Source: Acidobacteriota bacterium
Lineage (GTDB): Bacteria; Acidobacteriota; Polarisedimenticolia; Polarisedimenticolales; DASRJG01
DNA length: 64,000 bases
Assembly: GCA_032124015.1 (NCBI GenBank)
Contig: JAQBEH010000020.1
Span: forward strand, 8,965 to 72,964
Reading direction: 5' to 3'
In this document: one piece after another, positions 1-64,000 of the stretch
Numbering within the stretch: the first letter of the stretch is position 1
How the letters are laid out: each line of letters opens with the position of its first letter
The notes under the pieces: model-generated
What the model was told of the DNA's origin: nothing
Database searches by the model: none
Seen by the model: only the letters and a program-made list of their open reading frames with translations
Made by a program: the position numbers and the translations under genes

Positions 1-664
1 CGGGACGACTCCCGACGAAATCGTGGTCGACGAAGGAGGAATCCGCTACACGGCCGATCCCTGGCGGGGCCAGAAGACGGGCGCCTTTCTCGATCAGCGA
101 GAAAACCGCCTGGCCTGCCGCGCCTACGCTCGCGGGCGCGTCCTCGATGCGTTTTCGTACCATGCGTCGTTCGCGCTGCACGCGGCGTTCCAGGCTTCGG
201 AGGTCGTGGTCGTCGACGCCTCCTCGGACGCATTGACCCGCGGACGCGCGAACGCGGAGTTGAACGGCGCGACGAACCTGACGTTCGTCGAGGCGAACGC
301 GTTCGAGGACCTGCGCGAGCGCGACCGGCGGGGGGAACGATTCGATCTCGTCATGCTCGATCCTCCGGCGTTCGCGAAGAGTCGCGGCGACGTAGTGGCC
401 GCCCGGCGCGGGTACAAAGAGATCAACCTGCGAGCGTTCCGGCTGCTCGCTCCCGGCGGGGTCCTCGTCACGTCGTCCTGCTCGTACAACCTCGACGAAC
501 CGTCGTTCGAAGGCCTCGTGCGCGAGGCCGCGGCCGACGCGGGCCGGGACGTGGTGGCGCTCAAACGGAGAGGACAGGCCGCCGACCATCCCGTGCGGCT
601 GGCGTTTCCCGAGGGCCGCTATCTGAAGTGCTTCGTGCTGCGGGACGCGTCAGGGGCGCCGTGA
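1..664 (+). CDS. Class I SAM-dependent rRNA methyltransferase, RlmI/YwbD-like (C-terminal part; 5-prime end lies outside window)
   Basis: Translation contains QKTGAFLDQRENR, FDLVMLDPPAFAKSR, AARRGYKEINLRAFRLLAPGGVLVTSSCS, typical of the RlmI/RlmK PUA-SAM methyltransferase family. The reading frame is open to the window edge. Confidence 0.8.
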   Translation, partial: GTTPDEIVVDEGGIRYTADPWRGQKTGAFLDQRENRLACRAYARGRVLDAFSYHASFALHAAFQASEVVVVDASSDALTRGRANAELNGATNLTFVEANAFEDLRERDRRGERFDLVMLDPPAFAKSRGDVVAARRGYKEINLRAFRLLAPGGVLVTSSCSYNLDEPSFEGLVREAAADAGRDVVALKRRGQAADHPVRLAFPEGRYLKCFVLRDASGAP

Positions 665-3600
665 GGGGCGGCAGCGTGCTGGCCGCGGCGTTCGCCTGTG
701 CCTTGGCGACGGGCGGAACGCACGCCCAAACGCCACCCGACGCGCGATCTACGACCTGGCTGCAGCGCCGCCTCGAGACGGGCTTGGCGGAGGCGCTCGG
801 CGGAACGGTGCGGATCGGGCGGATCGACGTCGACTGGACCACGCTGTCGGCCACGGTCGGCGACGTGGCGATTGCGATCCCCGCCGGCGGAGCGCCGCCG
901 CTCACCGCCACGATCGGAGAGGGGAGAATCAAGCTCGCCTGGTCCGGGCTGAGCGGCATCGCGGGCGGGCAGGTTCACATCACCGAGCTCGTCGCGCGCA
1001 ACGCGACGTTTTCGCTCAGCCGGGAGTGGATCGACGCGTTCAAGCCGAAAGTCAGGAAGGAGGGCGGGCCGGTCGCGGTCCAGATCGACCGGCTCGTGGT
1101 CGAGGACGCCACCGCGGAGTATCTCGATGGGCACCATCACGTGCGGGTGCAGACCCACTCTTTCAATTTCCGCGGCGACTGGTCGACCTCGCGCCAGCGA
1201 CTCATCGGTGAGTTGCGCACCGAAGCCACCCTCGAGGCGCCGATCTTCAACCGCCCGTGGCCGGCTTCGGTTCGGTCGGGGTTGAGGCTCGGCGGCGGGC
1301 GACTCGAGATTTTTTCGGCGACCGCCGAGGGAGCAGGAGCCACCGCGGAGCTCACGGGAAACGTCGTGTGGGGGGTGGGCGTGTCCTTCACGGCGCAGGG
1401 CCGTTTGGACGCTGACCTCGCTGCTTTGAGCCCTTTTCTGGAGGGCCATGCCGGGCTTTCGGGCCGGGCCGAGGGACCCGTCCAGATCGTGTACACCGGC
1501 GGCGTGCCGATCCGGGTCGCGATGCAGGCGGCGACGACGGGATTTCGCGTCGGGCCGATCGCCACTGAGACCGCTCGCTGCGACCTCACGATCCGCCCGG
1601 GACACTTGGACGTCGAAAATATCGACGCGCGGGCCTACAAGGGGACCTTCGCGGGCAACGTGGGTCTCGACTTCGGCACGCCGCTCGAACTCCGGACGGA
1701 CATCTCAGGGAAGGGCGCCGATCTCTCCCGGCTGATCGCCCTCGCCGGACCGGTACTTCCGCTTGCGAGCGTCGCCGACGTGACGTTCAAGATCGTGGGC
1801 GATCCCGGGAGACTCGTGACGTGGAACGGCGGAGGGACCTTCGACGCCGTGCCTGTTTCCGCGGGTACGAGCGCGCGCATTCCCGCGGGAGGACGCGGAC
1901 GCCTGACGTTCGATTCCGGCCGCGTGCGCGTGCAAGCGGACCGTTTATCGCTGGCGGAGACGTCGTTGCGTTTCGACCTCCTGTCGGAACTCTCCGCGGC
2001 GCCGGCCAAGACCCATCTCACGGTCGACGGGACGACGCGCGACGCCCGGGTGACGCAAGACGCCGCATTGTCGATCCTCGACGCGTTCGGGGTCGAGCGG
2101 AATCGGTTCGCCCTCCTGCCTCTTCATGGAGCCGGGACCCTGCGCGCTGCGTTGAGGACCGCCGGTCGGGCCGCGACGATCGACCTGGGACTCGAGCTCG
2201 CGGAGGGCTCCTACGCCGGCGAGCCGTTCGCTTCGGCGATCCTGGATCTCGGTGTCTCACCAATCGCCGTGGACATCCGGCGCGTCGAGTTGTCCGGCGG
2301 CGGGCAGTTCTTGGCGGGGAGCGCGCGCTTCGACGCCAAGAACGGGGCGCTCGATGCGATCGACCTCACGGCCCGAGGCGTGGACATGGCGAGGCTGCTT
2401 GCGAGCGCAGGGGTCGCCGGTTCCGTCGAAGGCCGTGTCGAGGGGACGCTTCGCGGATCGCGCGAAGGCGGCGTGTTCGCAGCCCTCGGGCACGTCGCGG
2501 CGCACAGGGTCATCGTCGGTCATGAGATTGTCGACACGGTGGAGGCGCCCGTTCGTATCGAAGGGGATCAAGTCATTCTCGACGGGCTCGTCGCGCGGAG
2601 TGACGGCTTCGATGCCAGCGGACGCGTGACCTACGCCGTCGCGAAGGGCGAAGTCGAGGTGGAGATCGACGCGGCGACCATAGACCTTGCGCGCAACCGC
2701 ACGGTTGCCGACGCGGGCCTGACCGCGCAAGGGACGATTCATGCGTTGGGTTCGATGACGATCACGAAAGACGGTCCCAACGGGCGATTTGGGCTCACGG
2801 CGAGCGACCTCCTCCTGGATACGGGCCGCAGCGGATTACGTGAGATCCAACTCGGGAACCTGACCGGCGAGGCGACGATCTTGCCGATCGGACTCGAGTT
2901 CGCCGTCGCTTCGCGGCCTTCCGCATGGACCTTCGAGGGGTTCTTGGGCTTTGCGCCCAAACTGCCGCTTTCGGCCGTGCTGTATTTCGAAAACCTGGTC
3001 GTGGGGGCCGGGGGTGTTTTCGGAGAAAGCATCGACCTGACGTTGAAGGGGCAGGTCCACGCGGAAGGCGATCTGACGGAACCCCGCGCGATGGCGATCA
3101 ACGGCGTCTTCGACGAGACTGACGTCCGGCTCGGGCTGCGGGTCGTTCGCTCCCTCGAGCCGTTTCCCCTGCGCCTCGACGGCGGGCGCTTCGTGCTCGG
3201 CCCATCGCGGTTTTCCGGTGACGCCGCGGAGGTCGAACTCGCCGCGAGCGGATCGGTCGAGGGAGGAGACGTCGCGGGGTACCTCCGGGGGACGCTCGAC
3301 CTGGCGGTCGCGTCGTCGCTGTGGTCCGAGATCCGCGGCGGCGGGACGCTCACCATCGACGCGACCCTCGCCGGTACGTTCGAGCGCCCCGACCTTGAAG
3401 GCCGCGTCGCCGTGCGTGACGGTCGCCTGCGTCTGATCGGCTATCCGCAGTCTTTGGAGTCGATCGATGCGGACGCGGTGCTCGCGGGGCAGACGCTCAC
3501 GCTTTCGTCGTTTCACGCCCTCCAGGGCGGGGGAGAGATCTCGGCGACGGGGAGCGTGGAGTTCGAAGGTGTCGTTCCCAAGTCCCTTCGGGCCGAGTTC

Positions 3601-6600
3601 ACGGGCGCAAACGTCAGCGCGAAATTTCCCGAGGGGTTCAAAGGGACCTACGAGGGCCGCATCGAGGTCGAGGGAACGCCAAAGCGCGCGAAGATCTCAG
3701 GACGGGTCGACGTCGTGCGGGGTTTGTACTCCAAGGACTTCGACGTCGGTCTTTTCGCTGGGGCGCAACGCGAGTTCGACGCCGCGGCCGAGTCGCCGTT
3801 TCCTCGCAATCTCTTTCTCGACGTCGACGTCGTGGCGCCGGGTAACGTCTGGCTTCGCAACGACGTGGCCGCCGTCGAGGCGGAGGGGCAGATTCATCTC
3901 GGAGGCGAGCTGGCGCGCCCGGAGGTGACCGGACATTTCAACCTGGTGCCCGGCGGCGTCGTCACCTATCGGGACGTGAAGTATCGCATCGACTACGGAA
4001 CGGTGAATTTGACCGATCCGAAGCGCATCAACCCGTACCTCGAATTTCGCGGCCGCACTCGCGTTGCGGAGTACGACATCACGCTGCGCATCGCGGGTAC
4101 GCTCGACAAATTCGATTACGAGCTGGCCTCCACGCCGCCGCTCGACTCGCAGGACATCATCTCGCTTCTCGTCACAGGAAAGACGCTCGGCACGCTGGGC
4201 GATTCGGCCACCGCCGCGGCGCTTCCGACGGACATGGCCGCCTACTACTTCGCCGGCCTGCTGAGTTCGACGTTCGGAAAACAGATTGAGAGCTCGCTCG
4301 GGATCGATCAACTGGCGATCACTCCGCAGTTGCTGAAGGGGGAGTCCGATCCGACCGCGCGTGTCACGGTCGGCAAACACGTGAGCGACTCCGTGAAGGT
4401 CTCGTTCTCCCAGGATATCGGAACCGCTCAGAAGCAGACCTACTCGGTGTCTTGGGACGCTTCGCGGCGCATCCGCCTGGTCGTCGAGGACGACACGGAG
4501 TCCGGAATCGGCGGCGAATTGCAGTACGCCCAGCAGTTCGGCGGGACACCGATCGGCGGCGGGAAGGGCGGCGCGTTGGGAACGGTCGCATCCGTCGAGG
4601 TGATGACGGCCGACGGGGCGCCGCTTTCGGATCTCGTCAAACGAGCGAAAATCAAGGTCGGCGAACCTTTCGACCGCGGCCGGATGCTCCAGGGGGGCGA
4701 TCGCATTCGCGCCGCACTCCTGAAGGCAGGCTTCATCCAGGCCACCGTCCGCGCCGAGGCGGTGGTCGACGAAGGCCCGCCGCTTACGCGGCGGATCGTC
4801 TACCGCGTTGTGCCGGGACCGCCGGTCACGGTCGAGTTGGTCATGAGCGACGGCAAGGGGAAGCGAAAGGCTCGGAAATCGCTCAAGGCCTTCTGGCGCG
4901 AGACGATGTACACGCCGGATTTCTGGGAAGAAGCGGTCGATGCCCTGCTCGCCGACTATCGAGATCGCGGCTACTACGCCGCCGATGTCACGTGGCAGAC
5001 GGCGGACAGCCCGTCCGGGCGAACGGTGCGCATTCTCGTGGATCGCGGAAAACCGGTGCGCCTGCGTTCGGTGCGCTTCGAGGGAGGCACGTCGATCCCG
5101 CGGGAGCGCATCGACAAGCAGATGACCTGCCTGAAGAGCCAGGGGCTGCGCAAGCCTCGCCTCGAACCGTCGGTGCTGGCGGATGACCTCGCCTCGGTCA
5201 GGGCTCTTTACCGCGAGGAGGGGTTCACACGCGTGCGCATCGGACTGCCGCGGATCACGCTGTCCGCGACGGGCGAGAGCGCCGAGGTCGATGTCGCCAT
5301 CGACGAAGGACCGCGATTCACGGTCGGCACGGTCGGCTATTCGGGAGGGGACGCCCTGTCGGAAGAGCAGCTGCGCGCATCGACGTCGATCGAGCCCGGA
5401 ACGACGTTTTCGCCGCGCCGGCTCGCCGAGGTCGAACAGACGCTGAGGGAGCGATTCGACGCGCTCGGCTATCCCGACACGAGCGTCGAGTCCCGCGTCG
5501 AGCTCGTGGGGGATCGCGCGAACATCCTCTTCGAGATCGCTTCAGGCAGCCGCAAGGAGGTTGGCGAGATCGCGATCGAAGGGAACCGCGTCACCAAGGA
5601 CAAGACGATCGCAAAAGCGCTGACCTTCGGGGTCGGCCAGGTCGTCTCGAAACAGGCGCTCCTCGAGAGCCAGCAACGACTCTATCGAACCGGGCTCTTT
5701 TCCAGCGTCAAACTCTCGTGCGTTCCCGAAGGAGGCGCTGACGCGAGCGCCCAAGTCGTGACCGTGAAGGTCACGGAGGCGCCGCCATTCGCGCTTGGTC
5801 TCGGCGTGGGATACGACTCGACCGACGGCCCGGGGGCGAGCTTCCTTCTCGGGTACTCGAACCTCGGCGGACGCAACGTGGCGATCGCGCTGCAGGGCCG
5901 ATTCAACCGCAATGAGACTCGGGGGCTTCTCACGATTCGGAGAAGGCGCGTGTTCGGAAACACGATCGACTCACTCGGCTCGTTGCTCTATGAAAGGCAG
6001 GTCCAGGACGGGTTCTCCACGCTGCAAACTACGGCCTCGATCCGGTTGGAACAGCGGCCGAAGCCGCGGTGGATTCGCTACCTCCGGTATAGCATCCAGG
6101 AGGCCCGAGTTACCGACATCACCGATGCCGAGGCGGCGCTCGAGCAGATCTTCAAGGACAAATTGTCGAGCGTGCGGCTCGCCAATGCGAGCCTCGGAAT
6201 CGTCCGGGATACGCGCGACGACGCCTTTCTCCCGACCCGAGGAGGTTATGCCTCGATCGAGGGCACCGTCTTTGCGAGAGCGCTCGGATCCGAGGCGTCT
6301 TTGCTCCAGTCGTTCCTGCGCGGATCGTGGACTTACTCGGCCAAGCGAGGCGGGCGTTTCGCGACGTTCCTCCGCATCGGCGCCGAGCAACCCTTCGCCG
6401 ACACCGACATCGTCCCGCTCTCCGAGCGCTACTTCGCCGGCGGAATCAACACGCTACGCGGTTTCGCCACGGACTCGGTCGGTGGGTTGGTCATCCCTCG
6501 TGACCCAAACCAGCCCGATGGCCCGAGTGTCAACATCGGAGGCGAAGCGATCTTCTTGTTCAACCAGGAGTGGCACTTCCCCATCTGGAAGAGTTTGCGT

Positions 6601-6801
6601 GGGGAGCTGTTCCTCGACGTCGGAAACGTCTACCCGACGATCAGCGACTTCGACCTGACCGAGCTGCGCTACGACGCCGGCGTCGGCCTCCGCCTCGAGA
6701 CGCCGATCGGGCCGATCCGCCTCGAGTACGGGTGGAAGCTCGATCGGCAACCGGGCGAGAGCCCAGGCGAGTTGATCTTCGCGATCGGAACGCTGTTCTG
6801 A
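661..6801 (+). CDS. TamB/AsmA-like translocation-assembly protein fused in frame to POTRA repeats and an Omp85 (BamA/TamA-type) beta-barrel
   Basis: One uninterrupted ORF (track 628..6801). GTG 661 overlaps the upstream stop as GTGA; GTG 628 is an alternative start. N-terminal signal/anchor SVLAAAFACALATGGTHA. Long TamB-like body ends in a DUF490-like block (VGKHVSDSVKVSFSQDIG...GGELQYAQQF, ends about 4538). A Gly-rich linker follows, then about five POTRA-like repeats (about 4585-5780). The Omp85-type barrel ends ...LIFAIGTLF. Confidence 0.8.
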   Translation: MRGGSVLAAAFACALATGGTHAQTPPDARSTTWLQRRLETGLAEALGGTVRIGRIDVDWTTLSATVGDVAIAIPAGGAPPLTATIGEGRIKLAWSGLSGIAGGQVHITELVARNATFSLSREWIDAFKPKVRKEGGPVAVQIDRLVVEDATAEYLDGHHHVRVQTHSFNFRGDWSTSRQRLIGELRTEATLEAPIFNRPWPASVRSGLRLGGGRLEIFSATAEGAGATAELTGNVVWGVGVSFTAQGRLDADLAALSPFLEGHAGLSGRAEGPVQIVYTGGVPIRVAMQAATTGFRVGPIATETARCDLTIRPGHLDVENIDARAYKGTFAGNVGLDFGTPLELRTDISGKGADLSRLIALAGPVLPLASVADVTFKIVGDPGRLVTWNGGGTFDAVPVSAGTSARIPAGGRGRLTFDSGRVRVQADRLSLAETSLRFDLLSELSAAPAKTHLTVDGTTRDARVTQDAALSILDAFGVERNRFALLPLHGAGTLRAALRTAGRAATIDLGLELAEGSYAGEPFASAILDLGVSPIAVDIRRVELSGGGQFLAGSARFDAKNGALDAIDLTARGVDMARLLASAGVAGSVEGRVEGTLRGSREGGVFAALGHVAAHRVIVGHEIVDTVEAPVRIEGDQVILDGLVARSDGFDASGRVTYAVAKGEVEVEIDAATIDLARNRTVADAGLTAQGTIHALGSMTITKDGPNGRFGLTASDLLLDTGRSGLREIQLGNLTGEATILPIGLEFAVASRPSAWTFEGFLGFAPKLPLSAVLYFENLVVGAGGVFGESIDLTLKGQVHAEGDLTEPRAMAINGVFDETDVRLGLRVVRSLEPFPLRLDGGRFVLGPSRFSGDAAEVELAASGSVEGGDVAGYLRGTLDLAVASSLWSEIRGGGTLTIDATLAGTFERPDLEGRVAVRDGRLRLIGYPQSLESIDADAVLAGQTLTLSSFHALQGGGEISATGSVEFEGVVPKSLRAEFTGANVSAKFPEGFKGTYEGRIEVEGTPKRAKISGRVDVVRGLYSKDFDVGLFAGAQREFDAAAESPFPRNLFLDVDVVAPGNVWLRNDVAAVEAEGQIHLGGELARPEVTGHFNLVPGGVVTYRDVKYRIDYGTVNLTDPKRINPYLEFRGRTRVAEYDITLRIAGTLDKFDYELASTPPLDSQDIISLLVTGKTLGTLGDSATAAALPTDMAAYYFAGLLSSTFGKQIESSLGIDQLAITPQLLKGESDPTARVTVGKHVSDSVKVSFSQDIGTAQKQTYSVSWDASRRIRLVVEDDTESGIGGELQYAQQFGGTPIGGGKGGALGTVASVEVMTADGAPLSDLVKRAKIKVGEPFDRGRMLQGGDRIRAALLKAGFIQATVRAEAVVDEGPPLTRRIVYRVVPGPPVTVELVMSDGKGKRKARKSLKAFWRETMYTPDFWEEAVDALLADYRDRGYYAADVTWQTADSPSGRTVRILVDRGKPVRLRSVRFEGGTSIPRERIDKQMTCLKSQGLRKPRLEPSVLADDLASVRALYREEGFTRVRIGLPRITLSATGESAEVDVAIDEGPRFTVGTVGYSGGDALSEEQLRASTSIEPGTTFSPRRLAEVEQTLRERFDALGYPDTSVESRVELVGDRANILFEIASGSRKEVGEIAIEGNRVTKDKTIAKALTFGVGQVVSKQALLESQQRLYRTGLFSSVKLSCVPEGGADASAQVVTVKVTEAPPFALGLGVGYDSTDGPGASFLLGYSNLGGRNVAIALQGRFNRNETRGLLTIRRRRVFGNTIDSLGSLLYERQVQDGFSTLQTTASIRLEQRPKPRWIRYLRYSIQEARVTDITDAEAALEQIFKDKLSSVRLANASLGIVRDTRDDAFLPTRGGYASIEGTVFARALGSEASLLQSFLRGSWTYSAKRGGRFATFLRIGAEQPFADTDIVPLSERYFAGGINTLRGFATDSVGGLVIPRDPNQPDGPSVNIGGEAIFLFNQEWHFPIWKSLRGELFLDVGNVYPTISDFDLTELRYDAGVGLRLETPIGPIRLEYGWKLDRQPGESPGELIFAIGTLF

Positions 6802-6828
6802 TCGGTGATTCCGGGAGAAAAAACAGCC

Positions 6829-6870
6829 GCCGCCGGCAGAAGCGGGGGAATGGGGGGGGGTGCCGGCGGC
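6829..6870. terminator. GC-rich hairpin between convergent genes (possible bidirectional terminator)
   Basis: gccgccggca (6829-6838) is complementary to tgccggcggc (6861-6870). The 22-nt loop contains a G9 run. No clear U-tract. Confidence 0.3.
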
Positions 6871-6893
6871 GACCGTTGGGTGGGGCGTGATCG

Positions 6894-7253
6894 TCAGGCC
6901 AAGGAGAAGCGGAGGTTGCCGCGCTGGGGGCCGAGGCAAACCCGGAGTTTCTGCTTCGCTTCGCGTTCGAGTTGTCGGACTCGCTCCCGGCTGAGGTTCA
7001 TTCTCTTTCCGATCTCCTCGAGCGTTTGCTCCTGACCGCCGAGAAGGCCGAAACGGTTCCTAATGATGTGGAGCTCGCGCTCGTCCAGGCGTCCGAGAGC
7101 CCGCTGGACGATCGCTCCGACCTCGCGGTTGTAGATCTTTTCTTCTTGATTTTCCGACTGGGTGTCGGCGAGGAGGGTCGAAAACCGGCATTCTTCGTCC
7201 GAATCCACGTAGTCATCTATCGAGAGCTCTTTTTGTAGCAGCGGGAAGATCAT
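6894..7253 (-). CDS. Stand-alone sigma-70 region 3.2-4.2 protein (119 aa; truncated sigma-like)
   Basis: ATG at 7253 is preceded by GGAGAA. MIFPLLQKELSIDDYVDSDEE...RELHIIRNRFGLLGGQEQTLEEIGKRMNLSRERVRQLEREAKQKL aligns with the C-terminal third of the full sigma at 57428..58285. No region 2 is encoded upstream in any frame. The track ORF extension to 7481 has no sigma similarity. Confidence 0.6.
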   Translation of the reverse strand: MIFPLLQKELSIDDYVDSDEECRFSTLLADTQSENQEEKIYNREVGAIVQRALGRLDERELHIIRNRFGLLGGQEQTLEEIGKRMNLSRERVRQLEREAKQKLRVCLGPQRGNLRFSLA

Positions 7254-7542
7254 CACGTTCTCCTGAGGTGCCCCTCGGCAGGGATGTAAAGCAACAGGCG
7301 TGCCGAGTCTTAATCCGCCGCCGCTCGCCTGCGGGGCACGACCCGCGGGACCAAATGTGCCCGCAAACAGGGAGTTACCAGGCCTGCCGTGGGCAGGCGA
7401 AAGTCGATTCATTTCATGGTGATTCAGCTCAGGCCCAGGCGTGTCGCGCCGCGCTGGCGCTCGTCGCCCGCGCCCATGCAAGAATGGCGCGCTTCGGGCG
7501 GCTGCGGATTTGGACGCGGCGCTACGGCGGAGCGGAGGCTGC

Positions 7543-9291
7543 GTGGGTCGGATCCGCGTCCTGGATGATCACCTCGTCAATCGCATCGCCGCCGGCGAAG
7601 TCGTCGAACGGCCCGCCGCGGTCGTCAAGGAACTCGTCGAGAACAGCTTGGACGCCGGGGCCGGTTCGATCGAAGTCCGCGTCGAAGACGGAGGCCGGAG
7701 GAGGATCATCGTTGCCGACGACGGAGAGGGGATGGAGCGCGACGACGCGCTTCTCGCCCTGGAACGGCACGCCACGAGCAAACTCCGCAGCTTCGAGGAC
7801 CTCGCGGCCATCGCCACCTTGGGATTTCGCGGGGAAGCGCTCCCGAGCATCGCCGCGGTTTCCCGTTTTCTCATTCGCACCGCGGCACGCGATGGGTTCG
7901 GCACCGAGATCGAAGTGCGGGCCGGAAGGATCAGTGGCGTACGCGAAGTGGAACGGGGGCGAGGCACGACGACGGAAGTGGGCGGGATCTTTTTCAACGT
8001 GCCCGCGCGGCGAAAGTTCCTGCGAGCGGCTCCGACGGAGCTCGCTCACATCGTCCGTACGGTCGCCCACTACGCGCTGGCGCACCCGTCGGTGCGGTTC
8101 GTCCTCGAACACGAGGGGAGACGTCTGATCGAAGCAGCGAAGGCGGCCGACCGGGCCGAGCGCATCGCCCAGGTCCACGGGCGCGAGCTCGCGGCCAAGC
8201 TGGTGCCGTTCGACGCGGAAAGCTCCGGGATTCGAGCGAGCGGATTCGCGGGCCGGCCGGTCGACGCGCTGGCCCGCCGCGACGTCCAGCACGTCTTCGT
8301 GAACGGCCGCCTCGTGCAGGACCGGGTTTTGGCGCACGCGATCGCCGCGGCGTACGGCAACACGCTGGCCCGTGGCCTCTACCCCGCGATGCTCCTTTTC
8401 GTCGACCTCGACCCCTCCCGGGTCGACGTCAACGTGCATCCCCAAAAAACCGAGGTGCGTTTCGACCGATCCTCCGACGTGCATGACGCGGTGCGAGCCG
8501 CCGTCGCCGCAGCACTTTCGCACGAAACCGCAGTGCCGCACCTTCAAGACCTGAGACCCGGGACGGGCGCGCCCGCACCTTCCGCTTCTTTCGCAGCGGC
8601 GCTGATCCGTAGTGAGGCCGTGGCCGAGTTCCCGGCGCGAGCCTACGGGCCGCAGGGTGGTGCGTCGGCACCGAGCCTGCTCGACGAGGGGAGCGCCGCG
8701 GTCGATCCCGGCCGCCGGGCGGTGCCGTTGGCGCAGTACAAAGATTCCTACATCGTCGCGCAGGATCGGGAGGGGCTATTGATCGTCGATCAGCACGTCG
8801 CTCACGAACGCGTCCTGTTCGAGCGCTACCTAGGAGAAACGGAGCGCGGCGACGTTCACGTGCAGCGCCTCCTTTTCCCGAAAACGATCGAGTTGTCGGC
8901 CGATGAGGCGGTGGTTTTCGCAGCTGAGGCGGGGGAGTTCGCGCGCCTCGGTTTTCTGCTGGAACCGTTCGGCGGGAACGCAGTGAAACTGGACGGCGTT
9001 CCGGCATTCGCCAAGGACGTGGCTCCCGATCGCCTGCTGCGCGAGCTCCTCGGGGAAGCCGCGAGAACGCGTAGCGCGGCGACCGGTGCCGAGGAGTTGC
9101 GCCGGCGGCTGGTGACGAGCGCTTCCTGTCAAGCGGCGATCAAGGTCAACTACCCCCTGGCCCGCGAGGGGATGCAGCGCCTTTTGGATGACCTCTTTCA
9201 GACCGAAAATCCGACGACCTGTCCTCACGGGCGGCCGATCATCTTCAGGCTCACACTGGACGAGATCGAAAGAGCCTTCAGGCGACGCTGA
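7543..9291 (+). CDS. mutL: DNA mismatch repair protein MutL
   Basis: IRVLDDHLVNRIAAGEVVERPAAVVKELVENSLDAGA (GHKL ATPase N-terminus). C-terminal dimerisation/endonuclease region includes ...ACQAAIKVN...CPHGRP. GTG 7543 follows GGAGG; the track ATG 7441 would add a non-homologous extension. Confidence 0.9.
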   Translation: MGRIRVLDDHLVNRIAAGEVVERPAAVVKELVENSLDAGAGSIEVRVEDGGRRRIIVADDGEGMERDDALLALERHATSKLRSFEDLAAIATLGFRGEALPSIAAVSRFLIRTAARDGFGTEIEVRAGRISGVREVERGRGTTTEVGGIFFNVPARRKFLRAAPTELAHIVRTVAHYALAHPSVRFVLEHEGRRLIEAAKAADRAERIAQVHGRELAAKLVPFDAESSGIRASGFAGRPVDALARRDVQHVFVNGRLVQDRVLAHAIAAAYGNTLARGLYPAMLLFVDLDPSRVDVNVHPQKTEVRFDRSSDVHDAVRAAVAAALSHETAVPHLQDLRPGTGAPAPSASFAAALIRSEAVAEFPARAYGPQGGASAPSLLDEGSAAVDPGRRAVPLAQYKDSYIVAQDREGLLIVDQHVAHERVLFERYLGETERGDVHVQRLLFPKTIELSADEAVVFAAEAGEFARLGFLLEPFGGNAVKLDGVPAFAKDVAPDRLLRELLGEAARTRSAATGAEELRRRLVTSASCQAAIKVNYPLAREGMQRLLDDLFQTENPTTCPHGRPIIFRLTLDEIERAFRRR

Positions 9292-9303
9292 TCGCCCCCC
9301 TTG

Positions 9304-9332
9304 TTGACGGTGCGGGAAATACCTCGTATATA
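9304..9332 (+). promoter_or_regulatory. Sigma-70-type promoter candidate for the transglycosylase gene (near-leaderless)
   Basis: TTGACG (9304-9309), 17-nt spacer, TATATA (9327-9332). The ATG at 9341 lies 8 nt after the -10 box with no Shine-Dalgarno. Confidence 0.4.
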
Positions 9333-9340
9333 ACGAAGCC

Positions 9341-10042
9341 ATGCGACCCCTTATCCCGGTGGTGTTGGCCGCCCTACTCGGCGGCACCTTGGTGAACGCC
9401 ACGGATCTCGTCGTCTTCGAGGACGGACGAGGCCTCAGGGTCAGCGGATTTCAACTCGCCGACGGACTCGCGCGGCTCACTCTGGAAGATGGCGGTGAAC
9501 TCGGGGTACCGATGGGTTCGATCATCGCGATCGAGCGTGCCATCGACGCGGAGGATCCCACGCCTGAAGAGGACCCGAACCGAGCGGTCGAGGCCGCCGC
9601 GATCGTCAACGATCTTCGCGCAAACGAGAAGTGGCGCCGGGCCGCCGGACGTTACGCCGACGCGATCGCCGCGGCGGCGGACCGCAATGCGCTCGATCGG
9701 GCGTTGCTGGCCGCGGTCGCCAAGGTCGAGTCCAATTTCAAGCCCTACGCCGTCTCACCGCGTGGCGCCGCGGGCATCCTCCAGTTGATGCCGGCAACGG
9801 CGAAGCGGTTCGGCGTGAGAAACGTGTTCGACGCGGAGCAGAACATCGACGGTGGGGCGCGCTATCTGCGGTGGCTCTTGGATCACTTCAACGGACGCGT
9901 CGATCTCGCCCTCGCGGGGTACAACGCCGGCGAGGGAGCGGTGGATCGCCATCACGGCGTTCCTCCCTTCGCCGAAACCGAATGGTACGTGATCAAAGTC
10001 CTCGACCACGTTGGGCAGACGAAGCCGTCGGCTCAGCGCTGA
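9341..10042 (+). CDS. Lytic transglycosylase (SLT domain) with signal peptide
   Basis: AVAKVESNFKPYAVSPRGAAGILQLMPATAKRFGV ... ALAGYNAGEGAV. The catalytic Glu-Ser motif context is typical of the SLT family. Confidence 0.85.
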   Translation: MRPLIPVVLAALLGGTLVNATDLVVFEDGRGLRVSGFQLADGLARLTLEDGGELGVPMGSIIAIERAIDAEDPTPEEDPNRAVEAAAIVNDLRANEKWRRAAGRYADAIAAAADRNALDRALLAAVAKVESNFKPYAVSPRGAAGILQLMPATAKRFGVRNVFDAEQNIDGGARYLRWLLDHFNGRVDLALAGYNAGEGAVDRHHGVPPFAETEWYVIKVLDHVGQTKPSAQR

Positions 10043-11235
10043 CGCCTCCCGAAGACGCTTCGAAGAAAAGGCAGGATCGGATCGGCGGTGATTGCCGGAG
10101 CCGGGCCGTACCCGTCCAAACGCCAGCCGGATTCTCCTTCCGGATGAAGTGACGCGGTCATGGCCGCGATCGGCGCTTCTTTCGGCTCGTCCGTCGAACG
10201 CGCCAGGCGAGCCCAGCTCTGCCTCACGAACGCGGACGACGAAACAGCGCTCCAACTCGCGTCGAACGCGCCGGGAGCAGAGGGGTCGCCGCTGAGAAGC
10301 GAACCCTCGCGCCGGGCGTCGATCGCGGATTCGAGCCGCGCGCGCGAGGACGTCACGAGCAGGATCGGACCATCGATGGCAAGAGCGATCCCGGACCCAC
10401 CGGCGCTCGGAACGAACGATCCCGTGGAGACACCACGATAGCGAACGACCTCGGCATGCTCGGTCAAGGCGCCCAGGCCAAAGAGCATGTCGAGGAGACC
10501 GGAAAGCCGGTCGGAGCGACGGAGCTCCAAGGCGAGGATCGCTTCGGCCTGGGTGTCGTCCCCGCCGTCGTAGAGTGCAAAAACCGCGGGTCCGGCCAGG
10601 TCCTCGGCGATCTCGGCGCGCACGGGGTGCCCAAGAAGCCTCTCCGCGAAATTCGCGCGATCACGCCAGGACGCCAAGACGGCGCCACCGAGTGTCGGAT
10701 CCGCCAGACGCCTGGGCATCAGTCGAATCCTGACCAGGCAGGAGGGTGTGCCGGGAACGGCCTGAAGGGCCAACGTCGCAGCAGGAATCACGTGAGTTCT
10801 GTCCAAAATGTCGAGCACCGGGGCGGGCCCGTCGAAGCTCCAGGATTCCCTCAAGCCGACCGTCGAGGTGGTCCCGGCAGCGGTTCTGGTGTCGATCGTT
10901 CCCCGCGCGGTCGCCGGAAACAACTCGGACCCGCCGGGAAAGCCCATGGCCGCCAGACGCGGTTCGAGGACTGCGCGTAGGTCGACCTCAACGTGAAGGA
11001 TCCCCTCCGCGTCGACCTGGCCCGAGCGAAGTGCCTTGGAGTTCAGCAGGGCCCGATAGAGAGGGATGCCTTGAAGGAGGGTGAGGGCCGCCTCGTCGGT
11101 CGGCCGGTCCGGGTTCGGCGGGCCGGTTTCGGGGCCGTTCGAGCCCCGGCCCGCGCAGCGCCAGAGGGTGAAAGAGGCCACGAGGAGGGCGCTCGCGAGG
11201 AACGCCACCGCCACGACGAGGGCACTCCGTTTCAA
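10033..11235 (-). CDS. Hypothetical membrane-anchored protein
   Basis: TTG 11235 is preceded by GGAAAGGAAAG. N-terminal TM ALVVAVAFLASALLVASFTLW. No family recognised. The track start (11355) would overlap the divergent gene. Confidence 0.5.
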   Translation of the reverse strand: MKRSALVVAVAFLASALLVASFTLWRCAGRGSNGPETGPPNPDRPTDEAALTLLQGIPLYRALLNSKALRSGQVDAEGILHVEVDLRAVLEPRLAAMGFPGGSELFPATARGTIDTRTAAGTTSTVGLRESWSFDGPAPVLDILDRTHVIPAATLALQAVPGTPSCLVRIRLMPRRLADPTLGGAVLASWRDRANFAERLLGHPVRAEIAEDLAGPAVFALYDGGDDTQAEAILALELRRSDRLSGLLDMLFGLGALTEHAEVVRYRGVSTGSFVPSAGGSGIALAIDGPILLVTSSRARLESAIDARREGSLLSGDPSAPGAFDASWSAVSSSAFVRQSWARLARSTDEPKEAPIAAMTASLHPEGESGWRLDGYGPAPAITADPILPFLRSVFGRRQR

Positions 11236-11344
11236 TCCACTTTCCTTTCCGGCACCGATCCCTATATTGTCCGCGATGGGCAGTATAGGTTCACGGGGTG
11301 GGCCGGGGGTGGACCTCGGGGCCCAAACGACGGTGACGACCGGG

Positions 11345-12835
11345 ATGCAGGCCAATTTCAGTAGTCAGACGCTTGCCGAGATCTTCCGCGATCTCTACGT
11401 CGGGGAGCGCTCGGGCGTCCTCGAACTGAGCCGCGGGAACATCGAGAAGCGGATCTATTTCGATCGCGGCATGATTCTGTTCGCCGAATCCGGCGCCGAC
11501 GATGAAAACCTCGGCCGCCGGCTGGTGAGCGAAGGGAAGATCTCACCCGGAGCCCTCTCGGAGGCTCGACGGAACATCAGCGAGCCCAAAGATCTCGCCC
11601 AGGCGTTGGTCAACCGCGGCCTGATCGGGAAAGAGACTCTCTCCCACACCGTGCGTTACATCGTGGAGCAAGTCATTCAGTCCGTTTTCCAATGGGAAGG
11701 CGGCACGGCGCGATTCAGCGAGGGCTGGCTCCTCCAAGAGATCTTTGAAAGCGACATCCTGCTCACGTTCGAGGTGATCCTCAAGGGGATCGGCGCGATG
11801 GTCGGCTTCGAGCCGATTCAAGCGGCGATGAAGGGGCTCGACAGCCGCCTCAAGCTGCGGCGGCCGTCACCCGTCCCTCTCGAACGAGTCGCGCTTTCGC
11901 CGGCCCACGGCTACATCCTGTCGCGCATCGACGGTAAGAGTCGCCTTCAAGACATCCTCGCGCTCCTTCCTCCGGCGGAAGAAGGTTTGGCCTGCCGGTT
12001 CCTGTATGGGCTTCTCGTGCTGGGTGTGGTCTGTTACGACCCGCCGGTTGGGGAAGCGGCGTTTCGGATCACCACCATCCTGCGGGACCACGCGGACACG
12101 GTCGCCCTCGAAGGCTTGCAAGAGCGCATGGTCCTCGAGACCTACGCCGCGATGAGGAACAAAAACCCGCACGAGGTTCTGGGGCTCCCTTCGGGCGCGT
12201 CGCGCGACACGATAGAAAGCGCCTACGAAGAGGCCAAAGACCGGTTCAGCCGGGACCGGATCCTGCCCCGCATCCGGGAACGCCTCCGCGCGGAGCTAGC
12301 CGTCATCGAGAGCCGGTTCGTCGAGGCGTACCTGACGCTCGTGCAGGCACGGGCCAACGACCACGGGCCAAGGCCCGAAGACGGAGCTGACGCAAAGGAA
12401 CCGCAGGGCATGGATGATTTCCTCGTCCGGATCGAAATGGACAAGACCAAGACGAAGGTCGCAATCGAGGAAAATGCCAAGCTCGCGGAGTCCTACTTCT
12501 CCCAGGCCAAGAAGTTCATGCGAGAAGGGGACCCCTACAACGCCATCCAGTACGGGAAGCTGGCGATCAGCTACAGCCCCGACGAAGCCCGATTCTATTT
12601 TCTCCTCGCCGAATGCCAGGTCAAGAATCCGGACGCTCGCTGGCAACGCCTGGCTGAGCAGAACTACCTCGAGGCGGCCCGGCAGGACCAGTGGAACGCC
12701 GAGTACCGGATCACGCTGGGCCGTTTCTACAAACGGCGCGGACTGAAGCTCAGGGCTAAAAAGCAGTTTGAGGAGGCTCTCACGCTCGCTCCCACCCACG
12801 AAGGCGCGCTCAAGGAGCTCCAGTCCGTCTCGTGA
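11345..12835 (+). CDS. DUF4388 (PATAN-like) domain protein with J-like domain lacking HPD and C-terminal TPR repeats
   Basis: N-terminus LAEIFRDLYVGERSGVLELSRGNIEKRIYFDRGMILFAESG (DUF4388 signature). NPHEVLGLPSGASRDTIESAYEEAKDRFSRD is J-domain helix I-II-like but no HPD tripeptide follows. The C-terminus has TPR-like AIQYGKLAISYSPDEARFYFLLAECQ. ATG 11345 was chosen; ATG 11275 is an alternative. Confidence 0.65.
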   Translation: MQANFSSQTLAEIFRDLYVGERSGVLELSRGNIEKRIYFDRGMILFAESGADDENLGRRLVSEGKISPGALSEARRNISEPKDLAQALVNRGLIGKETLSHTVRYIVEQVIQSVFQWEGGTARFSEGWLLQEIFESDILLTFEVILKGIGAMVGFEPIQAAMKGLDSRLKLRRPSPVPLERVALSPAHGYILSRIDGKSRLQDILALLPPAEEGLACRFLYGLLVLGVVCYDPPVGEAAFRITTILRDHADTVALEGLQERMVLETYAAMRNKNPHEVLGLPSGASRDTIESAYEEAKDRFSRDRILPRIRERLRAELAVIESRFVEAYLTLVQARANDHGPRPEDGADAKEPQGMDDFLVRIEMDKTKTKVAIEENAKLAESYFSQAKKFMREGDPYNAIQYGKLAISYSPDEARFYFLLAECQVKNPDARWQRLAEQNYLEAARQDQWNAEYRITLGRFYKRRGLKLRAKKQFEEALTLAPTHEGALKELQSVS

Positions 12836-12863
12836 TCGACGCCCTCCCCGGCCCGCGCGTTGC

Positions 12864-12891
12864 TTGACAGAGGCCTCCTCCCTGGTATAAT
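12864..12891 (+). promoter_or_regulatory. Near-consensus sigma-70 promoter (with extended -10) for yceD-rpmF-fab operon
   Basis: TTGACA (12864-12869), 16-nt spacer, TGgTATAAT (TG 12883-12884, TATAAT 12886-12891). GGAAG Shine-Dalgarno lies before ATG 12913. Confidence 0.6.
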
Positions 12892-12912
12892 CCGCGTTTC
12901 TCCGGAAGCGAA

Positions 12913-13413
12913 ATGTTCATTGATATCAACACAATAGGGACCGAGGGCCTCTCGTTTCAGCGTTCCGTCCGCCTTCACGGGCTGGAAGGGCCGAGCCGAG
13001 AGAGCATCCCCGACCTCGAGGCGCAACTGGAAGGTACGGTCAGCCCCGTGCCCGGCGGTGCTGAGTTGAAAGCCCGTATCGGAGCGACGGTTCCTCTGAT
13101 GTGCAGCCGTTGTCTCGAGACCTTCTCGTGGGACATCCGGATGGCCTTTGCTTGGAAGGTCTTGAAAACATCGACGGACGACGATGCCTCGGTCCTCGTT
13201 GCCCCCGAAGGCAAGATCGGTCTCGAGGATCTCGCGACGGAACAGCTGTACCTCAATCTTCCCCTGAAGCCTATTTGTTCGCCGTCATGCCTCGGGCTGT
13301 GCCCCACGTGCGGGACGAACAAGAATCTGAGCGCGTGCGAATGCGTGCCCGATGACGTCGATCCGCGGTTGGCCCCGCTTCTCCCGTTCAGACGAAAAAC
13401 GAAAGACTCCTAA
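12913..13413 (+). CDS. yceD: YceD/DUF177 family protein (large-subunit rRNA accumulation protein)
   Basis: CSRCLETF ... CSPSCLGLCPTCGTNKNLSACEC Cys motifs, and the conserved position immediately upstream of rpmF. Confidence 0.8.
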   Translation: MFIDINTIGTEGLSFQRSVRLHGLEGPSRESIPDLEAQLEGTVSPVPGGAELKARIGATVPLMCSRCLETFSWDIRMAFAWKVLKTSTDDDASVLVAPEGKIGLEDLATEQLYLNLPLKPICSPSCLGLCPTCGTNKNLSACECVPDDVDPRLAPLLPFRRKTKDS

Positions 13414-13466
13414 GAGCGACAGAGCGAATCCCGGACTCCCGGGGCGTCTGCGTGAGGTCATAGACG

Positions 13467-13649
13467 ATGCCGAATCCAAAACGACGCCACTCCAGGGCCC
13501 GCCGCGATAAGCGGCGTGCGCACGACGCGCTTGCGCAACCCGGAACATCGGTGTGCACGAACTGCCAGGAGCGCAAGCTGCCGCATCGCGTGTGCCCGCA
13601 TTGCGGCCACTACAAAGGTCGCGAGGTCGTCGAGCCCCCGTCCGCCTAG
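13467..13649 (+). CDS. rpmF: 50S ribosomal protein L32
   Basis: MPNPKRRHSRARRDKRRAHDAL...CTNCQERKLPHRVCPHCGHYKGREV. Confidence 0.95.
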   Translation: MPNPKRRHSRARRDKRRAHDALAQPGTSVCTNCQERKLPHRVCPHCGHYKGREVVEPPSA

Positions 13650-13695
13650 GGGTCTGCGCTGGGCCTTTAGCGTCTGGGCCCGCGGAGGGGGAGCG

Positions 13696-14682
13696 ATGGG
13701 GACTCGTAGCGCGATCATCACGGGAACGGGTACGAGCGTGCCCTCCCGCATCATGACCAATAGCGACCTGGAAAAGATCGTCGATACCAGCGACGAGTGG
13801 ATCCAGAGCCGAACGGGTATCAGCGAGAGGCGGATCGCGATGCCGCACGAGGCGGTCTCGGAGTTCGCCGAGGCGGCCGCCCGCAACGCGCTCGAAATGG
13901 CCGGCGTGGCCCCGAACAACGTCGACCTCATCATCTGCGCTACGGTCACGCCGGACGCACCGATTCCGGCAACGGCGTGCCTGCTCCAGCATCGGCTCGG
14001 ATGCCACCACGCGGCGGCGTTCGACATGCAGGCGGGGTGCTCGGGTTTCATCTACGCGCAATCGGTCGCAAAGCAATTCATCGTCAGCGGTCGGTGCCGC
14101 AACGTGTTGGTCATCGGCGCGGAACTGCTCAGCAAGTTCCTCGACTGGACCGACCGCACGACCTGCGTGATCTTCGCCGACGGCGCCGGCGCCGTCGTGA
14201 TGAGCGAAGGGAGCCTCCCCCAGGGCATCCTCGCCTCCGCCCTGCACTCGGACGGGAGCATGAGCGACTTCATCAGCATGGAGGGGGGCGGATCGATGCA
14301 CCCCGCCAGCGAAGAGACTGTGGCGAAGGGGATGCACTTCATCCGCATGCGCGGGAACGAAACCTTCAAGATCGCCGTGCGCTCGCTCGAGGACGTCTCG
14401 CGCGAGGTCCTTTTGGCGGCAGGGCTCACCCCCAACGACGTTTCGTGGTTCATTCCCCATCAAGCCAACCAGCGGATCATCAGCGCCGTCGGGGAGCGCC
14501 TGGGAATCCCGCCGGAACGTTGCTACGTCAACATCGACCGCTTCGGAAACACTTCGGCGGCTTCGATTCCAATCGCGCTCGACGAAGCGGTGCGAGCCGG
14601 CAAGGTCCAGCGGGGCGACATCATTCTCATGGCGGCCTTCGGAGCCGGCCTCACCTGGGCGGCCAGCGCGGTGCGCTGGTGA
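13696..14682 (+). CDS. fabH: 3-oxoacyl-ACP synthase III (KAS III)
   Basis: MGTRSAIITGTGTSVPSRIMTNSDLEKIVDTSDEWIQSRTGISERR; active-site context AGCSGF; HQANQRI; GNTSAASIP. Confidence 0.95.
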   Translation: MGTRSAIITGTGTSVPSRIMTNSDLEKIVDTSDEWIQSRTGISERRIAMPHEAVSEFAEAAARNALEMAGVAPNNVDLIICATVTPDAPIPATACLLQHRLGCHHAAAFDMQAGCSGFIYAQSVAKQFIVSGRCRNVLVIGAELLSKFLDWTDRTTCVIFADGAGAVVMSEGSLPQGILASALHSDGSMSDFISMEGGGSMHPASEETVAKGMHFIRMRGNETFKIAVRSLEDVSREVLLAAGLTPNDVSWFIPHQANQRIISAVGERLGIPPERCYVNIDRFGNTSAASIPIALDEAVRAGKVQRGDIILMAAFGAGLTWAASAVRW

Positions 14683-15617
14683 GGCCTTTCGCGGCGCTGT
14701 TTCCGGGTCAAGGATCGCAGTACCCCGGGATGGGGAAGGACCTTGCCGCGACCGAGCCCTCCGCGGCGGCGGTCTTCCACGCCGCGGACGAGGCGTTGGG
14801 TTTCTCTCTGTCCGGTTTGTGCTTCGCGGGTCCCGAAACGGAGCTCGTCCGCACCGAGATCACCCAGCCCGCAATCCTCACCGTCGCGATCGCCGCCTTC
14901 CGGGCGTTTGAGGCGCGTGGCGGAACGTCGCCGGTCGCGGCCGCGGGTCACAGCCTCGGCGAGTACGCGGCCCACGTGGCCGCCAAGACCCTGACGTTCG
15001 ACGACGCCGTCCGGATCGTCCGGGAACGCGGACGGTTCATGCAAGAGGCCGTCCCGGAGGGGAACGGCGCGATGGCGGCGATCCTCGGCCTCGATCGCCC
15101 CGCCGTCGAACGGTTATGCGCGCAGGCCGAAGACGGCGAGATCGTGAGCTGCGCCAACGCGAATGGTCCCGGTCAGATCGTGATCGCCGGCCACGCCGCC
15201 GCCGTGAAACGGGCATGCGAGGCCGCGCTCGCCGGGGGTGCCTCTCGAGCGATTCCGTTGCCGGTGAGCGCACCGTTCCATTGCGCCCTGATGGAACCCG
15301 CGGCCCGGCGCCTGTCGGTGGTCCTCGAATCCGTGACGTTTTGCGATCCGTCGATTCCGGTGTACACCAACGTCGATGCCGCGATCGTGTCGACCGGTGC
15401 GGCCTCCCGCGACGCTCTCGCGCGGCAGGTGGTGTCGTCGGTCCGGTGGGAGGAGGAGATCCTGAGGATGGCCCAAGACGGGATCGATACGTTCGTCGAG
15501 TTCGGCCCGGGACGGGTCCTGTCCGGCCTCGTGCGACGGATCCGAAAGGATCTCAGCGTTCTTTCCGTGTCGGACGCCGCGGGGCTCGCCGCGGCGCTCC
15601 AGGCGCTCGAGAGTTGA
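14679..15617 (+). CDS. fabD: Malonyl-CoA:ACP transacylase
   Basis: The GTG start overlaps the fabH stop (GTGA). FPGQGSQYPGMGKDL; GHSLGEYAAHVAA (active-site Ser). Confidence 0.9.
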   Translation: MRPFAALFPGQGSQYPGMGKDLAATEPSAAAVFHAADEALGFSLSGLCFAGPETELVRTEITQPAILTVAIAAFRAFEARGGTSPVAAAGHSLGEYAAHVAAKTLTFDDAVRIVRERGRFMQEAVPEGNGAMAAILGLDRPAVERLCAQAEDGEIVSCANANGPGQIVIAGHAAAVKRACEAALAGGASRAIPLPVSAPFHCALMEPAARRLSVVLESVTFCDPSIPVYTNVDAAIVSTGAASRDALARQVVSSVRWEEEILRMAQDGIDTFVEFGPGRVLSGLVRRIRKDLSVLSVSDAAGLAAALQALES

Positions 15618-15619
15618 AC

Positions 15620-16366
15620 ATGGACGGTATGTTCGAGGGAAAGGTGGCGCTCGTCACGGGAGCGTCGCGAGGGATCGGACGTGCGATCGCCATGGCGCTT
15701 GCGGCGCGCGGGGCGACGGCGATCGTCACGGCGCGTTCTGCTGAGGCCGCGGGTCGAACCGCCGACGACATCGTGGCGAAAGGAGGGCGCGCGCGGCCGC
15801 TCGTGCTCGACATCGCGGACGATCGATCGGTCGACGCCGCAATGGCGGACCTCCTGAAGGAACATGCTACAATCCCGCTCCTCGTGAACAATGCTGGAAT
15901 CACCCGGGACAACCTCCTGATGCGGATGAAGAAGGAGGATTGGAACGAGGTGATCGACACGAATCTCTCAGGGGTCTATCGCATCTGTCGTTCGCTGGTC
16001 CCCTCCATGGTGAAAGCGCGGTACGGACGAATCGTGAACATCACCTCGGTGGTTGCTCGCATAGGAAACCCAGGCCAGGCGAACTACGCCGCGGCGAAAG
16101 CCGGAACGGAAGGGTTTACCCGCTCGCTGGCCCGGGAGTTGGCCTCCCGGAACATCACGGTGAACTGCGTGGCCCCGGGATTCGTCGAAACCGACATGAC
16201 GGCGGCGCTGACCGAGGCTCAACGCGAGGCGCTTCTGGCGCAAGTCCCCCTGAAACGTCTCGGCCGGCCGGAGGACGTCGCCGCGGGGGTGACGTACCTT
16301 CTCAGCGAACACGCCTCTTACGTGACCGGAATTACCTTGGATATCAACGGCGGAATGTACATGTGA
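15620..16366 (+). CDS. fabG: 3-oxoacyl-ACP reductase
   Basis: [17 protein letters not shown]; NNAGITRD; YAAAKAG (SDR YxxxK); [16 protein letters not shown]. Confidence 0.9.
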
Positions 16367-16433
16367 GTGGGCTCCGCGATCGGACCGCAGCAGCGGACCC
16401 AATCGCGATTTATTGCGACGGAGGATCAGAGCG

Positions 16434-16673
16434 ATGGCTTCCATCGAAGACAAGGTCAAGAACATCATCGTTGAGCAGTTGGGTGTCGACGAAAAAGAGG
16501 TCAAGCCCGAGGCCCACTTCGTGGACGATCTGGGGGCTGATTCCCTCGATGTCGTCGAGCTCGTCATGGCTCTCGAAGAAGAATTCAAACTCGAGATCAG
16601 CGACGAAGACGCCGAAAAGCTCACGACCGTGAAGCAGGCCATCGACTACATCGGGGCCCACGCCAAGGCCTGA
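16434..16673 (+). CDS. acpP: Acyl carrier protein
   Basis: [23 protein letters not shown]...[21 protein letters not shown] (DSL phosphopantetheine site). Confidence 0.95.
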
Positions 16674-16675
16674 GC

Positions 16676-17917
16676 GTGCGCCGCCGCGTCGTCATCACCG
16701 GGGTGGGGATCGTCTCTCCGCTCGGCCTCGACACGCCGTCCACCTGGGCGGCGCTCGTCGCCGGCAAGAGCGGTATCGGGCCGATCACCAAATTCGACGT
16801 CTCCGCGTTCTCGTGCCGGATCGGGGGCGAGGTGCGGGGCTTCGAACCCGACAACTACATCGACCGGAAAGAAGTCAAGAAGATGGATACCTTTATCCAC
16901 TTTGCGATCGCCGCGTCGAAAGAAGCGATGGCCGATTCCGGTCTGAAGGTCGATGAGGGCAACGCCCCACGCGTCGGGGTCTACATCGGTTCGGGCATCG
17001 GGGGCATGCCCCTTTTCGAAGAAACCCACAGGCTCTATCTCGAGAAGGGGCCGCGCAGGATTTCGCCGTTTTTCATTCCCGGAATGATCGTCAACCTCGC
17101 TGCGGGTCACGTCTCGATCCTCTTCGGCGCCAAGGGCCCCAACCTGGCCTGCGCGACCGCGTGCGCCACGGGGAATCACGCGATCGGAGAGGCCATGCGG
17201 CTCATCCGCGAGGATTACGCCGACGCGATGATCGCCGGCGGGACCGACGCGGTCATCGTCCCGTTGGCCGTCGGAGGATTCTGCGCCATGAAGGCGCTCT
17301 CGACGCGCAACGACGAACCCGAGAGGGCGTCCCGCCCGTTTGACGCCGGCCGCGACGGATTCGTGATCGGCGAGGGCGCGGGAATCCTCGTGCTCGAAGA
17401 GCGGGAAAGCGCGATCGCACGGGGGGCGCCGATCTACGCGGAGATCGCGGGATACGGTATGTCCGGCGACGCGTACCACATCTCCGCGCCGTCCCCGGAC
17501 GGCGACGGGGCGGCCCGCGCGATGCGCGGCGCACTCCGCGACGCCGGCATAGAGCCGACCGAGGTCGATTACATCAACGCGCACGGAACCTCCACCCCGG
17601 TCGGCGACGCGATCGAGACTCTCGCCGTGAAGACCGTCTTCGGGCCTCACGCGCCCAAGATGGCCGTCGCTTCGACGAAGTCGATGACGGGCCATCTTCT
17701 CGGAGCGTCCGGAGGGTTGGAGAGCGCGATCACCGCCTTGGCGGTGCGCGACGGGATCGTACCGCCCACGATAAATTACGAAACACCCGACCCCTCCTGC
17801 GACCTCGACTGCGTTCCCAACACCGCGCGCCGGATGCCGATCCGGGCAGCGCTCAACAACTCCTTCGGATTCGGAGGCACGAACGCTTCGCTCCTGCTGA
17901 AGCGGCACGACGCCTGA
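16676..17917 (+). CDS. fabF: 3-oxoacyl-ACP synthase II (KAS II)
   Basis: [15 protein letters not shown]; [12 protein letters not shown]; [11 protein letters not shown]; [13 protein letters not shown]. Confidence 0.95.
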
Positions 17918-17947
17918 GTCCAGGGGGAGCCCCCTTTCGGTGAACTT

Positions 17948-18721
17948 ATGAAAATTCTGGTCTGCATCAAACACGTCCCCGACACGGAGGCAAGAATCAA
18001 GGTCGGACCGGACGGGAAGAACCCCGATCTCGCCGGCGTCAAGATGACCGTCTCCCCGTTCGACGAGTACGCCCTCGAAGAGGCGCTGCTCATCAAGGAG
18101 GCCGGGGGCGCGAGCGAGGTCGTCGTTCTGGGAGCGGGCGATGACGGTGTTCAAGGATCGCTTCGACAGGCGCTCGCGATGGGCGCCGACCGGGCGATTC
18201 ACGCAAGCGGCGAGTCCTTGGCGACCGCGGATGCCTTGACCCGCGCGCGCGTTTTGGCGGCGGCGATCCGCGAGGAGAGCCCTGATCTCGTCTTCACCGG
18301 AAAAACCGGAGTCGGCGACGACGAGGGGCAGGTCGGTCCGATGCTCGGGGAACTCCTGGATCGTCCGCATGCGGGCGCCGTGTTCGAGCTCTCCCTGGCC
18401 GGCACGCGTTTCACCGCCCAGCGCGGCATCGAGGGTGCGGTCGAGGTCGTCGAGGGCGAGCTCCCTGCCGTCATCGCTTGGGACAAGGGGGAGCACGCGC
18501 CGCGCTACCCTTCGCTCCGCGGCATCATGGCCGCCAAGAAGAAGCCCTTCGCCACGCGGACGACGGCCGAGCTTGGCGTGACGATTCCCGTTCCCTTGGT
18601 GGTCCGCGAGGCGCTCGAACTGCCGCCGGCGCGTCCGGCGGGACGTCTCCTCACGGGAGACCCGGCCGAAGCCGCGAGCACGTTGGCGCGCTTGCTGCGC
18701 GAAGAAGCGAAGGTGATCTGA
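17948..18721 (+). CDS. etfB: Electron transfer flavoprotein beta subunit
   Basis: MKILVCIKHVPDTEARIKV...VSPFDEYALEEAL... Confidence 0.9.
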   Translation: MKILVCIKHVPDTEARIKVGPDGKNPDLAGVKMTVSPFDEYALEEALLIKEAGGASEVVVLGAGDDGVQGSLRQALAMGADRAIHASGESLATADALTRARVLAAAIREESPDLVFTGKTGVGDDEGQVGPMLGELLDRPHAGAVFELSLAGTRFTAQRGIEGAVEVVEGELPAVIAWDKGEHAPRYPSLRGIMAAKKKPFATRTTAELGVTIPVPLVVREALELPPARPAGRLLTGDPAEAASTLARLLREEAKVI

Positions 18722-19698
18722 TGGGAACCGTTCTCGTCCTGCTCGAGCGCCGTGGTTCCGAATTGAAGGCGGCGAGTCTCCAGGCGCTGTCGACGGCGCG
18801 ACGCCTCGCCGATGAGACAGGGGATGCCGTCGCCGGGCTCGCCTTCGGCGCGGGCGCGGCCACGGTCTCCGAACTCGCGGGGGTGCATGGGGCGGATCGA
18901 CTGTTTGCGGTCGATGATGCGTCGGTTGACCTCTACGTTCCCGAGGTCTATGCAGCAACCCTGACCGACGTGGCGAAACAGTGCGCCGCCGACACGATTA
19001 TCGTCGCCGGCACGAGCCTCGGCCGAGACGTTGCCGCCCGCGCCTGCGCACGCTTGGGAACCGGGCTGCTGTCCGACGTCGTCGAGATCGAGCGCACGGC
19101 GGGGGGCAGGTTGCGGGGGAAGCGCCCGGTCTACTCGGGAAAAGCTTACGCCTGGGCTTCCGTGCCGGACGCGCGGCCGTCGATGGCCACCCTGCGTCCG
19201 AACGTGTTTCCTGCCGAGGCCTTCGGCGCGCGGGGGGTCGAGGTCGTTGCGATTGCCCCGGCTTCCGTCCCGCAGCGCGCGCGGGTGGTCCGGTTGACGA
19301 TCCCCGCGGCCCAAGAGCAAGACGTCGCCGAGGCCGCCATCGTCGTCAGCGGCGGTCGCGGCCTGAAGGGCCCCGAGCACTTCGGACTGATCCGTGACCT
19401 GGCGGCCGCCCTGGGCGGCGCGGTCGGGGCGTCGCGAGCGGTCGTCGACGCGGGGTGGATCTCCCATGCGCATCAAGTCGGCCAGACGGGCAAGGTGGTC
19501 TCGCCGAGCCTCTACGTCGCGTGCGGCATTTCAGGCGCGATCCAGCACCTCGCCGGGATGTCGTCGTCGAAGGTGATCGTCGCGATCAACAAAGACGCCG
19601 AGGCGCCCATCTTCAAGGTGGCGACCTACGGCATCGTGGGCGACGTCTTTGAGGTTCTACCGAAGCTTACCGAGGCGATCACGAAGCTCCGGGAGTGA
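18721..19698 (+). CDS. etfA: Electron transfer flavoprotein alpha subunit
   Basis: ATG overlaps the etfB stop (ATGA). VVSGGRGL...RAVVDAGW...[29 protein letters not shown]. Confidence 0.9.
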
Positions 19699-19701
19699 CG
19701 G

Positions 19702-20775
19702 TCAGACTTCATCAAAGAAGTACGGCCTCAGGCATTGGATCCTCTTTTCGTACTCCGCGGGATAGAGGAACCAGGTCGCGGCGGCGACCGACGAGAGCAA
19801 CGAGTTTCCGTCTTGGGGCGTAAAGCAGTAACCCACGATTTCCGTTCCGTCGCGCACCGCCACGGTCGGCCACGCCACAACCGTCACGTTCAAGATGCGT
19901 CCGAAGTGGCCGTAGTCGCGGCCGAACGAGAACACCGTGTTCGCCGAACTCTTGTACGTAATCGCCATCCGGTCGTTCTTCTTGACGTGTTCCAGCAGCT
20001 GCGCCGTGGTCGTTGGGTTCTTGACCCGGATGTCGAAGAAGATCATGTGCATGTACTGCGTGTTCAGCACGACGGCGGACGAGAACAGATTCATGTCGTG
20101 GCCCATCGTGTTGAACAGCGCCCACGCGTCGCGGGCGTGGTGCGTGCCGAAGCGCGGGTCCTTGTGCCTGCCGACTTCCGGTGAGGCCACGAAGCTGTCG
20201 TCTTGGGACAGGTCGGAGGCGCGGCGCATGCAGACGAACCGTCCATCGACGAGATTGCCGGGGCCGCCGTCTTGCATCGCGAGGGTGTGGATGAGGATCG
20301 ACAGGTTGTGCGTGTTACAGGAGACGACCTGGATGAACTGGTCTTCCCCGTGTCGTAGCGCGCTGTCGTTGATGCCGCGGGCGTAGGGCTTTCCGAACCC
20401 GAACTCGCTTCCCTGCGCGATGAAGCCGCGCGTGTTGTGGGTAAACTTGCTGTAGAACTCGTTCTTGTTCGCGATTCCGACGCCGGAGGGCGTGCAATCG
20501 ATCACGACCGCCGCGCGCTCGAGCGCTTCCATGGACTCGTAGGCCGGTTCCATGCCGAGGTCGCGGAACCCCTTGGCCGCCGCCGAGTCGACGCAGAGTT
20601 TCGCGCCGCGCTTGATCAGGTTCACGACCTTCGATCGATCGTGAAGGAGCGGCGTTCGCTTGTGGAACGTCACTTCTTCGATCCCGAGCGGTCCCTTCAT
20701 CAGGGTGAGGAGCCCGATCAGGGGTTCCCCGATGGTTCCCGTGCCAATGACGTGGACGATTGATTTATCAGCCAT
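19702..20775 (-). CDS. Type II (archaeal-type) glyceraldehyde-3-phosphate dehydrogenase-like NAD(P) oxidoreductase
   Basis: HVIGTGTIGEPL (Rossmann); VIDCTPSGVGIANKNEFY; QVVSCNTHNL (catalytic Cys context SCNT as in archaeal GAPDH); THHARD; VVLNTQYMHM. ATG 20775 is preceded by GGAGAG; ATG 20787 is an alternative. Confidence 0.6.
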   Translation of the reverse strand: MADKSIVHVIGTGTIGEPLIGLLTLMKGPLGIEEVTFHKRTPLLHDRSKVVNLIKRGAKLCVDSAAAKGFRDLGMEPAYESMEALERAAVVIDCTPSGVGIANKNEFYSKFTHNTRGFIAQGSEFGFGKPYARGINDSALRHGEDQFIQVVSCNTHNLSILIHTLAMQDGGPGNLVDGRFVCMRRASDLSQDDSFVASPEVGRHKDPRFGTHHARDAWALFNTMGHDMNLFSSAVVLNTQYMHMIFFDIRVKNPTTTAQLLEHVKKNDRMAITYKSSANTVFSFGRDYGHFGRILNVTVVAWPTVAVRDGTEIVGYCFTPQDGNSLLSSVAAATWFLYPAEYEKRIQCLRPYFFDEV

Positions 20776-20863
20776 GGCGCTCTCCATGAGGAGGGTGGCG
20801 GCGGACTATGCCACCGGGCTGCCGGGGGCGTCAAGCGCTTGCAGAGGACCGAGCGGGTCTGCC

Positions 20864-20872
20864 TGCTAGAAT
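20864..20872 (+). promoter_or_regulatory. Extended -10 promoter candidate for the hprK operon
   Basis: TGcTAGAAT (TG 20864-20865, TAGAAT 20867-20872). No good -35 at 17 nt. Confidence 0.35.
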
Positions 20873-20911
20873 CCGGGGAGCGCGTGGGTGCGCCATCCGG
20901 AGTCTTCACAC

Positions 20912-21928
20912 ATGGGCGATCACGACAAGAGCACGATTCCCTCTTTGAGCGTCGGCGAGCTTCTCACCGACGACGACGCGGCCTCGCTGGGTCTTGTGCT
21001 GCTGTCGGGCGGAGACGGAATCGCCAACGCCGTCAATCGTCCTCGGATCCAGAAGCCGGGACTCGCGCTGGCGGGTTTCCTCGAGTACATCCACCCCGGA
21101 CGCATCCAGGTGCTCGGCAAGTCCGAAACGAGTTTCTTGACCGAGCGCGCTCCGGCCGAGCGATCGCGCATCGTCTCGCAGCTGTGCCGGCAGGGCGTGA
21201 GTTGTTTCGTGCTGACGACGGGGCTCGAGCCGCCGGAGGAGCTCTTGGACGAGACGGAGCGCCAGGGTGTGCCGCTCCTTCGCACCGAGCTGTCCTCCTC
21301 GACGACGATCGAGCGTCTGACGCGCTATCTCGAGGACAGGTTGGCTCCGCGGTCGGTGGTTCACGGCGTGCTGCTCGATGTCTACGGGCTCGGCGTGCTC
21401 TTGATCGGAGACAGCGGCGTCGGGAAGAGCGAGTGCGCGATCGACCTCGTCATGCGCGGGCACCGGCTCGTGTCGGACGACATCGTGGAGATCAAGAGGC
21501 TCGGCGACACGCTCGTGGGCACCGGTCCCGAGCTGACGCGCTATCACATGGAACTGCGCGGCGTCGGCATCATCAACGTCAAAGACCTATTCGGCGTCGC
21601 CTCGGTGCGGCTCAGGAAATTCGTCGAATTCGTACTCAAGCTCGACCCGTGGAAACCGGGGAAAAAGTACGACAGGCTCGGGCTCGACGACAACGCATAC
21701 GAGATCCTCGGCATCACGCTCCCGTACGTCGAGATGCCGGTGGGGCCGGGCCGCAACCTCTCGGTGCTCATCGAAGTCGCGGCGCGCAACCACCTGTTGA
21801 AGCTCAAGGGCTATCACCCGGCGCGCGAACTGGCCCGCAGGCTCGGTGAGCGCATGAAACCCACGGACGACGACGATGCATCCGGACCCCTCGGTGACCG
21901 TGAGCCGGGTGACGGAGAAGCACGATGA
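20912..21928 (+). CDS. hprK: HPr kinase/phosphorylase
   Basis: HGVLLDVYGLGVLLIGDSGVGKSECAIDLVMRGHRLVSDDIVEI; YHMELRGVGIINV. ATG 20912 follows GGAG; GTG 20888 is an alternative. Confidence 0.9.
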   Translation: MGDHDKSTIPSLSVGELLTDDDAASLGLVLLSGGDGIANAVNRPRIQKPGLALAGFLEYIHPGRIQVLGKSETSFLTERAPAERSRIVSQLCRQGVSCFVLTTGLEPPEELLDETERQGVPLLRTELSSSTTIERLTRYLEDRLAPRSVVHGVLLDVYGLGVLLIGDSGVGKSECAIDLVMRGHRLVSDDIVEIKRLGDTLVGTGPELTRYHMELRGVGIINVKDLFGVASVRLRKFVEFVLKLDPWKPGKKYDRLGLDDNAYEILGITLPYVEMPVGPGRNLSVLIEVAARNHLLKLKGYHPARELARRLGERMKPTDDDDASGPLGDREPGDGEAR

Positions 21929-22791
21929 TGGAGCGTCTCGTCGTCATCACGGGGCTCTCGGGCTCGGGGAAGTCACTCGCCGCGCGCGGCCTCGAGGATA
22001 TGACTTTCTTTTGCGTCGACAATCTCCCGGTCAACCTGATCTTCCAGTTTTACGAGCTGCTGCAGCGCACCGCCGGCTCCATCCCGCGCGGAGCGATCGT
22101 CGTGGACGCCCGCGAGCGCGAGTTCCTCGCGGGGTTTCCCGAGACGCTCGACGCGTTGAAGGCGGCCGGTGCACCGGTTACCTTGTTGTTTTTCGAGTGC
22201 ACCGACGAGATTCTGAAACGCCGCTTCAGCGAATCGCGGCGTCCGCATCCGATGCAGGATCCCGGCGGCTCGCTCGAGAAGGCGATTCAGGACGAACGCG
22301 CGATCCTGGCTCCTCTTCGCAATGTCGCGGACCGGATCATCGACACCAGCCAGTTCAACGCTCACGAGTTGCGATCGTTCCTGAAGGCCGCGTTCGCGAC
22401 GCACCACGAGGCGACGTCCCTCAACGTCCACATCGTATCGTTCGGCTTCAAATACGGTGTGCCGGCCGAGGCCGATCTCGTCTTCGACGTCCGGTTCATT
22501 CCGAACCCGTACTTCGTCGACGGACTCAGGGCGTTGGACGGCAGGCACGAAAAGGTCCGGGCGTTCCTGGACGGGCGCCCGGAGGCCAAGGAGTTCGTCT
22601 CCCGCCTCGAGGAACTTCTCGACTTCCTGATCCCGCACTACGTTTCGGAGGGGAAAAGCTACCTGACGATCACGATCGGCTGTACCGGAGGCAAGCACCG
22701 CTCCGTGGCGCTGGCGGAAGGCGTCAGGGAACATTTCGTCGAGAACGGCGTGCCGGTGTCGGTCACGCACCGGGATCTCGGGAAGGAGTGA
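21925..22791 (+). CDS. rapZ: RNase adapter protein RapZ (YvcJ/YhbJ P-loop ATPase)
   Basis: VVITGLSGSGKSLAARGLEDMTFFCVDNLP; DVRFIPNPYF; TIGCTGGKHRSVA. ATG overlaps the hprK stop. Confidence 0.9.
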   Translation: MMERLVVITGLSGSGKSLAARGLEDMTFFCVDNLPVNLIFQFYELLQRTAGSIPRGAIVVDAREREFLAGFPETLDALKAAGAPVTLLFFECTDEILKRRFSESRRPHPMQDPGGSLEKAIQDERAILAPLRNVADRIIDTSQFNAHELRSFLKAAFATHHEATSLNVHIVSFGFKYGVPAEADLVFDVRFIPNPYFVDGLRALDGRHEKVRAFLDGRPEAKEFVSRLEELLDFLIPHYVSEGKSYLTITIGCTGGKHRSVALAEGVREHFVENGVPVSVTHRDLGKE

Positions 22792-22796
22792 CACGG

Positions 22797-23237
22797 ATGA
22801 AGCAAGGCGCCCCCGGACTGCTCATCGTCACGCACGGACGTCTTGCCGACGAGCTTGAACAAGCCGCCCGCCGCATCGTCGGGGACGTTTCCAAGCTCGC
22901 GGCCGTCTCGCTCGGCTGGGACGACGACGTCGCGGACGCGAGGCGGCGGATCGAGGAAGGGATCAGTCGTGTCGCCGTCGACGGGCGGGTCTTGATCCTG
23001 ACCGACATGTTCGGGGGGACGCCGTCCAACGTCGCCCTGTCGCTCCTGGAACCCGGGCGCATCGACATCGTGACCGGCGTCAATCTCCCCATGCTGATCA
23101 AATTCGCCAACCTGCACGTCCTCGACGGGTTCGACGAAACGGTCCGACGGATCGCGCAGCAGGGACGAGACGCCATTCAGGTCGCCTCCGAGGTCTTGGA
23201 AAAGCGGGCCGGTCCTGAGGACGCTTCCAGTCGATGA
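22797..23237 (+). CDS. PTS EIIA component, mannose/fructose family
   Basis: LLIVTHGRLADEL (phosphorylatable His context); LTDMFGGTPSNVA; VTGVNLPMLI. Confidence 0.8.
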   Translation: MKQGAPGLLIVTHGRLADELEQAARRIVGDVSKLAAVSLGWDDDVADARRRIEEGISRVAVDGRVLILTDMFGGTPSNVALSLLEPGRIDIVTGVNLPMLIKFANLHVLDGFDETVRRIAQQGRDAIQVASEVLEKRAGPEDASSR

Positions 23238-23503
23238 ACGAGCTCGACGTCACGATCGTCAACCGCCTGGGCCTGCATGCGCGGGCGGCGGCGAAATTCG
23301 TGCACTTGGCCGGCGCGTTCGTCTCCCGCGTGACCGTGTCCCGGGAGGGCACGAGGGTCGACGGAAAGTCGATTCTCGGGCTCTTGACGCTCGCCGCCTC
23401 GAAGGGGACCAAGCTCCACCTCTCGATCCAAGGAGAAGACGAGGTCGAGGCGGGTGCGCAGCTTGCCGGACTCATCCGCTCGCGCTTCGGAGAGGAGGCG
23501 TAG
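23234..23503 (+). CDS. ptsH: Phosphocarrier protein HPr
   Basis: VNRLGLHARAA places His at position 15. DGKSILGLL places Ser at position 46. ATG overlaps the upstream stop (ATGA). Confidence 0.9.
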   Translation: MNELDVTIVNRLGLHARAAAKFVHLAGAFVSRVTVSREGTRVDGKSILGLLTLAASKGTKLHLSIQGEDEVEAGAQLAGLIRSRFGEEA

Positions 23504-25182
23504 TGGTTCAGGTCTTTCGCGGGCTGGGCGTTTCCCCCGGCGTCGCGTTGGGCCGGGCCCTCCCATGGCAACCTGTGGCCACCGGTGTGCCGCGGCGCGA
23601 CGTTTCCCTGGGGTCGACCCCATCCGCCGAGATCGAACGCTTCGAATCCGCCCGCGGAAACGCGCGCGCCGAGTTGCGCGGCCTGAAGGCCCGTTTGATG
23701 ACCACCCTGGGTGAGAGCTACGCCGCCATCCTCGATGCGCAAACGATGCTCGTGGACGACCCCGCGCTCGTCGCCGAGGTCGAACACCGCGTTCGCGCGG
23801 AGGGCGTATCGGCCGTCTTCGCCGTCCACGCGACGATCGACGGGTACCTGGCGCGATTCGAGAGCATCGAAGACCGTTACCTAAGGGACCGCGCCGGCGA
23901 TTTGCGGGATCTGCAGCGACGGCTGGTGAGATTGCTCGAGCCCGTTCCGGGAACGGACGCCCCGCCACCCGACGGCCCCATCGTCGTCGTCGCTTCCGCG
24001 ATCGGCCCCTCCGACACGGTGGCCCTGGCTCGGGATGGCGTCGTCGCACTCGTCGCCGATCTCGGCGGGCCGACGAGCCACACCGCGATCCTGGCGCAGG
24101 CGTTTGGCCTTCCCGCGGTCATCGGCCTGGGGGACGCCGCGCGGAGCGTCCGCGCGGGCGCCCTCGTCGTCGTCGACGGCGATCGGGGGGAGGTCGTCGT
24201 CGATCCCGACCCGGAGCGCCTCAGCGACGCCAAAACGCAACACGATCTCTGGGTGTCGCGCGAGGACGCGTGGGCCGCGATGCGGGACCTCCCGGCGGTC
24301 ACGAAGGACGGCGTCGAGATCGTCTTGCGGGCCAACATCGAGTTCCCGGACGAAGCGGCCGTGGCGATACGGTTCGGTGCGCGCGGGATCGGGCTGTACC
24401 GCTCCGAGTTTCTCTTCGTAGACCGCGCGCCGCGACTTCCGGACGAAGACGATCACTACCGGACCTACCGCGATCTCGCCCTGCGGGTGGCTCCGCATCC
24501 GGTGGTCGTCCGCACGCTCGACCTCGGCGGCGAAAAGTACTTCCACGAGGTGCTCGAGCGCAGCGAGCCGAATCCCGTTTTGGGTTTGCGGGGCCTACGG
24601 CTGTGCCTCAAGCGGCCGGAGATCTTCGTGCCGCAGTTGCGAGCGCTGCTTCGCGCCGCGGCTCACGCCAACCTCCGCGTTCTTCTCCCGCTCGTGACCT
24701 CCGTCGACGAGGTGCGGGAGGTGCGCCGGATCATCGCCCGCGAGGCGGCGTCGCTGCGAGCGGCGGGCGTGCTCTGCCGCGCCGACGTACCCTTGGGCGC
24801 GATGATCGAAACACCGGCCGCCGCGATGACCGCCGACCTCCTGGCCCGGGAGGTCGATTTCATGAGCCTGGGAACGAACGATCTCATCCAGTACACCTTG
24901 GCTGTCGATCGCAGTAATCCCTCGGTGGCGGCGCTCTACGAGCCGCTGCATCCGGCGGTGCTGCGTATGCTGCGCTTCGTCGTGCGCGCGGGGCGCGCCT
25001 GCGATCGCCCGGTCTCCCTGTGCGGCGAGATGGCGGCAAGTCCCGAGTTGGTCCCCACCCTCTTGGGCCTGGGGCTTCGCGAGTTATCGTGCCCGCCCCG
25101 CGCGGTACCCCGCGTGCGCGAGGCGATCCGGGCCACCGAAATCGCTCGCGCCGCGCGCGAGATTGAGGAGAAACCGGCATGA
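23503..25182 (+). CDS. ptsI: Phosphoenolpyruvate-protein phosphotransferase (PTS Enzyme I)
   Basis: LGGPTSHTAILAQAFGLPAV (phospho-His); GIGLYRSEFLF; RTLDLGGEKY; SLGTNDLIQYTLAVDR; LCGEMAA. Confidence 0.9.
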   Translation: MVQVFRGLGVSPGVALGRALPWQPVATGVPRRDVSLGSTPSAEIERFESARGNARAELRGLKARLMTTLGESYAAILDAQTMLVDDPALVAEVEHRVRAEGVSAVFAVHATIDGYLARFESIEDRYLRDRAGDLRDLQRRLVRLLEPVPGTDAPPPDGPIVVVASAIGPSDTVALARDGVVALVADLGGPTSHTAILAQAFGLPAVIGLGDAARSVRAGALVVVDGDRGEVVVDPDPERLSDAKTQHDLWVSREDAWAAMRDLPAVTKDGVEIVLRANIEFPDEAAVAIRFGARGIGLYRSEFLFVDRAPRLPDEDDHYRTYRDLALRVAPHPVVVRTLDLGGEKYFHEVLERSEPNPVLGLRGLRLCLKRPEIFVPQLRALLRAAAHANLRVLLPLVTSVDEVREVRRIIAREAASLRAAGVLCRADVPLGAMIETPAAAMTADLLAREVDFMSLGTNDLIQYTLAVDRSNPSVAALYEPLHPAVLRMLRFVVRAGRACDRPVSLCGEMAASPELVPTLLGLGLRELSCPPRAVPRVREAIRATEIARAAREIEEKPA

Positions 25183-25541
25183 GCGTTTCACGAGTCGACA
25201 AACCGTGGGGTTACGAGCTGCGCTTCGTGCGAACTGACCGCTACGCGGGAAAGGCCCTGTTCATCAAGGCCGGCTCGCAGTTAAGCCTCCAGTACCACGA
25301 GAAGAAAGACGAGGCGTTTTACGTTCAGTCCGGCTCGCTCGACCTCGTCCTCGGCCGTGGCGAGGAGCAGACGGTCGTGAGGATGGGGCCGGGGGACTCA
25401 CGGCACATCCCTCCCGGAACCGTGCACCGGTTCCGCGCCGTGACCGACACGCTGCTTTTCGAAGTCTCAACCCCCGAGCTCGAAGACGTCGTGCGGATCG
25501 AGGACGACTACGGCCGCGAAGGGGTCAAAGACGTCTTGTGA
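25179..25541 (+). CDS. Cupin-domain protein (mannose-6-phosphate isomerase type II C-terminal-like)
   Basis: DKPWGYELRF...SLQYHEKKDEAFYVQSG...IPPGTVHRF. ATG overlaps the ptsI stop (ATGA). Confidence 0.7.
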   Translation: MSVSRVDKPWGYELRFVRTDRYAGKALFIKAGSQLSLQYHEKKDEAFYVQSGSLDLVLGRGEEQTVVRMGPGDSRHIPPGTVHRFRAVTDTLLFEVSTPELEDVVRIEDDYGREGVKDVL

Positions 25542-26146
25542 GCCCAAGCCCCGGAGCCCTATACTCCGGCCGGAGCGACGCCATGGAAGAAACGACGACC
25601 GAGATTCCCGAAAAGCTGTTCTACAAGGCGGCCGAGGTGTGTCAGATCACCGACACGCAGCCCTACGTGTTGAGATTCTGGGAGAGCGAGTTCCCGCAGC
25701 TCGCCGGTGAGAAAAACCGTAGCGGTCAGCGCGTCTACCGCCGCGCCGACATCGATCTCGTCTTCCGCATCAAGAAGCTCCTCTACCAGGAGGAGTACAC
25801 GATCGCCGGCGCAAGGAAGGCGATCGACGACGACCGCACGACGATCGTCGAGCCCACGCCCGGAAAGTCGCGCTCGCGTCGCGCGGCGCCTGGAGCCGCC
25901 CCCGCCAAAGAGGCCCAGCCCGTCGAGCCCTCCTCGCTGTTTGGCGAGAGCCGTCCTGAATCTCCCGAAGCGCCCCGAAGCGCCGCCGGCGAAGAGCAAG
26001 AACGCTATCGCGGTCTCTACGAAGAGGCTCTTCTTGCATTGACGGACCTGAAAGGGGAGTTGGCCCGATCCGACGAGCAACTCACAGCCCTGCGCGACCG
26101 CACCCACCGCGTCGCCGCGCGCCTCGAAGCCGCGATCGAGACGTAG
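25538..26146 (+). CDS. MerR-family transcriptional regulator
   Basis: [28 protein letters not shown]...[35 protein letters not shown] 25538 overlaps the cupin stop (GTGA); ATG 25583 is an alternative. Confidence 0.75.
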
Positions 26147-26165
26147 GGCGGCCTCCCGGTCCGTA

Positions 26166-26195
26166 TTGACGGTTCTCCGACTCGTCTCCTAAGAT
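26166..26195 (+). promoter_or_regulatory. Promoter candidate for tRNA-Pro(GGG)
   Basis: TTGACG (26166-26171), 18-nt spacer, TAAGAT (26190-26195), about 20 nt upstream of the tRNA 5-prime end. Confidence 0.4.
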
Positions 26196-26215
26196 GCCGC
26201 GGCTTCCGTCCGGGT

Positions 26216-26293
<78 letters not shown>

Positions 26294-26339
26294 CTCAGTT
26301 TTCAGCGTTGACACTTTTCGAAATCGCGACGGGAAGCCG

Positions 26340-27137
26340 ATGGCCAAGCACGCCTCTACACCTGAGCTCCTCGCCCAACTCGCCGAAGCGCGCGAGGAGC
26401 CGGCTCGACTTCGTGAGCGCGTCGCCGTGGCCAGGCCGGGCGTCACCGGCGCAAGACTCGACGCGGAGGTGGCCGCGCTCCGCAAGCTCATCGATGCGCT
26501 TCTCGACGGTTCGAGCTCGATGGCGGCGCAGGGGCCCACGCAGGAAGCCGAACGGACCGAGTGGAATGCCCGAGCACGCGACGACGGCCAGCGGCGCCTC
26601 CTGAAGTTCTGGCGCGAGTACCAAGCATGGAAGGCGAGCGGCGCATCCGCCGTGCCGTTCCCCAGACTCGACGGTCCTGTCCTGCGCGCGCTCGAGCTCT
26701 ACGCCACACTGCGTAGCGAGGATCGCCCTTATGGGCCGACCGTTCACGACGTGGCGGCAGAGATGAGCGTGAGCGTGGAGGCCGTGAAAGCGTATCGGCG
26801 GGAACTTCTGAGGCTCTCCGATTACGACAGCCCGCCGTTGCCGAAAGCGCTCACTGCCGCCAAACGTCCGGTTCGTCACGAACCGTTCAGGGAGAAGCCG
26901 CGCCGCTCGACAGCGTGCGCTCGCGACTTCCTGCGCGCCGTTCACGCCGCCGGGGAGCAGGGTGAAGACCTGTTCGTTGCATTCGCCAGGCTGGCCGGTG
27001 ACGCGTCGGGCCGGTGCGCGTACTGCGGGACGCCGCTTCTCGATCGTTCGACCACCTACGGGTGCACATCGTGCAAGGTCCTGGCTTCCCGAAAACGGCC
27101 TGGGAAGTTGACCCGCCCACCCGGGCGTCCTAAATAA
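26340..27137 (+). CDS. Hypothetical protein with possible HTH and C-terminal Cys4 zinc ribbon
   Basis: ATG 26340 follows GGGAAG. TVHDVAAEMSVSVEAVKAYRRELLRL is HTH-like. The C-terminus has CAYCGTPLLDRSTTYGCTSC followed by a basic tail. No family recognised. Confidence 0.5.
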   Translation: MAKHASTPELLAQLAEAREEPARLRERVAVARPGVTGARLDAEVAALRKLIDALLDGSSSMAAQGPTQEAERTEWNARARDDGQRRLLKFWREYQAWKASGASAVPFPRLDGPVLRALELYATLRSEDRPYGPTVHDVAAEMSVSVEAVKAYRRELLRLSDYDSPPLPKALTAAKRPVRHEPFREKPRRSTACARDFLRAVHAAGEQGEDLFVAFARLAGDASGRCAYCGTPLLDRSTTYGCTSCKVLASRKRPGKLTRPPGRPK

Positions 27138-27495
27138 GGTTGCTGTTCCGCCAGTTCTTTCGACTTGTCGTCATTTTCGCCTGCCGGAAGGCCTTCGGCG
27201 CTAAAAAACGGCCTCCTAGAACGGCCCAGGATCGACGATCGCAAACTGGGCGGGGCTTTTGGACCCCCCTGATTCAACGAAAGCAGGGCGAAAATGAGTC
27301 CTGCGTGAACTCCGTCCTTGCAACCGCCCAGGTGCGTGTTCCTCGACCGGCCGATTCGTTCGGAGTTGGAGAGAGGCGCCCTAGGCGCGCGCCTTGACGG
27401 CTGTGACCATCGTTGAGTCGCGTGGAGTTAACATCACGCAACCCGTTTCGCCGCCAGCAGCGGTCTCACCGCGAGGTCGGCCGTATACTCTCGTT

Positions 27496-27717
27496 ATGTC
27501 GCTCCCAGCGTTGAATCTCGGCGACCTGACCCCAGAAGAGAAGCTCCGCCTGCTTGAAGATGTATGGGACAGTCTTGCCGCGGACCCGAACGCTGTGCCG
27601 CTTGCCGACTGGCAGCGAAGAGAGCTTGATCGGCGACTTGACGAACTCGATCGGGATGGCGCGACCGGGATCCCTTGGGAGCGGGTCGTGAAGGAAATCG
27701 AAGGCCGATTGCGGTGA
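27496..27717 (+). CDS. Addiction-module antitoxin (TIGR02574-like component)
   Basis: LTPEEKLRLLEDVWDSLAADPNAVPLADWQRRELDRRLDELDRDG...WERVVKEI. Its stop overlaps the downstream toxin start. Confidence 0.7.
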   Translation: MSLPALNLGDLTPEEKLRLLEDVWDSLAADPNAVPLADWQRRELDRRLDELDRDGATGIPWERVVKEIEGRLR

Positions 27718-28013
27718 CTGAGGTCGTCCTTCGGCCGGCCGCAGCGGCCGACATCGAGGATGCCTTCCTTTGGTACGAAGCGCAGCGCGCGGGTCTTGGC
27801 TCGGAGTTCCTTCTAGCGTTGCGATCGACGATGGATCTCGTCCTAACTCAACCCGAAGCTTTCCCAGTGCTGCACCGCGATACGCGCCGGGCGCTGGTTC
27901 CGCGACGGTTTCCGTATGCACTCTTTTTTCGCTTCTACGGCGAGACCGTGGTCGTCGTGGCTTGTATGCACGCGAAGCGGCGCCCAGCGCGATGGCGATC
28001 GAGACTTGGCTGA
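27714..28013 (+). CDS. ParE/RelE-family type II toxin
   Basis: GTG overlaps the antitoxin stop (GTGA). AAADIEDAFLWYEAQRAGLGSEFLLALRSTMDLVLTQPEAFPV...FPYALFFRFYGETVVVVACMHAKRRP. Confidence 0.75.
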   Translation: MTEVVLRPAAAADIEDAFLWYEAQRAGLGSEFLLALRSTMDLVLTQPEAFPVLHRDTRRALVPRRFPYALFFRFYGETVVVVACMHAKRRPARWRSRLG

Positions 28014-28042
28014 CAGCTACCATGCGCACCGGAGCTCACATC

Positions 28043-29068
28043 ATGAAGAACAGTCTCCATCTGCTCGTTCTCGCCGCCTGCGTTGCCGGGACGGCCTTCG
28101 CCGAATCGGCGCCTCCACCGGGCATGGTGTTCATTCCCGGCGGAACCTTCGCCATGGGGAGCACGCTTCCCGGCAGCGCGAGGGACGAGCAACCGGTGGT
28201 GCAGGTCACCCTCGATGGTTTCTGGATGGATGCCACCGACGTGACCAACGCTCAGTTCCTGAAGTTCGTCAAGGCGACCGGCTACAAGACGATCGCGGAG
28301 CGACCGATCGATTGGGACGAGTTGAAAAATACCGTCCCACCCAACACGCCAAGACCCACCGACGAGCAGTTGCAGCCGGGGGCCGTGACGTTCTCGCCGC
28401 TGCCTGGCGCGATCGATAGGAGAGCCGAGGAGAGCTGGTGGGACTGGACGCGGGGTGCCAGCTGGCAGCGTCCCGAGGGCCCCGGGAGCGATCTTGCGGG
28501 CCGCGAGGATCACCCGGTCGTTCTCGTGGCCTGGGATGATGCGGTTGCCTACGCGACATGGGCCGACAAGCGGCTCCCCACCGAGGCCGAATGGGAATAC
28601 GCAGCCCGCGGCGGCCTCGCGGGCAAACGTTTCGCCTGGGGCGACGAGTTCAAACCCGGCGGGAAATTCATGGCCAACACGTGGACCGGCGTTTTCCCGG
28701 AAAAAAACACCGCCGAAGACGGCTTCGCCGGCACCTCGCCCGTCAAGACCTTCCCCGCCAATGGCTACGGCCTCTACGACATGGGCGGCAACGTCTGGAA
28801 CTGGTGCAGCGATTGGTACCGGGTGGATACGCTCGCCCGTGCCAAGCTCGCAGGGAACACCGTCAACCCCATCGGTCCGAGTTCGAGCTACTCGCCTGGG
28901 CATCCCCTCCAGCAGGAACGAGTCGTCAAGGGCGGGTCTTTTCTCTGCAATGCGGACTACAGCGAAGGCTATCGGCCCAGCGCCCGACGCGGTTCCTCGA
29001 CCGACACCGGCATGAGCCACATCGGATTTCGCTGCGCGAAGAGCGCAGCCAAGGCAGGGCCGAACTAG
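28043..29068 (+). CDS. Formylglycine-generating enzyme (SUMF1/FGE-sulfatase) family protein, secreted
   Basis: Signal peptide MKNSLHLLVLAACVAGTAFA. MVFIPGGTFAMGS; DATDVTNAQFLKFVKATGY; EAEWEYAARGG; GNVWNWCSDWY; RVVKGGSFLC; HIGFRCA. Confidence 0.85.
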   Translation: MKNSLHLLVLAACVAGTAFAESAPPPGMVFIPGGTFAMGSTLPGSARDEQPVVQVTLDGFWMDATDVTNAQFLKFVKATGYKTIAERPIDWDELKNTVPPNTPRPTDEQLQPGAVTFSPLPGAIDRRAEESWWDWTRGASWQRPEGPGSDLAGREDHPVVLVAWDDAVAYATWADKRLPTEAEWEYAARGGLAGKRFAWGDEFKPGGKFMANTWTGVFPEKNTAEDGFAGTSPVKTFPANGYGLYDMGGNVWNWCSDWYRVDTLARAKLAGNTVNPIGPSSSYSPGHPLQQERVVKGGSFLCNADYSEGYRPSARRGSSTDTGMSHIGFRCAKSAAKAGPN

Positions 29069-31623
29069 CCGCCCGCTCGCGGCCCTTCGACGAGCCTACG
29101 ACACATCTCGGCCTGCCTGCGCCACGCGGCTTCCCCCGCGGGGTCCGCGCGCAGGGCGTCGAGTTGAGGTTCGTCGCATCCCAACCGGTAGAGGCCAAAG
29201 CGCGTTGCGCGAGTCGCCAAGGCGGCCTCGCGCGAGCGCTCCGCGTCCTTGTCGATCCCCGCGCGCACGTACAAAAGGTGAGCGTCGCGCTCTAAAGCGA
29301 CCGCGGATCGAAGCGCCGGATCGGCGTCGTTTCCGAGGAGTTCGTCGATGGATCCTGGTGGCTGTGCGAGCAGGGTGGCGATCTCGCCATCCGACATCGT
29401 GCGGCCGTACCGGCGGAAGAACTCGATCCAGGGCCGGTCGTCGGTGATGAGGTCGGCGCCGGCGGACCAACGCGCAACCCCGGCACGATCGAGGAGGTAG
29501 GTCCCGAGAAGAGCTTCCGGGGTTTCGAAGTAGGCGTCGTCGAGGCTCGCTTTGGTCGTCGAAGATGCGTAGGCCGCCCGCAGGCTCGAGAGGTTCAGGC
29601 GCAGCGGTTGATCGGAGCCGATGAGAACCGCGTCGCGGATCGACGGCATCCAGAGTTGAACGTAAGGGAAGGCCTCGACGAACGTCCGGGCCGTCGCCTT
29701 CGCCGAAGCGAGGCTCTGCGCGTGAAGGGGGAGCCACTGGGCCACCACACCTCCCGAAGCCAGGCGCGCGCGGCACAACCGGTAGAAGTCGAGCGTGTAG
29801 AGGTGAACCGATCCCGCCACGATCGGCGGGGGCGGCTCGAGCGTGATCACTCCGTAACGCCGGTCGGACAGCGCGAGGACGTGCCGTCCGTCCGCGTTCA
29901 TGATCCGCACCTTGGGGTCACGATAGGCGGCCCGGTTCTCCCGGTCGAAGATGGGAAGCGCCGCGAGCACCGATTCGCTGAGATCGATCGCATCGATCGC
30001 GGTGACGGACTCGTGCGAGGCGAGCGCGGAGAGGGTGATCCCGGTCCCCACGCAGATGACGAGTCCGCGCGTCGGCGTGGGAGCGAACAGGGCGGGGAGG
30101 TGGCCTTCGGCCGCCATGTACCGCCAGACGGGCTTCACCGTCGCCGTCATCGCGATTCCGTTGACGAGCACGCTCTTGGCGTCGGGATCGCGGAAGCCGT
30201 ACTCGCGACGCACGACCGCAACGGTGTCGGTTGCACCTTCCCGGTAGAACAGCGTTTCGCCGGTCGTTGCTTTCGATCGGCCGGTGCGGGAAAACGCCTC
30301 GATGTAGGGACGCGGTGGGAAAAAGACAACGAGTCCACTCGCCGCGACGATCGCGACGGCCGCCCACCCCCTCGCCGTGCGTCCCCACGCGAGGATGGCG
30401 GCGATCGCGCCGGCGCTTGCGCCGAGCGTTGCGAGAAGGGCCAAGGAGCGAGACGCGCCCAACGCCGGGAGCAGCACGAGGCCGGAAACGAGGGCCCCCG
30501 CAATCGCCCCAGCGGTGTTGGCCGCGTAAACCGTTCCAACGGCGCTTCCGGCGCTCCCGGCGGCTCCGGAGAACACGCGGATCGCGAGGGGAAGGGCCAT
30601 GCCGCAAAGGATCGTCGGAGGGAGAACAACCGGCCCGGCGTGGAGCACTCCACTCCACAGGAGCGCCGAAAAGCCACCTCCCTCGGACGGCGCGGTCAAA
30701 ATACCGGGGAGCCAGACGACGCTCGCCGCGACGAACGCCCCCGAGGCGAGTTGCACGACGGCGAGCGCCTTCAACGCGTCTTGGATGCGGCTTTCGAACC
30801 GGGCGAGAACCAGGGCCCCGATCACGAGCCCGACGAGAAAAAGCGAGAGCATGAGACTGAACGAGTAGGCGTAGGAGCGGAGCGGGAGCACGAGGAGTCG
30901 CGTCCAAACCACCTCGTAGCCGAGCGCCGCGGCGCCACCGAGGGCGGCGATCGCGGCGACGATCGCACCCTTTGCGGGGTGCCGATCCGGAGTCTCCGAT
31001 GCGGCCGCCTCGAGGGGCGCGCCGGGTCTCGTCGGGAGTGCCATGGCCACCGCCCCAACGGTAAAGGCGAGGCCAGCGCACAGCCAGCCGGTCGCCGAAA
31101 CGCCGATCGCTTCGAACAAGATGAACCCGGCGAGCGCCGCCCCGAACGCCGCGCCGAGCGTGTTCGCGCCGTACAGCGTGGCGAGCGGGCCCAAAAGCCG
31201 CCCGCCGCCTCGAAGCAAGTGGCGCGTCAGAGCGGGGAGCGTCCCGCCCATCAGAATCGTCGGCGGCAGCAGCAGCACCGCGGCGATCGCCGCCGCCACC
31301 GCGAATCCGGCGGGGCCCGGGCCGGCGGCTCGCACCGGCGAAAGGAGGAGATCCCTGCCGTAGGTCAGAACGGCGACCGCGACAATACCCGTGAAGCCGA
31401 CGCCAAGCTCCAGCACCGCGTAAAGACGTAAGGGGCGCGCCGTTTTGTCCGCCACCCGGCCGAAGATCGCGGCACCCAAGGAAAGCCCGCCGAGAAACGT
31501 CGCGAGGGTCAGAGCCGTCGCGGCGACGTCGCTTCCGACGTAAAGGGCGAGCTGCCGGCGGAAGACGATCTCCAGTCCGAGCGACGCGAACCCCGAGAGG
31601 AAGAACAAGCCAAGAATAATCAC
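29065..31623 (-). CDS. Fused polytopic membrane (MFS-like)/spermidine synthase-like protein with C-terminal helical repeats
   Basis: The N-terminal half is a run of hydrophobic helices (MIILGLFFLSGFASLGLEIVF...). The central region has GLVICVGTGITL...IDAIDLS...YGVITLEPPPP (aminopropyl/methyltransferase fold). Confidence 0.8.
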   Translation of the reverse strand: MIILGLFFLSGFASLGLEIVFRRQLALYVGSDVAATALTLATFLGGLSLGAAIFGRVADKTARPLRLYAVLELGVGFTGIVAVAVLTYGRDLLLSPVRAAGPGPAGFAVAAAIAAVLLLPPTILMGGTLPALTRHLLRGGGRLLGPLATLYGANTLGAAFGAALAGFILFEAIGVSATGWLCAGLAFTVGAVAMALPTRPGAPLEAAASETPDRHPAKGAIVAAIAALGGAAALGYEVVWTRLLVLPLRSYAYSFSLMLSLFLVGLVIGALVLARFESRIQDALKALAVVQLASGAFVAASVVWLPGILTAPSEGGGFSALLWSGVLHAGPVVLPPTILCGMALPLAIRVFSGAAGSAGSAVGTVYAANTAGAIAGALVSGLVLLPALGASRSLALLATLGASAGAIAAILAWGRTARGWAAVAIVAASGLVVFFPPRPYIEAFSRTGRSKATTGETLFYREGATDTVAVVRREYGFRDPDAKSVLVNGIAMTATVKPVWRYMAAEGHLPALFAPTPTRGLVICVGTGITLSALASHESVTAIDAIDLSESVLAALPIFDRENRAAYRDPKVRIMNADGRHVLALSDRRYGVITLEPPPPIVAGSVHLYTLDFYRLCRARLASGGVVAQWLPLHAQSLASAKATARTFVEAFPYVQLWMPSIRDAVLIGSDQPLRLNLSSLRAAYASSTTKASLDDAYFETPEALLGTYLLDRAGVARWSAGADLITDDRPWIEFFRRYGRTMSDGEIATLLAQPPGSIDELLGNDADPALRSAVALERDAHLLYVRAGIDKDAERSREAALATRATRFGLYRLGCDEPQLDALRADPAGEAAWRRQAEMCRRLVEGPRAGG

Positions 31624-31688
31624 TGGGCGATTGTAAGCGTCTGGCGTGTTTTCGCCCGAATCCGTTTATCCTTCGCCCGCCTCCGAAA

Positions 31689-32513
31689 GTGAGAGAGGCG
31701 GGGGAGCCGATGGCGCGTCTCGAGGTCCCGCTGCAAACGATCGGGTTCATGGAAACAAGGCGCCGCGACCGCTGGTGGGTCCAGCCCTCGGTGGTCTTCA
31801 CGATCCTGTCGAGCTTCTTGGTCTACGCGACGTGGGCCGCGTTCCAAAACGGGCACTACCACTTCGGAAACTACCTCTCGCCGCTCTATTCGCCCGAAAT
31901 CTGGGGTGGATCCAAGCACGCACTCTTAGGCGGCAAGCCGGGATGGTGGCCCCCATGGCTCCCATTTTCTCCCGCCCTCATCATCCTTCCGTTCCCCGCA
32001 CTGTTTCGATTCACTTGCTACTACTACCGGGGCGCCTACTACAAGTCGATGTGGGCCGACCCGCCGGCCTGCACCGTCGGCGAGCCCCGATCGAGCTACT
32101 GGGGCGAGAACCGTTTCCCGCTGATCCTGCAAAACGCCCACCGCTATTTCCTCTACGCGACGATGCCTCTTCTCATGTTCCTCGCCCATGACGCGTACCA
32201 CGCGTTCTGGTTTTTCGACCCGGCAACCGGCCAGGAGCGGTTCGGCATCGGCGTGGGATCGATCGTCCTGACAGCCAACGTCGTTCTCCTTTCGGGGTAT
32301 TCGTTCGGGTGCCACTCGTTCCGCCATCGCATCGGCGGCCACTTCGACACCCTTTCGCGCCACCCCATACGATCCCGGCTCTACGACTGCGCGAGTTGCC
32401 TGAACCGGGGGCACATGCGATGGGCTTGGCTCAGTTTGTTCATCGTGGCGTTTTCCGACATCTACGTCCGCATGTGCTCGATGGGGATCTGGACGGACTG
32501 GAGACTCTTCTGA
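31689..32513 (+). CDS. Succinate dehydrogenase/fumarate reductase membrane anchor (cytochrome b-type), putative
   Basis: About five hydrophobic segments with conserved His residues. Its stop overlaps the sdhA start. The call rests mainly on position upstream of sdhA-sdhB. Confidence 0.6.
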   Translation: MREAGEPMARLEVPLQTIGFMETRRRDRWWVQPSVVFTILSSFLVYATWAAFQNGHYHFGNYLSPLYSPEIWGGSKHALLGGKPGWWPPWLPFSPALIILPFPALFRFTCYYYRGAYYKSMWADPPACTVGEPRSSYWGENRFPLILQNAHRYFLYATMPLLMFLAHDAYHAFWFFDPATGQERFGIGVGSIVLTANVVLLSGYSFGCHSFRHRIGGHFDTLSRHPIRSRLYDCASCLNRGHMRWAWLSLFIVAFSDIYVRMCSMGIWTDWRLF

Positions 32514-34327
32514 TGGCGGACTACCCCACCGAAAAGCACGACGTCCTCGTCATCGGCGCCGGCGGCGCGGGCTTGCGCGCGGCGATCGCGGCCGCAGAGG
32601 CCGGGGCCTCGGTCGGCCTCATCTGCAAATCGCTCCTCGGGAAGGCGCACACCGTCATGGCGGAAGGCGGCGTCGCGGCAGCGTTGGGAAACGTCGACGA
32701 CCGCGACAACTGGAAGGTCCACTTCGCGGACACGATGCGCGGCGGCCAGTACGTCAACAACTGGCGGATGGCCGAGCTGCACGCACAAGAAGCGCCCGAG
32801 CGCGTCCGCGAGCTCGAGGCGTGGGGCGCGGTGTTCGACCGCACGGCGGACGGCCGCATCCTGCAGCGGAATTTCGGCGGCCATCGCTACCCGCGGCTGG
32901 CACACGTGGGCGACCGGACCGGACTCGAGATGATCCGCACGCTGCAGGATCATGCGATCCACCTCGGGATCCGTGTCTACATGGAGCACACGATCACCGC
33001 GCTTATGAAAAACGGCGATCGCATCGCCGGTGCGTTCGGCTACGACCGCGAGCGTGGCTACCTTCGCGTGTACGCTGCTCCAGCGATCGTCCTTGCGACC
33101 GGCGGTGTCGGACGGGCCTACACGATCACCAGCAACAGCTGGGAGTACACCGGGGACGGGCACGCGCTCGCGTACCACGCCGGTGCCGACCTCATGGACC
33201 TGGAGTTCGTCCAGTTTCATCCCACCGGCATGGTCTGGCCCCCGAGCGTCCGCGGGATCCTCGTTACGGAAGGCGTGCGTGGGGAGGGAGGCGTTCTCCT
33301 CAACAAAGAGGGGCGCCGTTTCCTGTTCGACGACATCCCCGAAAACTATCGAGGCCAGACCGCGGACAACGAAGAGGAGGGCTGGCGATACACGCAGGGG
33401 GACAAGAACGCGAGGCGCCCCCCGGAACTTCTGACTCGCGACCACGTGGCCCGCTGCATCATGCGCGAGGTCCGGGCCGGGCGGGGAAGCCCGCACGGCG
33501 GCGTTTATCTCGACATCGCCTGGATCGCGAAGCGGCTCCCGAAGGCCGCGGAGCACATCAAAAAGAAACTCCCGAGTATGTACCACCAGTTCAAGCAACT
33601 GGCCGGGATCGACATCACGAAAGAGCCGATGGAGGTGGGCCCGACGACGCACTACATCATGGGCGGGATCAGGGTGAACGGCGACACGCAGATGTCGACG
33701 GTGCCGGGCCTATTCGCTGCCGGAGAATGCGCGGCCGGCCTCCACGGCGCCAACCGGTTGGGGGGCAATTCTCTGTCGGACCTCCTCGTGTTCGGCAAGC
33801 GCGCGGGCGAGCATGCCGCCGCGTTCGCGAAACACCACGAAGCCCGAAGCGTGAACGACAGCGAGATCGACGCCGCGGCCGACGCGCTGCTCGCCCCGTT
33901 CCAGCGCGGCGACGCGGGGGAGGCGCCGTATCGCATCCAGCACGAGTTGCAGGGCCTCATGCAGGACAAGGTGGGGATCGTGCGGCGCGAGGCCGAAATG
34001 GAAGAGGCGCTCGCGGGAATCGAGAAACTCGCGATCCGGGCCGCGGCCGTCGGGGCGGCCGGGAACCGCGAGTACAACCCCGGCTGGCACACGGCCATCG
34101 ACCTCGGCTCGATGCTCACCTGTGCTGCGGCCATCACGCGCTCGGCATTGACGCGAAAGGAGAGCCGGGGCGGCCACTTCCGCGACGATCATCCAGACAA
34201 AGTGGCGGAATTCGGCACGTTCAACACTGTCTGCCGCAAGGGGCCCGACGGGCGCCTTGCCGTCGTTCGCGAGCCGATCCCGGAAATGCGCTCCGATCTC
34301 AAACGGATCATCGAGGAGAACGCGTGA
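32513..34327 (+). CDS. sdhA: Succinate dehydrogenase/fumarate reductase flavoprotein subunit
   Basis: HDVLVIGAGGAGLRAAI; SLLGKAHTVMAEGG (covalent FAD His); FVQFHPTG; GLFAAGECA..GLHGANRLGGNSL; ESRGGHFR. Confidence 0.9.
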   Translation: MADYPTEKHDVLVIGAGGAGLRAAIAAAEAGASVGLICKSLLGKAHTVMAEGGVAAALGNVDDRDNWKVHFADTMRGGQYVNNWRMAELHAQEAPERVRELEAWGAVFDRTADGRILQRNFGGHRYPRLAHVGDRTGLEMIRTLQDHAIHLGIRVYMEHTITALMKNGDRIAGAFGYDRERGYLRVYAAPAIVLATGGVGRAYTITSNSWEYTGDGHALAYHAGADLMDLEFVQFHPTGMVWPPSVRGILVTEGVRGEGGVLLNKEGRRFLFDDIPENYRGQTADNEEEGWRYTQGDKNARRPPELLTRDHVARCIMREVRAGRGSPHGGVYLDIAWIAKRLPKAAEHIKKKLPSMYHQFKQLAGIDITKEPMEVGPTTHYIMGGIRVNGDTQMSTVPGLFAAGECAAGLHGANRLGGNSLSDLLVFGKRAGEHAAAFAKHHEARSVNDSEIDAAADALLAPFQRGDAGEAPYRIQHELQGLMQDKVGIVRREAEMEEALAGIEKLAIRAAAVGAAGNREYNPGWHTAIDLGSMLTCAAAITRSALTRKESRGGHFRDDHPDKVAEFGTFNTVCRKGPDGRLAVVREPIPEMRSDLKRIIEENA

Positions 34328-35067
34328 AGCCCGAGGCCACTTTCGGTGTTTGGCGCGGCGATCGCCAAGGCGGCGCCTTCGTGAACTACACCACGCCGAT
34401 CGAGGAGGGCATGGTCGTACTCGATGCGATCCATGCGATCCAGGCCGATCAGGCCAACGATCTCGCGGTGAGGTGGAACTGCAAGGCCGGCAAATGCGGT
34501 TCCTGCTCGGCCGAGATCAACGGTATGCCGAAGCTCATGTGCATGACCCGACTCTCCGATCTACCGCTGTCATCTCCTGTAACGGTGGAGCCGATGCGCG
34601 CTTTTCCGCCCGTTCGCGACCTCGTGACCGACGTCTCCTGGAACTTCGAAGCCAAAAAGACAATCCCGAAGTTCAAGCCCCGCGCCCCCGACGCCGCGGA
34701 TGGCACCTGGCGCATGCAGCAGGAAGACATCGAGCGAGTTCAAGAGTTTCGCAAGTGCATCGAGTGCTTCCTCTGCCAGGACGTGTGCCACGTCCTGCGC
34801 GAGCACCAAGAACACTCGCGGTTCGTGGGGCCGCGCCTTCTGGTCTACACGGCGGCCCTCGAAATGCACCCCTTGGATGTCGGCGACCGAACCGACGGTG
34901 TGAAGCGCCTCCACGGTATCGGCTATTGCAACATCACGAAATGCTGCACGAACGTCTGTCCCGAGAACATCGCCATTACGGACAACGCCATTATTCCGCT
35001 CAAGGAGCGGGTCGCCGACCGGTTCTACGATCCGTTGGGCCGGTTGTTCCGCCTGCTCCAGTGGTGA
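34324..35067 (+). CDS. sdhB: Succinate dehydrogenase/fumarate reductase iron-sulfur subunit
   Basis: GTG overlaps the sdhA stop (GTGA). RWNCKAGKCGSCSAEING (2Fe-2S); CIECFLCQDVC; CNITKCCTNVCP (4Fe-4S/3Fe-4S). Confidence 0.9.
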   Translation: MKPEATFGVWRGDRQGGAFVNYTTPIEEGMVVLDAIHAIQADQANDLAVRWNCKAGKCGSCSAEINGMPKLMCMTRLSDLPLSSPVTVEPMRAFPPVRDLVTDVSWNFEAKKTIPKFKPRAPDAADGTWRMQQEDIERVQEFRKCIECFLCQDVCHVLREHQEHSRFVGPRLLVYTAALEMHPLDVGDRTDGVKRLHGIGYCNITKCCTNVCPENIAITDNAIIPLKERVADRFYDPLGRLFRLLQW

Positions 35068-35075
35068 GGTGATCC

Positions 35076-35585
35076 ATGGTAGAGACCTTCACGTTGAAAC
35101 CGATCTCGCGGGAAGCGGTCCCGGCCGCCCTCGAGAAAGCCCACCGGTACCGCCTCCTCAACCAGCCGGTTCAGGCCGAAAGCATCTGCCTCGACATCCT
35201 CGCCGTAGACCCGGACAACGCCGAGGCCCTCGTGGCGCTGTTCCTTACGCTGACCGATCAGTTCCCAAGGCACATCCAGCCGGCGTTCGACCGCGCCCGC
35301 GCCTTGCTCTCGCGACTGCCCGACGCGTACTCGCGCGCCTACTACGAGGGGATCCTCTGCGAACGGCGGGGGAAAGCCCACTTCCGCTCGGGGAACCCCA
35401 TGGCGGGAACGATGGCGTTCGAGTGGCTGGAAAGGGCGATGGGTTTCTACGAACGGGCCGAGGCGGTGCGCCCCCCCGAAGACGACGACGCGGTCTTGCG
35501 CTGGAACAGTTGCGCTCGCATGCGGATGGCCAACGACAACATTCGCCCGCCGGTCGACGACAGGTCGGAGTCCATGCTCGAGTAA
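35076..35585 (+). CDS. Hypothetical helical (TPR-like) protein
   Basis: ATG follows GAGGTGA. AESICLDILAVDPDNAEALVALFLTL is TPR-like. No family recognised. Confidence 0.5.
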   Translation: MVETFTLKPISREAVPAALEKAHRYRLLNQPVQAESICLDILAVDPDNAEALVALFLTLTDQFPRHIQPAFDRARALLSRLPDAYSRAYYEGILCERRGKAHFRSGNPMAGTMAFEWLERAMGFYERAEAVRPPEDDDAVLRWNSCARMRMANDNIRPPVDDRSESMLE

Positions 35586-35587
35586 TT

Positions 35588-35657
35588 GGGGACATTCTTC
35601 TTTTTCGCAACAAAGCTCCCCGGATACCGCTTTGTTGCGAAAAATAAGAATGTCCCC
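35588..35657. terminator. Long AT-rich inverted repeat (29-bp stem, one mismatch, 12-nt loop) filling the gap between convergent genes
   Basis: ggggacattcttctttttcgcaacaaagc (35588-35616) pairs with gctttgttgcgaaaaataagaatgtcccc (35629-35657). It abuts the stops at 35585 (+) and 35658 (-). Confidence 0.6.
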
Positions 35658-37301
35658 TCATTCACCGTCGGGAGGGCCGAGGAGGACGTACTCGTGGCGG
35701 TTGATGCGTCCCTCGGCCAGGACGGACAAGGTATCGATCGGCCGTGCGCCGCGCATGCGATCGTAGCGTTCACGCAGGAGGATCGCGTAGCGGGATCGCT
35801 CGTTCGTCAGGACGTCGACCAGTTCCTCGTCGGACCAATAGACCGCCGTCTTGCGCAGCGTATAGAACATGAACTGCTCGAACTTCGCGTTGTCGACGGC
35901 GATGCGCTCGCCCCTGGGCGCCGCGGCGTCCATGCGCTCGCAAAACAGCCGGGCCGATTGCATGCGCGACCACGTGGCGCCGCCGACGGTGCCGGCGAGG
36001 AAGAGCGCCACCAAGGATCCGGCGATGGCGCTCGCGATGGCGGCCTCGCGAAGCCCCCGTCGCAACAGCACGAGGCCGAAGGAGGCGCCCGCCGCCAACG
36101 CGAGCCCCGAAACGACCAGCGCGATCGCGCCGCCGGTCCCCGCGGCTACGGACAAGGCCTCAGGAATCGAAACCACCCCGGAGGCGAGCGCCACCGGGGC
36201 GACCACGCCGAGCACGATTCCAAAAACGGCCATCAGGGCGAAGCCGAACGTGCCGAGGCCAGCCTGCACCACCGCAGCCGCGATGACCAAAGAGATCGCG
36301 GGGAACGCTTCCATCATGTAGACGCCCCGTTTCCCCGACGAGCCCGAAAAAAGGAAAAGGCCGAACAGCGTGAACAAGGCGGCGGTGCGCGCGGCGATGG
36401 TCCCGCGTTCGTCGCTTCCGGAGGCCGGATTTCGGATGATGAACGCGATCGCCGCCGGCAGGAATGCAACCCAGGGGACGAGGTCGGCGGGCATTTGGTA
36501 CGAGTAGAACCACCATGGCTGCACCGAGTTCCAGGCGTTCGTGTAGCGGTGAAGGTTCTGATGGATCGTCGCCTCATAGACGAAGTCCCATCCGGCCCGC
36601 ACGCCGAGCCCGTAGATCCAGGCACCGACGATCAGGAACGCCACGCCGACCCCCGGATTCCAGGCGATGCGCAGAAGGGGCCGGAAGCGCCGTCGCGCGA
36701 TCGCCTCCGCAACGATCCAGAACACGGGCCAGAGGAGCGCCACGGGTCCCTTCGTGAGAATTCCGAATCCGACGGCCGCCCAACCCGCCGCGATGCAAAA
36801 CAGGGGACGCTTCTGCGAGGGCTCGCCGAAAAGGGCTTCGCTCCACAGCGTGATCGCGATGAAGGCGAACGCGGCCATGGTCATGTCGCACGAGCACCAC
36901 TGGGCCTTTTGGAAGAACTCGACGCCGGTCAAGGTCACCAGCGCCCCGCCGTAGCCGATCGCATCCGATCCCCACAGTCTGCGGCCGAGGCGCGCGGTCA
37001 GGAGAAGGACGACGAGCGCGGCGATCGCGGACGGCACCCGCGAGGTCGCTTCGTTGACCCGGTCGAACGGGAGCGAGGCGATGACGACCGACCAGAACAA
37101 GACCGGAGGCTTGTCGACGTTCTTGTCGTCGCCGATGTAGGGGACGACCCACTCGCCCGAGGATTTCATCGACTGCGCCTGATGCGCGAAGCGGGATTCG
37201 TCCGGAGACATCACCTCGCGGATGGGAAGCGGCACGACGACCAGGAGCGCCCACGCGACGATCAGTCCCGTGCGGGAGAGCAGGCTCTTTGACAGCATCA
37301 T
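35658..37301 (-). CDS. ArnT/PMT-like glycosyltransferase (family 39/83), polytopic membrane protein
   Basis: MMLSKSLLSRTGLIVAWALLVVVPLPIREVMSPDESRFAHQAQSM...GEWVVPYIGDDKNVDKPPVLFW (DE..R and K-P-P-L motifs of the ArnT family), followed by many TM segments. ATG 37301 was chosen over the track start at 37550. Confidence 0.8.
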   Translation of the reverse strand: MMLSKSLLSRTGLIVAWALLVVVPLPIREVMSPDESRFAHQAQSMKSSGEWVVPYIGDDKNVDKPPVLFWSVVIASLPFDRVNEATSRVPSAIAALVVLLLTARLGRRLWGSDAIGYGGALVTLTGVEFFQKAQWCSCDMTMAAFAFIAITLWSEALFGEPSQKRPLFCIAAGWAAVGFGILTKGPVALLWPVFWIVAEAIARRRFRPLLRIAWNPGVGVAFLIVGAWIYGLGVRAGWDFVYEATIHQNLHRYTNAWNSVQPWWFYSYQMPADLVPWVAFLPAAIAFIIRNPASGSDERGTIAARTAALFTLFGLFLFSGSSGKRGVYMMEAFPAISLVIAAAVVQAGLGTFGFALMAVFGIVLGVVAPVALASGVVSIPEALSVAAGTGGAIALVVSGLALAAGASFGLVLLRRGLREAAIASAIAGSLVALFLAGTVGGATWSRMQSARLFCERMDAAAPRGERIAVDNAKFEQFMFYTLRKTAVYWSDEELVDVLTNERSRYAILLRERYDRMRGARPIDTLSVLAEGRINRHEYVLLGPPDGE

Positions 37302-37362
37302 GGGCGCGGACGCTACCACGTCTTGCCTCCCCTTCGGCGCTGGCCTAGACTCGTGCCTCCCT

Positions 37363-38670
37363 ATGATCCTCGCGCCAAAGAAGCCGATCCGCCCCGCCCG
37401 CACCGTCCTCGCGCTCGTTGTCTTTTGTGCGTTGTTCCTGGTCGCTTCCGCGCTCCAAGCCGCCGAGCTCCGTGCCCCGGTCGTGGTCGTCCCCGGCGCG
37501 CCGGGGACCGAGCTCGTGGACGCCGTGTCGGGGAAGCTGGTCTGGCCCAACGCCTGGCTGATGACGATTCCCGGCGGAACCGACTGCCTCGCCCTTCCCC
37601 TCGACGATCCGGAGAGCGCGCCGGTCGTGACCGGCGGCCTCGTTCGCGCCGTGCGCGTCGCGGGGATGAAGTTCCCCGTCCGCGTTTACGGCGGGCTAGA
37701 AAAGAAGCTCAAAGCCCTCGACTACCACGCGGGGGATTGGAACGCTCCCACCGGTGAAGGCGAGTACTTTTACTTTCCCTACGACTGGCGCCAGAGCGTC
37801 GAGACGAGCGGGCGCCGGTTGTCCATCGCGCTTGCGGAGCTGTACCGGAAGAGCCCGGAGGGCACGCCGCCCGCGATCGTGCTCGGTCACTCTTTGGGGG
37901 GCCTGGTCGCCCGCTACGCGCTGATGTACGGCGACGTCGCCTTGGGTCGGGAGGGACCGCTACCGCCCGTGACCTGGGCCGGAGACCAGCAGATCGGGAC
38001 GCTCTTCCTCGTCGCGACGCCGAACGAGGGGACGTTCATCGCGCTCAAGCGGCTCGAGAAGGGGATCTACTACAGCAGCAGCGGTCGGCGTGGCGCCTTT
38101 TCGAAGGAGACCCTTTTCTCCTTCCCCGCGGTGTTCGACGTCATCCCGGCGGACCTCCCCCCGCTCGTCGACAGGGAAGGACGCGACCTTCCGTTCCGTC
38201 TCGACGATCCCGACGATTGGGAGCGTCTCGGCTGGTCGGTCGTCGACGATCCCGACGACGCTTCGGCGATACCGCACGACGTGCTTCGGGCGCACCTCGC
38301 GCGGGAGTTGGCGCGAAGCGCGCGCCTCCGGACAGCGCTGGATCAACGTGCGGATACTCCCAATCCGGCGACGGTTTACGGCGTTGCGGGGCTGTCGAGG
38401 AGCGTCCAGCGCACCGCCTTGGTGACGAAGAAGAAGGGCAAGATGAAGGTTCGCTTCGATCCGCCCCCGGGGACCGGAGCGATCCTGAAGCCGATCCTGT
38501 TCGAACCGGGAGACTCGATGGTTGCGACCCGATCGCTTACCGCTGAGGGCTCGTCGCACGATCCGACGGGCAGCCTCTGCTTCGCGGGCGTCGTGCGCTC
38601 CAAGCGATCCCATCACGCGCTGCTGTCCAGCCCCGAGATGCTCGCCGCTCTGGTCGAAGCCCTCAAGTAG
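37363..38670 (+). CDS. Secreted alpha/beta hydrolase, LCAT/PGAP1-like lipase/acyltransferase
   Basis: Signal/anchor ARTVLALVVFCALFLVASALQA. VVVVPGAPGTELVD; YDWRQS; VLGHSLGGLVARY (GxSxG nucleophile elbow). Confidence 0.6.
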   Translation: MILAPKKPIRPARTVLALVVFCALFLVASALQAAELRAPVVVVPGAPGTELVDAVSGKLVWPNAWLMTIPGGTDCLALPLDDPESAPVVTGGLVRAVRVAGMKFPVRVYGGLEKKLKALDYHAGDWNAPTGEGEYFYFPYDWRQSVETSGRRLSIALAELYRKSPEGTPPAIVLGHSLGGLVARYALMYGDVALGREGPLPPVTWAGDQQIGTLFLVATPNEGTFIALKRLEKGIYYSSSGRRGAFSKETLFSFPAVFDVIPADLPPLVDREGRDLPFRLDDPDDWERLGWSVVDDPDDASAIPHDVLRAHLARELARSARLRTALDQRADTPNPATVYGVAGLSRSVQRTALVTKKKGKMKVRFDPPPGTGAILKPILFEPGDSMVATRSLTAEGSSHDPTGSLCFAGVVRSKRSHHALLSSPEMLAALVEALK

Positions 38671-39359
38671 TGGAGACGATCCTGGACGGCCGCGGTCTTG
38701 CGCGGACGTATTGGCTCGGCGCGACGCCGGTGAAAGCGCTCGACGGCGTCGACATCACGATCGGCCGTTTTGAGTTTCTCGTCCTTCAAGGGCCGTCCGG
38801 CTCCGGCAAGACCACGCTCATCAATCTCCTCGGGCTCCTCGACCGGCCCGACGCTGGAAGTCTCGACCTCGACGGTGCGCCCGTGGCGATGCTGGACGAA
38901 AATGCCCGCGCGGATCTGAGACGCGACCGATTCGGTTTCGTCTTCCAGTCGTTCAACCTCGTCGCGGTGCTGACCGCGTCCGAAAACGTGGAATATCCGA
39001 TGATGTTGAAGGGTGTGTCGCGCGAGGCGAGACGGCGTCGCGCCGCGGAACTCCTCGCTCGCGTCGGCCTGTCGGAGAAAGCGGACGTGCGTCCGGACCT
39101 GCTCTCCGGAGGCCAACGTCAGCGCGTTGCCATCGCGCGCGCCTTGGCGAACGAACCGGAAGTCATCCTCGCCGACGAACCCACGGCGAACCTCGACACA
39201 CGAACGGCCGACGACGTCTTGGACCTGATGTCTCTCATCAACCAAGAGCGCCGGGTCGCGTTCGTCCTGTCCTCGCACGACCCCCGCGTCGTCGCCCGGG
39301 CGCAACGCGTTCTCACCCTGCGCGACGGCCGGATCGCCGGGACCCCGTCCTCGCCATGA
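38670..39359 (+). CDS. ABC transporter ATP-binding protein (LolD/MacB-type)
   Basis: GPSGSGKTTL (Walker A); LSGGQRQRVAIARAL (signature); ILADEPTANLD (Walker B). Confidence 0.9.
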   Translation: METILDGRGLARTYWLGATPVKALDGVDITIGRFEFLVLQGPSGSGKTTLINLLGLLDRPDAGSLDLDGAPVAMLDENARADLRRDRFGFVFQSFNLVAVLTASENVEYPMMLKGVSREARRRRAAELLARVGLSEKADVRPDLLSGGQRQRVAIARALANEPEVILADEPTANLDTRTADDVLDLMSLINQERRVAFVLSSHDPRVVARAQRVLTLRDGRIAGTPSSP

Positions 39360-40582
39360 GCCTCGTCGCGCTTGCCCTCAGAAACGTCGCGCGCAACCGC
39401 AGGCGGAGCGTGCTGACCGGAGGGGTCGTTGTTTTCGGTTTCGCCGCGATCGCGCTCTCCGGCGGGTTCATGTCGCAGTCGTTCGAGGGTTTGCGCGACG
39501 GGACGATCAGGAACGGTACGGGCCACCTGCAGTTCGCCGATCCGGCTTTCTTCGCGGGCAGCGAGGACGCCGCGCTCGAACACGGCCTTTCCGGGAGCGA
39601 TCGGGCCATTGCGCTTCTCGAGTCGGACGCCGAAGTCGAGGCCGTACTCCCTCGTATCGATTTCGTCGGCCTAGCCACGAATGGCAACCGATCGGTGCCG
39701 TTTTTAGGGACGGGGCTCGATCCGGGCCCCGAGGCGCTCACGATGGATACCGCGAAGCTCCTCGTATCCGGCAGGTGGCTTGGGGATGCCAACGAGCGAG
39801 GCGTGGTGCTCGGCAGCGGCCTCGCGCGCACCTTGAACGTGAAGGCGGGGGACACGATCACGCTGCTCGCCACCACACCCGAAGGGGTGTTGAACGCCGT
39901 GGACGCCACGGTGACGGGACTCGCCGACATTCCGATCAAAGAGCTCGACGAACGGTACCTCGCGACGACTCTTGGCCTCGCCTCGGACCTGCTCGTTGCA
40001 AGCGGGCGCGTCTCGAAGCTCGCGGTCGTCCTGCGCGAGCCCGCCGATGCAACCGCCACCCTGCCGAGGCTCCTACAGAGCTTGCATCGCGCGGGCATCG
40101 ACGTGGCGGGGAAGACCTGGGAGGAGCTCGCGGTGTTCTACCGCCAGGTGCGCATGCTCTACGTGGGGATCTTCGGCTTCATGGGGTTGGTGCTCGTCGT
40201 CGTGGTGCTGCTCGCCGCGGCGAACACGATGATGATGGCCGCCGCCGAGCGAACGCGCGAGATCGGGACCCTTCGCGCCCTGGGGACCCGCCCCTCCGCG
40301 ATCCGGCGGATGTTCGTCGCGGAGGGGCTCATCCTCGCGGCGTTCGGTTGCCTCGGCGGAGCGCTCTTGTCCTTGGCGATCCGCGCGGGCCTCAATCATG
40401 CCGGCCTGACGCTTCCGCCGCCCCCCGGCGTCTCTCACGGGATGCCGCTGCACGTGAACCTCTACGTGACGGCCTACGCCGCGGGGGCTGTCGCGATGAC
40501 CGCCACGCTCGTCGTGGCGTCGTGGTTTCCCGCGCGCCGGGCCGCGCGGATGCCGATCATCGACGCGCTCGCGCATGTGTAG
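39356..40582 (+). CDS. ABC transporter permease, FtsX/LolCE-like
   Basis: N-terminal TM, large periplasmic loop, and C-terminal FtsX-type helices with RTREIGTLRALGTRPSAIRRMF. ATG overlaps the upstream stop (ATGA). Confidence 0.85.
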   Translation: MSLVALALRNVARNRRRSVLTGGVVVFGFAAIALSGGFMSQSFEGLRDGTIRNGTGHLQFADPAFFAGSEDAALEHGLSGSDRAIALLESDAEVEAVLPRIDFVGLATNGNRSVPFLGTGLDPGPEALTMDTAKLLVSGRWLGDANERGVVLGSGLARTLNVKAGDTITLLATTPEGVLNAVDATVTGLADIPIKELDERYLATTLGLASDLLVASGRVSKLAVVLREPADATATLPRLLQSLHRAGIDVAGKTWEELAVFYRQVRMLYVGIFGFMGLVLVVVVLLAAANTMMMAAAERTREIGTLRALGTRPSAIRRMFVAEGLILAAFGCLGGALLSLAIRAGLNHAGLTLPPPPGVSHGMPLHVNLYVTAYAAGAVAMTATLVVASWFPARRAARMPIIDALAHV

Positions 40583-41330
40583 CGGGTGGGCCGCCCTGGC
40601 TACGGCGTTGCTCCTGGCCGGTCCGAGCGCCGGGAGTCGTGCGCCGGCTGTCGATCCCGCCGGGATGCTCCACAAGGCCGACGCGCCCCACGACGCGTTT
40701 TCAGAGGGCGTCATTCGCCTGCGCGTTGTCGTGAACGAGCGGGGGAAAAAACCGCTCGCCAACGTCCTTCAGCTCTACGTCGAGGGCACCGACCGGTCGC
40801 TTGTCGTGTTTCGCGAGGGGAAACAGCAGGGGAGGAAGATCCTCACGCTGGGGGATCGTGTCTTTCTGATCGTTCCCGGAGCGTCGCGGCCGATCCCCGT
40901 CAGCAAGACCCAGCGGTTGATGGGCGCGGCGTCGTTCGGCGACATCGCGCGCCTACGTTTCGCCGACGAGTACGAGGCGAGTCTGCGACCCGGAGACGAG
41001 CCGATTGCGGGCTCCCATGGCGAAATTCCCTGCCGCGTCCTCGAACTCGCCGCCAAACGACCGGGATCCGCCTATCCGACCGCCGTGTTGTGGGTCGGGC
41101 GGGATGACGGGCTCGCGCGGCGACTCCGCCTGTCCCTGGCTTCCGGGAAGGACGCGAAAGACGTGTTGTTCACGAGCTACGACGACAAGCATCGGATCGC
41201 GACGATGGAGATCCGCGACCTGCTGACAGCTGGCGGCGCCAACGTGACGAACCTCGCGTTTGAAAGCTACGAAAAGCGCCCCCTCGATCCCGCGATCTTC
41301 GATCCCGAGGGGGCGCGAGCGGTTCCCTGA
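40575..41330 (+). CDS. Outer-membrane lipoprotein-sorting (LolA-like) protein, putative
   Basis: Signal peptide; size, beta-rich composition and position after the ABC/FtsX pair. The family call is by resemblance only. Confidence 0.6.
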   Translation: MCSGWAALATALLLAGPSAGSRAPAVDPAGMLHKADAPHDAFSEGVIRLRVVVNERGKKPLANVLQLYVEGTDRSLVVFREGKQQGRKILTLGDRVFLIVPGASRPIPVSKTQRLMGAASFGDIARLRFADEYEASLRPGDEPIAGSHGEIPCRVLELAAKRPGSAYPTAVLWVGRDDGLARRLRLSLASGKDAKDVLFTSYDDKHRIATMEIRDLLTAGGANVTNLAFESYEKRPLDPAIFDPEGARAVP

Positions 41331-41337
41331 TCCGTCT

Positions 41338-42474
41338 CTACTCCAAAACGACGATGTTTCTCGCCGCGCAGATATCCTTGAGCTGCTTGGGCCAAAGCGT
41401 GACGCTGACCTCGCCGAGATGCGCCTTTTGCAGCAGGAGCATGGTCGTTCGCGACTGGCCGATCCCGCCACCGATAGAAAGCGGGATCTCGTCGTTCATG
41501 ATCGCCTTGTGATAGGGGAGCTTCAGGAACTCGCTCTGACCGGAGATCGCGAGTTGCTGCTTGAGCGTCTCTTTCGTCACGCGGACGCCCATCGAAGTCA
41601 ACTCGTGGCGGCGTTTGGTGATGGGATTCCACACGAGGATGTCCCCGTTCAACCCGTAGTACTGCTGTCCGTTTTTCGTAACCGTCGGCGTGACCCAATC
41701 GTCATAGTCGGCGGCCCGCATCTCGTGCGGGTAGCCATCCTTCAAGACCGACCCGATGCCGATGATGAACACCGCGGGGTACTTCTGAAGAACCTGCGTC
41801 TCGCGCTGTTTGCGCGGGAGGTCGGGGAACATATCGAGGATCTCTTCCGCGTGCAGGAACGTCAGCTCGTCGGGCAGTTTAGGATGGCCTGAGTCTTTCA
41901 GCTTCGGGAAGTTCGCATGGAGGAACGCCTCCGCCCCCTTGAGAACCTTCCAGATCCCGCGCACCGTTCCGATCAGCGTGTCGAGATTGCGATCTTCGGC
42001 GGTGATGCGTTTCTCCCAGTCCCACTGGTCGACGTAGGCGCTGTGGTCGTGATCCAGGAAGTAGTCCTTGCGAACCGCGCGCATGTCCGTGCAGATCCCT
42101 TCGCCGATCGCGCAGTCGAATTGCTTGAGCGCCATCCTCTTCCACTTGGTTGCGGCCTGGACCACCTGGCCGTTCAGGCGCTTGTCGAGTCCGAGCCCGC
42201 AGGGAAACTCGATCGGCGTGCGCGAGCCGTCCCGGTCGAGGTAGTCGTTGACGCCGCTTTCTCTCGTGACGATGAGGGGCACCTCGACGTGGAAGAGGTT
42301 CAACTCGAGACACAGGCCATCTTCGATGAATCGTTTCACCGCCGAGAGGGCAAGCTGCGTCTCTTTCCGATCCAGGACCGGCCGGTAGTCGTCCGGCAAG
42401 ATCTTCGCGACCTCCTCGTAGGTCGAAATTCCGGGTCCCGCCAGGTCTGCTTTCTTGTCCTTCAGTAGGGTCAT
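41338..42474 (-). CDS. asnA: Aspartate-ammonia ligase (asparagine synthetase A)
   Basis: SAYVDQWDWEKRI; YGLNGDILVWNP; LSIGGGIGQSRTTMLLL, matching AsnA signature blocks. AGGAGGAA precedes the ATG. Confidence 0.9.
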   Translation of the reverse strand: MTLLKDKKADLAGPGISTYEEVAKILPDDYRPVLDRKETQLALSAVKRFIEDGLCLELNLFHVEVPLIVTRESGVNDYLDRDGSRTPIEFPCGLGLDKRLNGQVVQAATKWKRMALKQFDCAIGEGICTDMRAVRKDYFLDHDHSAYVDQWDWEKRITAEDRNLDTLIGTVRGIWKVLKGAEAFLHANFPKLKDSGHPKLPDELTFLHAEEILDMFPDLPRKQRETQVLQKYPAVFIIGIGSVLKDGYPHEMRAADYDDWVTPTVTKNGQQYYGLNGDILVWNPITKRRHELTSMGVRVTKETLKQQLAISGQSEFLKLPYHKAIMNDEIPLSIGGGIGQSRTTMLLLQKAHLGEVSVTLWPKQLKDICAARNIVVLE

Positions 42475-42602
42475 GGGTTCCTCCTGTGGAGTCCGCGAAT
42501 TTTAGGACGTCATCGGGACCGTTCGCCGCAGGGCTCGGGACAAGCTTGGTGCGGTGGCTTCGTCCTTGCGGGAAACGCGCTCTTCGCGGACCATGCCGCC
42601 TC

Positions 42603-43373
42603 GTGAGCACCGTCAATGACCGCCCCTGCCTGCTCGTCACCAACGATGACGGGTTCGAAGCCCCGGGACTCGCCGCGCTGGTTGCGGCCGTGTCGCGCCT
42701 CGGCCGTGTCGTGGTCGTCGCTCCCGATAGGGAGCGTAGCGGGGCGGGCCACGCCCTGACCCTCGGCCGGCCGTTGCGGGTGCGCTCGCGAGGTGAAGAC
42801 CGGTTCGAGGTCGACGGCACGCCGACGGACTGCGTTCATCTCGGCGTGTTCAACCTGACCGGAGGCCGGCCGCCCCAACTGGTTCTTTCGGGGATCAACC
42901 GCGGTGTCAATCTCGGTGACGACGTCACCTACTCGGGAACGGTCGCCGCCGCGCTCGAGGGGACCTTGCTGCGAGTCCCGTCGATCGCCTTTTCCGTGGA
43001 ACGGGACGCCGAGGGGCAGGCGGACTACGGGGTCGCGGCCGCCCTCGCCGCGCGGCTCGCCGAAAAGGCGCTCGAAAACGGAGTACCGCCCGGAGTGCTG
43101 CTGAACGTCAACGTCCCGAGGGGCACGCCGCGGGGCATCCGCATCACGCGACAGGGGACACGCACCTACCGCGCGGCCGCCGTCGAGCGCCTCGACCCCT
43201 CCGGACGGCCGTACTTCTGGATCGCGGGCGCCGACACCACGCCCTCGCAAGAGCCGGACGGCGACCACGTCGCGATACGCGAGGGGTACGTCTCGATCAC
43301 GCCCCTACACGCGGACATGACCCACGACCCGTCGCGTGGGATTCTCTCGGCATGGGGGCTGACCCTACCGTGA
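42603..43373 (+). CDS. surE: 5-prime/3-prime nucleotidase SurE
   Basis: CLLVTNDDGFEAPGLAAL; SGINRGVNLGDDVTYSGTVAAALEG. GTG 42603 was chosen; the track ATG 42486 adds a non-homologous extension. Confidence 0.9.
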   Translation: MSTVNDRPCLLVTNDDGFEAPGLAALVAAVSRLGRVVVVAPDRERSGAGHALTLGRPLRVRSRGEDRFEVDGTPTDCVHLGVFNLTGGRPPQLVLSGINRGVNLGDDVTYSGTVAAALEGTLLRVPSIAFSVERDAEGQADYGVAAALAARLAEKALENGVPPGVLLNVNVPRGTPRGIRITRQGTRTYRAAAVERLDPSGRPYFWIAGADTTPSQEPDGDHVAIREGYVSITPLHADMTHDPSRGILSAWGLTLP

Positions 43374-44032
43374 GCGCCGGGGACGTCCGCCGCGCCCGCA
43401 TGGTCCGCGATCTCGAAGCGCGGGGCATCGCCAACCGCCGCGTGCTGGACGCGCTGGGGACAATCCCCAGGGAGCCGTTCGTGGAAGAGGCCCTGCGCGC
43501 AAAGGCGTACGATGACGCCGCGCTTCCGATCGGCGAGAAGCAGACGATTTCGCAGCCGTTCATCGTCGCGCGAATGTGCGAGTTGACCGAGCCGGACGGC
43601 ACCGGTCGCGTGCTGGAGATCGGATCGGGTTCAGGTTACCACGCCGCGGTTTTGAGCCGTCTTTTCGAGCACGTGTATTCGGTCGAGCGTCTCGCCGCCT
43701 TCTCGAAACGCGCCCGCGAGACCGTGCGCGCGCTGGGCATCGAGACCGTCCATTTCAAGATTTTCGACGGGAGCTACGGATGGAGCGAGTTCGCCCCGTA
43801 TCGGGCGATCGTGGTGACCGCCGCGGCGCCGGAGGTTCCCGCACCGCTCCTGGAGCAGCTCGAAGACGGTGGCCGGCTCGTGCTCCCGATCGCCACGAAG
43901 GCCGCCGGCGCGGGCGACGGCGGAGAACAAACGCTGATTCGCGTCGTGAAGGACGGGGCCGGAGTGCATCGCGAAGAGCACGGGCCGTGCCGGTTCGTTC
44001 CGCTGCTGGGCAAGTTCGGATGGACGGCCTAG
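43352..44032 (+). CDS. pcm: Protein-L-isoaspartate O-methyltransferase
   Basis: PREPFV...ALPIGEKQTISQPFIVARM; VLEIGSGSGYHAAVL; RLVLPI. Classic surE-pcm pairing. Confidence 0.9.
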   Translation: MGADPTVSAGDVRRARMVRDLEARGIANRRVLDALGTIPREPFVEEALRAKAYDDAALPIGEKQTISQPFIVARMCELTEPDGTGRVLEIGSGSGYHAAVLSRLFEHVYSVERLAAFSKRARETVRALGIETVHFKIFDGSYGWSEFAPYRAIVVTAAAPEVPAPLLEQLEDGGRLVLPIATKAAGAGDGGEQTLIRVVKDGAGVHREEHGPCRFVPLLGKFGWTA

Positions 44033-44069
44033 CGGCGCCCTGCTATCCTCCCCGGGTTTCGCTTCGGGT

Positions 44070-44146
44070 CGGGGCGTAGCGCAGCCTGGTAGCGCACCTG
44101 GTTCGGGACCAGGGGGTCGTAGGTTCAAATCCTATCGCCCCGACCA
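44070..44146 (+). tRNA. tRNA-Pro (anticodon CGG), CCA encoded
   Basis: Manual cloverleaf. Acceptor CGGGGCG/CGCCCCG, anticodon stem CCTGG/CCAGG with loop TTCGGGA. T-arm GTAGG-TTCAAAT-CCTAT, then ACCA. Confidence 0.9.
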
Positions 44147-44189
44147 ATGTCGTTTCTTTGAATATCACGCAGACTCCGCCGGTGTTTGG

Positions 44190-44714
44190 ATGCTGGTCTC
44201 CGACCTGAAAAACATCATCCGCGAAGTGCCCGACTATCCGAAGCCGGGAATCGTCTTCTACGATCTCACCACCCTGTTCAAGAATGGGGGGGCCTTTCGA
44301 ACCGTGATCGAGCGGCTCGCGGAGCGCTTCCGCGAGGACAAGATCGACATGGTCGTGGGCATCGAGGCACGGGGTTTCATGTTGGCGGCCGCCTTGGCCT
44401 ATGAGTACGGACTCGGCATCGTCCCGGTGAGAAAGCCGGGCAAGTTGCCGTGGCGCATCACCGGTGAGGATTACACGCTGGAGTACGGCCAGGGACGGCT
44501 CGAGGTTCACGAAGACGCCGTCGAGAAGGGTCAGCGTGTGCTGATCGTTGACGATGTGCTCGCGACCGGGGGCACCGCGGCGGCGACGGGAAGGCTCATC
44601 AACAGGCTCGGTGCCAGCGTTTGCGGGTATGCTTTTCTCGTGGAACTTTGTTTTCTCAACGGACGAGACCTTCTCCGCTCCGACAACGTGTTCAGTCTGA
44701 TCTCTTACCCATGA
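44190..44714 (+). CDS. apt: Adenine phosphoribosyltransferase
   Basis: DYPKPGIVFYDLTTLF; RVLIVDDVLATGGTAAA (PRPP-binding motif). Confidence 0.9.
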   Translation: MLVSDLKNIIREVPDYPKPGIVFYDLTTLFKNGGAFRTVIERLAERFREDKIDMVVGIEARGFMLAAALAYEYGLGIVPVRKPGKLPWRITGEDYTLEYGQGRLEVHEDAVEKGQRVLIVDDVLATGGTAAATGRLINRLGASVCGYAFLVELCFLNGRDLLRSDNVFSLISYP

Positions 44715-44715
44715 C

Positions 44716-44793
44716 GGGCCTGTAGCTCAGTCCGGATAGAGCAGGAGTTTCCTAAACTCAAGGTCGCAGGTTCAAGTCCTGCCAGGCCCACCA
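44716..44793 (+). tRNA. tRNA-Arg (anticodon CCT), CCA encoded
   Basis: Manual cloverleaf. Acceptor GGGCCTG/CAGGCCC, D-arm GCTC...GAGC, anticodon loop TTCCTAA. T-arm GCAGG-TTCAAGT-CCTGC, then ACCA. It starts 2 nt after the apt stop. Confidence 0.85.
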
Positions 44794-44818
44794 GGCCGCA
44801 TGAATCGAGGATCCAGCG

Positions 44819-45505
44819 ATGGCGACGGCGAAAATCACGAAAAAAGACATGAAGCAGGACGAGTTCATCGACGGCGTGTTCGACTTCGGCGAATGGCTGG
44901 AAGTCCACTGGAAGCGGGTCGCGATCGGAACAGGAGCCGCCGTCGCGCTCGTGTTGGCGTTCGTCGCGTGGAACGCGATGCGCGAGCACGCGTCCGAGGA
45001 GGCGAATCGCCTGCTGGCGACCGGGATCGAGGCATTTTCCCCCGCGGCCGGGGCGGACGGCCAGCCGCCGGCCCCTCGGTACGCGGAGGCTTTGACTTCC
45101 TTCGAGCAGGCCGCGGCCGCAGGCGGGTCGCAGCCGATCGGTAACGTGGCCCGGCTACTCCAGGCCCGCACTCTGATCGCGCTCTCGCGCGGCGCGGAGG
45201 CGATCCTGGTACTCGAGGGGCTCGTGGCCGGCCGTGACAAGGGCCTCGAGGCGGAGGCGAAGGTCATGCTCGCCGAGGCGTCGGAGGCGGCCGGGAACCC
45301 GGAGCGCGCCGCCACGCTTCTGGAAGAGCTCGCATCCCCGGGCAAGGGAGCGACGTACCCGCAAGACGCCGCCTTGCTGCTCCTCGGGGGACTGCGCGAA
45401 AGACAAGGAAAAACGGAAGACGCCACGCGGGCCTACGCGGACCCGCTCGCGCGTTACCCCCAAAGCCCCTTTGCGGCCGAAGCCAAACTGCGGACCGGCG
45501 GCTAG
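44819..45505 (+). CDS. YfgM-like single-pass membrane protein with TPR-like periplasmic domain
   Basis: KKDMKQDEFIDGVFDFGEWLEVHWKRVAIGTGAAVALVLAFVAW (N-terminal architecture of the YfgM/UPF0070 type), followed by a helical-repeat C-terminus. Confidence 0.55.
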   Translation: MATAKITKKDMKQDEFIDGVFDFGEWLEVHWKRVAIGTGAAVALVLAFVAWNAMREHASEEANRLLATGIEAFSPAAGADGQPPAPRYAEALTSFEQAAAAGGSQPIGNVARLLQARTLIALSRGAEAILVLEGLVAGRDKGLEAEAKVMLAEASEAAGNPERAATLLEELASPGKGATYPQDAALLLLGGLRERQGKTEDATRAYADPLARYPQSPFAAEAKLRTGG

Positions 45506-45519
45506 AACTTCCGTCGAGG

Positions 45520-45939
45520 TCAGAAGGGGATGTCGTCCTCGGCGAACCCGCCCGAAGGTTCGCCCGACTCTTCGACCGGCGCCGCGCTCGCCGCGGCCCC
45601 CCGGTCGTCGGGACGGCCAAGGAGCTGGAGGCGCTGGGCCCGCACTTCCGTCGTGTAGCGCTTGTTGCCTTCGCGATCGGTCCACTCACGGGTCTGCAAG
45701 GACCCTTCCACGAAGACCGGGCGTCCCTTTTTCAGGTATTCGCCGGCGATCTCCGCCTGTTTTCCCCAGACGACGATGCGGTGCCACTCGGTTTTTTCTT
45801 TCTTTTCACCCGACGGATCGCTCCACCGATCGGTCGTCGCCATCGTGAAATTGGCGACCGGAGTTCCGCCCTGGGTAAATCGCACCTCGGGGTCGCGTCC
45901 GAGGTTTCCGAGCAAGATGACTTTATTGACGCTTGCCAT
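45520..45939 (-). CDS. ssb: Single-stranded DNA-binding protein
   Basis: [39 protein letters not shown]...[14 protein letters not shown]...; acidic tail ...EDDIPF. Confidence 0.95.
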
Positions 45940-46093
45940 GATCCGCTCCCTGATCCGCGAGGATCTTTCTGTCGTGGAGGAGGCGCCAGGGACCCGCCGG
46001 CGGCCAGCCTGCAGAGACTAACACAGGAACATTCAAAACGCGACGCGCAGGAGCCGCCGGCGGCGGTAGAATGCGGCGCCTGTTAAGACTCCC

Positions 46094-47695
46094 ATGAGCG
46101 AACGCCCCAGCCTTCTCAGAAGCGCCGGCTCGATCAGTCTGGCGACCGCGATGAGCCGCGTGCTCGGGTTGGTGCGGGAACAGGTGCAGTCCTACTACTT
46201 CGGCGCGGGGTTCGTCACCGACGCGTTCCTCGCCGCGTTTCGCATCCCGAACCTCCTTCGAGACCTGTTCGCCGAGGGGGCGCTGTCGTCGGCGTTCGTG
46301 CCGACTTTCACCGCGATCAAAGAGCGCGACGGACCCGACGCCGCGTGGCGTCTCGCGAACAGACTCTTCACGGTGCTCGCCGTGATCCTGAGCGCCGTTA
46401 CGCTCGGGATCTTCCTGTTCGCGCCGTGGATCATGGGCGTCTACGCCGCAGGGTTCACGCCCGAGAAACTGAAACTCGCCGTCACGATGACCCGCATCCT
46501 CGCGCCGTTCCTCCTGGCGGTCGCGGTGGCCGCCGTGGCGATGGGCATCCTGAACACCTACGGTCGTTTCTTCGTGCCGGCTTTGGCTCCTGCCCTGCTC
46601 AACGTCGCCGCGATCCTCAGCGTGGTCGTTTTGAGCCCGGTCTTGTTTCACTTCGGATGGCCGGGTGGACTGGCGTTGGCCGTGGGCGCGATGATCGGCG
46701 GGGTCCTTCAGTTCGGCATCCAGATCCCACCCTTGCGCACGCTCGGATTCCGTTTCCGGGTCGATTGGGCGCCCCGGGACCCGGGCCTCGTGCGCATCGC
46801 CTGGCTGATGCTTCCCGCCACGATCGGCCAGGCCGCAACGCAGATCAATTTCCTGGTCGATACCTGGCTGGCCTCCCGTTACGGGAACGGCCCCATCACC
46901 TGGCTGTCCCTCGCGTTCCGGCTCATTCAACTGCCGATCGGCCTGTTCGGCGTCGCGATCGGGATGGCGAACCTGGCGCGCGTGTCGCGAGATGCCGCGG
47001 CGGGCGACCACGAGGGACTGCGCGCGAACCTCTCCGCCGCGCTGCGCGCGGTGGCGCTCCTGGCGCTTCCGGCCACTGCGGGGCTCGTCGCGCTCCGCGA
47101 GCCGATCATTCAGGTGATTTTCGAGCACGGCCGCTTCGACCACACCTCGACCTTGAATACCGCCGCCGCGTTGCTGTGCTACGCGCTCGGCCTTTACGCC
47201 TACGCGGTCACGAAGATCCAGGTGCCGACCTTCTACGCACTGGGCGACACCCGGGTGCCGGTCGTGGCGTCGACGCTCGCGGTCGTCTCCAAGCTCGCGG
47301 CCAACGGCGCGTTCGTGTTCGCGCTCCCGATGCTCGGCGTCAACCCGTTTCTCGGCCTGGCCTTGTCCACGTCGGTGGCCGCGTGGACCAACTTCGGCAT
47401 CCTCGCGTGGGGCCTGCGCAAACGCGCGGGATCGATCGCCGGACACGGCGTCTTGCGCGCAACGTTCGCCATGGTGGGGGTCTCGGCCGCGACGGGGCTC
47501 TTCTGCGGCGGCACGCACGCGGCGCTCGTCCATGTCGCCCCCGGGGGGGCTCTCGCCGGCGAGATCGCGCGCCTGGCGGTTGCCGTTTCGGTCGGGGTCG
47601 CGACGACGGTGGGCGGAGCGCTTGCGCTGCGCGTGCCGGAAGCCCACGCGTTCGCCGCCGCCTTGTCGCGCCTATTGCGGCGAGGCACGCGATGA
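46094..47695 (+). CDS. murJ: Lipid II flippase MurJ (MviN)
   Basis: SRVLGLVREQVQSYYFGAGFVTDAFLAAFRIPNLLRDLFAEGALSSAFVPTF, with about 14 TM segments. Confidence 0.9.
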   Translation: MSERPSLLRSAGSISLATAMSRVLGLVREQVQSYYFGAGFVTDAFLAAFRIPNLLRDLFAEGALSSAFVPTFTAIKERDGPDAAWRLANRLFTVLAVILSAVTLGIFLFAPWIMGVYAAGFTPEKLKLAVTMTRILAPFLLAVAVAAVAMGILNTYGRFFVPALAPALLNVAAILSVVVLSPVLFHFGWPGGLALAVGAMIGGVLQFGIQIPPLRTLGFRFRVDWAPRDPGLVRIAWLMLPATIGQAATQINFLVDTWLASRYGNGPITWLSLAFRLIQLPIGLFGVAIGMANLARVSRDAAAGDHEGLRANLSAALRAVALLALPATAGLVALREPIIQVIFEHGRFDHTSTLNTAAALLCYALGLYAYAVTKIQVPTFYALGDTRVPVVASTLAVVSKLAANGAFVFALPMLGVNPFLGLALSTSVAAWTNFGILAWGLRKRAGSIAGHGVLRATFAMVGVSAATGLFCGGTHAALVHVAPGGALAGEIARLAVAVSVGVATTVGGALALRVPEAHAFAAALSRLLRRGTR

Positions 47696-48147
47696 AGGTT
47701 TTGCTCCAGCGCGTGTCCCGGGCGTCGGTGCGCGTCGACGGCGCGACCGTCTCGTCGATTGCGCGAGGACTCGTCGTGTTCCTCGGCATCGAGGAGGGCG
47801 ACGACGTCGACGACGCCGTGTGGAACGCGGAAAAAACAGCCCAACTCAGGATCTTCCCCGACGCGGACGGACGGATGAACCTCGGCGTTGTGGATATCCG
47901 TGGCGACGTGCTCGTGGTATCGCAGTTCACACTAGCCGCCTCGACGCGGCGCGGGCGCCGGCCGTCGTTCGCATCCGCCGCCGAACCCGAGCTGGCGGAA
48001 CGCCTGTACGAGCGCTTCGTCGCGGCGCTTCGGGACCGCGGCCTCATCGTCGCGACGGGGACGTTTCGCGCGATGATGGAGGTCGAACTGGTCAACGACG
48101 GCCCGGTCACCGTGCTTCTCGATCCGCGAGAGGCGACACCCCGGTGA
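47692..48147 (+). CDS. dtd: D-aminoacyl-tRNA deacylase
   Basis: MKVLLQRVSRASVRVDG...GLVVFLGI...VLVVSQFTL...GRRPSF...NDGPVT. ATG overlaps the murJ stop (ATGA). Confidence 0.9.
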   Translation: MKVLLQRVSRASVRVDGATVSSIARGLVVFLGIEEGDDVDDAVWNAEKTAQLRIFPDADGRMNLGVVDIRGDVLVVSQFTLAASTRRGRRPSFASAAEPELAERLYERFVAALRDRGLIVATGTFRAMMEVELVNDGPVTVLLDPREATPR

Positions 48148-49061
48148 CCCCCAATCGGCGAACGGACGTCACCCCCCATCCGCCGGACGCCACGCTCGAA
48201 GCGTGGCTCGATCATCTGGCGGCCGAGCGAGGGCTCGCCCGAAACAGCGTGGCTGCGTACCGGCGTGACCTCCAGGCGCTCTCCCGCCAACTCACGGGGC
48301 GGGGCCTCTCCTCTTGCGGGCAGGACGATCTCCTCCTCGCGCTTCGCAAGATGCGCACCGCCGGTCGATCGCCTCGTTCGGTGGCGCGGTGGCTCGTCGC
48401 GGTGCGCGGGTTTTTCGGATGGCTCGCGCAGGAGGGGACGATCGACGAGAATCCCGCCGCCCGCCTCGAGCCTCCCAAGGTCTGGAAGACTCTCCCCAAG
48501 GTTCTTGACGGCTCCGACGTGGAACGACTGCTTTACGCCCCCGACCGCGCAAATCCGCGCGGCGCGCGCGACGCGGCGATGCTCGAGGTGCTTTACGCGA
48601 CCGGACTGCGGGCGAGCGAACTGGTCGGGCTGCGACTCCGTGACCTGCGCCTCGACGCCGGATACCTCAGTTGCGTCGGCAAGGGGTCGAAAGAGCGGGT
48701 CGTCCCTCTGGGTGCCGAGGCGATTTCTGCCCTTTCGGCCTACCTCGCGTCGGGCCGCGAGGCACTTCTTTCGGGAAAGCGCTCGGATGCGGTTTTCGTC
48801 GGACGCGCCGGAGCGCCATTGAGCCGGCAGGGGTTCTGGAAGCTGATCAAGGCCCACGGGCGCCGGGCCGGGATACGAGCCTCGCTCTCCCCGCACGTCG
48901 TACGGCATTCGTTCGCGACGCATCTCCTCGAAAACGGCGCCGATTTGCGGGTGGTGCAGATGCTGCTGGGTCACGCCGACATCTCGACCACGCAGATCTA
49001 CACGCACGTGAATCGCGAGCGCCTCAAGAGGCTTTACCGCGACTTTCATCCGCGCGCTTGA
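48144..49061 (+). CDS. xerD: Site-specific tyrosine recombinase XerD (XerC/XerD family)
   Basis: LAAERGLARNSVAAYRRDLQAL; ATGLRASELVGLRL; HVVRHSFATHLLENGADLRVVQMLLGHADISTTQIYTHV. The XerC versus XerD assignment is not certain. Confidence 0.85.
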   Translation: MTPNRRTDVTPHPPDATLEAWLDHLAAERGLARNSVAAYRRDLQALSRQLTGRGLSSCGQDDLLLALRKMRTAGRSPRSVARWLVAVRGFFGWLAQEGTIDENPAARLEPPKVWKTLPKVLDGSDVERLLYAPDRANPRGARDAAMLEVLYATGLRASELVGLRLRDLRLDAGYLSCVGKGSKERVVPLGAEAISALSAYLASGREALLSGKRSDAVFVGRAGAPLSRQGFWKLIKAHGRRAGIRASLSPHVVRHSFATHLLENGADLRVVQMLLGHADISTTQIYTHVNRERLKRLYRDFHPRA

Positions 49062-49093
49062 CACACGTCCTCGCGGTCGACTATTTCTGAGGG

Positions 49094-50053
49094 GTGGACG
49101 AGGACGCTTTCGAAGAACCGATCCTGGAGCTCGAGCGTCGCGTCGAGTCGTTGTCCGGCATGGGCGACGACGTCGCGACGCAGCGCAAGCGCGAACAACT
49201 CGAGGTCGAGCTCCACGCAGCGCGGGAAAAGGTGTTCGCCTCCCTCACCCCCTGGCAGAAAACGCTCGTCGCCCGCCATCCTCGCCGCCCCTTCACGCTC
49301 GACTACGTGCGATACCTGGTGGAAGGGTTCGTCGAGATCCACGGCGATCGCCGCTACGCCGACGACCCGGCGATCGTCGCGGGCTTTGGTTCGTTTCGGG
49401 GGCGTCCCGTGCTCGTCATCGGGCATCAGAAGGGGCGGGACACGAAAGAGAAAATCGTCCGCAATTTCGGCATGCCGCGGCCCGAGGGCTATCGCAAGGC
49501 GCTGCGCGCGATGCGGCTCGCGGAGAAATTCCGTCGCCCCGTGCTCACGTTCATCGACACGCCCGGAGCCTATCCGGGGATCGGCGCAGAGGAGCGGGGT
49601 CAAGCGGAAGCGATCGCCCTCAACCTCCGTGAGATGGCGCGCATCAAGGTTCCGATCCTGGTGACCGTCACCGGGGAAGGGGGGAGCGGGGGCGCGCTCG
49701 CCATCGGCGTGGGCGATCGGGTCAACATGCTCGAGTTCGCCGTGTACTCCGTGATCTCTCCGGAGGGTTGCGCCGCCATTCTCTGGCGCGATGGGTCCCG
49801 GTCGCGTGATGCGGCGCGCGCCATGAAGATGACGGCTCCCGATTTGTTGGCCTTGGACGTCGCCGATGAGATCGTCCCCGAGGTCGTCGGCGGCGCCCAC
49901 GTCGATCCCGCCCGCCAGGCGGTCCTTCTGGGAGAAGTGCTCGAACGCCAGCTCACCGAACTCGAGCGCGCCTCCCCCGAGGCTCTGGTGGCCTCCCGGT
50001 ACAGTCGTTTCAGACGCATCGGCCGTTTTGCCGCACCCCAGGTTCCCGGCTAG
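49094..50053 (+). CDS. accA: Acetyl-CoA carboxylase carboxyltransferase alpha subunit
   Basis: TPWQKTLVARHPRRP; GMPRPEGYRKALRAMRLAEKFRRPVLTFIDTPGAYPGIGAEERGQAEAIA. Confidence 0.9.
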   Translation: MDEDAFEEPILELERRVESLSGMGDDVATQRKREQLEVELHAAREKVFASLTPWQKTLVARHPRRPFTLDYVRYLVEGFVEIHGDRRYADDPAIVAGFGSFRGRPVLVIGHQKGRDTKEKIVRNFGMPRPEGYRKALRAMRLAEKFRRPVLTFIDTPGAYPGIGAEERGQAEAIALNLREMARIKVPILVTVTGEGGSGGALAIGVGDRVNMLEFAVYSVISPEGCAAILWRDGSRSRDAARAMKMTAPDLLALDVADEIVPEVVGGAHVDPARQAVLLGEVLERQLTELERASPEALVASRYSRFRRIGRFAAPQVPG

Positions 50054-50859
50054 CCCTGCTCCCGCGCTCGGTCGGCCTTGACCTCGTTCCACAGACGGTC
50101 CATGAGCGCCAGCCCAGCGTCTTCGATCGGGATGCCGAGGCGTCGCAACTCATCCTCGACCCGGGTGAATCGGGTGTGGAACTTCGCATTCGCGGCGGCC
50201 AACGCCTGGTCGGCATCGACGTCGAGCCGACGCGCCAGCATGGCCAGAGTGAACAGCGCGTCACCGATCTCCTCGCGGACGGCCTCGCGGTCGCCCGAGG
50301 CGACGGCGGCGCGCAGTTCGGCGGCCTCCTCGTCGAGCTTCGCGAGGACGTCCTTATCCTCGCGCCAATCGAAGCCGACCCGGGCCGCCTTCGTGCCCAG
50401 CCGCTGAGCCTTCACGAGAGGGGGGAGCGCCGGCGGGATCCCGGAGAGCACCGAGACGTCCGCGTCGAGCTTTCCAGCGTTCTGCTTTTCGGTCTTCTTG
50501 ATCTCCTCCCAGCGCACCAAAACCTCCACCGAGCTGGTCGCTTTGTCCTCCCCGAAGACGTGCGGATGGCGGCGGACCATCTTGGCCGCGATCCCCTCGA
50601 CCACGTCGCTCGCCGCAAAGGCGCGATCCTCCGTCGCCAGTCGAGCCAGAAAGACGATCTGAAACAGGAGGTCCCCCAGCTCCTCCCGGAGACCCGGGAG
50701 GTCCGCTCGGTCGAGAGCGTCGACCACTTCGTAACACTCCTCGATCAAATAGCCGCGCAACGTCGCGTAGGTTTGCTCCCGGTCCCAGGGGCAACCGCCG
50801 GGATCGCGCAGGCGGTCCATGATCGCCACGAGGTCTTCAAAACTGCGGAGGGAGGCCAT
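50050..50859 (-). CDS. mazG: Nucleoside triphosphate pyrophosphohydrolase MazG (tandem MazG domains)
   Basis: CPWDREQTYATLRGYLIEECYEVVDAL...EELGDLLFQIVFLA; second repeat EEIGDALFTLAMLARRLDVDADQAL. ATG 50859 was chosen. Confidence 0.85.
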   Translation of the reverse strand: MASLRSFEDLVAIMDRLRDPGGCPWDREQTYATLRGYLIEECYEVVDALDRADLPGLREELGDLLFQIVFLARLATEDRAFAASDVVEGIAAKMVRRHPHVFGEDKATSSVEVLVRWEEIKKTEKQNAGKLDADVSVLSGIPPALPPLVKAQRLGTKAARVGFDWREDKDVLAKLDEEAAELRAAVASGDREAVREEIGDALFTLAMLARRLDVDADQALAAANAKFHTRFTRVEDELRRLGIPIEDAGLALMDRLWNEVKADRAREQG

Positions 50860-51023
50860 GGTCGGTCTCCTTGACTTGACTCGGAGCGGGTTACATCTTT
50901 CGCAAGCGGCCGGAGTCAGGGTGGCTTGCGGCACGCCGACTTTCGTTTTGATTACGCCGAAAGTCGAATGGTACCATCGCGCTCACGCGCGGCGTCTTGT
51001 TGTCGCTGCGCGGGGAGGCGTGT

Positions 51024-51494
51024 ATGGCCGCGGGAGAGAATCCGGAGGAGACGGGACAGGACGAACAGACGCCCAGCATCAAGGTCACCGACAGGCGGCA
51101 TTTCACGCTTGACGGGGAGCGTCGCACCGAAGTCGACGAAGATCCCGAATTGGCTACTCCCGTTGGAGTTCAGCCCATTCCGGGGGAAACGAGACCACCG
51201 GAGAGCGACACCCAGTTCGAGCACCGTCCGTTGGACGAGCCGGCGGGCGTGGATTTCACGATGTTGATCAACGCCATGGCGCAACCGGCGTTGCTCTACC
51301 TCGGTGAAATTCCACATCCGGCGACCGGGAAACCGACCTTGGACCTCGAGGGGGCACGCTTGCAGATCGACATGCTCGACCTGCTCCGCGTGAAATGCCG
51401 GGGCAATCTGACTCCCCAGGAAGACAACCTCCTGGAGAGTGTTCTGCACCAGCTCAGGATGCGATACGTCGCGCGGTCGGGAACGGCCGGCTAG
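51024..51494 (+). CDS. DUF1844 domain protein
   Basis: KVTDRRHF...DFTMLINAMAQPALLYLGEIPHPATGKPTLDLEGARLQIDMLDLLRVKCRGNLTPQEDNLLESVLHQLRMRYV. ATG 51024 follows GGGGAGG. Confidence 0.7.
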   Translation: MAAGENPEETGQDEQTPSIKVTDRRHFTLDGERRTEVDEDPELATPVGVQPIPGETRPPESDTQFEHRPLDEPAGVDFTMLINAMAQPALLYLGEIPHPATGKPTLDLEGARLQIDMLDLLRVKCRGNLTPQEDNLLESVLHQLRMRYVARSGTAG

Positions 51495-51568
51495 CGTTCG
51501 TCGAACCCGACCCTTCGGGCTCGCGTGAACGCCGGACGCCGGGCGCGCGAGAAGGAGTCGGGGCCCCA

Positions 51569-53605
51569 GTGAGCTGTCGACCCGAACGAGCGTTCGCCGC
51601 GGTGTTGGTCGCGCTGATCTCCTGGGGCGCGACCCCCGTCGCTCGCGCGACGATCGACCACGGCGTGATCCGGCTCGCGCCCCCAACCGAGTCGGCTGAA
51701 CAAGAATCCCCGATAGACCCCGAGCCCGGGCCGCGTTCGGACGCGCGCCGCGGTTTTGACGTGACGGCCTTCGACAGCCGGTTCGAGAGCCTCTGGTTCC
51801 AACGCAAGGTCTACCAGGCCGAGGGTCGGGACGAGGAGGTCGCCCGCCAGTCCGATTCGATCCGTGACTTCGTCAGCGAAGAGGGCGTGCGGCGCCTCGA
51901 AGTGCCGGCCGGCGCCCTCCTGATCGAATCCCGTGACTGGCTCCGCGAGGGCAGCTACGACAAAGCGCTGGCGTCGCTCACGCTCGCCGAGACCCTCGAT
52001 CCGGGGCGCCCCCAGATCACGCGAGCCCGGGCGCAGGTGCTCTGGGCGTCCGGATCCGGGGCGCTCGCTGCCGGTTCCGAGTGGTTGCGCGCGATGCGCG
52101 GCGCCGTCATGGCCGCGATTCGCGATCTGCATTTCGTGCACGGGTCCGCGCTCGTCGTCCTCGTCGCCGTTCTTTGCGGAATCGCTCTGTTTTCCTTGCT
52201 CATGATGCTCCGCTACCAGGTGGTGCTCCGCCATGACGTCGAGGAGTGGTTGATTCGAAGCGACCGGGAGTCGTGGGCGAAAGCCGGCGGGTGGGCCGTG
52301 CTGCTGCTTCCATTCGTCCTCTGGGTCGGCGCCGGCTGGGTCGCGATCTACTGGATCGCCGCGATGTTCCGTTACATGAGGCGCGGCGAGCGCGCGCTGG
52401 CCGCGCTGCTGCTCGTCGCCACCGCTCTGGCGCTCCCGGCCTATCGTTTCGCCGTCGGGCTCTACGGACTCGCCGCCGACCCGACGATGCGGACGACGAT
52501 CGCCGCGGGCAACGGGGGATACGATCCGGACCGGATCGTCGCGTTGCGCGAGTTGGTCGACACCCACCCCGACGATCCGATGTATCGGTTCCTTCTCGCC
52601 GGGCTTTACAAGAACGGACGTTTTTTCGAGGACGCGTTTCTGGAGTACAGACGGGTCCTCGAAGAGGCGCCGTCGACCTATCAGGCGCGGATCAACCTTG
52701 GAAACATCTACTTCACGATCGGCCAATACGGCGAGGCCATCTCGAACTACCGGCGGGCCTTGGACATCCGTCCGAACTCCGCCCTGGCGTACTACGACAT
52801 GTACCTGGCGCAGTCAGACTCCTTCAAGCTCAAGGAAGCCACCGAGTCCCTCGCGTCCGCCCGCCGCCTCGACCCCGCCCAGACGACGGCTTGGCTCACA
52901 TCGGACAGCCGAGAGGGCCGTGGCCCCAAGGCGATCGACGCCGTGATCGACTTCGACTCGATCTGGCGGGCGACGGTCGAGGGGCGAAGCCTCAGATCGT
53001 GGCTCGACGCCGAACCGGAACAGGGTCACTGGACCCCGGCGCTCGCGGGTCTCGCCAATATCACGAGCATCCTCGCTTTCACGGGACTCCTCGCGTGCGG
53101 CGTGACCGTCGCGATGTTCCGCGGGAGCCACCCCGCACAGCGATGCACGCGCTGCGGCCAGCCCTTCTGCGCGCACTGCAAATCCGCACGCGACGGCCCC
53201 GACTATTGCAGTCAATGCGTGCACCTGTTCGTGTTGGGAGACGGCCTCGCACCGGAAACCAAGAGCATGAAGCTGTACCAGATCGAGCGGTATGACACGC
53301 GAAATCGGCGCGTGCGGCGCTTCGCCTCCGTCATCTTTCCGGGCGCGGCGCACCTTCTGACCGGTCGCGCGTGGCTCGGCTGCGGATTGCTGATGCTCTG
53401 GCTGCTCGCATGGATCGGCGGTTTCCCACAGGGTTTGACGCCCCTCGAGCGCCTGCTCGGCATGAGCGTTCACCTCGCGGGGCTCCGACCGGCGTCCATT
53501 CCGGATGTGTTCGGCCTCGACGCGGTGCTCTTGCTCGCCATTCCCTTGGGGATCGCGGTGTGGCTCGCCGGGAACGCCGGCCTCTCCCGGATGCGGAGGG
53601 TCTGA
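51569..53605 (+). CDS. Polytopic membrane protein with TPR repeats and a Cys-rich zinc-ribbon segment
   Basis: GTG 51569 follows GAAGGAG. TPR-like YRFLLAGLYKNGRFFEDAFLEYRRVLEEAPSTYQARINLGNIYFTIGQYGEAISNYRRALDIRPNSALAYYDMY. CTRCGQPFCAHCKSARDGPDYCSQCVHLF. Several TM helices. The start is uncertain. Confidence 0.6.
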   Translation: MSCRPERAFAAVLVALISWGATPVARATIDHGVIRLAPPTESAEQESPIDPEPGPRSDARRGFDVTAFDSRFESLWFQRKVYQAEGRDEEVARQSDSIRDFVSEEGVRRLEVPAGALLIESRDWLREGSYDKALASLTLAETLDPGRPQITRARAQVLWASGSGALAAGSEWLRAMRGAVMAAIRDLHFVHGSALVVLVAVLCGIALFSLLMMLRYQVVLRHDVEEWLIRSDRESWAKAGGWAVLLLPFVLWVGAGWVAIYWIAAMFRYMRRGERALAALLLVATALALPAYRFAVGLYGLAADPTMRTTIAAGNGGYDPDRIVALRELVDTHPDDPMYRFLLAGLYKNGRFFEDAFLEYRRVLEEAPSTYQARINLGNIYFTIGQYGEAISNYRRALDIRPNSALAYYDMYLAQSDSFKLKEATESLASARRLDPAQTTAWLTSDSREGRGPKAIDAVIDFDSIWRATVEGRSLRSWLDAEPEQGHWTPALAGLANITSILAFTGLLACGVTVAMFRGSHPAQRCTRCGQPFCAHCKSARDGPDYCSQCVHLFVLGDGLAPETKSMKLYQIERYDTRNRRVRRFASVIFPGAAHLLTGRAWLGCGLLMLWLLAWIGGFPQGLTPLERLLGMSVHLAGLRPASIPDVFGLDAVLLLAIPLGIAVWLAGNAGLSRMRRV

Positions 53606-53606
53606 G

Positions 53607-54881
53607 ATGGCCCTCGTGGGAACGATCAAGGACTTCGGGCTCGCCGACATCCTCCAGCTCATCGGCCTGCAACGGAAAACCGGGCTCCTCACGCTCGAAC
53701 ACGACACCGACACGGTTACGGTGAAGTTCCTCGAGGGAGCGGTCGTCGGCGCCGATACCAGCACACGAAATCTCGAGGACCTTCTGGGTTCCGTCCTCGT
53801 CCGCACAGGCCGGATCACGCAAGCGCAACTGCGAGAGACGCTCCAAATCCAAAAGACAACGATGCAGAGGCTCGGCTACATTCTCGTCAAGCAGAACTTC
53901 ATCTCGAGCACGGACCTCGAAGCAGCGCTCCGCGTCCAGGTGAGTCAAATCGTCTATCGCCTCTTCCGCTGGCGCGAAGGGAAGTACCGGTTCGTGCCGA
54001 TGGATCTCATGGAGTACGACAACGAGCACTTCCAGCCGTTGTCGGCCGAGACGATTCTGATGGAAGGCGCCCGGATGATCGATGAGTGGCCGATGCTCGA
54101 GCGACGCATCCCGTCAACGGAAGTGGTCTTCAAGAAGACCGCCTCGGGCGCGGCGCTCGATGTCCCGATCGCCTCCTTGCTCGACGCCGACATCGACTTC
54201 GGGTTCCAAGATGCCCCGGGGCCCGAGGAGAAGAAAGCGGGCGCGATCAGCATCTCTCCCGAGGAGCGCGACATCCTCCGCATGGTGGACGGGTGCGCGA
54301 CCGTCCGGGACATCGTGGACACGAGCGCGCTGGCCGAATTCGACGTGTACCGGCAGTTGGTCGAACTGCTCGCCCGCAATCTCATCGAGGTGGTCGTCGT
54401 CGAGGTGGCCGCGGAGGACGCCGCGCGGGGCCGCGATCGCTTGCGGTGGGCCTCCGCAGCGCTTCTTTCGCTCGTATTCGCCCTGGCTGCCCTCGGCATC
54501 GCGACTCTTGGCCTCAATCCGTTCACGCCATGGAGGCTGTCCGCACGTTCCCGCGAGACCGAGTTGCTGAAAACCTACGTCGGCCGGAACCGGCTCGAGC
54601 GCGTGGAGAAGTCGATCCAGGCCTACTACCTCGATCGCGGGTCGATGCCGAGGAACCTGGCAGCCCTCTCGTCGGAGGGTTTTCTCCCCAGGGAGGACAC
54701 CGTTGATCCGTGGGGCCATCCCTACGCGTACCGTGTCGACCCCTCGGCCTACGAACTCGGCAGCCGATCTTCCGCGGACGCACCCGGGGAAGACCTCGTG
54801 ATCCGCCACCCCTACAGCGCCTCACAGCGGATGGTGCTCGAGGGGGGGGCCATCGACCGGGGACGCTCGATCCGCCCTTGA
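53607..54881 (+). CDS. DUF4388 (PATAN-like) domain protein with TM helix and C-terminal GspG (type II secretion pseudopilin)-like domain
   Basis: [50 protein letters not shown] (DUF4388). [22 protein letters not shown]. The C-terminus [41 protein letters not shown] matches the GspG core motif (DPWGxPYxY). Confidence 0.65.
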
Positions 54882-54906
54882 CAGCCCGTAACGGGGGTCC
54901 TAAAAA
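54878..54906 (+). promoter_or_regulatory. Promoter candidate upstream of dnaK
   Basis: TTGACA (54878-54883, overlapping the upstream stop), 17-nt spacer, TAAAAA (54901-54906). The -10 is weak. Confidence 0.3.
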
Positions 54907-54958
54907 GCCGTCCGTTCGCGATGAGGGGGGCTCCAACCCTCCGCGGGAGGGAGCGTCC

Positions 54959-56869
<1,911 letters not shown>

Positions 56870-56898
56870 GCCCCACGAGTCCCCGAGACTTGCTAGAC

Positions 56899-56928
56899 TC
56901 TTCCGGCGACTGGTGTGCGACCGGAGGA
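56899..56928 (+). promoter_or_regulatory. Hairpin sequestering the hsp20 Shine-Dalgarno (RNA-thermometer-like candidate)
   Basis: tcttccgg (56899-56906) pairs with ccggagga (56921-56928; GGAGGA is the SD, with ATG at 56935). The stem is 8 bp including one G-U, with a 14-nt loop. A possible extended -10, TGcTAGACT (56891-56899), would place the TSS inside the 5-prime arm. Confidence 0.3.
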
Positions 56929-56934
56929 TTTTCC

Positions 56935-57381
56935 ATGGCGCAAACGGACTCGGATCCGCTCAAAGATCTCGTCGGGATCCAGGAACGGATGAACAAGCTC
57001 TTCGAAAGCGCGCTCGCGCGCACCAACTTCGACGCGGAAGGCGGCGTGGGGGCGTGGACGCCGGTTGCCGACGTCGCCGAAGACGCGACGAATATCTTCT
57101 TCTCCCTGGAGCTACCCGGGCTGGTTCAGTCCGACATCGATGTGCGCCTCGAGGACGACGAACTCGTCGTCCGGGGAGAAAGGCAAATGGACCGCGGCGC
57201 GCCGGGAGAGCAGTTCCACCGCGTGGAGCGCTCCTACGGCAAGTTCGTTCGCCGCTTTCGTTTGCGTTCACACATCGACCCCGCGTCGGTCGCCGCGGCG
57301 TACCAGAATGGCGTCCTCGTCATCACGCTCGCCAAGAAAGACGACGCCGGCAAGAGCCCGATCCGTGTGGTCATCCGCTGA
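56935..57381 (+). CDS. Hsp20/alpha-crystallin family small heat-shock protein
   Basis: WTPVADVAEDATNIFFSLELPGLVQSDIDVRLEDDELVVRGER...ERSYGKFVRRFRL...AAYQNGVLVITLAK. Confidence 0.9.
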   Translation: MAQTDSDPLKDLVGIQERMNKLFESALARTNFDAEGGVGAWTPVADVAEDATNIFFSLELPGLVQSDIDVRLEDDELVVRGERQMDRGAPGEQFHRVERSYGKFVRRFRLRSHIDPASVAAAYQNGVLVITLAKKDDAGKSPIRVVIR

Positions 57382-57396
57382 GCGCGGGGGGCCACC

Positions 57397-57405
57397 TGTT
57401 ATACT
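57397..57405 (+). promoter_or_regulatory. Extended -10 promoter candidate for the sigma factor gene
   Basis: TGtTATACT (TG 57397-57398, TATACT 57400-57405), 22 nt upstream of ATG 57428. Confidence 0.35.
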
Positions 57406-57427
57406 CACTCAGCGACCCGGGGAATTG

Positions 57428-58285
57428 ATGGAAGACGAACGAGTACAGGCCCGCGGCGGCGGCTCGGAATCCCTCAAGAAGTATCTCAAGGAGATCTCGC
57501 GGCTGAGCCGGATCACAGCCGAGGAAGAGCGTGTGCTCGGGCGCAAGATCCAAAAGGGCGATCAAAAGGCCCTTCGCCGCCTGGTCGAGGCCAACCTCCG
57601 TTTCGTCGTCTCCTACGCCAAACGCTACCGCGGATGCGGGATGTCGTTCCTCGACTTGATCAACGAGGGAAACATCGGCCTCATCGAGGCCGCCAAGCGG
57701 TATGACGCCGGCAAGAACGTCAAGTTCATCACCTACGCCGTATGGTGGGTCCGGCAGGCGATCATTCACGCGCTGTCCGACCAGAGCGGGGCGTTCCGTC
57801 TGCCGCAAAAACAGGCGAACCTCCTATACCGCATCGGCAAGGCGCAGTCGATGCTCCGCAATGAGTTGGAGCGCGCCCCGACCGCTCAGGAAGTCGCGAC
57901 GCGAATCGAGGCCACGCTCGAAGAGGTGACCACGCTCTTACAGGTCGCCAACGACAACGTCTCGCTCTCGGCGGTCATCGACGAAGAGCACGAGTTCCAC
58001 CTGTCGGACAAGCTCGAGCAGGACACGATTCCCGCGGCTGATTTCGTCTTTCTCCGACAGTCCCTGCGCCGCCACGTTCGGCAGGCGCTCGGCGAACTGG
58101 TCGAGAAGGAAGAGATGGTCCTACGGCTGCGGTTCGGCCTGGACGGAGCCGATCCGAAGACGCTCAAGGAAATCGGTGAGATGATGAATCTCTCGCGGGA
58201 GCGCATCCGCCAGATCGAAGCCCAGGCCCTCGAGAAATTGAACCGTTCACAGAAATGCCAACAGCTCCGGGGCTACCTCAACTGA
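57428..58285 (+). CDS. Sigma-70 family RNA polymerase sigma factor (RpoD/RpoS-like group, no region 1.1)
   Basis: LVEANLRFVVSYAKRY; DLINEGNIGLIEAAKRYD; FITYAVWWVRQAIIHAL (region 2); KTLKEIGEMMNLSRERIRQIEAQALEKL (region 4.2). No RpoH box was seen. Confidence 0.85.
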   Translation: MEDERVQARGGGSESLKKYLKEISRLSRITAEEERVLGRKIQKGDQKALRRLVEANLRFVVSYAKRYRGCGMSFLDLINEGNIGLIEAAKRYDAGKNVKFITYAVWWVRQAIIHALSDQSGAFRLPQKQANLLYRIGKAQSMLRNELERAPTAQEVATRIEATLEEVTTLLQVANDNVSLSAVIDEEHEFHLSDKLEQDTIPAADFVFLRQSLRRHVRQALGELVEKEEMVLRLRFGLDGADPKTLKEIGEMMNLSRERIRQIEAQALEKLNRSQKCQQLRGYLN

Positions 58286-58314
58286 GCGACGCTTTTAGGA
58301 GCGAGGCCAGCGTC

Positions 58315-59052
58315 ATGAGCGAGCCCTGTCCGAAATGCGGTGGGACCGGATTCGAAGTCAAAGACGGCGCCGAAGGCGTGGCGGTTTCCGTTCGCTGCCC
58401 GTGCAGCGTCAGGGACCGCACCGACCGCATCCTCCGCGCCGCGCGGATCCCGCGCCGCTACGAGCACTGCTCGTTCGACAACTTCGAAGTCTGGCAACCG
58501 ACTCTGGAGCCCGCGTTGGCTTGGGCCAGGGATTGGTTCGAGCGTTGGCCTCTTCAGGTCGATGTCGGGTTGCTGTTCGTCGGGCCCCCGGGCACCGGAA
58601 AGACCCACCTTGCCGTCGGCCTGCTCCGTGAGTTGGCGTCGCGCAAGGGAGCGAAGATCGTGTTCGCCGAGCAGCGTCAGCTCCTCAAGGACCTGCAGTC
58701 GACCTTCGACGGGGGCGCCGGTCGCAACGAGTCCGACGTCCTCGCCCCCGTCCTCGAGGCGGAGGTCCTCCTGCTCGACGATCTCGGGGCCGGACGGACG
58801 ACGGCCTGGGCCCAGGACGTCATGCACGACGTGCTCGCGCACCGCTACAACCGCAAGCTCCCTACGGTCATGACCAGCAACCGTGCGACCGGGGACGATG
58901 ACGACGGCACGGCGGCGCCATCGGACGCCCCGACGCTGCGGGATCGTCTCGGGGACGCTTTGATGTCCCGGATCTACGAAATGTGTCGCGTCATCCCGGT
59001 TACGGGCGAGGATTTCCGGAGACGCGTCCTTCACGCGCGACACCGCTTCTGA
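58315..59052 (+). CDS. DnaC/DnaI/IstB-like AAA+ ATPase with N-terminal Cys-rich zinc-ribbon (putative helicase loader)
   Basis: CPKCGGTGF...RCPCS; GLLFVGPPGTGKTHLAVGL (Walker A); VLLLDDLGAGR (Walker B); PTVMTSN. Confidence 0.7.
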   Translation: MSEPCPKCGGTGFEVKDGAEGVAVSVRCPCSVRDRTDRILRAARIPRRYEHCSFDNFEVWQPTLEPALAWARDWFERWPLQVDVGLLFVGPPGTGKTHLAVGLLRELASRKGAKIVFAEQRQLLKDLQSTFDGGAGRNESDVLAPVLEAEVLLLDDLGAGRTTAWAQDVMHDVLAHRYNRKLPTVMTSNRATGDDDDGTAAPSDAPTLRDRLGDALMSRIYEMCRVIPVTGEDFRRRVLHARHRF

Positions 59053-59063
59053 CATCGCGAGGG

Positions 59064-59864
59064 ATGAAAAACGTCATGCCGAAAAACGAAGCCAACGTTC
59101 TCTACACGGTGACCGATCGGGTCGCCTGGATCACGGTCAACCGCCCGGACTCCCTGAACGCGTTGAACCGCGCAACGGTCGCCGCGATCGCGCAGACCGC
59201 CGCTCGCGCCGTTTCCGATCCGGACGTCGGGGTGATCGTCGTGACGGGGGCGGGAGACAAGGCGTTCGTGGCGGGAGCCGACATCACGGAAATGGCGAGC
59301 CTCGACCCTCTCGGCGCGCAGAGGTTCGCTCACGAGCTTTGCGCCAGTTTCGGACTCCTCGAATCCTCGCCCAAGCCGGTGATCGCAGCGATCAACGGAT
59401 TCGCGTTGGGAGGCGGCTGCGAACTGGCCCTGGCGTGCCACGTGAGAATCGCATCCGAAACCGCGAAATTCGGACAGCCCGAAGTCGGACTCGGACTCAT
59501 ACCGGGGGCGGGGGGCACTCAGAGACTTCAGCGTCTGATCGGCCGAGGCCGTGCGTTGGATCTGATCCTGACCGGCGACATGATCGACGCCGCCGAAGCG
59601 CTGCGCATCGGCCTCATCGAGCGCCTGGCGCCGGCGGCCACGCTGCACGACTTCGTGACGGCCTACGCGGCCAAGCTCCTCAGCAAAAGCCCCTTGGCCC
59701 AAGCGCGTGCGCTCGACGCGGTGATTGCCGGCGGCGAAACGGCTCTTCCTGAGGCTCTGCGGCTCGAAGCGTCGTTGTTCGGCCTCTGCTTTTCGAGCGA
59801 CGACATGCGCGAGGGAACGCGGGCCTTCATCGAGAAGCGAAAGCCCCGATTCCCCGGCCGATAG
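59064..59864 (+). CDS. Enoyl-CoA hydratase/isomerase (crotonase) family protein
   Basis: VAWITVNRPDSLNAL; VVTGAGDKAFVAGADI; AAINGFALGGGCELALACH; FGQPEVGLGLIPGAGGTQRL. Confidence 0.85.
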   Translation: MKNVMPKNEANVLYTVTDRVAWITVNRPDSLNALNRATVAAIAQTAARAVSDPDVGVIVVTGAGDKAFVAGADITEMASLDPLGAQRFAHELCASFGLLESSPKPVIAAINGFALGGGCELALACHVRIASETAKFGQPEVGLGLIPGAGGTQRLQRLIGRGRALDLILTGDMIDAAEALRIGLIERLAPAATLHDFVTAYAAKLLSKSPLAQARALDAVIAGGETALPEALRLEASLFGLCFSSDDMREGTRAFIEKRKPRFPGR

Positions 59865-59869
59865 GCGCC

Positions 59870-61813
59870 ATGTTTCGCATCCGCCTATTTCGGATCCTCC
59901 TCCCCATCGTTTTGCTCGGGTTCGTCGCTCTGATCGCGTTCACCCTGCAATCGCGCCCTCAGCGCCCCCCCGTCACAGCGGATCCGTCGGCCGATCCGGC
60001 GGCGCGCATGGAGGGATTTCGCTTCAGTGACTTCGTTCAAGGGCGCCGCCGGCTCCTGGTTCAGGCCAAGGTCGGCCGCGTCGATGACCAGGGCGCGTTC
60101 GAGGTCGAGGAGGTCGAGCGGTTCGAGATCGACCGAGAAGGCCAGGCTCCTCTTCTGCTGACCGCAACGCGCGGGGCGGGTTCCGGTGTTCAGGGGAAAA
60201 GGGTCGTACGACTCGAAGGAGGTGTCACGCTCCGAGACGCCGATGCCGGCTTCGACCTCGAGATTCCGACCGTCGAGATCGACCAGGTCCTTGGCGTCGT
60301 CCGGTCGCTCGGCCCCGTGCGACTGAAGCACGAGACGTGGACGGGAGCGGCGGCGGCGGTGGTGTATGGATTGAACGGACAACCCACCGAGGTCCTGAAC
60401 CTCACGCTCGACGGCCCCGAAGGAGGGCACCTCGCAGCCCGCCGGGGCGTGATCCCGAAGGGGTCGAGAATTCTGACGCTCACGGGGGAGGTCGACGCAT
60501 CGCAAGGAGGGATGGCGCTTCACGCCGACAAGGTCGTCGTTCTCCGGCGGCCGGGTGGAAGGCTCGACAGCGTGACCGCCACGCCGGCGGTCACCGGAAC
60601 GGCGTCGGGGCTCGGCGGTGGACTGGCCGGTTTCGTGGCGCGTGAGGTTCGTGCGCATTGGGATGAGCACGGCAAGGTGGTTGACGTCAATCTCTCGGGG
60701 GACGCCCGCGTTCGGCACGCGCGAGGAACGATTGCGGCCGACCGGATCGAGGCGAAGTCCCTCGGCGCTTCGGGGACGATCGCTTTTCTGGCGGCGGGGC
60801 ACGTCGTGGCCTCGGGCCCCACGGCGCATGGCATCGGACAACTTTCATGCGATGCGCTCGAGGCGAGCCTCGATGCGACGGGCACCGTGAGCGACGGTCT
60901 CGCACGCGGCGACGTTCGCTTCGAGGGGGAGGGGACCGCGGGCGAGGCGGCCGAGGCTCGTATTTCGTCGCTTGCGGCAAACGGGACGGTGACGTTGCGC
61001 TCGTCCGCGACACTGAGGGCCCGCCTTGCGAGCGGGAAGATCCGGGTGGTCGCCGATACGATCGTGAGCGACCTGCGCGGCATCAAACTGGTGGCCGACG
61101 GCCGAGTCGAGTCGACGATGCTCCCCGCGACGGGAACCTCACGTCGCCAGACCTCGCCGATGTTCGCCACGAGCGAGGCCATTCATTTCGTCTCCTCATC
61201 GCTCGACAGCCAGAACTCGGGGAAGCGCCTGCTCCTCCGCGGCGATGTCCGAGGGTGGCAGGGTGAGCGCACGCTGGCCGCGGATGAGATCGAGATGATC
61301 GAGGAGGGCGAGGTGCTGAACGCGACGGGCCACGTCGCCACGCGCATGCCGCGTGAAGCGGCGCGCGCCGCGACCGACGCCGACTACGTACAAATCGGCG
61401 CCGAGCGTCTCGCGTACCGCGGCAAGGCGCACACCGCGGAGTACGAGGGCAACGTCCGCGTGCGGCAGGCCGAAGGGTGGCTGCAGGCGCCGCGCCTCGT
61501 CGCGACCCTCGCCGAAGGGGGTCCGGGTTTGCGCGAGGTCCAGGCCCTAGAAGGGGTTCGCTTCGAGTACCGCACGCCGAGCGATCAAGGCGTACCGACG
61601 ACGGCCACGGGGGCTGGCGATCGCGCCGTTTACGACACGGTGGCGCGAGTGCTCCGCGTCTTCGGCGACACCTCGCCCGCGACAGTTCGCAGCAGCGGAC
61701 CGAAGGGCGGAGTCACGATCGGTCGGGTGTTACGCTACGACGTGGAGTCGGGTGCTTTGGAAGTGGAATCGGGCGAGCGCGACCGCGCAACGATTCAGAC
61801 GCCGAGCAAATGA
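59870..61813 (+). CDS. LptC-like N-terminal anchor fused to multiple LptA/OstA-like beta-jellyroll modules (647 aa)
   Basis: [21 protein letters not shown] is followed by an LptC-like segment. Repeated OstA-type blocks follow ([19 protein letters not shown]; [19 protein letters not shown]; [19 protein letters not shown]; [19 protein letters not shown]; [18 protein letters not shown]). The gene sits directly upstream of lptB-rpoN with no separate lptA ORF. Confidence 0.7.
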
Positions 61814-62583
61814 GGCGGATCATGGACGACAACAGCGTGGAGATCCGGCCGGCGGCAACGTCAGGTCTCGTCGGAGAGGCCCTGACCAAGGCCTACGGCG
61901 GGCGCCGGGTCGTCGAGGACGTGTCGGTGAGCATCGGCCCCGGCGAGATCGTGGGCCTCCTCGGGCCCAACGGTGCGGGGAAGACGACCTCGTTCTACCT
62001 CATGCTCGGTCTCGTGCCGGTCGACCGGGGGCGCGTCGTTTTGGACGGTCGCGACATCACCGCGTATCCCATGTATTTGCGCGCGCGCGAGGGCATCGGC
62101 TACCTCCCTCAGGAAGCCTCGGTTTTCCGGCGGCTGAACGTCGAGGACAACCTGCTCGCCGTCCTCGAATTGAACGGAACCGACGCCGACACCGCCCACG
62201 AACGGGCGCGGGGGCTGCTTGCGGAGTTCGGCCTCGAGCACGTGGCGCGCACGCCCGGCTACGCGCTGTCGGGCGGCGAGAGACGCCGCGTCGAGATTGC
62301 GCGATCCCTTGCCCTGAACCCCCGGTACATGATGCTCGACGAGCCGTTTGCCGGAATCGACCCGATCGCTGTGGGGGAATTGCAGCGTGCCGTGATCGGC
62401 CTCAAGGCGCGCGGTCTCGGGGTCCTGATTACCGACCATAACGTGCGGGAAACTTTGCAGATCGTGGATCGCGCCTATATTATCAGCCAGGGCCGTATCT
62501 TCCGACACGGAACGCCCTCGGAACTAGCCGACGACGCCGAGGTGCGGCGTGTGTACTTGGGCGAAAATTTCCGGTTGAGCTGA
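61810..62583 (+). CDS. lptB: LPS export ABC transporter ATP-binding protein LptB
   Basis: [17 protein letters not shown]; [20 protein letters not shown]; [16 protein letters not shown]; [12 protein letters not shown]; [15 protein letters not shown] 61810 overlaps the upstream stop; ATG 61822 is an alternative. Confidence 0.9.
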
Positions 62584-62617
62584 TGCCCGGTCCCTAGAGC
62601 GGAGCGCAGCGAACCCG

Positions 62618-64000
62618 ATGGCCCTCGAGCAAAGACTTAGCGTCCGCATGAGCCAGCGGCTCATCATGACGCCGTCGCTCCAGCAGGCCATCAAGCTCCT
62701 CCAGATGTCCAAGCTCGAGTTGGTCGACGAGATCCAGCAGGAGCTCAACGAGAACCCCGTTCTCGAGGAGGCCCTCGAGGAAGGTCCGGCCGCCGAGCGG
62801 ACCGAAAACGAGCCCACCCCCGCGGAGGCGGCGGGGAAAGCGGAGACTGCGGACGCGGAGACCTCGGAAGCGGAGACCGTCGATCCGTTCGAGCACATCG
62901 ACTACGAGTCGTACTTCCAGGATGTCGAAGGAACATACGTTCCCCGCACGCCGATCGAAACGGGGGAGGCCCTGCCGTCCTTCGAGAATACGCTCGCCGA
63001 GAAACAGGACTTGGCGGGACATCTCATCTGGCAGCTCGACATGAGCGCCTCGACCGACCGGGACAAAGAGATCGGGCGGGCGATCATCGGCAACCTGAAC
63101 GAGGACGGCTACCTTAGAGCCAGCGTCCCCGAGCTTCAGGAGATGGGCGGATACTCCCCCGAAGAGATCCGGTCCACCCTGGAGATGATCCAAGGATTCG
63201 ATCCCGTGGGCGTTGCCTGCTACGACTTGATCGAATGCCTGACGGTTCAACTCCGGCACCTCGGCGAGGAAGGCAGCGCCGCGGAGACGATCGTCAAGTT
63301 CCACATGGACAAGCTCCAGAACCGGCGCTACAAAGAGCTTGCCGAGGACTTGGGCCTCCCGATGGACGATCTCCACGCCGAAATCGAGATCATCAAGGGA
63401 CTCGATCCGCGGCCCGGGCAAAAGTACAACGTTGAGAGCTCTCGCTACGTCGTTCCCGACGTCTACATCGTGAAGATCGACGACGACTATCAGGTCATGC
63501 TCAACGAGGAGGGCCTCCCGCGACTGAGGATCTCTCCCGTCTACCGGAAGATGATCGAGCGCGGAGGCGGCGGCAACGCACCGGCCGACGCCAAGGAGTA
63601 CGTCCGCAACAAGCTCCGATCGGCGTTCCGGTTGATCAAGAGTCTCGAGGAGCGCCAGCGCACGATCTACAAGGTCGCGGTTTCGATCGTCAAGCACCAG
63701 CGGGAATTCCTGGACTACGGCATCGAGCGCATGCGCCCTCTCGTCCTGAAAGACGTCGCGGACGACATCGGGATGCATGAGAGCACGGTGAGCCGCGTCG
63801 TCAACAACAAGTACATGCACACGCACCGCGGCCTCTTCGAGCTGCGATTTTTCTTCCACAGCGGAATTGCCTCCGTGCACGGGGGAGAAAACGTCTCCTC
63901 GCTCACCGTCAAAGAACGCATCCGCAAGATCGTCTCCGCCGAGGACGGCAGGCGTCCCCTTTCGGACGCCGCGATCGTCAAGGTGCTGCTCGGAGAAGGA
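62618..64000 (+). CDS. rpoN: RNA polymerase sigma-54 factor RpoN (3-prime end outside window)
   Basis: Hand-translated from ATG 62618; absent from the ORF track because no stop occurs before the window edge. MALEQRLSVRMSQRLIMTPSLQQAIKLLQMSKLELVDEIQQELNENPVLEE (region I), then an acidic linker. Later ...MHESTVSRVVNNKYMHTHRGLFELRFFF (HTH region). The frame is open to 64000. Confidence 0.95.
   Translation, partial: MALEQRLSVRMSQRLIMTPSLQQAIKLLQMSKLELVDEIQQELNENPVLEEALEEGPAAERTENEPTPAEAAGKAETADAETSEAETVDPFEHIDYESYFQDVEGTYVPRTPIETGEALPSFENTLAEKQDLAGHLIWQLDMSASTDRDKEIGRAIIGNLNEDGYLRASVPELQEMGGYSPEEIRSTLEMIQGFDPVGVACYDLIECLTVQLRHLGEEGSAAETIVKFHMDKLQNRRYKELAEDLGLPMDDLHAEIEIIKGLDPRPGQKYNVESSRYVVPDVYIVKIDDDYQVMLNEEGLPRLRISPVYRKMIERGGGGNAPADAKEYVRNKLRSAFRLIKSLEERQRTIYKVAVSIVKHQREFLDYGIERMRPLVLKDVADDIGMHESTVSRVVNNKYMHTHRGLFELRFFFHSGIASVHGGENVSSLTVKERIRKIVSAEDGRRPLSDAAIVKVLLGEG

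Follow-up and report, generated by a model that had tools for sequence, protein, structure and literature searches.

Structure of the Fusion Gene

The window, the 64-kb stretch of DNA analyzed here, carries on its forward strand a gene (661–6801) of 2046 codons plus stop. It encodes a genuine fusion in which a complete TamB-type protein is covalently joined to POTRA domains and an Omp85 barrel. A single frame is open from a GTG at 628 to the stop codon at 6799–6801 (2057 codons in the ORF list when counted from that first GTG), and GTG 628 and GTG 676 are alternative starts. GTG 661 is the likely start, giving a product of 2046 aa, since it overlaps the TGA (662–664) of the upstream methyltransferase gene as GTGA. 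Moreover, homologues begin with MRGG..., which is equivalent to the 661 start. A protein with 100% identity is present in NCBI assemblies, where the start is called at 676 (2041 aa).

The GC content at the three codon positions (0.69/0.52/0.79) matches the expectation for a real gene in 66% GC DNA, and a promoter and terminator scan over the fusion gene gave nothing above chance. The original prediction had described an ORF of about 2050 codons with no stop, which agrees with the 2046 uninterrupted codons from GTG 661. Its proposed profile-HMM check was also borne out, as Pfam finds TamB/DUF490, POTRA, and Omp85 domains in one translation, and all of the sequence details it listed were found in place.

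The TamB Part and the Tether

AlphaFold2 predicts an N-terminal helix (aa 33–46) and then a continuous β-groove or "β-taco" rod from aa 49 to ~1158 (727–4134, forward strand), which is almost entirely β strands. The confidence (pLDDT) was 85.9 for aa 1–868 and 78.7 for aa 849–2046. The best Foldseek match of the rod in the PDB is LPD-3, a bridge-like lipid transfer protein (9cap_A, E = 6.6e-7); the TM-scores of the rod matches are low, which is to be expected of a long and flexible rod. DUF748/YhdP also match weakly at aa 34–170 in Pfam. Together, the AlphaFold2 model and the Foldseek match point to the long continuous β-groove rod of TamB/AsmA-like proteins.

The rod leads into the TamB C-terminal domain PF04357 (DUF490), found at 3523–4539 on the forward strand (aa 955–1293; Pfam E = 3.2e-43). 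The match covers profile positions 8–381 of 381, or aa 966–1304 when numbered from 628. A long TamB-type body closing in a DUF490 block that ends ...GGELQYAQQF, with its last F codon at 4537–4539, was thus recovered as predicted. The family profile aligns with residues 1030–1251 of 1259 in E. coli TamB (PDB 9xdc_B, 23sp_B). The TamB part of the fusion is aligned to at most 8 residues from the E. coli TamB C-terminus, and the aromatic end motif is kept. The family profile was needed for this, as a single-sequence phmmer search of the DUF490 region against PDB sequences gave no match. The proteobacterial TamB equivalog NF047952 scores 38.6 bits, far below its cut-off of 825.

Within the DUF490 region the model places three helices (4147–4299, forward strand; aa 1163–1213), partly at low confidence (model residues 315–324, 328–331, and 340–365). 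Plausible counterparts are the three DUF490 helices of E. coli TamB (PMC13119328), as the HMM alignment with E. coli TamB covers this region as a whole. Six terminal β strands follow in the model (4309–4539, forward strand; aa 1217–1293) and end in GGELQYAQQF, where E. coli TamB ends in DLLYQFEF. In the full-length alignment of 45 homologues, the last residue of the TamB part is hydrophobic in 40 and F in 31. The β-signal-like GGELQYAQQF is conserved yet internal, with GG and the tether behind it.

The junction reads ...IGGELQYAQQF, then GGTPIGGGKGGALG, then TVASVEV, so that the predicted Gly-rich linker between the TamB end and the POTRA domains is present as a 14-residue tether (4540–4581, forward strand; aa 1294–1307). 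Of the 45 homologues, 44 retain its first Gly and 36 its second, and the remainder varies in sequence and length (~12–35 residues). No hydrophobic segment was found in the tether among these homologues. AlphaFold2 assigns it a pLDDT below 50 at model residues 451–457. Fourteen residues span no more than ~5 nm, and with a POTRA arm stretched out like that of E. coli BamA this may be too little.

The Omp85 Part

Five POTRA domains occupy 4582–5778 on the forward strand (aa 1308–1384, 1389–1461, 1467–1548, 1554–1627, and 1633–1706). Pfam POTRA matches four stretches (E = 4.7e-35), and the AlphaFold2 model contains five β-α-α-β-β units, in line with the five repeats originally proposed. The Omp85 barrel (5788–6798, forward strand; aa 1710–2046) had been predicted as well with its IGTLF end; the model gives it 16 strands, and its sequence contains an LRGF loop motif and ends in ...FAIGTLF. 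The Pfam Omp85 match (E = 1.9e-42) covers aa 1745–2057 in the numbering from 628.

The class of this Omp85 was examined in several ways. The NCBI BamA family TIGR03303 has a cut-off of 297.15 bits and is reached only marginally, with 301.9 bits. Conversely, the TamA family NF047950 yields 126.4 bits, well under its cut-off of 625, and the number of POTRA domains is five rather than three. In Foldseek, ~800 columns align to full-length E. coli BamA (E = 4e-44). The top TM-scores belong to substrate-engaged, open BamA states, which is a weak hint that the six TamB strands pair with the barrel of their own chain. The canonical bamA context rseP-bamA-skp-lpxD is absent from the fusion loci in three assemblies, where the neighbors are genes for a methyltransferase, a sigma-70 region-4 protein, MutL, and an SLT transglycosylase. 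In a crude neighbor-joining tree of barrels, all of the fused barrels form one clade beside TamB-adjacent unfused paralogues, while two canonical BamAs and one TamA lie further out. On this crude tree, the Omp85 half would belong with the TamB-partner paralogues and not with canonical BamA.

The N-terminus

The first 22 residues, MRGGSVLAAAFACALATGGTHA (661–726, forward strand), resemble a signal peptide with predicted cleavage before QTPPD. Hydropathy and motif analysis was applied to the N-termini of the fused clade to which the window protein belongs (the window clade) and of its relatives. Window-clade N-termini have a hydrophobic core of 11–14 residues followed by an AxA-type site, which is conserved in 33 of 36 members. 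Their median maximum 19-residue hydropathy is 1.49, compared to 2.58 in distant fused clades and 2.6–2.9 in unfused TamB and E. coli TamB. From these sequence features, the window-clade N-terminus looks like a cleavable signal peptide rather than a membrane anchor. AlphaFold2 confidence is low over aa 1–22. An N-terminal Cys was also considered as a lipoprotein signal and was rejected, as it is not conserved among homologues.

These results revise the original prediction, which had placed a signal/anchor at the N-terminus and a single polypeptide across both membranes. The uncleaved inner-membrane signal-anchor helix typical of TamB was not detected in the window clade by hydropathy and motif. 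E. coli TamB, the unfused relatives, and the distant fused clades all have an anchor of ~20 residues. Without such an N-terminus in the window clade, a double-membrane span is not supported for the fusion.

Conservation and Origin of the Fusion

The same fusion, which the original prediction suggested seeking in relatives, is widespread. Among the listed homologues, 120 of 120 carry all or part of the architecture, and 115 are at least 1900 aa long. At least 115 database clusters of at least 1900 aa share it, across many independent assemblies. The carriers belong to Polarisedimenticolia, Vicinamibacteria, Aminicenantes, and other Acidobacteriota. Judged by these sequences, well over a hundred related lineages have conserved the fusion. 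When the best 150 clusters at 50% identity are considered, about 129 match uninterrupted through the junction. Nine full-length proteins, each on up to 7 contigs, make up the 90% cluster to which the window protein belongs, and two other assemblies keep the gene order around the fusion.

An assembly error or frameshift could in principle have merged separate tamB and Omp85 genes into one ORF, and two split-looking entries (P0041, 1376 aa, TamB only; P0129, 783 aa, POTRA and Omp85) would fit such a history. Neither holds as a true split gene, as P0041 is a truncation that ends inside POTRA1 and P0129 comes from a contig so rich in errors that PPDK and MutL are fragmented on it too. Against an artefact, the single ORF recurs in those 115 or more clusters, which are drawn from NCBI, ENA, JGI, and Logan assemblies and reach as low as 24% identity. 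Moreover, tether length differs between homologues by whole codons only, and the linker contains nothing that could serve an independent Omp85 as a signal peptide. This explanation was therefore rejected, and its probability is practically nil.

The unfused relatives suggest how the fusion arose. Among unfused Omp85 relatives, the four nearest with an examined locus (P0132, P0134, P0137, and P0138) each lie directly 3' of a separate tamB, with overlaps of 26, 4, or 1 nt or a gap of 11 nt at the junction. L006 and L009 are the two unfused loci read in detail; in both, tamB encodes a long anchor and the Omp85 comes with a signal peptide of its own. The fusion can therefore best be traced to a former tamB-omp85 operon, most likely by loss of the tamB stop codon and of the Omp85 signal peptide, as read from these sequences. 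With the genes overlapping or abutting, one mutation could fuse them. This strengthens the initial Rosetta-stone reading; however, the order tamA then tamB, given there as usual, is not ancestral here, as the unfused relatives have tamB then omp85. The unfused operons (L006/L007/L008, L009, L012, and L013) share this gene order with the fusion and hold its closest unfused Omp85 relatives in the tree, and their TamB proteins are of similar length (1312–1377 aa, compared to 1293 aa in the fusion). They differ in encoding two proteins and in having ~7 POTRA domains (barrel from residue 614–673 or later) instead of five.

Comparison With Known TAM and BAM Systems

Acidobacteriota have already been proposed as the cradle of TamA. 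In E. coli, the last TamB strand, which contains the β-signal, pairs with barrel strand 1 of TamA, as seen in 2026 cryo-EM structures of a hybrid barrel (PDB 9xdc, 23sp) with six membrane-embedded TamB strands and a DUF490 with three helices; a lipid-transport role is described for the complex (PMC13119328). By standard barrel topology, that last strand should end on the periplasmic side. The fusion resembles E. coli TAM in its β-groove rod, in a DUF490 end made of three helices and then six strands, in the aromatic β-signal-like motif, and in a partner Omp85 that combines POTRA domains with a barrel of 16 strands. The order from TamB C-terminus to POTRA1, which the original prediction had matched to the TamA-TamB complex, is topologically compatible with that complex (PMC13119328). 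The coupling of TamB with an Omp85 partner, which defines TAM-type systems, is covalent here and takes the form of adjacent gene pairs in unfused relatives. Nevertheless, the fusion is one polypeptide instead of two, with TamB before Omp85 rather than tamA then tamB; it has five POTRA domains instead of three and an Omp85 half well short of the TamA cut-off, and the window-clade N-terminus looks cleavable instead of forming an inner-membrane anchor. The charged pairs of E. coli (TamA K283/R368 and TamB D1252/D1200) gave no convincing mapping onto the fusion, and such a mapping is unreliable.

TamB is also known to pair with BamA-like proteins, as in Borrelia (PMC5582053), and Acidobacteria and Aquificae have a second, TamB-linked copy of BamA (PMC4494059). 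These pairings are similar to the fusion in that TamB is matched with a BamA-like Omp85 of at least five POTRA domains and not with a three-POTRA TamA; they differ in being made of separate proteins, with the described Acidobacteria order being BamA then TamB. A fusion is mentioned in neither of the two papers (PMC5582053; PMC4494059), and a literature search for a natural TamB-Omp85 fusion found no paper describing one. Canonical BamA shares with the fusion the five POTRA domains, the 16-strand barrel, the RGF loop motif, and the terminal aromatic residue. In contrast, the fusion has ~1300 extra N-terminal residues and aligns structurally with the BamA chains of E. coli and Neisseria at only 17–19% identity.

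Proposed Mechanism and Alternatives

Taken as a whole, the locus is best explained by a single-chain TamB-Omp85 derived from a tamB-omp85 pair, and the mechanism outlined below is likely. The 2046-residue product would be exported by Sec, and in the window clade the signal is probably cleaved after THA22. The C-terminal 16-strand barrel would enter the outer membrane, presumably through the ordinary BAM of the cell. The five POTRA domains would then lie in the periplasm, and the predicted rod of ~1150 residues may extend back towards the inner membrane. We infer that the six terminal strands with GGELQYAQQF join strand 1 of the Omp85 barrel in cis to form a hybrid barrel like that of E. coli TamA-TamB, and the role of the 14-residue tether would be to bring the chain back to POTRA1. 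By analogy, the fusion may carry phospholipids from the inner membrane to the outer one, help to assemble particular outer-membrane proteins, or both. One point against this proposal is that the window clade has no membrane-spanning anchor for the rod at the inner membrane.

There are three other readings of the working protein. The six terminal strands could dock in trans, entering the barrel of a neighboring chain to give dimers or chains. The tether is short for a five-POTRA arm, which could disfavor docking in cis; however, its length varies among homologues with no obvious constraint, and the single-chain AlphaFold2 model is reasonably confident (pTM 0.60), so trans docking is unlikely. 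The periplasm could instead cut the chain at the tether to leave a two-subunit complex of TamB and Omp85 in a strict 1:1 ratio. In BAM substrates the β-signal usually ends in an aromatic residue at a free C-terminus, and the tether, which starts with a nearly invariant F-GG, is an exposed, flexible, and variable stretch. Nevertheless, it shows neither a conserved protease-type motif beyond GG nor a hydrophobic signal-like segment, the fusion has been retained across very deep divergence, and an operon already couples expression; such a cut is thus quite unlikely.

The original prediction also raised the question of whether the fusion is the only Omp85 of the cell, an essential general insertase BamA permanently joined to TamB. 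This would fit the five POTRA domains, the BamA score barely over the NCBI cut-off, and the Foldseek alignment that spans full-length BamA. Moreover, tblastn found no second Omp85 within the 64-kb window. A scan of the genome collection for one in the same genome gave only two loci, and a homologue search that started from the BamA of the betaproteobacterium Ramlibacter (P0139) yielded no BamA of Acidobacteriota. On the other hand, the fusion gene lies outside the rseP-bamA-skp-lpxD context, unlike the Ramlibacter BamA, which sits in such a locus, and in Acidobacteria a canonical BamA was reported together with a second TamB-linked copy (Heinz et al., 2015; PMC4494059). As the barrel also groups with TamB-partner paralogues in the crude tree, the fusion is probably not the sole Omp85 and this reading is very unlikely. 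Its fuller version, a sole Omp85 that inserts all outer-membrane β-barrels and also delivers lipids while anchored in the window clade in the outer membrane only, is highly improbable.

Implications

The natural joint lies exactly at the C-terminal β-signal of TamB, which fits the recently proposed TamA-TamB hybrid barrel, and the existence of a natural fusion implies that TamB can do without a free C-terminus. As a single-chain and naturally stoichiometric TAM, the fusion is a practical structural target. It is hidden by pipeline names such as "BamA" or "TamB domain-containing". It also raises the question of how a chain of ~220 kDa with two β-signals is assembled, and the window-clade N-terminus raises that of whether a bridge could work without an inner-membrane anchor. 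With the fusion, the evolution of TAM gains a tamB-then-omp85 fusion branch in Acidobacteriota.

A single TamB-Omp85 reading frame

The fusion gene (window 661-6801, + strand) had been predicted to be one stop-free ORF, and this was borne out: in the ORF list its frame is open from 628 to the stop codon at 6799-6801, and the translation is uninterrupted. Translation most plausibly begins at GTG 661, for a product of 2046 residues: this codon shares bases with the stop codon (TGA) of the methyltransferase gene upstream (as GTGA), and close homologues have the corresponding MRGG... beginning. In NCBI's annotation the protein, identical in sequence, begins five codons further on (2041 aa). Further upstream (window 1-660), frame 1 has no stop back to the first base and no start codon before 628; in that stretch the methyltransferase gene is read in frame 2 (2-664), and frame 1 is simply its alternative. 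GC contents of 0.69, 0.52 and 0.79 at codon positions 1, 2 and 3 are typical of a real gene in the surrounding 66% GC DNA. Pfam profiles found all three expected domain types in the expected order, namely TamB/DUF490 (E = 3e-43), POTRA (four stretches, E = 5e-35) and Omp85 (E = 2e-42). Across the junction the sequence is ...IGGELQYAQQF / GGTPIGGGKGGALG / TVASVEV, the F codon occupying 4537-4539, in exact agreement with the original prediction.

Recurrence of the fusion

An assembly or frameshift artefact was rejected, since the same fusion recurs across homologues and independent assemblies (from NCBI, ENA, JGI and Logan). All 120 homologues listed for the full-length protein carry all or part of the same domains at identities down to ~24%, and at least 115 of these listed matches are at least 1900 aa long. 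Among their source names are Polarisedimenticolia, Vicinamibacteria, Luteitalea, Aminicenantes and 'Acidobacteria bacterium'. The 90% cluster of the window protein holds nine full-length members, each on at most seven contigs. A profile restricted to the junction (last TamB strands, tether and POTRA1) was run against 1.84 billion cluster representatives; among the top 150 clusters, ~129 matched unbroken across the junction. The tether differs in length among homologues, all of which still read through as a single ORF. Two apparently split homologues were rejected as artefacts: P0041 ends within POTRA1, and P0129 comes from a contig rich in errors, on which PPDK and MutL are likewise fragmented. 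Two other fused homologues, P0042 (2068 aa) and P0043 (2037 aa), share just 32-36% identity with the window protein; P0043 bears the label Polarisedimenticolaceae, as does P0031 (57% identical). P0042 and P0043 could represent deep orthologues or, alternatively, a second fused paralogue within this family.

Architecture of the fusion protein

Two AlphaFold2 predictions were made from a 45-sequence alignment, covering aa 1-868 (pLDDT 85.9) and aa 849-2046 (pLDDT 78.7, pTM 0.60). In these models an N-terminal helix (low confidence) and a short helix (aa 33-46) precede near-continuous beta strands to ~aa 1158, three helices (aa 1163-1213) and six beta strands (aa 1217-1293). A low-confidence tether of 14 residues, between aa 1293 and 1308, leads into five beta-alpha-alpha-beta-beta POTRA units (aa 1308-1706), the number originally proposed, and sixteen barrel strands (aa 1710-2046). 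In Foldseek searches the C-terminal 800 residues aligned along full-length E. coli BamA (E = 4e-44), and the top PDB match of the N-terminal rod was LPD-3, a bridge-like lipid transfer protein. The DUF490-part profile aligns to residues 1030-1251 of the 1259 in E. coli TamB, which ends in ...VSGVDQALDLLYQFEF; at the equivalent position the fusion family has ...ESGIGGELQYAQQF, and the fusion point is therefore the extreme C-terminus of TamB. The last residue of the TamB part is hydrophobic in 40 of 45 homologues (F in 31), and is followed by Gly in 44/45 and a second Gly in 36/45.

The N-terminus divides the family. In the window clade (at least 51% identity), one or two basic residues precede an 11-14-residue Ala/Leu-rich core, followed by a conserved AxA-type site before Q (e.g. 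GGTHA/QTPP), and 33 of the clade's 36 members have an AxA-like site. The median maximum 19-residue hydropathy is 1.49, compared with 2.6-2.7 in unfused TamB relatives and 2.9 in E. coli TamB. Because of this short core, the AxA site and the low hydropathy, the window clade probably has a cleavable signal peptide, with the barrel as its only anchor. Distant fused clades have ~20-residue hydrophobic stretches (median 2.58; 65/74 at 2.0 or above). The original proposal of one polypeptide across both membranes is thus not supported for the window protein, but it is plausible for the distant clades.

Origin and relation to BamA

Apart from pieces of fused proteins, a search with the POTRA-barrel half alone yielded unfused Omp85 proteins that are 912-1040 aa long and 23-29% identical. 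In all four loci examined (P0132, P0134, P0137 and P0138) a separate tamB lies immediately upstream, with overlaps of 26 nt, 4 nt or 1 nt or an 11-nt gap, and the Omp85 has about seven POTRA domains. In the two loci read in detail (L006 and L009), the TamB proteins (1312 and 1377 aa) start with a long anchor, and each Omp85 carries a signal peptide of its own. A LolA-family protein is encoded next downstream of the operon in L009 (8790-9473); unannotated genes (206-601 aa) occupy that position in the others. In a crude neighbour-joining tree of POTRA5 and barrel, drawn without support values, the fused proteins form one clade beside the TamB-adjacent unfused Omp85s; further out are one TamA and two canonical BamAs, the identity of one of these BamAs being borne out by its rseP-bamA-skp-lpxD context. 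In the simplest history, a single ancient event would have removed the tamB stop codon and the Omp85 signal peptide. A second, TamB-linked BamA copy, in some cases with seven POTRA domains, was described in Acidobacteria and proposed as the origin of TamA; there, however, the order is BamA then TamB and no fusion was described (Heinz et al., 2015; PMC4494059), whereas the window gene encodes TamB then Omp85.

The fusion protein is probably not the cell's only Omp85. Its five POTRA domains would suit that role, the NCBIfam BamA model is passed marginally (301.9 bits against a cut-off of 297.15), and no second Omp85 was found within the 64-kb window. However, its neighbours are a methyltransferase, a sigma-70 region-4 protein, mutL and an SLT transglycosylase rather than rseP-skp-lpxD, its barrel clusters with TamB-partner paralogues in the crude tree, and two BamA-type genes have been published for Acidobacteria (PMC4494059).

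Genomic neighbourhood

A gene for a 119-aa protein made up of sigma-70 region 4 alone (6894-7253, - strand) runs towards the 3' end of the fusion gene from the opposite strand; in L003 and L005, two other assemblies, it is conserved in the same position. A fatty-acid synthesis cluster (yceD, fabH, fabG, acpP, fabF; 12913-17917, +) follows ~6 kb downstream, placing lipid synthesis near a putative lipid transporter; in L003, YceD, L32, FabH, FabD and FabG lie at equal distance, and this is probably mere conserved gene order. Two DUF4388/PatA_N proteins, one with TPR repeats, are encoded at 11081-12835 (+) and 53505-54881 (+), the former also near the fusion gene in L003. An apparent Lol-type set for lipoprotein sorting, and hence for outer-membrane biogenesis, lies 32 kb away from the fusion gene (38670-41330, +); it consists of three adjacent genes, for an ABC ATPase, a MacB/FtsX-type permease and a LolA-like protein. 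A 647-aa protein (59870-61813, +), unusually long for LptA, has an LptA/LptD_N domain only at its C-terminal end (aa 508-627), which suggests that the organism makes and transports LPS; rpoN follows (62618-64000, +), running off the window end. A tyrosine recombinase of the phage-integrase family (47532-49061, +), whose listed ORF overlaps the murJ end and probably starts later, and an IstB-like ATPase (58255-59052, +) could be XerC/D-like and DnaC-like housekeeping genes or mobile-element remnants.

Proposed working and significance

In E. coli, the last TamB strand, with its beta-signal, pairs with TamA barrel strand 1, and six TamB strands enter the membrane as a hybrid barrel, while phospholipid is carried by the groove (PMC13119328). 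The fusion protein likewise has exactly six terminal strands that end in the aromatic motif, and its three helices plausibly correspond to those of E. coli TamB. By standard Omp85 barrel topology, a strand paired with barrel strand 1 should terminate at the periplasmic side. Both the TamB end and POTRA1 would thus be periplasmic, and the tether would cross no membrane. The protein therefore probably acts as a hard-wired TAM, with the barrel in the outer membrane and the POTRA domains beneath; its TamB rod would dock at the seam of the barrel and reach towards the inner membrane. Docking of the TamB end onto its own barrel is faintly hinted at by structure matches, the best TM-scores of the C-terminal model being to open, substrate-engaged BamA states (8bnz_A and 8qn4_A). 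Since the 14-residue tether may be short if the five-POTRA arm is extended, the TamB end could instead dock in trans.

Full-text literature searches, of incomplete coverage, returned nothing relevant on a natural TamB-Omp85, TamB-BamA or TamB-TamA fusion, and a TamB-Omp85 fusion is unmentioned in a 2014 Omp85 superfamily survey and the 2015 study of TAM evolution (PMC4494059). The proteins are already present in public databases under generic names, and prior notice elsewhere is possible. The TamB and Omp85 components and their partnership are already well known; the novelty lies in the covalent architecture, in its breadth in Acidobacteriota and in the inner-membrane anchor that one clade has apparently lost.

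Follow-up and report, generated by a model that had tools for sequence, protein, structure and literature searches.

The short gene on the reverse strand at positions 6894-7253 of the window, by which we mean the whole stretch of 64,000 nucleotides (64 kb) that was analysed, is a real and conserved gene. Its predicted product, a stand-alone region 3.2-4 protein, corresponds to no more than the C-terminal third of a sigma factor of the RpoD type. The evidence supports a functional gene rather than a broken sigma gene, and the mini-protein is not a sigma factor, despite its names in databases. New features of the mini-gene are a predicted, conserved promoter of the sigma-54 type and a predicted terminator of its own. 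We consider that the product may be a sigma-54-induced module that acts in trans on the beta-flap and RNA-exit channel of RNA polymerase (RNAP) and modulates sigma usage, a reading to which we assign a probability of roughly 0.45. Judged from its sequence, the mini-protein looks like an undescribed kind of RNA polymerase regulator in Acidobacteriota; full-text searches of a literature library brought up no account of such a free-standing protein, which is no proof that none has been published.

Domain composition of the mini-protein

The open reading frame (ORF), defined by the ORF list, Pfam and the family alignment, comprises 119 codons from an ATG start. The Shine-Dalgarno sequence GGAGAA lies 4 nt 5' of the ATG (7258-7263, reverse strand), and an AGGAG-like block upstream of the start is kept in the alignment of orthologous loci. 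An earlier interpretation made from the letters of the window (the sequence-only reading) had named this start and ribosome-binding site, and both hold. Its claim that the product aligns only to the C-terminal third of sigma-70 proteins is likewise confirmed, and the peptides it quoted are exact. Positions 3-105 of the family profile match residues 498-600 of E. coli RpoD without gaps and at a constant offset of 495, a span that contains region 3.2 (the sigma finger), regions 4.1 and 4.2 and the start of the tail. Within the mini-protein, residues 1-35 make up the finger and linker of region 3.2, residues 36-69 region 4.1, residues 70-104 the helix-turn-helix (HTH) of region 4.2, and residues 105-119 a conserved tail ending in RFSLA. 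Over 55 aa, the protein is 56% identical to the full-length sigma factor encoded at 57428-58285.

The sequence-only reading had suggested a scan for sigma regions 3 and 4, and here the outcome is divided. Sigma70_r4 (PF04545) covers residues 52-104 of the 119-aa ORF and scores 61.2 bits (cutoff 24.1), but Sigma70_r3 was not significant; Sigma70_r2 was absent from the same scan. At E <= 1, Sigma70_r4 was accompanied by weak GUN4 and Sigma70_r3 matches and by nothing else. Without region 2, the mini-protein alone should be incapable of binding the beta' clamp helices, recognising a -10 element or melting DNA.

Between the mini-gene and mutL, which are transcribed divergently, lies an intergenic stretch (7254-7542) that encodes no sigma region 2. 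Searching it with the full-length sigma of the window (tblastn) revealed no sigma similarity in any frame, and aligned orthologous loci show no coding conservation there. The earlier statement that the 290 nt upstream lack region 2 and abut mutL, which starts at 7543, thus agrees with both tblastn and Pfam. A longer start (TTG at 7481) would give a protein of 195 aa; we rejected it, as the extension adds neither Sigma70_r2 nor any other domain in Pfam and the DNA added by it has not been kept as a coding stretch among the aligned loci. The 174-aa JGI gene calls were rejected on the same grounds.

Profile comparison explains the names under which the protein is deposited. The best NCBIfam matches, RpoS, SigB and RpoD_Cterm, cover the last ~100 positions of those models, and the best scores, 81.5 bits for rpoS_proteo (cutoff 378.7) and 73.5 bits for RpoD_Cterm (cutoff 354), both fall below their cutoffs. 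Only the generic superfamily model TIGR02937 is passed (50.4 versus a cutoff of 42.9), and this is why databases list the protein as "sigma-70 family RNA polymerase sigma factor". No dedicated family model for the mini-protein was found.

The residues with which a sigma factor contacts the -35 element are all kept in the mini-protein, together with the sigma finger. The recognition helix SRERVRQLE is invariant and supplies, by the offset, the equivalents of sigma-70 R584, E585, R586, R588 and Q589; the invariant R59 and R67 equal R554 and R562. The acidic finger D17-E21 and the S11/D13/D30 motif persist even in subfamilies with 34-45% identity. F68 and L114 are conserved hydrophobic residues that align with sigma-70 F563 and L607. 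Invariant residues specific to the family include H62, N66, G72-G73, N86 and K100, and the N-terminus is hydrophobic and conserved (M-x-I/F-P-L/W-L/F-Q). In the AF2 model, residues 1-33 are disordered and are followed by four helices, whose fold agrees with that of sigma region 4 in structures such as 6ono and 1ku7 (2.2 A rmsd for the latter). The mini-protein therefore resembles the group 1 and 2 sigmas RpoD, RpoS and SigB in its homology at constant offset, its -35-reading residues, its acidic finger, its LRxxL tail and its fold. It differs from them by lacking regions 1.2, 2 and 3.1, and with these beta' coiled-coil binding, -10 recognition and melting, and by being a separate 119-aa gene with what are predicted to be its own promoter and terminator.

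Such a module could also be pictured as a stand-alone DNA-binding factor, a free region 4 HTH that occludes or marks promoters by sitting on TTGACA-type -35 hexamers. Invariance of every -35-contact residue of group 1 sigmas is in keeping with this, and isolated region 4 fragments of sigma-70 do bind -35 DNA. A monomeric HTH reading 6 bp would, however, have little specificity or affinity, and there is no sign of dimerisation. Moreover, the disordered region 3.2 of ~35 residues, with its invariant S-x-D...D motif and acidic finger, would be without a role, yet it is under purifying selection. We regard a purely DNA-binding function as quite improbable. The preferred reading, docking on RNAP, includes the retained capacity to read -35 type DNA, and retention of all -35-contact residues and of the sigma finger makes plausible the decoy mechanism at the beta-flap or -35 element that the sequence-only reading had put forward.

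Conservation of the gene and its locus

At E <= 1e-3, homology searches returned 391 cluster representatives; of the 120 top-ranking homologues, 104 have a length of precisely 119 aa. A wider profile recovered 552 homologues at E <= 1e-10, and the exact mini-protein of the window is indexed in 108 blocks of a public-assembly collection. Genomes with a family member include CP070706.1 and the metagenome-assembled genomes GCA_032126795.1, GCA_032123255.1 and GCA_975962285.1. Twenty-two family members with 64-93% identity align without gaps. The dN/dS values of the mini-gene lie between 0.06 and 0.24, at dS > 1 and with saturated synonymous sites, and pN/pS is 0.15-0.54 in every segment of the gene, the region 3.2 part included.

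The mini-gene lies between the divergent mutL (7543-9291, forward strand) and a convergent gene for a 2057-aa TamB-POTRA-Omp85 fusion protein (628-6801, forward strand), as given by the ORF list and the Pfam families in orthologous loci. This order of mutL, mini-gene and TamB-Omp85 fusion does not vary among Acidobacteriota of the Candidatus Polarisedimenticolia type. Among the orthologous loci compared, no relative carries a full-length sigma gene, or any longer gene, at this position. A distant subfamily, MLIPWFQ, has a different setting, in which a MASE1 sensor gene lies on one side of the mini-gene and, divergently, that of an NtrC-type sigma-54 activator on the other. This neighbourhood, like the conserved sigma-54 type promoter and the terminator, had no place in the sequence-only reading.

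Base composition was another feature on which the sequence-only reading had remarked. The counts given for it, 28/60 G+C at 7201-7260 and 33/60 at 7141-7200 against about 40/60 in neighbouring lines, are exact: bins of the window average 39.6 +/- 3.7, and G+C counts of 28 or fewer occur in only 3 out of 1066. The dip is mostly a matter of amino-acid composition, as GC2 is 0.35 in the mini-gene and 0.37 in the other sigma gene of the window, versus 0.47-0.50 in neighbouring genes; GC3 is mildly lower (0.73 versus 0.79-0.82). Since GC2 accounts for most of the dip, the low G+C is no evidence of foreign origin. Horizontal acquisition was rejected on this ground and because GC3 is near that of the neighbours and the gene order at the locus is shared throughout the class. 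An origin from phage or defence systems was rejected as well. No family members occur on viral contigs, the best IMG/VR match is 39% identical, and PADLOC and PHROGs matches are generic, the latter to phage sigma families and the overlap with MzaA (41.9 bits, over the C-terminal part of MzaA) reflecting generic region 4 similarity only.

These data bear directly on the two branches that the sequence-only reading had left side by side, a decayed sigma gene and a functional sigma-4 protein. Apart from the missing region 2 and the local G+C dip, nothing speaks for a decaying full-length sigma or a chance ORF, and GC2 explains the dip. The constant length of 119 aa, the gap-free alignment of the 22 members, the low dN/dS, the conserved promoter, ribosome-binding site and terminator, the fixed synteny and the want of a longer gene at this site in relatives all stand against it. 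The decay branch is refuted, and the chance that the gene is a remnant or an accident is practically negligible. The orthologous short genes beside mutL that had been suggested as a check on function do exist, in fixed order and at low dN/dS, and, within the limits of what sequence can show, the functional branch is supported.

The gene contexts also weigh on the idea that the mini-protein is a sigma mimic or decoy, which would titrate a region-4-contacting activator or an Rsd/AsiA-like anti-sigma factor, in the way that PhyR captures NepR by imitating a sigma. Its domain is a near-perfect copy of group 1/2 region 4, and mimicry is an established regulatory principle, as in PhyR of the alphaproteobacterial general stress response, whose sigma-derived domain likewise has a regulatory role in place of that of a sigma (PMC4598750). 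The mini-protein differs from PhyR in having no receiver domain, no sigma-2 domain and no adjacent anti-sigma gene, and in keeping region 3.2. No conserved partner gene adjoins the mini-gene in any context, and the model leaves the conserved finger of region 3.2 unexplained. The mini-protein also bears no similarity to the regulators themselves, with no Pfam match at E <= 1 to YlxM/UPF0122, Rsd/AlgQ or similar families of proteins that resemble sigma-4 or bind region 4. Titration by mimicry thus strikes us as very unlikely.

A further possibility is a split sigma factor, in which the 3.2-4 module is given in trans to a separate protein carrying region 2 (and 3). The mini-protein starts almost exactly at the boundary of regions 3.1 and 3.2, and its finger, flap-binding domain and -35-reading residues, all of which a half-sigma would need, are under purifying selection; conservation of region 3.2 would be equally expected for a sigma half, and the hydrophobic N-terminus could be a docking motif. 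A partner is nevertheless missing from view. No Sigma70_r2 gene is called within 8-10 kb of the mini-gene in annotated loci of four gene contexts, and the 64-kb window holds none except that of the complete sigma. A domain scan shows the latter, a 285-aa RpoD/SigA-like protein (57428-58285, forward strand), to have regions 1.2, 2, 3 and 4. In a search with its N-terminal 177 aa, all complete orthologues kept region 4; the few short entries among the matches come with no contig information and look like fragments. One orthologue (P0388) lies on a contig of 402,571 bp, and a mini-gene (P0092) lies on a contig of equal size, so that in this relative the two apparently share one contig. The mini-gene has therefore apparently not been split off the housekeeping-type sigma, which in this clade has its own region 4 in every complete orthologue recovered. 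In addition, the main-clade mini-gene is apparently monocistronic, whereas the genes of the split sigma SigO-RsoA of B. subtilis are co-transcribed. We consider a split sigma unlikely.

Predicted promoter and transcription unit

Upstream of the mini-gene we predict a -24/-12 promoter of the sigma-54 (RpoN) type, CGGCACGCCTGTTGCT, at 7290-7305 on the reverse strand, ending 36 nt before the start codon. It has the form GGCACG-N4-TTGCT and matches 11 of 12 positions of the consensus TGGCACG-N4-TTGCW. On both strands of the 64 kb it is the only match to GGCACG-N4-TTGCW, with 0.03 expected. All nine main-clade loci keep the element at 10-11 of 12 positions, 34-38 nt before the start, despite very different G+C contents among these loci, and it recurs in distant members (L087, L089 and L095). 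Across the family, a consensus score of at least 10/12 is reached in 15 of 25 loci, versus 0.8% of random 160-nt windows. The P0136 and P0139 subfamilies have sigma-70 type promoters (TTGAC-N17-TATTGT) in place of the sigma-54 type; hence, sigma-54 control is not universal in the family. For the mini-gene of the window, a promoter scan of 6700-7650 found no promoter of the sigma-70 type.

A sigma-54 type promoter implies that synthesis of the mini-protein should need RpoN and an ATP-dependent enhancer-binding activator, and hence a signal. Within the 64-kb window there is no rpoN, no sigma-54 activator gene and no RpoN box. The link between a sigma-70 family coding sequence and a -24/-12 promoter is reminiscent of cascades in which sigma-54 and an enhancer-binding protein switch on a sigma-70 family gene, such as the control of hrpL by HrpRS (PMC8999054); in one subfamily, an NtrC-type activator also adjoins the gene. 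HrpL is nevertheless a complete ECF sigma that directs transcription, and the mini-protein is without the half required for this.

From the geometry of sigma-54 promoters, the predicted transcription start falls ~11-13 nt downstream of the -12 GC, near 7278-7280, in a zone (7271-7280, reverse strand) that contains a conserved CGAGGGG block, which would leave a 5' UTR of ~26 nt. This predicted leader shows no significant fold. A riboswitch or leader RNA was rejected, as no Rfam family matched in nine related loci, among them a metagenome-assembled contig (L090) with an identical protein and the same gene context.

Directly 3' of the stop codon, between the mini-gene and the TamB-Omp85 gene, lies a predicted intrinsic terminator (6816-6877, reverse strand) with a GC-rich stem of 17 bp, a C-rich loop of 22 nt and a U tract. 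Its fold has -36.9 kcal/mol (z = -4.9), and none of 200 shuffles was as stable; equivalent hairpins could be read directly from the sequences of L001-L004 and L081. The mini-gene thus appears to be monocistronic, running from its own sigma-54 promoter to its own terminator.

Alignment of orthologous loci additionally revealed two conserved motifs further upstream (7446-7492), a dyad GCGCC-N5-GGCGC (7446-7460) and TGCAAGAATGGCGC (7477-7492). The latter may be an extended -10 element of mutL. Alternatively, the dyad or TGCAAGAATGGCGC may be an activator site, since both lie ~140-190 bp upstream of the sigma-54 promoter.

Possible action on RNA polymerase

The mechanism that we favour would begin with a signal, upon which the sigma-54 promoter and its enhancer-binding activator would bring about synthesis of the mini-protein. 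The product would then dock in trans on core RNAP at the usual site of sigma regions 3.2-4, that is, the RNA-exit channel, the active-site cleft and the beta-flap tip, and would still be able to read -35 type DNA. Competition with region 3.2-4 of sigma-70 family factors would lower -35-dependent initiation. The core-binding domain of sigma-54 touches the beta-flap and its region II sits in the RNA-exit channel (PMC5095919), and competition for this shared surface could also give negative feedback. Either competition would re-tune sigma usage during the stress response signalled through sigma-54. The effect may be inhibition of sigma-70 family factors, inhibition of sigma-54, or help to a partner; without region 2, the affinity of the fragment for core may also be too low for competition with intact sigmas.

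Related arrangements are known. In phage T4, gp55 is the sigma-2-like protein and gp33 the beta-flap binder. Both this pair and SigO-RsoA divide sigma functions among proteins and use a separate occupant of the beta-flap, as proposed here, but in the annotated loci no region 2 partner is found near the mini-gene. To our knowledge, neither gp33 nor RsoA is a recognisable copy of sigma 3.2-4, unlike the mini-protein. E. coli Rsd, T4 AsiA and gp39 of phage P23-45 share with it the predicted outcome of weaker -35-dependent initiation and shifted sigma competition, brought about by disturbance of the way in which region 4, flap and -35 element are arranged. These proteins bind region 4 and are unrelated in sequence, whereas the mini-protein copies region 4 and would occupy its docking site.

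A practical consequence concerns annotation. The labels now in use, "sigma-70 family RNA polymerase sigma factor" and in some cases "primary sigma factor", are wrong for a protein without region 2, and the misannotated mini-genes raise the number of sigma factors counted in genomes of Acidobacteriota. The protein looks soluble and is small, and its predicted partners (beta-flap, core RNAP and -35 DNA) have established assays.

How sigma factors compete for core RNA polymerase is a central and as yet only partly understood layer of bacterial gene control, and the known modulators of this competition, such as Rsd, AsiA, 6S RNA, Crl and ppGpp/DksA, act by binding a sigma or the polymerase. If the proposed mechanism is true, a conserved cellular protein that amounts to the polymerase-docking, -35-reading third of a housekeeping-type sigma, and whose synthesis is governed by sigma-54, would tune this competition in a novel manner and form a direct link between two unrelated sigma systems. 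More tentatively, and with less confidence than we give to the mechanism itself, the family may represent an unrecognised class of regulators, free region 3.2-4 modules made on demand from sigma-54 promoters that reprogramme RNAP by occupying the beta-flap and RNA-exit channel. The result would be a sigma mimic encoded by the cell itself, a switch by which the sigma-54 and sigma-70 systems are directly coupled and which either shuts down -35-dependent transcription in stress or feeds back on the formation of the sigma-54 holoenzyme. In one lineage, the module would be the output of a MASE1 sensor and NtrC-type two-component system.

A short gene for sigma region 3.2-4

The mini-gene at 6894-7253 on the minus strand starts with ATG, runs for 119 codons and is preceded by the Shine-Dalgarno sequence GGAGAA at 7258-7263 (-), as the sequence-only reading had described; both peptides quoted there are present exactly as written. 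Sigma70_r4 is the single Pfam domain of the product (residues 52-104; 61.2 bits, gathering score 24.1), with region 2 absent and region 3 not significant. This outcome of the proposed scan for regions 3 and 4 bears out the claimed similarity to only the C-terminal third of sigma-70 proteins, as does the profile alignment, in which E. coli RpoD 498-600 matches family profile positions 3-105. Given this correspondence, adding 495 to any residue number gives its sigma-70 position: the protein starts at the region 3.1/3.2 boundary and continues through the sigma finger, helix 4.1 and the 4.2 helix-turn-helix into a tail, L114-R-F-S-L118, similar to the LRSFL end of primary sigmas. Over 55 residues, the ORF product shares 56% identity with the full sigma of the window (57428-58285, +). 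A longer, TTG-initiated reading of 195 aa gains no Pfam domain.

No sigma similarity was found in the 289 nt separating the ORF from the mutL start at 7543, in line with the earlier statement that region 2 is missing upstream. The reported G+C counts of 28/60 and 33/60 are exact, compared with a window mean of 39.6, and the observation is confirmed. GC2 of the mini-gene is 0.35, against 0.37 for the full sigma and 0.47-0.50 for neighbouring genes, and GC3 is 0.73 against 0.79-0.82 for the neighbours; the dip results largely from amino-acid composition.

From 5.8 billion proteins searched, 391 cluster representatives were retrieved. The best 120 of these align to the query over its full length at 64-97% identity; 104 have a length of exactly 119 aa, the others being longer only by upstream start calls. 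Alignment of 22 of the best homologues gave 119 columns with zero gaps and 52 invariant positions. In the public-assembly collection, 108 index blocks contain the exact window protein, which also occurs on NCBI MAG contigs, its gene context unchanged. Pairwise Nei-Gojobori dN/dS among nine independent loci is 0.06-0.24, with dS above 1 or saturated, and uncorrected pN/pS points to constraint in all segments (region 3.2 part, 0.30; region 4.1, 0.36; region 4.2, 0.16; tail, 0.54). Divergent mutL, the mini-gene and a convergent TamB-POTRA-Omp85 fusion of ~2040-2060 aa follow one another in this order at all main-clade loci, including a low-GC relative and proteins as little as 62% identical; by its named records, the clade belongs to Acidobacteriota, Candidatus Polarisedimenticolia and relatives. 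One member, 34% identical to the search protein P0134 and similarly far from the window protein, adjoins mutL and TamB-Omp85, but rearranged. No longer sigma gene occupies the position among the relatives examined. Short orthologues beside mutL with low dN/dS had been named as an argument for function. The retained length, purifying constraint, fixed synteny and lack of a longer gene in relatives refute the alternative of a decayed remnant, and the probability of a pseudogene is negligible. We put at roughly 90% the probability that the mini-gene encodes a functional stand-alone region 3.2-4 protein.

The neighbouring fusion (628-6801, +) joins TamB (DUF490), POTRA repeats and an Omp85 barrel, so that both partners of the outer-membrane assembly machine TAM form a single polypeptide of ~2000-2060 aa. 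It is kept beside the mini-gene and mutL across the clade and was also seen in related loci L001, L005, L081, L083, L085, L090 and L095.

The domain boundary and the retained finger would also fit well with one half of a split sigma factor. However, across eight annotated loci representing four contexts, the gene calls within 8-10 kb include none with region 2 only, and the sole other sigma of the window is complete. Region 4 is kept in all complete orthologues of that RpoD/SigA-like protein, one of which is listed on a contig of 402,571 bp; a contig carrying a mini-gene is also 402,571 bp long. Across these loci and the window, a split sigma seems unlikely. The RpoD/SigA-like sigma itself has only 285 aa, comprising regions 1.2, 2, 3 and 4 without region 1.1 or a long N-terminus, and its length of 284-286 aa is conserved in more than 100 relatives.

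Predicted promoter, leader and terminator in the main clade

Aligned upstream DNA of nine loci displays few conserved blocks and little else. The strongest, sGGCACG-N4-TTGCT, has its end 34-38 nt upstream of the start codon and corresponds to the consensus for RpoN-dependent -24/-12 promoters, TGGCACG-N4-TTGCW. The corresponding element of the window, CGGCACGCCTGTTGCT at 7305-7290 (-), is the sole match to GGCACG-N4-TTGCW on both strands of the 64 kb (0.03 expected), and remains so with a broader pattern allowing one mismatch. All nine main-clade loci, one of them from an AT-rich genome (TGGTACGCATATTGCT), match 10-11 of 12 consensus positions, a score of at least 10/12 being reached in 0.8% of random 160-nt windows. 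A scan for a sigma-70 type promoter of the window mini-gene found none.

Standard sigma-54 geometry predicts a transcription start near 7278-7280 and a leader of ~26 nt, which would hold the RBS along with a conserved CGAGGGG block. Immediately beyond the stop codon on the minus strand is a terminator hairpin (-36.9 kcal/mol, z = -4.9) with a 17-bp GC-rich stem, a 22-nt C-rich loop and a U tract, and equivalents can be read directly from the sequence of several orthologous loci. With its own promoter and terminator, the mini-gene would form a self-contained monocistronic unit. It appears to require RpoN and an enhancer-binding activator; a sigma-54 activator and an RpoN box are both absent from the 64-kb window.

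The terminator loop (6837-6858) is a conserved C-rich run (CCCCCCCCCATTCCCCC) with equivalents in L001-L004, and its opposite strand, where the TamB-Omp85 transcript has its 3' end, is rich in G runs and may have G-quadruplex potential. Two blocks between mutL and the mini-gene are conserved across the nine loci. The dyad GCGCC-N5-GGCGC at 7446-7460 (TGCCA-N5/6-GGCA in relatives) lies ~140-150 bp upstream of the predicted sigma-54 promoter, a distance typical of activator sites, and TGCAAGAATGGCGC at 7477-7492 could be an extended -10 for mutL.

The wider family and its predicted regulation

An HMM search of 1.84 billion cluster representatives revealed further short proteins of 113-126 aa and 34-48% identity. 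The distant members share the start M-x-I/F-P-L/W-L/F-Q-x-E-x-S-I-D-D, the finger motif and the HTH, indicating that the stand-alone form is older than the main clade. The family was not found on the viral contigs searched, and NCBIfam, PADLOC and PHROG hold no dedicated model.

Sigma-54-like elements precede the start by 27-47 nt in L087, L089 and L095. Mini-genes of the 'MLIPWFQ' subfamily are flanked by a divergently oriented response regulator of NtrC type (Response_reg, Sigma54_activat and HTH_8) and a downstream MASE1 membrane sensor, a module that recurs in independent metagenome contigs (L087, L176, L177, L186; partly L181-L183 and L185). Some contigs of this subfamily carry BON-domain and YtxH-like stress genes (look-alikes, by eye) just upstream, with sigma-54-like elements further upstream. 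Subfamilies P0136 (L088) and P0139 (L094; complete genome CP070706.1) have mutually similar sigma-70 type promoters, TTGAC-N17-TATTGT (TTGAC-N17-TATTGTCTAGGAC-like), and adjoin peroxiredoxin/AhpC, DsbD or Lon-substrate-binding genes, not mutL/TamB. Overall, 15 of 25 family loci have an element of at least 10/12 within 160 nt; predicted sigma-54 control is the rule, not universal, and the wider family strengthens the putative link. Judged by consensus match, phylogenetic footprinting and the activator neighbourhood in the sister subfamily, the mini-gene is probably sigma-54-dependent.

A near-invariant hairpin without a U tract, CCGAGGCGGC-GATACCGG-GCCGCCnCCTCGG, lies 40-55 nt before the start in L177 (~5905-5945), L179, L181/L182 and L184, conserved across loci with protein identities of only 53-65%; an Rfam scan including L177, L179, L182 and L184 gave no match. 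Loci L178, L180, L183, L185 and L186 have a longer stretch of ~95 nt, which may be a regulatory leader, with GAAAnnTTCAA and GTTACAAC conserved ~30-95 nt before the start; it lies downstream of a sigma-54-like element in the first four, the L186 variant scoring only 7/12. Two 'MLIPWFQ' metagenome copies stop early, at 53 codons (L185 3006-3187) and 47 codons (L186 6001-6210), and are either real pseudogenes or assembly or sequencing errors. The cluster-representative search also returned P0124 (589 aa) and P0128 (1692 aa), an unusual architecture of 7-11 tandem sigma region-4-like units (repeat '...LTDREKDILFRRYGLNGYEKQTQ...') unrelated to the mini-gene, and the full-length sigma entries P0129 (552 aa) and P0132 (295 aa), whose almost exact head-to-tail duplications of region 3.2-4 are probably assembly artefacts.

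Predicted action and relation to known regulators

All -35-contact residues of group-1 sigmas are kept: R89, E90, R91, R93 and Q94 (sigma-70 R584, E585, R586, R588 and Q589), likewise R59 and R67 (R554 and R562). The stretch NLSRERVRQLER is wholly invariant in the family alignment. Such residues would suit a free -35-binding repressor, but a monomeric reader of 6 bp would be weak and the finger would be left without a role, rendering this option rather improbable. Hydrophobic core residues aligned with sigma-70 F563, I565, L598 and L607, which we take to face the flap, are retained. The acidic finger D17-x-[DE]-E-E, inside an S-x-D...L-x-x-D motif, is kept even in distant subfamilies. AlphaFold predicts residues 1-33 to be disordered and the remainder to adopt the four-helix region 4 fold; the Foldseek hits are to sigma region 4, in complexes with -35 DNA and in holoenzyme.

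A disordered yet selected finger and linker is sensible only if threaded into RNAP, like region 3.2 of the holoenzyme, which suggests that the mini-protein docks on core RNAP, both at the tip of the beta-flap and within the RNA-exit and active-site channel. Without region 2, it would neither anchor to the beta' clamp helices nor open DNA, and so could not act as a sigma. The simplest consequence would be competition, in which docking of region 3.2-4 of sigma-70 family factors, and hence -35-dependent initiation, is disturbed. The core-binding domain of sigma-54 binds the beta-flap, and its region II lies in the RNA-exit channel (PMC5095919); the mini-protein could therefore equally antagonise the sigma-54 holoenzyme, which would amount to negative feedback on its own promoter. 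As a whole, this docking mechanism is a tentative proposal with slightly less than even odds, the sequence being compatible with either direction of effect.

The mini-protein is homologous to the C-terminal third of group-1/2 sigmas but, lacking their defining region 2, is not a member of the functional class. Sigma functions are likewise separated in the split sigmas SigO-RsoA and T4 gp55/gp33, and Rsd and AsiA target an interface like the predicted one. PhyR is a sigma-derived regulator (PMC4598750), as proposed here for the mini-protein. A PhyR-like decoy that captures a region-4-binding regulator (PMC4598750) would leave the finger unexplained and has no conserved partner gene; it seems slightly less probable than a free repressor. 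As predicted for the mini-gene, sigma-54 and an activator control hrpL, also a coding sequence of the sigma-70 family (PMC8999054). None of these systems matches the mini-protein architecture, and the full-text literature searched for stand-alone region 3.2-4 proteins yielded no description of them. Public annotations name the mini-proteins 'sigma-70 family' or 'primary' sigma factors; there is a real chance that they represent a new class of regulator.

Follow-up and report, generated by a model that had tools for sequence, protein, structure and literature searches.

A PATAN domain with a nested MshE-type motif and a GspG-like domain in one membrane protein family of Acidobacteriota

The gene at positions 53607..54881 (+) of the window (the whole 64,000-nucleotide stretch of DNA that was analysed) raises the question of what a GspG-like pseudopilin core does in a protein which lacks a prepilin leader and begins with a domain of cytoplasmic type. 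Based on the open reading frame and its translation, the product is a 424-aa protein with the architecture PATAN[MshEN_N]-winged helix-transmembrane (TM) helix-GspG-like domain. We analysed its domains, its homologues and its gene neighbourhood, and compared it with known systems.

Family and cytoplasmic domains

The reading frame and the coordinates proposed by a sequence-only reading of this locus are correct: the start ATG at 53607 follows the upstream gene's TGA by 1 nt and a GGAGG by 7 nt, and the N-terminus MAL.GT..DF is invariant among the homologues. No break interrupts the frame, and its GC3 is high, as is typical for genes of the window. A total of 1594 homologues are found at E<1e-3, and those listed are nearly all full-length (about 415-433 aa). 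Relatives are encoded in at least 236 Acidobacteriota GTDB species genomes, with one gene copy per locus in every locus checked, and a Thermoanaerobaculia orthologue with 40% identity also matches T2SSG. The full-length architecture is real and far beyond chance. The automatic annotation of JGI already reads ‘DUF4388/T2SS protein G’. Full-text literature searches combining PF14332/DUF4388 with T2SSG or pseudopilin found no characterised protein, in agreement with the earlier remark that no characterised example was known; a literature search on pili in Polarisedimenticola found nothing.

The N-terminal region is a PATAN/DUF4388 (PatA_N) domain (aa 1-185; 53607..54161, +), which is split by a helical insert and is matched by Pfam PF14332 in two stretches (113.5 bits vs a cutoff of 25, E=8e-33). 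The same match is found in 45/45 homologues, so the earlier DUF4388 assignment holds. AF2 models it as a core rich in beta strands plus the helical insert (pLDDT about 75-85). Matches of the core to roadblock/longin complexes (GATOR1, SEA) have a low Foldseek probability and were set aside. Pfam gives no Response_reg match, and hence no REC domain, in the protein; the C-terminus consists of the TM helix and the T2SSG domain instead.

Inside the PATAN insert lies a predicted c-di-GMP-binding module of the MshEN_N type (aa 60-111; 53784..53939, +). Two 24-residue motifs and a 5-residue spacer give the layout of the 53-residue MshE-type module, and the NCBIfam model NF053729 (‘c-di-GMP_motif, MshE-related’) scores it at 52.4 bits (cutoff 38, E=3.2e-14). 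Its profile matches in the PDB are PilF (3.8e-7), MshE (6.5e-7) and PilB (4.8e-6). Foldseek aligns the module with the structure of MshE with c-di-GMP (5htl_B) with an rmsd of 0.8 Å over 54 columns at 42% identity (prob 1.0), and the credible Foldseek matches of the full-length model are limited to the N-domains of MshE, PilF and PilB. According to the alignment, 11 of the twelve key c-di-GMP residues defined by Wang et al. 2016 (PMC5013675) are kept, and only R9 differs (L59). In the first half of the module L10, G11, L25, L29 and Q32 are equivalent to L60, G61, L75, L79 and Q82, and in the second half R38, L39, G40, L54, L58 and Q61 are equivalent to R88, L89, G90, L104, L108 and Q111. The tandem pattern is retained in 219/236 family members, among which the equivalents of Gln32 (219/219), Arg38 (213/219) and Gln61 (217/219) are kept. 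The first position of motif I is Arg in 74 members, the stacking Arg is absent in about 60%, and the second turn Gly of the motif is variable across the family. The window encodes a second PATAN protein, whose insert is degenerate (16.9 bits on NF053729). The conservation of the key residues, together with this degenerate insert, suggests that the c-di-GMP motif is specifically maintained in the target family, and judging by these sequences its members probably bind c-di-GMP.

An acidic disordered linker (aa 189-213) precedes a winged-helix-like module (aa 214-265; 54246..54401, +), which is based on AF2 and weak Pfam matches. AF2 predicts three helices and a strand (H218-226, H233-239, H244-256, E260-263), the TrmB/MarR/IclR/POLR3C_WHD matches are found in the window protein and 9/45 homologues, and a custom HMM of the segment matches nearly all family members. 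Both this module and the nested c-di-GMP-binding module had been overlooked in the sequence-only reading. A winged-helix-like module directly before the TM helix, its weak MarR/TrmB/IclR matches and the JGI label ‘predicted transcriptional regulator’ of one homologue would fit a membrane-tethered transcription regulator of the ToxR/CadC type, in which the head senses and the juxtamembrane winged helix binds DNA. However, the matches are far under the Pfam cutoffs, modules of this type go with PATAN domains in general, and the conserved c-di-GMP motif and the TPR partner described below would be left without a role. Also, Han et al. (bioRxiv 10.1101/2021.06.11.447907) consider it unlikely that PatA-type proteins bind DNA, and show that their output is protein-protein binding at the membrane; PixE, PixG and LsiR bind PilB1 and PilC through their PATAN domains (same source). 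We consider a regulator of the ToxR/CadC type very unlikely.

Membrane helix and pseudopilin-like head

Hydropathy shows a single TM helix at aa 281-303 (W281-L303; 54447..54515, +). The maximum of the Kyte-Doolittle 19-mer is 2.36 at aa 285 with no second segment, and the AF2 helix spans 269-300. The one TM helix described earlier is a family trait: a single hydrophobic segment is found in 233/236 members, its position conserved and its sequence poorly so, and none of the 236 members has an N-terminal signal-like segment. Following the TM helix, an NPxTPW motif (54516..54533, +) breaks the helix before the long helix of the head, based on conservation and on the AF2 model (break at aa 301-307). 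In 45 homologues P308 is invariant and N304, P305 and W309 nearly so; in the wider family only NP is retained.

Concerning the topology, the positive-inside rule was dropped as uninformative at this helix, where the bias is weak (K+R of 2.1 on the N-terminal side vs 1.8 on the C-terminal side). PATAN, MshEN and winged-helix domains are cytoplasmic in characterised proteins, and c-di-GMP itself is cytoplasmic. Since there is no signal peptide and one TM helix is preceded by about 280 aa of cytoplasmic-type domains, the C-terminal domain should lie outside the cytoplasm, and an N-in/C-out topology with a periplasmic head appears to be the only consistent one. The same features argue against a cytoplasmic C-terminus and support the periplasmic placement proposed earlier.

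The GspG-type (T2SSG) globular core (aa 316-413; 54552..54845, +) was delimited with Pfam, hhalign and AF2. It consists of a long helix (316-344), two short helices and three strands (372-377, 381-386 and 398-402), and a family-specific C-terminal helix, SQRMVLEGG, ends the core. Pfam T2SSG (PF08334) matches aa 325-394 (profile positions 13-97 of 108) at 22.1 bits vs a gathering cutoff of 21, which is marginal for a single sequence, whereas 43/45 homologues match T2SSG with a best E=4e-7. The best match of the domain profile among PDB sequences is Pseudomonas aeruginosa GspG (2kep), and hhalign aligns it with GspG of Escherichia coli K-12 over 66 columns at 30% identity (P=1.1e-4); the negative control GspH gives P=0.29. 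D367, P348 and DPWG..Y.Y are retained across the wider family. In the AF2 model the C-terminal domain has a pLDDT of 78, and its best Foldseek matches in the PDB are the type IV pilins PilA1 (prob 0.80) and PilA4 (prob 0.85), at E values of only 0.2-0.3. On this evidence the GspG-like core recognised in the sequence-only reading is significant for the family as a whole and is retained.

We also considered an artefact, in which the T2SSG match would be a sub-threshold chance hit or the gene a fusion of two genes created by mis-assembly or mis-calling. The single-sequence score is only 1 bit over the cutoff, and P0168, a pseudopilin which resembles the domain, looks chimeric on a contig of 735 bp. 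However, hundreds of independent assemblies, and the genomes of 236 species, contain the full-length architecture, nearly all homologues compared match T2SSG, the frame is continuous with high GC3, and hhalign succeeds with E. coli GspG and fails with GspH. An artefact is refuted at the family level and is scarcely credible. P0168 (N_methyl+T2SSG; E=3.9e-21 to the domain profile) was rejected as an evolutionary donor of the head: it is probably an assembly chimera, because its C-terminal half is near-identical to the family member P0088 and it is alone on its contig.

The prepilin leader is missing, as had been proposed: N_methyl (PF07963) has no match at E<=1 in the window protein, the prepilin motif G[FM][TS]L[IL]E is absent from all family members, and about 280 residues stand before the TM helix. 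There is also no conserved hydrophobic alpha1N continuous with alpha1C; the TM sequence is variable and NPxTPW interrupts the helix. Without a prepilin-peptidase site, Glu5 or a pilin-like alpha1N, the head is not expected to be processed or polymerised. The GspG Ca2+-loop signature G-x-DG...DD[ILV] is found in only 30/213 members and not in the window protein, where the AF2 model of this region has low confidence. Leaderless T2SSG cores are not unique to the target family. They occur elsewhere as tandem repeats in signal-peptide proteins, which suggests that the fold can serve as a generic periplasmic module unrelated to filaments, and the head profile matches multi-copy T2SSG proteins at about 1e-15 in a library of 1.84 billion proteins.

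Partner gene and neighbourhood

Immediately upstream of the target gene, at 51569..53605 (+), a TPR/zinc-ribbon partner is encoded, a polytopic membrane protein of 678 aa with matches to Pfam TPR families. The junction is TGA-G-ATG with an internal GGAGG, the partner stop being 1 nt before the target ATG, and judging by this arrangement the two genes are translationally coupled. The partner has 6-7 hydrophobic segments, and a triple CxxC (CxxC..CxxC..CxxC) in 115/115 homologues; by the positive-inside rule, its charge counts speak for a zinc ribbon in the cytoplasm and a TPR array in the periplasm. It is found immediately upstream in 79/79 loci which extend upstream and in 6/6 divergent loci, while downstream genes vary between loci. 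A search for its homologues returned solely co-distributed Acidobacteriota proteins and no functional lead. Identification of the partner as PilW, Tgl or GltE was rejected, since 22-27 bits against NCBIfam cutoffs of 154-225 reflect generic TPR similarity.

Further upstream, a DUF1844 gene (51024..51494, +; Pfam PF08899, E=1.3e-23) is a conserved neighbour, present in most loci and overlapping the TPR gene by 4 nt in one of them (L067). No PDB relative of DUF1844 was found, and the only literature mention found links the family in Deinococcus to dtd instead (PMC9425974). A functional tie of DUF1844 to the target-partner pair is uncertain.

Links with two sets of genes had been raised by the sequence-only reading. 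That with the TPR/zinc-ribbon gene is constant in the loci above; that with T2SS/T4P genes is not seen in the neighbourhoods. A motif search of 1.28 Mb of flanks from ~90 loci found no T2SSE/PilT-type Walker A or prepilin motif, and there are no T4P/T2SS genes among the scanned genes of the window; a T4P/T2SS target is therefore without support from genomic context. The conserved surroundings are housekeeping genes (AccA, MazG, DnaK, Hsp20 and a sigma factor, also MurJ and Lpt). In Thermoanaerobaculia this synteny is lost and the neighbours are VirJ and ATP synthase, so the housekeeping context may be historical and not functional. In one divergent locus (L087), and only there, the pair is linked to an MglA/MglB-like GTPase module: the genes before it, all on its strand and separated by no more than 50 nt, encode a TPR-roadblock protein, Robl_LC7, an Arf/Rag-like GTPase and another Robl_LC7.

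Two alternative roles are affected by this context. In the first, the protein would have no relation to type IV filaments and would be a scaffold for the envelope or for polarity, a housekeeping landmark (division, polarity or envelope biogenesis) tuned by c-di-GMP, whose head would be a small periplasmic protein-binding module in contact with the TPR array of the partner or with a cell-wall or outer-membrane component. The single gene paired with a TPR partner amid MurJ, AccA, MazG, DnaK and Lpt, the occurrence of leaderless T2SSG cores in other contexts and the association of PATAN proteins with MglA/MglB polarity modules are consistent with such a scaffold. An envelope target is without direct support, however, and the housekeeping context is lost in Thermoanaerobaculia; we regard the scaffold as unlikely, though a serious candidate. 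In the second, the protein would mimic a pilin: the TM helix and head would dock on a T4P/T2SS machine, where pilins enter or at the base of the filament, while PATAN holds a PilB/GspE-type ATPase or a PilC/GspF platform on the cytoplasmic side and, since the protein is not extractable from the membrane, assembly would be primed, anchored or stalled in response to c-di-GMP. This is the layout of an unprocessed pseudopilin (N-in, one TM helix, helix, beta-sheet head), the resemblance is to the major pseudopilin GspG specifically, not to GspH, PATAN domains bind PilB1 and PilC, and MshEN-type modules are otherwise typical of T4P/T2SS ATPases. However, the TM helix lacks alpha1N features and Glu5 and is followed by the conserved helix break, the Ca-loop signature is kept by a minority of members, T4P/T2SS genes were not found near any of the loci searched, and the invariant partner is a TPR/zinc-ribbon protein and no pilus component. 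A pilin mimic of this kind seems rather improbable.

Proposed role and comparison with known systems

The description of the protein as a signalling or scaffold component with a periplasmic pseudopilin-like head, given in the sequence-only reading, stands as the best one. Our preferred reading, held tentatively and at somewhat less than even confidence, is a bitopic c-di-GMP receptor/adaptor with a non-polymerising head, which acts with its TPR partner as an inside-out relay. The PATAN domain with its intact MshE-type insert would sense c-di-GMP in the cytoplasm, next to the winged-helix module, and the one TM helix would link these domains to the periplasmic GspG-type head, which presumably can be neither processed nor polymerised. 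The protein would be made together with the TPR/zinc-ribbon protein and most likely function in a complex with it, and from the charge bias the partner may have its TPR array in the periplasm, next to the head, and its zinc ribbon in the cytoplasm, next to PATAN. By such ‘inside-out’ signalling the pair would convey the c-di-GMP state of the cytoplasm to a target in the periplasm or envelope, in some lineages together with a polarity signal from a small GTPase. The most plausible target class would be a T4P/T2SS machine encoded elsewhere in the genome, but a type IV-filament machine as target is speculative. A still wider proposal is quite doubtful: a phylum-wide ‘inside-out’ c-di-GMP transducer whose head, as a periplasmic decoy or base subunit, would gate a type IV-filament machine and couple second-messenger and small-GTPase polarity signals to assembly.

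All four domains are known and their combination is visible in automatic annotation, but the design is uncharacterised, and we consider it of moderate interest. Acidobacteriota are abundant in soil and sediment and almost intractable genetically; if the preferred reading is true, they would possess a c-di-GMP receptor that is conserved and present in essentially one copy. PATAN and MshEN-type modules would then have a new output, a link across the membrane to a periplasmic domain with a pilin fold. It would also mean that the GspG head was co-opted as an independent periplasmic module apart from filament assembly, which bears on the evolution and regulation of type IV-filament components. Given the c-di-GMP motif and the fixed gene pair, the hypothesis is directly testable using two recombinant fragments.

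Compared with the MshEN_N domains of MshE, PilB, PilF and NfrB, the module has the same tandem 24+5+24 motif, with the identity to Vibrio cholerae MshE given above. In those proteins it is N-terminal in an ATPase or a glycosyltransferase, whereas here it is nested within PATAN, the MshEN_C/T2SSE_N1 subdomain is missing and motif I starts with Leu in place of Arg. The nested PATAN[MshEN_N] architecture is absent from the architectures tabulated by Wang et al. 2016 (PMC5013675).

PatA-type regulators (PixE, PixG, LsiR and TaxP2 of Synechocystis, PatA of Anabaena) likewise contain an N-terminal PATAN/DUF4388 domain with a helical insert, followed by a helical or winged-helix region, and their PATAN is an output domain which acts at the inner membrane and binds PilB1/PilC. 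They are cyanobacterial, have a C-terminal REC domain and are peripherally associated; the window protein belongs to an Acidobacteriota family, lacks REC, is an integral membrane protein with a periplasmic domain according to the predicted topology and, unlike them, keeps a complete MshE-type c-di-GMP motif in its insert.

The head shares its globular core with GspG, PulG and XcpT (PF08334): the long helix bears Y-x-L-D-x-G-x-x-P in its C-terminal half, DPWG-x-x-Y-x-Y forms a strand, and the small sheet has three strands; a disulfide is found in neither. In GspG, too, the domain stands outside the cytoplasm and is anchored by a single TM helix on its N-terminal side, as predicted for the window protein. 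The window protein differs in lacking the class III signal peptide, the N-methylation site and Glu5, in a TM helix unlike that of pilins, with NPxTPW between it and the long helix, in a shorter alpha-beta loop and a mostly unconserved Ca-binding loop, in the additional helix SQRMVLEGG and in the cytoplasmic domains ahead of the TM helix. Also, its gene is outside any gsp/pil operon.

Two further systems are comparable by analogy only. GspL (and PilM-PilN), a bitopic protein of the T2SS/T4P assembly platform, has a similar overall logic: a domain in the cytoplasm able to engage the secretion ATPase is joined by one TM helix to a small alpha/beta domain in the periplasm, which lies next to the pseudopilins. 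Its cytoplasmic domain is actin-like, its periplasmic domain ferredoxin-like and its gene part of the gsp operon, and it has neither a sequence nor a fold relationship to the window protein. LapD-type receptors are inner-membrane proteins which bind c-di-GMP in the cytoplasm and offer a periplasmic domain to a partner. LapD has two TM helices, a degenerate GGDEF-EAL pair, HAMP and, in the periplasm, LapD_MoxY_N, whereas the window protein has other domains, one TM helix and a separate polytopic partner.

Domain make-up and the nested MshEN_N module

Based on the ORF list, the target gene (window 53607–54881, +) lies in a plus-strand frame ending at 54881; its start ATG at 53607 is located 1 base past the upstream gene's TGA and 7 nt 3' of a GGAGG, and gives the N-terminus MAL.GT..DF, which is invariant in homologues. 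In the 424-aa product, Pfam identifies DUF4388/PatA_N (PATAN; E=8e-33) and the GspG-type pseudopilin core T2SSG (PF08334; aa 325–394, profile positions 13–97 of 108), the latter at 22.1 bits (gathering cutoff 21), and no match to N_methyl. Hydropathy reveals one segment only, W281–L303, and no signal-like segment at the N-terminus. The three features named in the sequence-only reading (a DUF4388 signature, a single TM helix and a C-terminal GspG-like stretch) are therefore all found where it placed them. The PATAN domain is followed by a disordered acidic linker and then a winged-helix-like module with weak MarR/TrmB-type matches; that the target is a ToxR-like transcription factor is very improbable. 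The target has four modules and a single TM helix.

The domain list of that reading held for DUF4388 and T2SSG and missed a predicted c-di-GMP-binding module, to which NF053729 (NCBIfam, 53 positions, 'cyclic di-GMP-binding domain, MshE-related') assigns 52.4 bits (curated cutoff 38). Via aa 56–116, the family profile matches the N-terminal domains of PilF (3.8e-7), MshE (6.5e-7) and three PilB structures, and the predicted structure of this stretch superposes on c-di-GMP-bound MshE at 0.8 Å over 54 columns (42% identity). The module consists of two 24-residue motifs and a 5-residue spacer, exactly the layout of MshEN_N (PMC5013675). In the profile alignment to MshE, the target keeps L10, G11, L25, L29, Q32, R38, L39, G40, L54, L58 and Q61; the equivalent of R9 is Leu in the target and Arg in 74 of 219 family members. 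Of these 219, 213–219 retain the equivalents of the Gln residues and of Arg38; the second turn glycine is variable. Both the c-di-GMP motif and the DPWG core of the family are under strong purifying selection. A second PATAN/DUF4388 protein (window 11081–12835, +; at most 584 aa, with an uncertain start codon) has C-terminal TPR repeats and a helical insert which is a degenerate MshEN-like module (NF053729 16.9 bits vs the cutoff of 38); the motif is therefore specifically maintained in the target family. Wang et al. (PMC5013675) do not list PATAN with a nested MshEN_N in their table of architectures; co-occurrence of PF05157 with DUF4388 was remarked by Han et al. (bioRxiv 10.1101/2021.06.11.447907).

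The GspG-type core and its orientation

The T2SSG score of the target alone is marginal and the assignment was therefore tested at family level. T2SSG is found at E<0.01 in 43 of 45 diverse homologues (53–88% identical; best 4e-7), and a Thermoanaerobaculia orthologue at 40% identity likewise matches it. Against the PDB, the GspG-type matches of the aa 265–424 profile are P. aeruginosa GspG (2kep), followed by EpsG and two more GspG entries. With hhalign, the target-domain profile aligns to E. coli K-12 GspG over 66 columns (30% identity, P=1.1e-4); the aligned stretch starts at the Y-x-L-D-x-x-x-x-P helix, takes in DPWG-x-x-Y and ends at the G-x-DG loop. The control, the neighbouring minor pseudopilin GspH, gives P=0.29. 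Among 1.84 billion representative proteins the C-terminal domain profile has 1615 matches at E<1e-3, and the best ones outside the family include proteins with Pfam T2SSG up to 1.9e-42. In the AlphaFold2 models (pLDDT 74 for the full length, 78 for aa 265–424) the TM helix and, after a break, a helix of 37 residues precede two short helices, a sheet of three strands and a helix at the C-terminus. Our conclusion from these results is that the C-terminal domain is a true GspG-type core, if a divergent one, as the sequence-only reading had held.

Metagenomic representatives also contain such cores. Tandem leaderless T2SSG cores (two to four) follow an N-terminal signal peptide in P0194, P0195, P0200 (1.9e-42 across four stretches), P0209, P0233, P0234 and P0258, and the zinc-ribbon protein P0268 ends in two; the GspG head evidently serves as a repeat module outside pseudopili. 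P0168, encoded on a 735-bp ENA contig (L084), is a pseudopilin whose leader, GFTLLE, is genuine; over its C-terminal half it almost equals homologue P0088 in the tail specific to the family (RHRFTPSQRMLLEGGLSDR). Probably the assembly joined two sequences into a chimera at DPWGRPY, which they have in common; were P0168 real, it would have arisen by recombination of a gspG gene with the target family.

Concerning topology, 233 of 236 family members have one hydrophobic helix at about residue 284, and none of the 236 has an N-terminal signal sequence. The K+R bias flanking the helix is weak (2.1 vs 1.8), so the N-in/C-out orientation that we infer rests on two points: the N-terminal region of 280 residues has no leader, and PATAN and c-di-GMP-binding modules are cytoplasmic. 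GspG heads are periplasmic.

Distribution, partner and gene neighbourhood

The window matches a contig of an Acidobacteriota MAG without any difference. When one genome for each GTDB species was scanned, 236 species proved to encode a relative; that the protein is an artefact has a negligible probability. Nearly all of the best 80 of the 236 carry an Acidobacteriota label (Polarisedimenticolia, Thermoanaerobaculia, Terriglobia and strain Mor1), as do the more distant representatives that bear names. The proteins neighbouring the target were compared with the relatives' loci by tblastn. The 678-aa TPR/zinc-ribbon membrane protein (window 51569–53605, +) is directly upstream of the target homologue in every locus reaching that far, and in six of six additional divergent loci; conservation of this neighbour had been put forward as a check in the sequence-only reading, and the partner is fixed and translationally coupled. 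Three CxxC pairs are present in all 115 of its homologues. Positive-inside counts speak for the zinc ribbon lying in the cytoplasm and the TPR array in the periplasm.

DUF1844, a widely conserved small protein (window 51024–51494, +), precedes the TPR gene in most loci (four of the six divergent ones) and overlaps it by 4 nt in locus L067. In Deinococcus, DUF1844 has been reported as tied to dtd (PMC9425974); dtd is also present about 3 kb upstream in the window. The downstream DnaK-Hsp20-sigma-DnaC-like block is retained in one clade only, and in Thermoanaerobaculia VirJ-like genes and ATP synthase replace it. Its DnaC/IstB-like AAA+ protein (window 58315–59052, +; NCBIfam PRK08116-like, N-terminal CxxC...CxC zinc motif) directly follows a group-1-like sigma factor of 285 aa, an arrangement conserved, with DnaK-Hsp20, throughout the Polarisedimenticolia-like clade; the gene seems not to belong to an IS21 element. 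Elsewhere in the window, one 2057-aa ORF (628–6801, +) contains TamB (aa 966–1304), POTRA (1565–1639) and Omp85 (1745–2057) by Pfam, apparently a TamB-like protein fused to a TamA/BamA-like barrel; these are normally separate genes.

Neither a T2SSE/PilT-type Walker A nor a prepilin motif is found in 1.28 Mb of locus flanks, and the window genes scanned with Pfam include no T4P/T2SS component. The genomic context thus lends no support to a link of the architecture with T2SS/T4P genes, as considered in the sequence-only reading. A pilin mimic acting directly on a T4P or T2SS is attractive, yet it too lacks support from this context and is unlikely. An envelope or polarity scaffold independent of filaments agrees with the housekeeping gene context and with the leaderless T2SSG repeats of signal-peptide proteins; we consider it somewhat unlikely.

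Proposed role and comparison with known systems

PATAN domains are membrane-proximal outputs for protein interaction and bind PilB1 and PilC (bioRxiv 10.1101/2021.06.11.447907). We tentatively propose, with a confidence just short of even, that the target is a bitopic, predicted c-di-GMP receptor or adaptor acting with the TPR/zinc-ribbon partner. A cytoplasmic signalling state would be passed to the periplasm through its pseudopilin-like head, which could not itself polymerise: leader and Glu5 are absent, the TM helix is not pilin-like, an NPxTPW break is present and the Ca loop is mostly lost. The family is real, widespread and testable; its function is a proposal.

Full-text literature searches returned no paper joining DUF4388/PF14332 with T2SSG or pseudopilin terms; 'DUF4388/T2SS protein G' is an existing JGI pipeline label on some family members. 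In one lineage, that of L087 (330–6834, +) among the six divergent loci, the TPR/PATAN-G pair comes last in a same-strand cluster of closely packed genes. Those ahead of it encode a TPR and MAPKK1_Int (roadblock-fold) protein, Robl_LC7, an Arf/Rag-like GTPase with a fused SurA_N-like region, and another Robl_LC7; they form an MglA/MglB-like module of a kind already known alongside PATAN genes. By Pfam and NCBIfam criteria the target has PATAN, a T2SSG core and an MshE-type motif, but it lacks what defines a pseudopilin (leader, alpha1N, operon) and is without REC, which defines PatA-type regulators. Its likeness to GspL and LapD is one of analogy, not homology.
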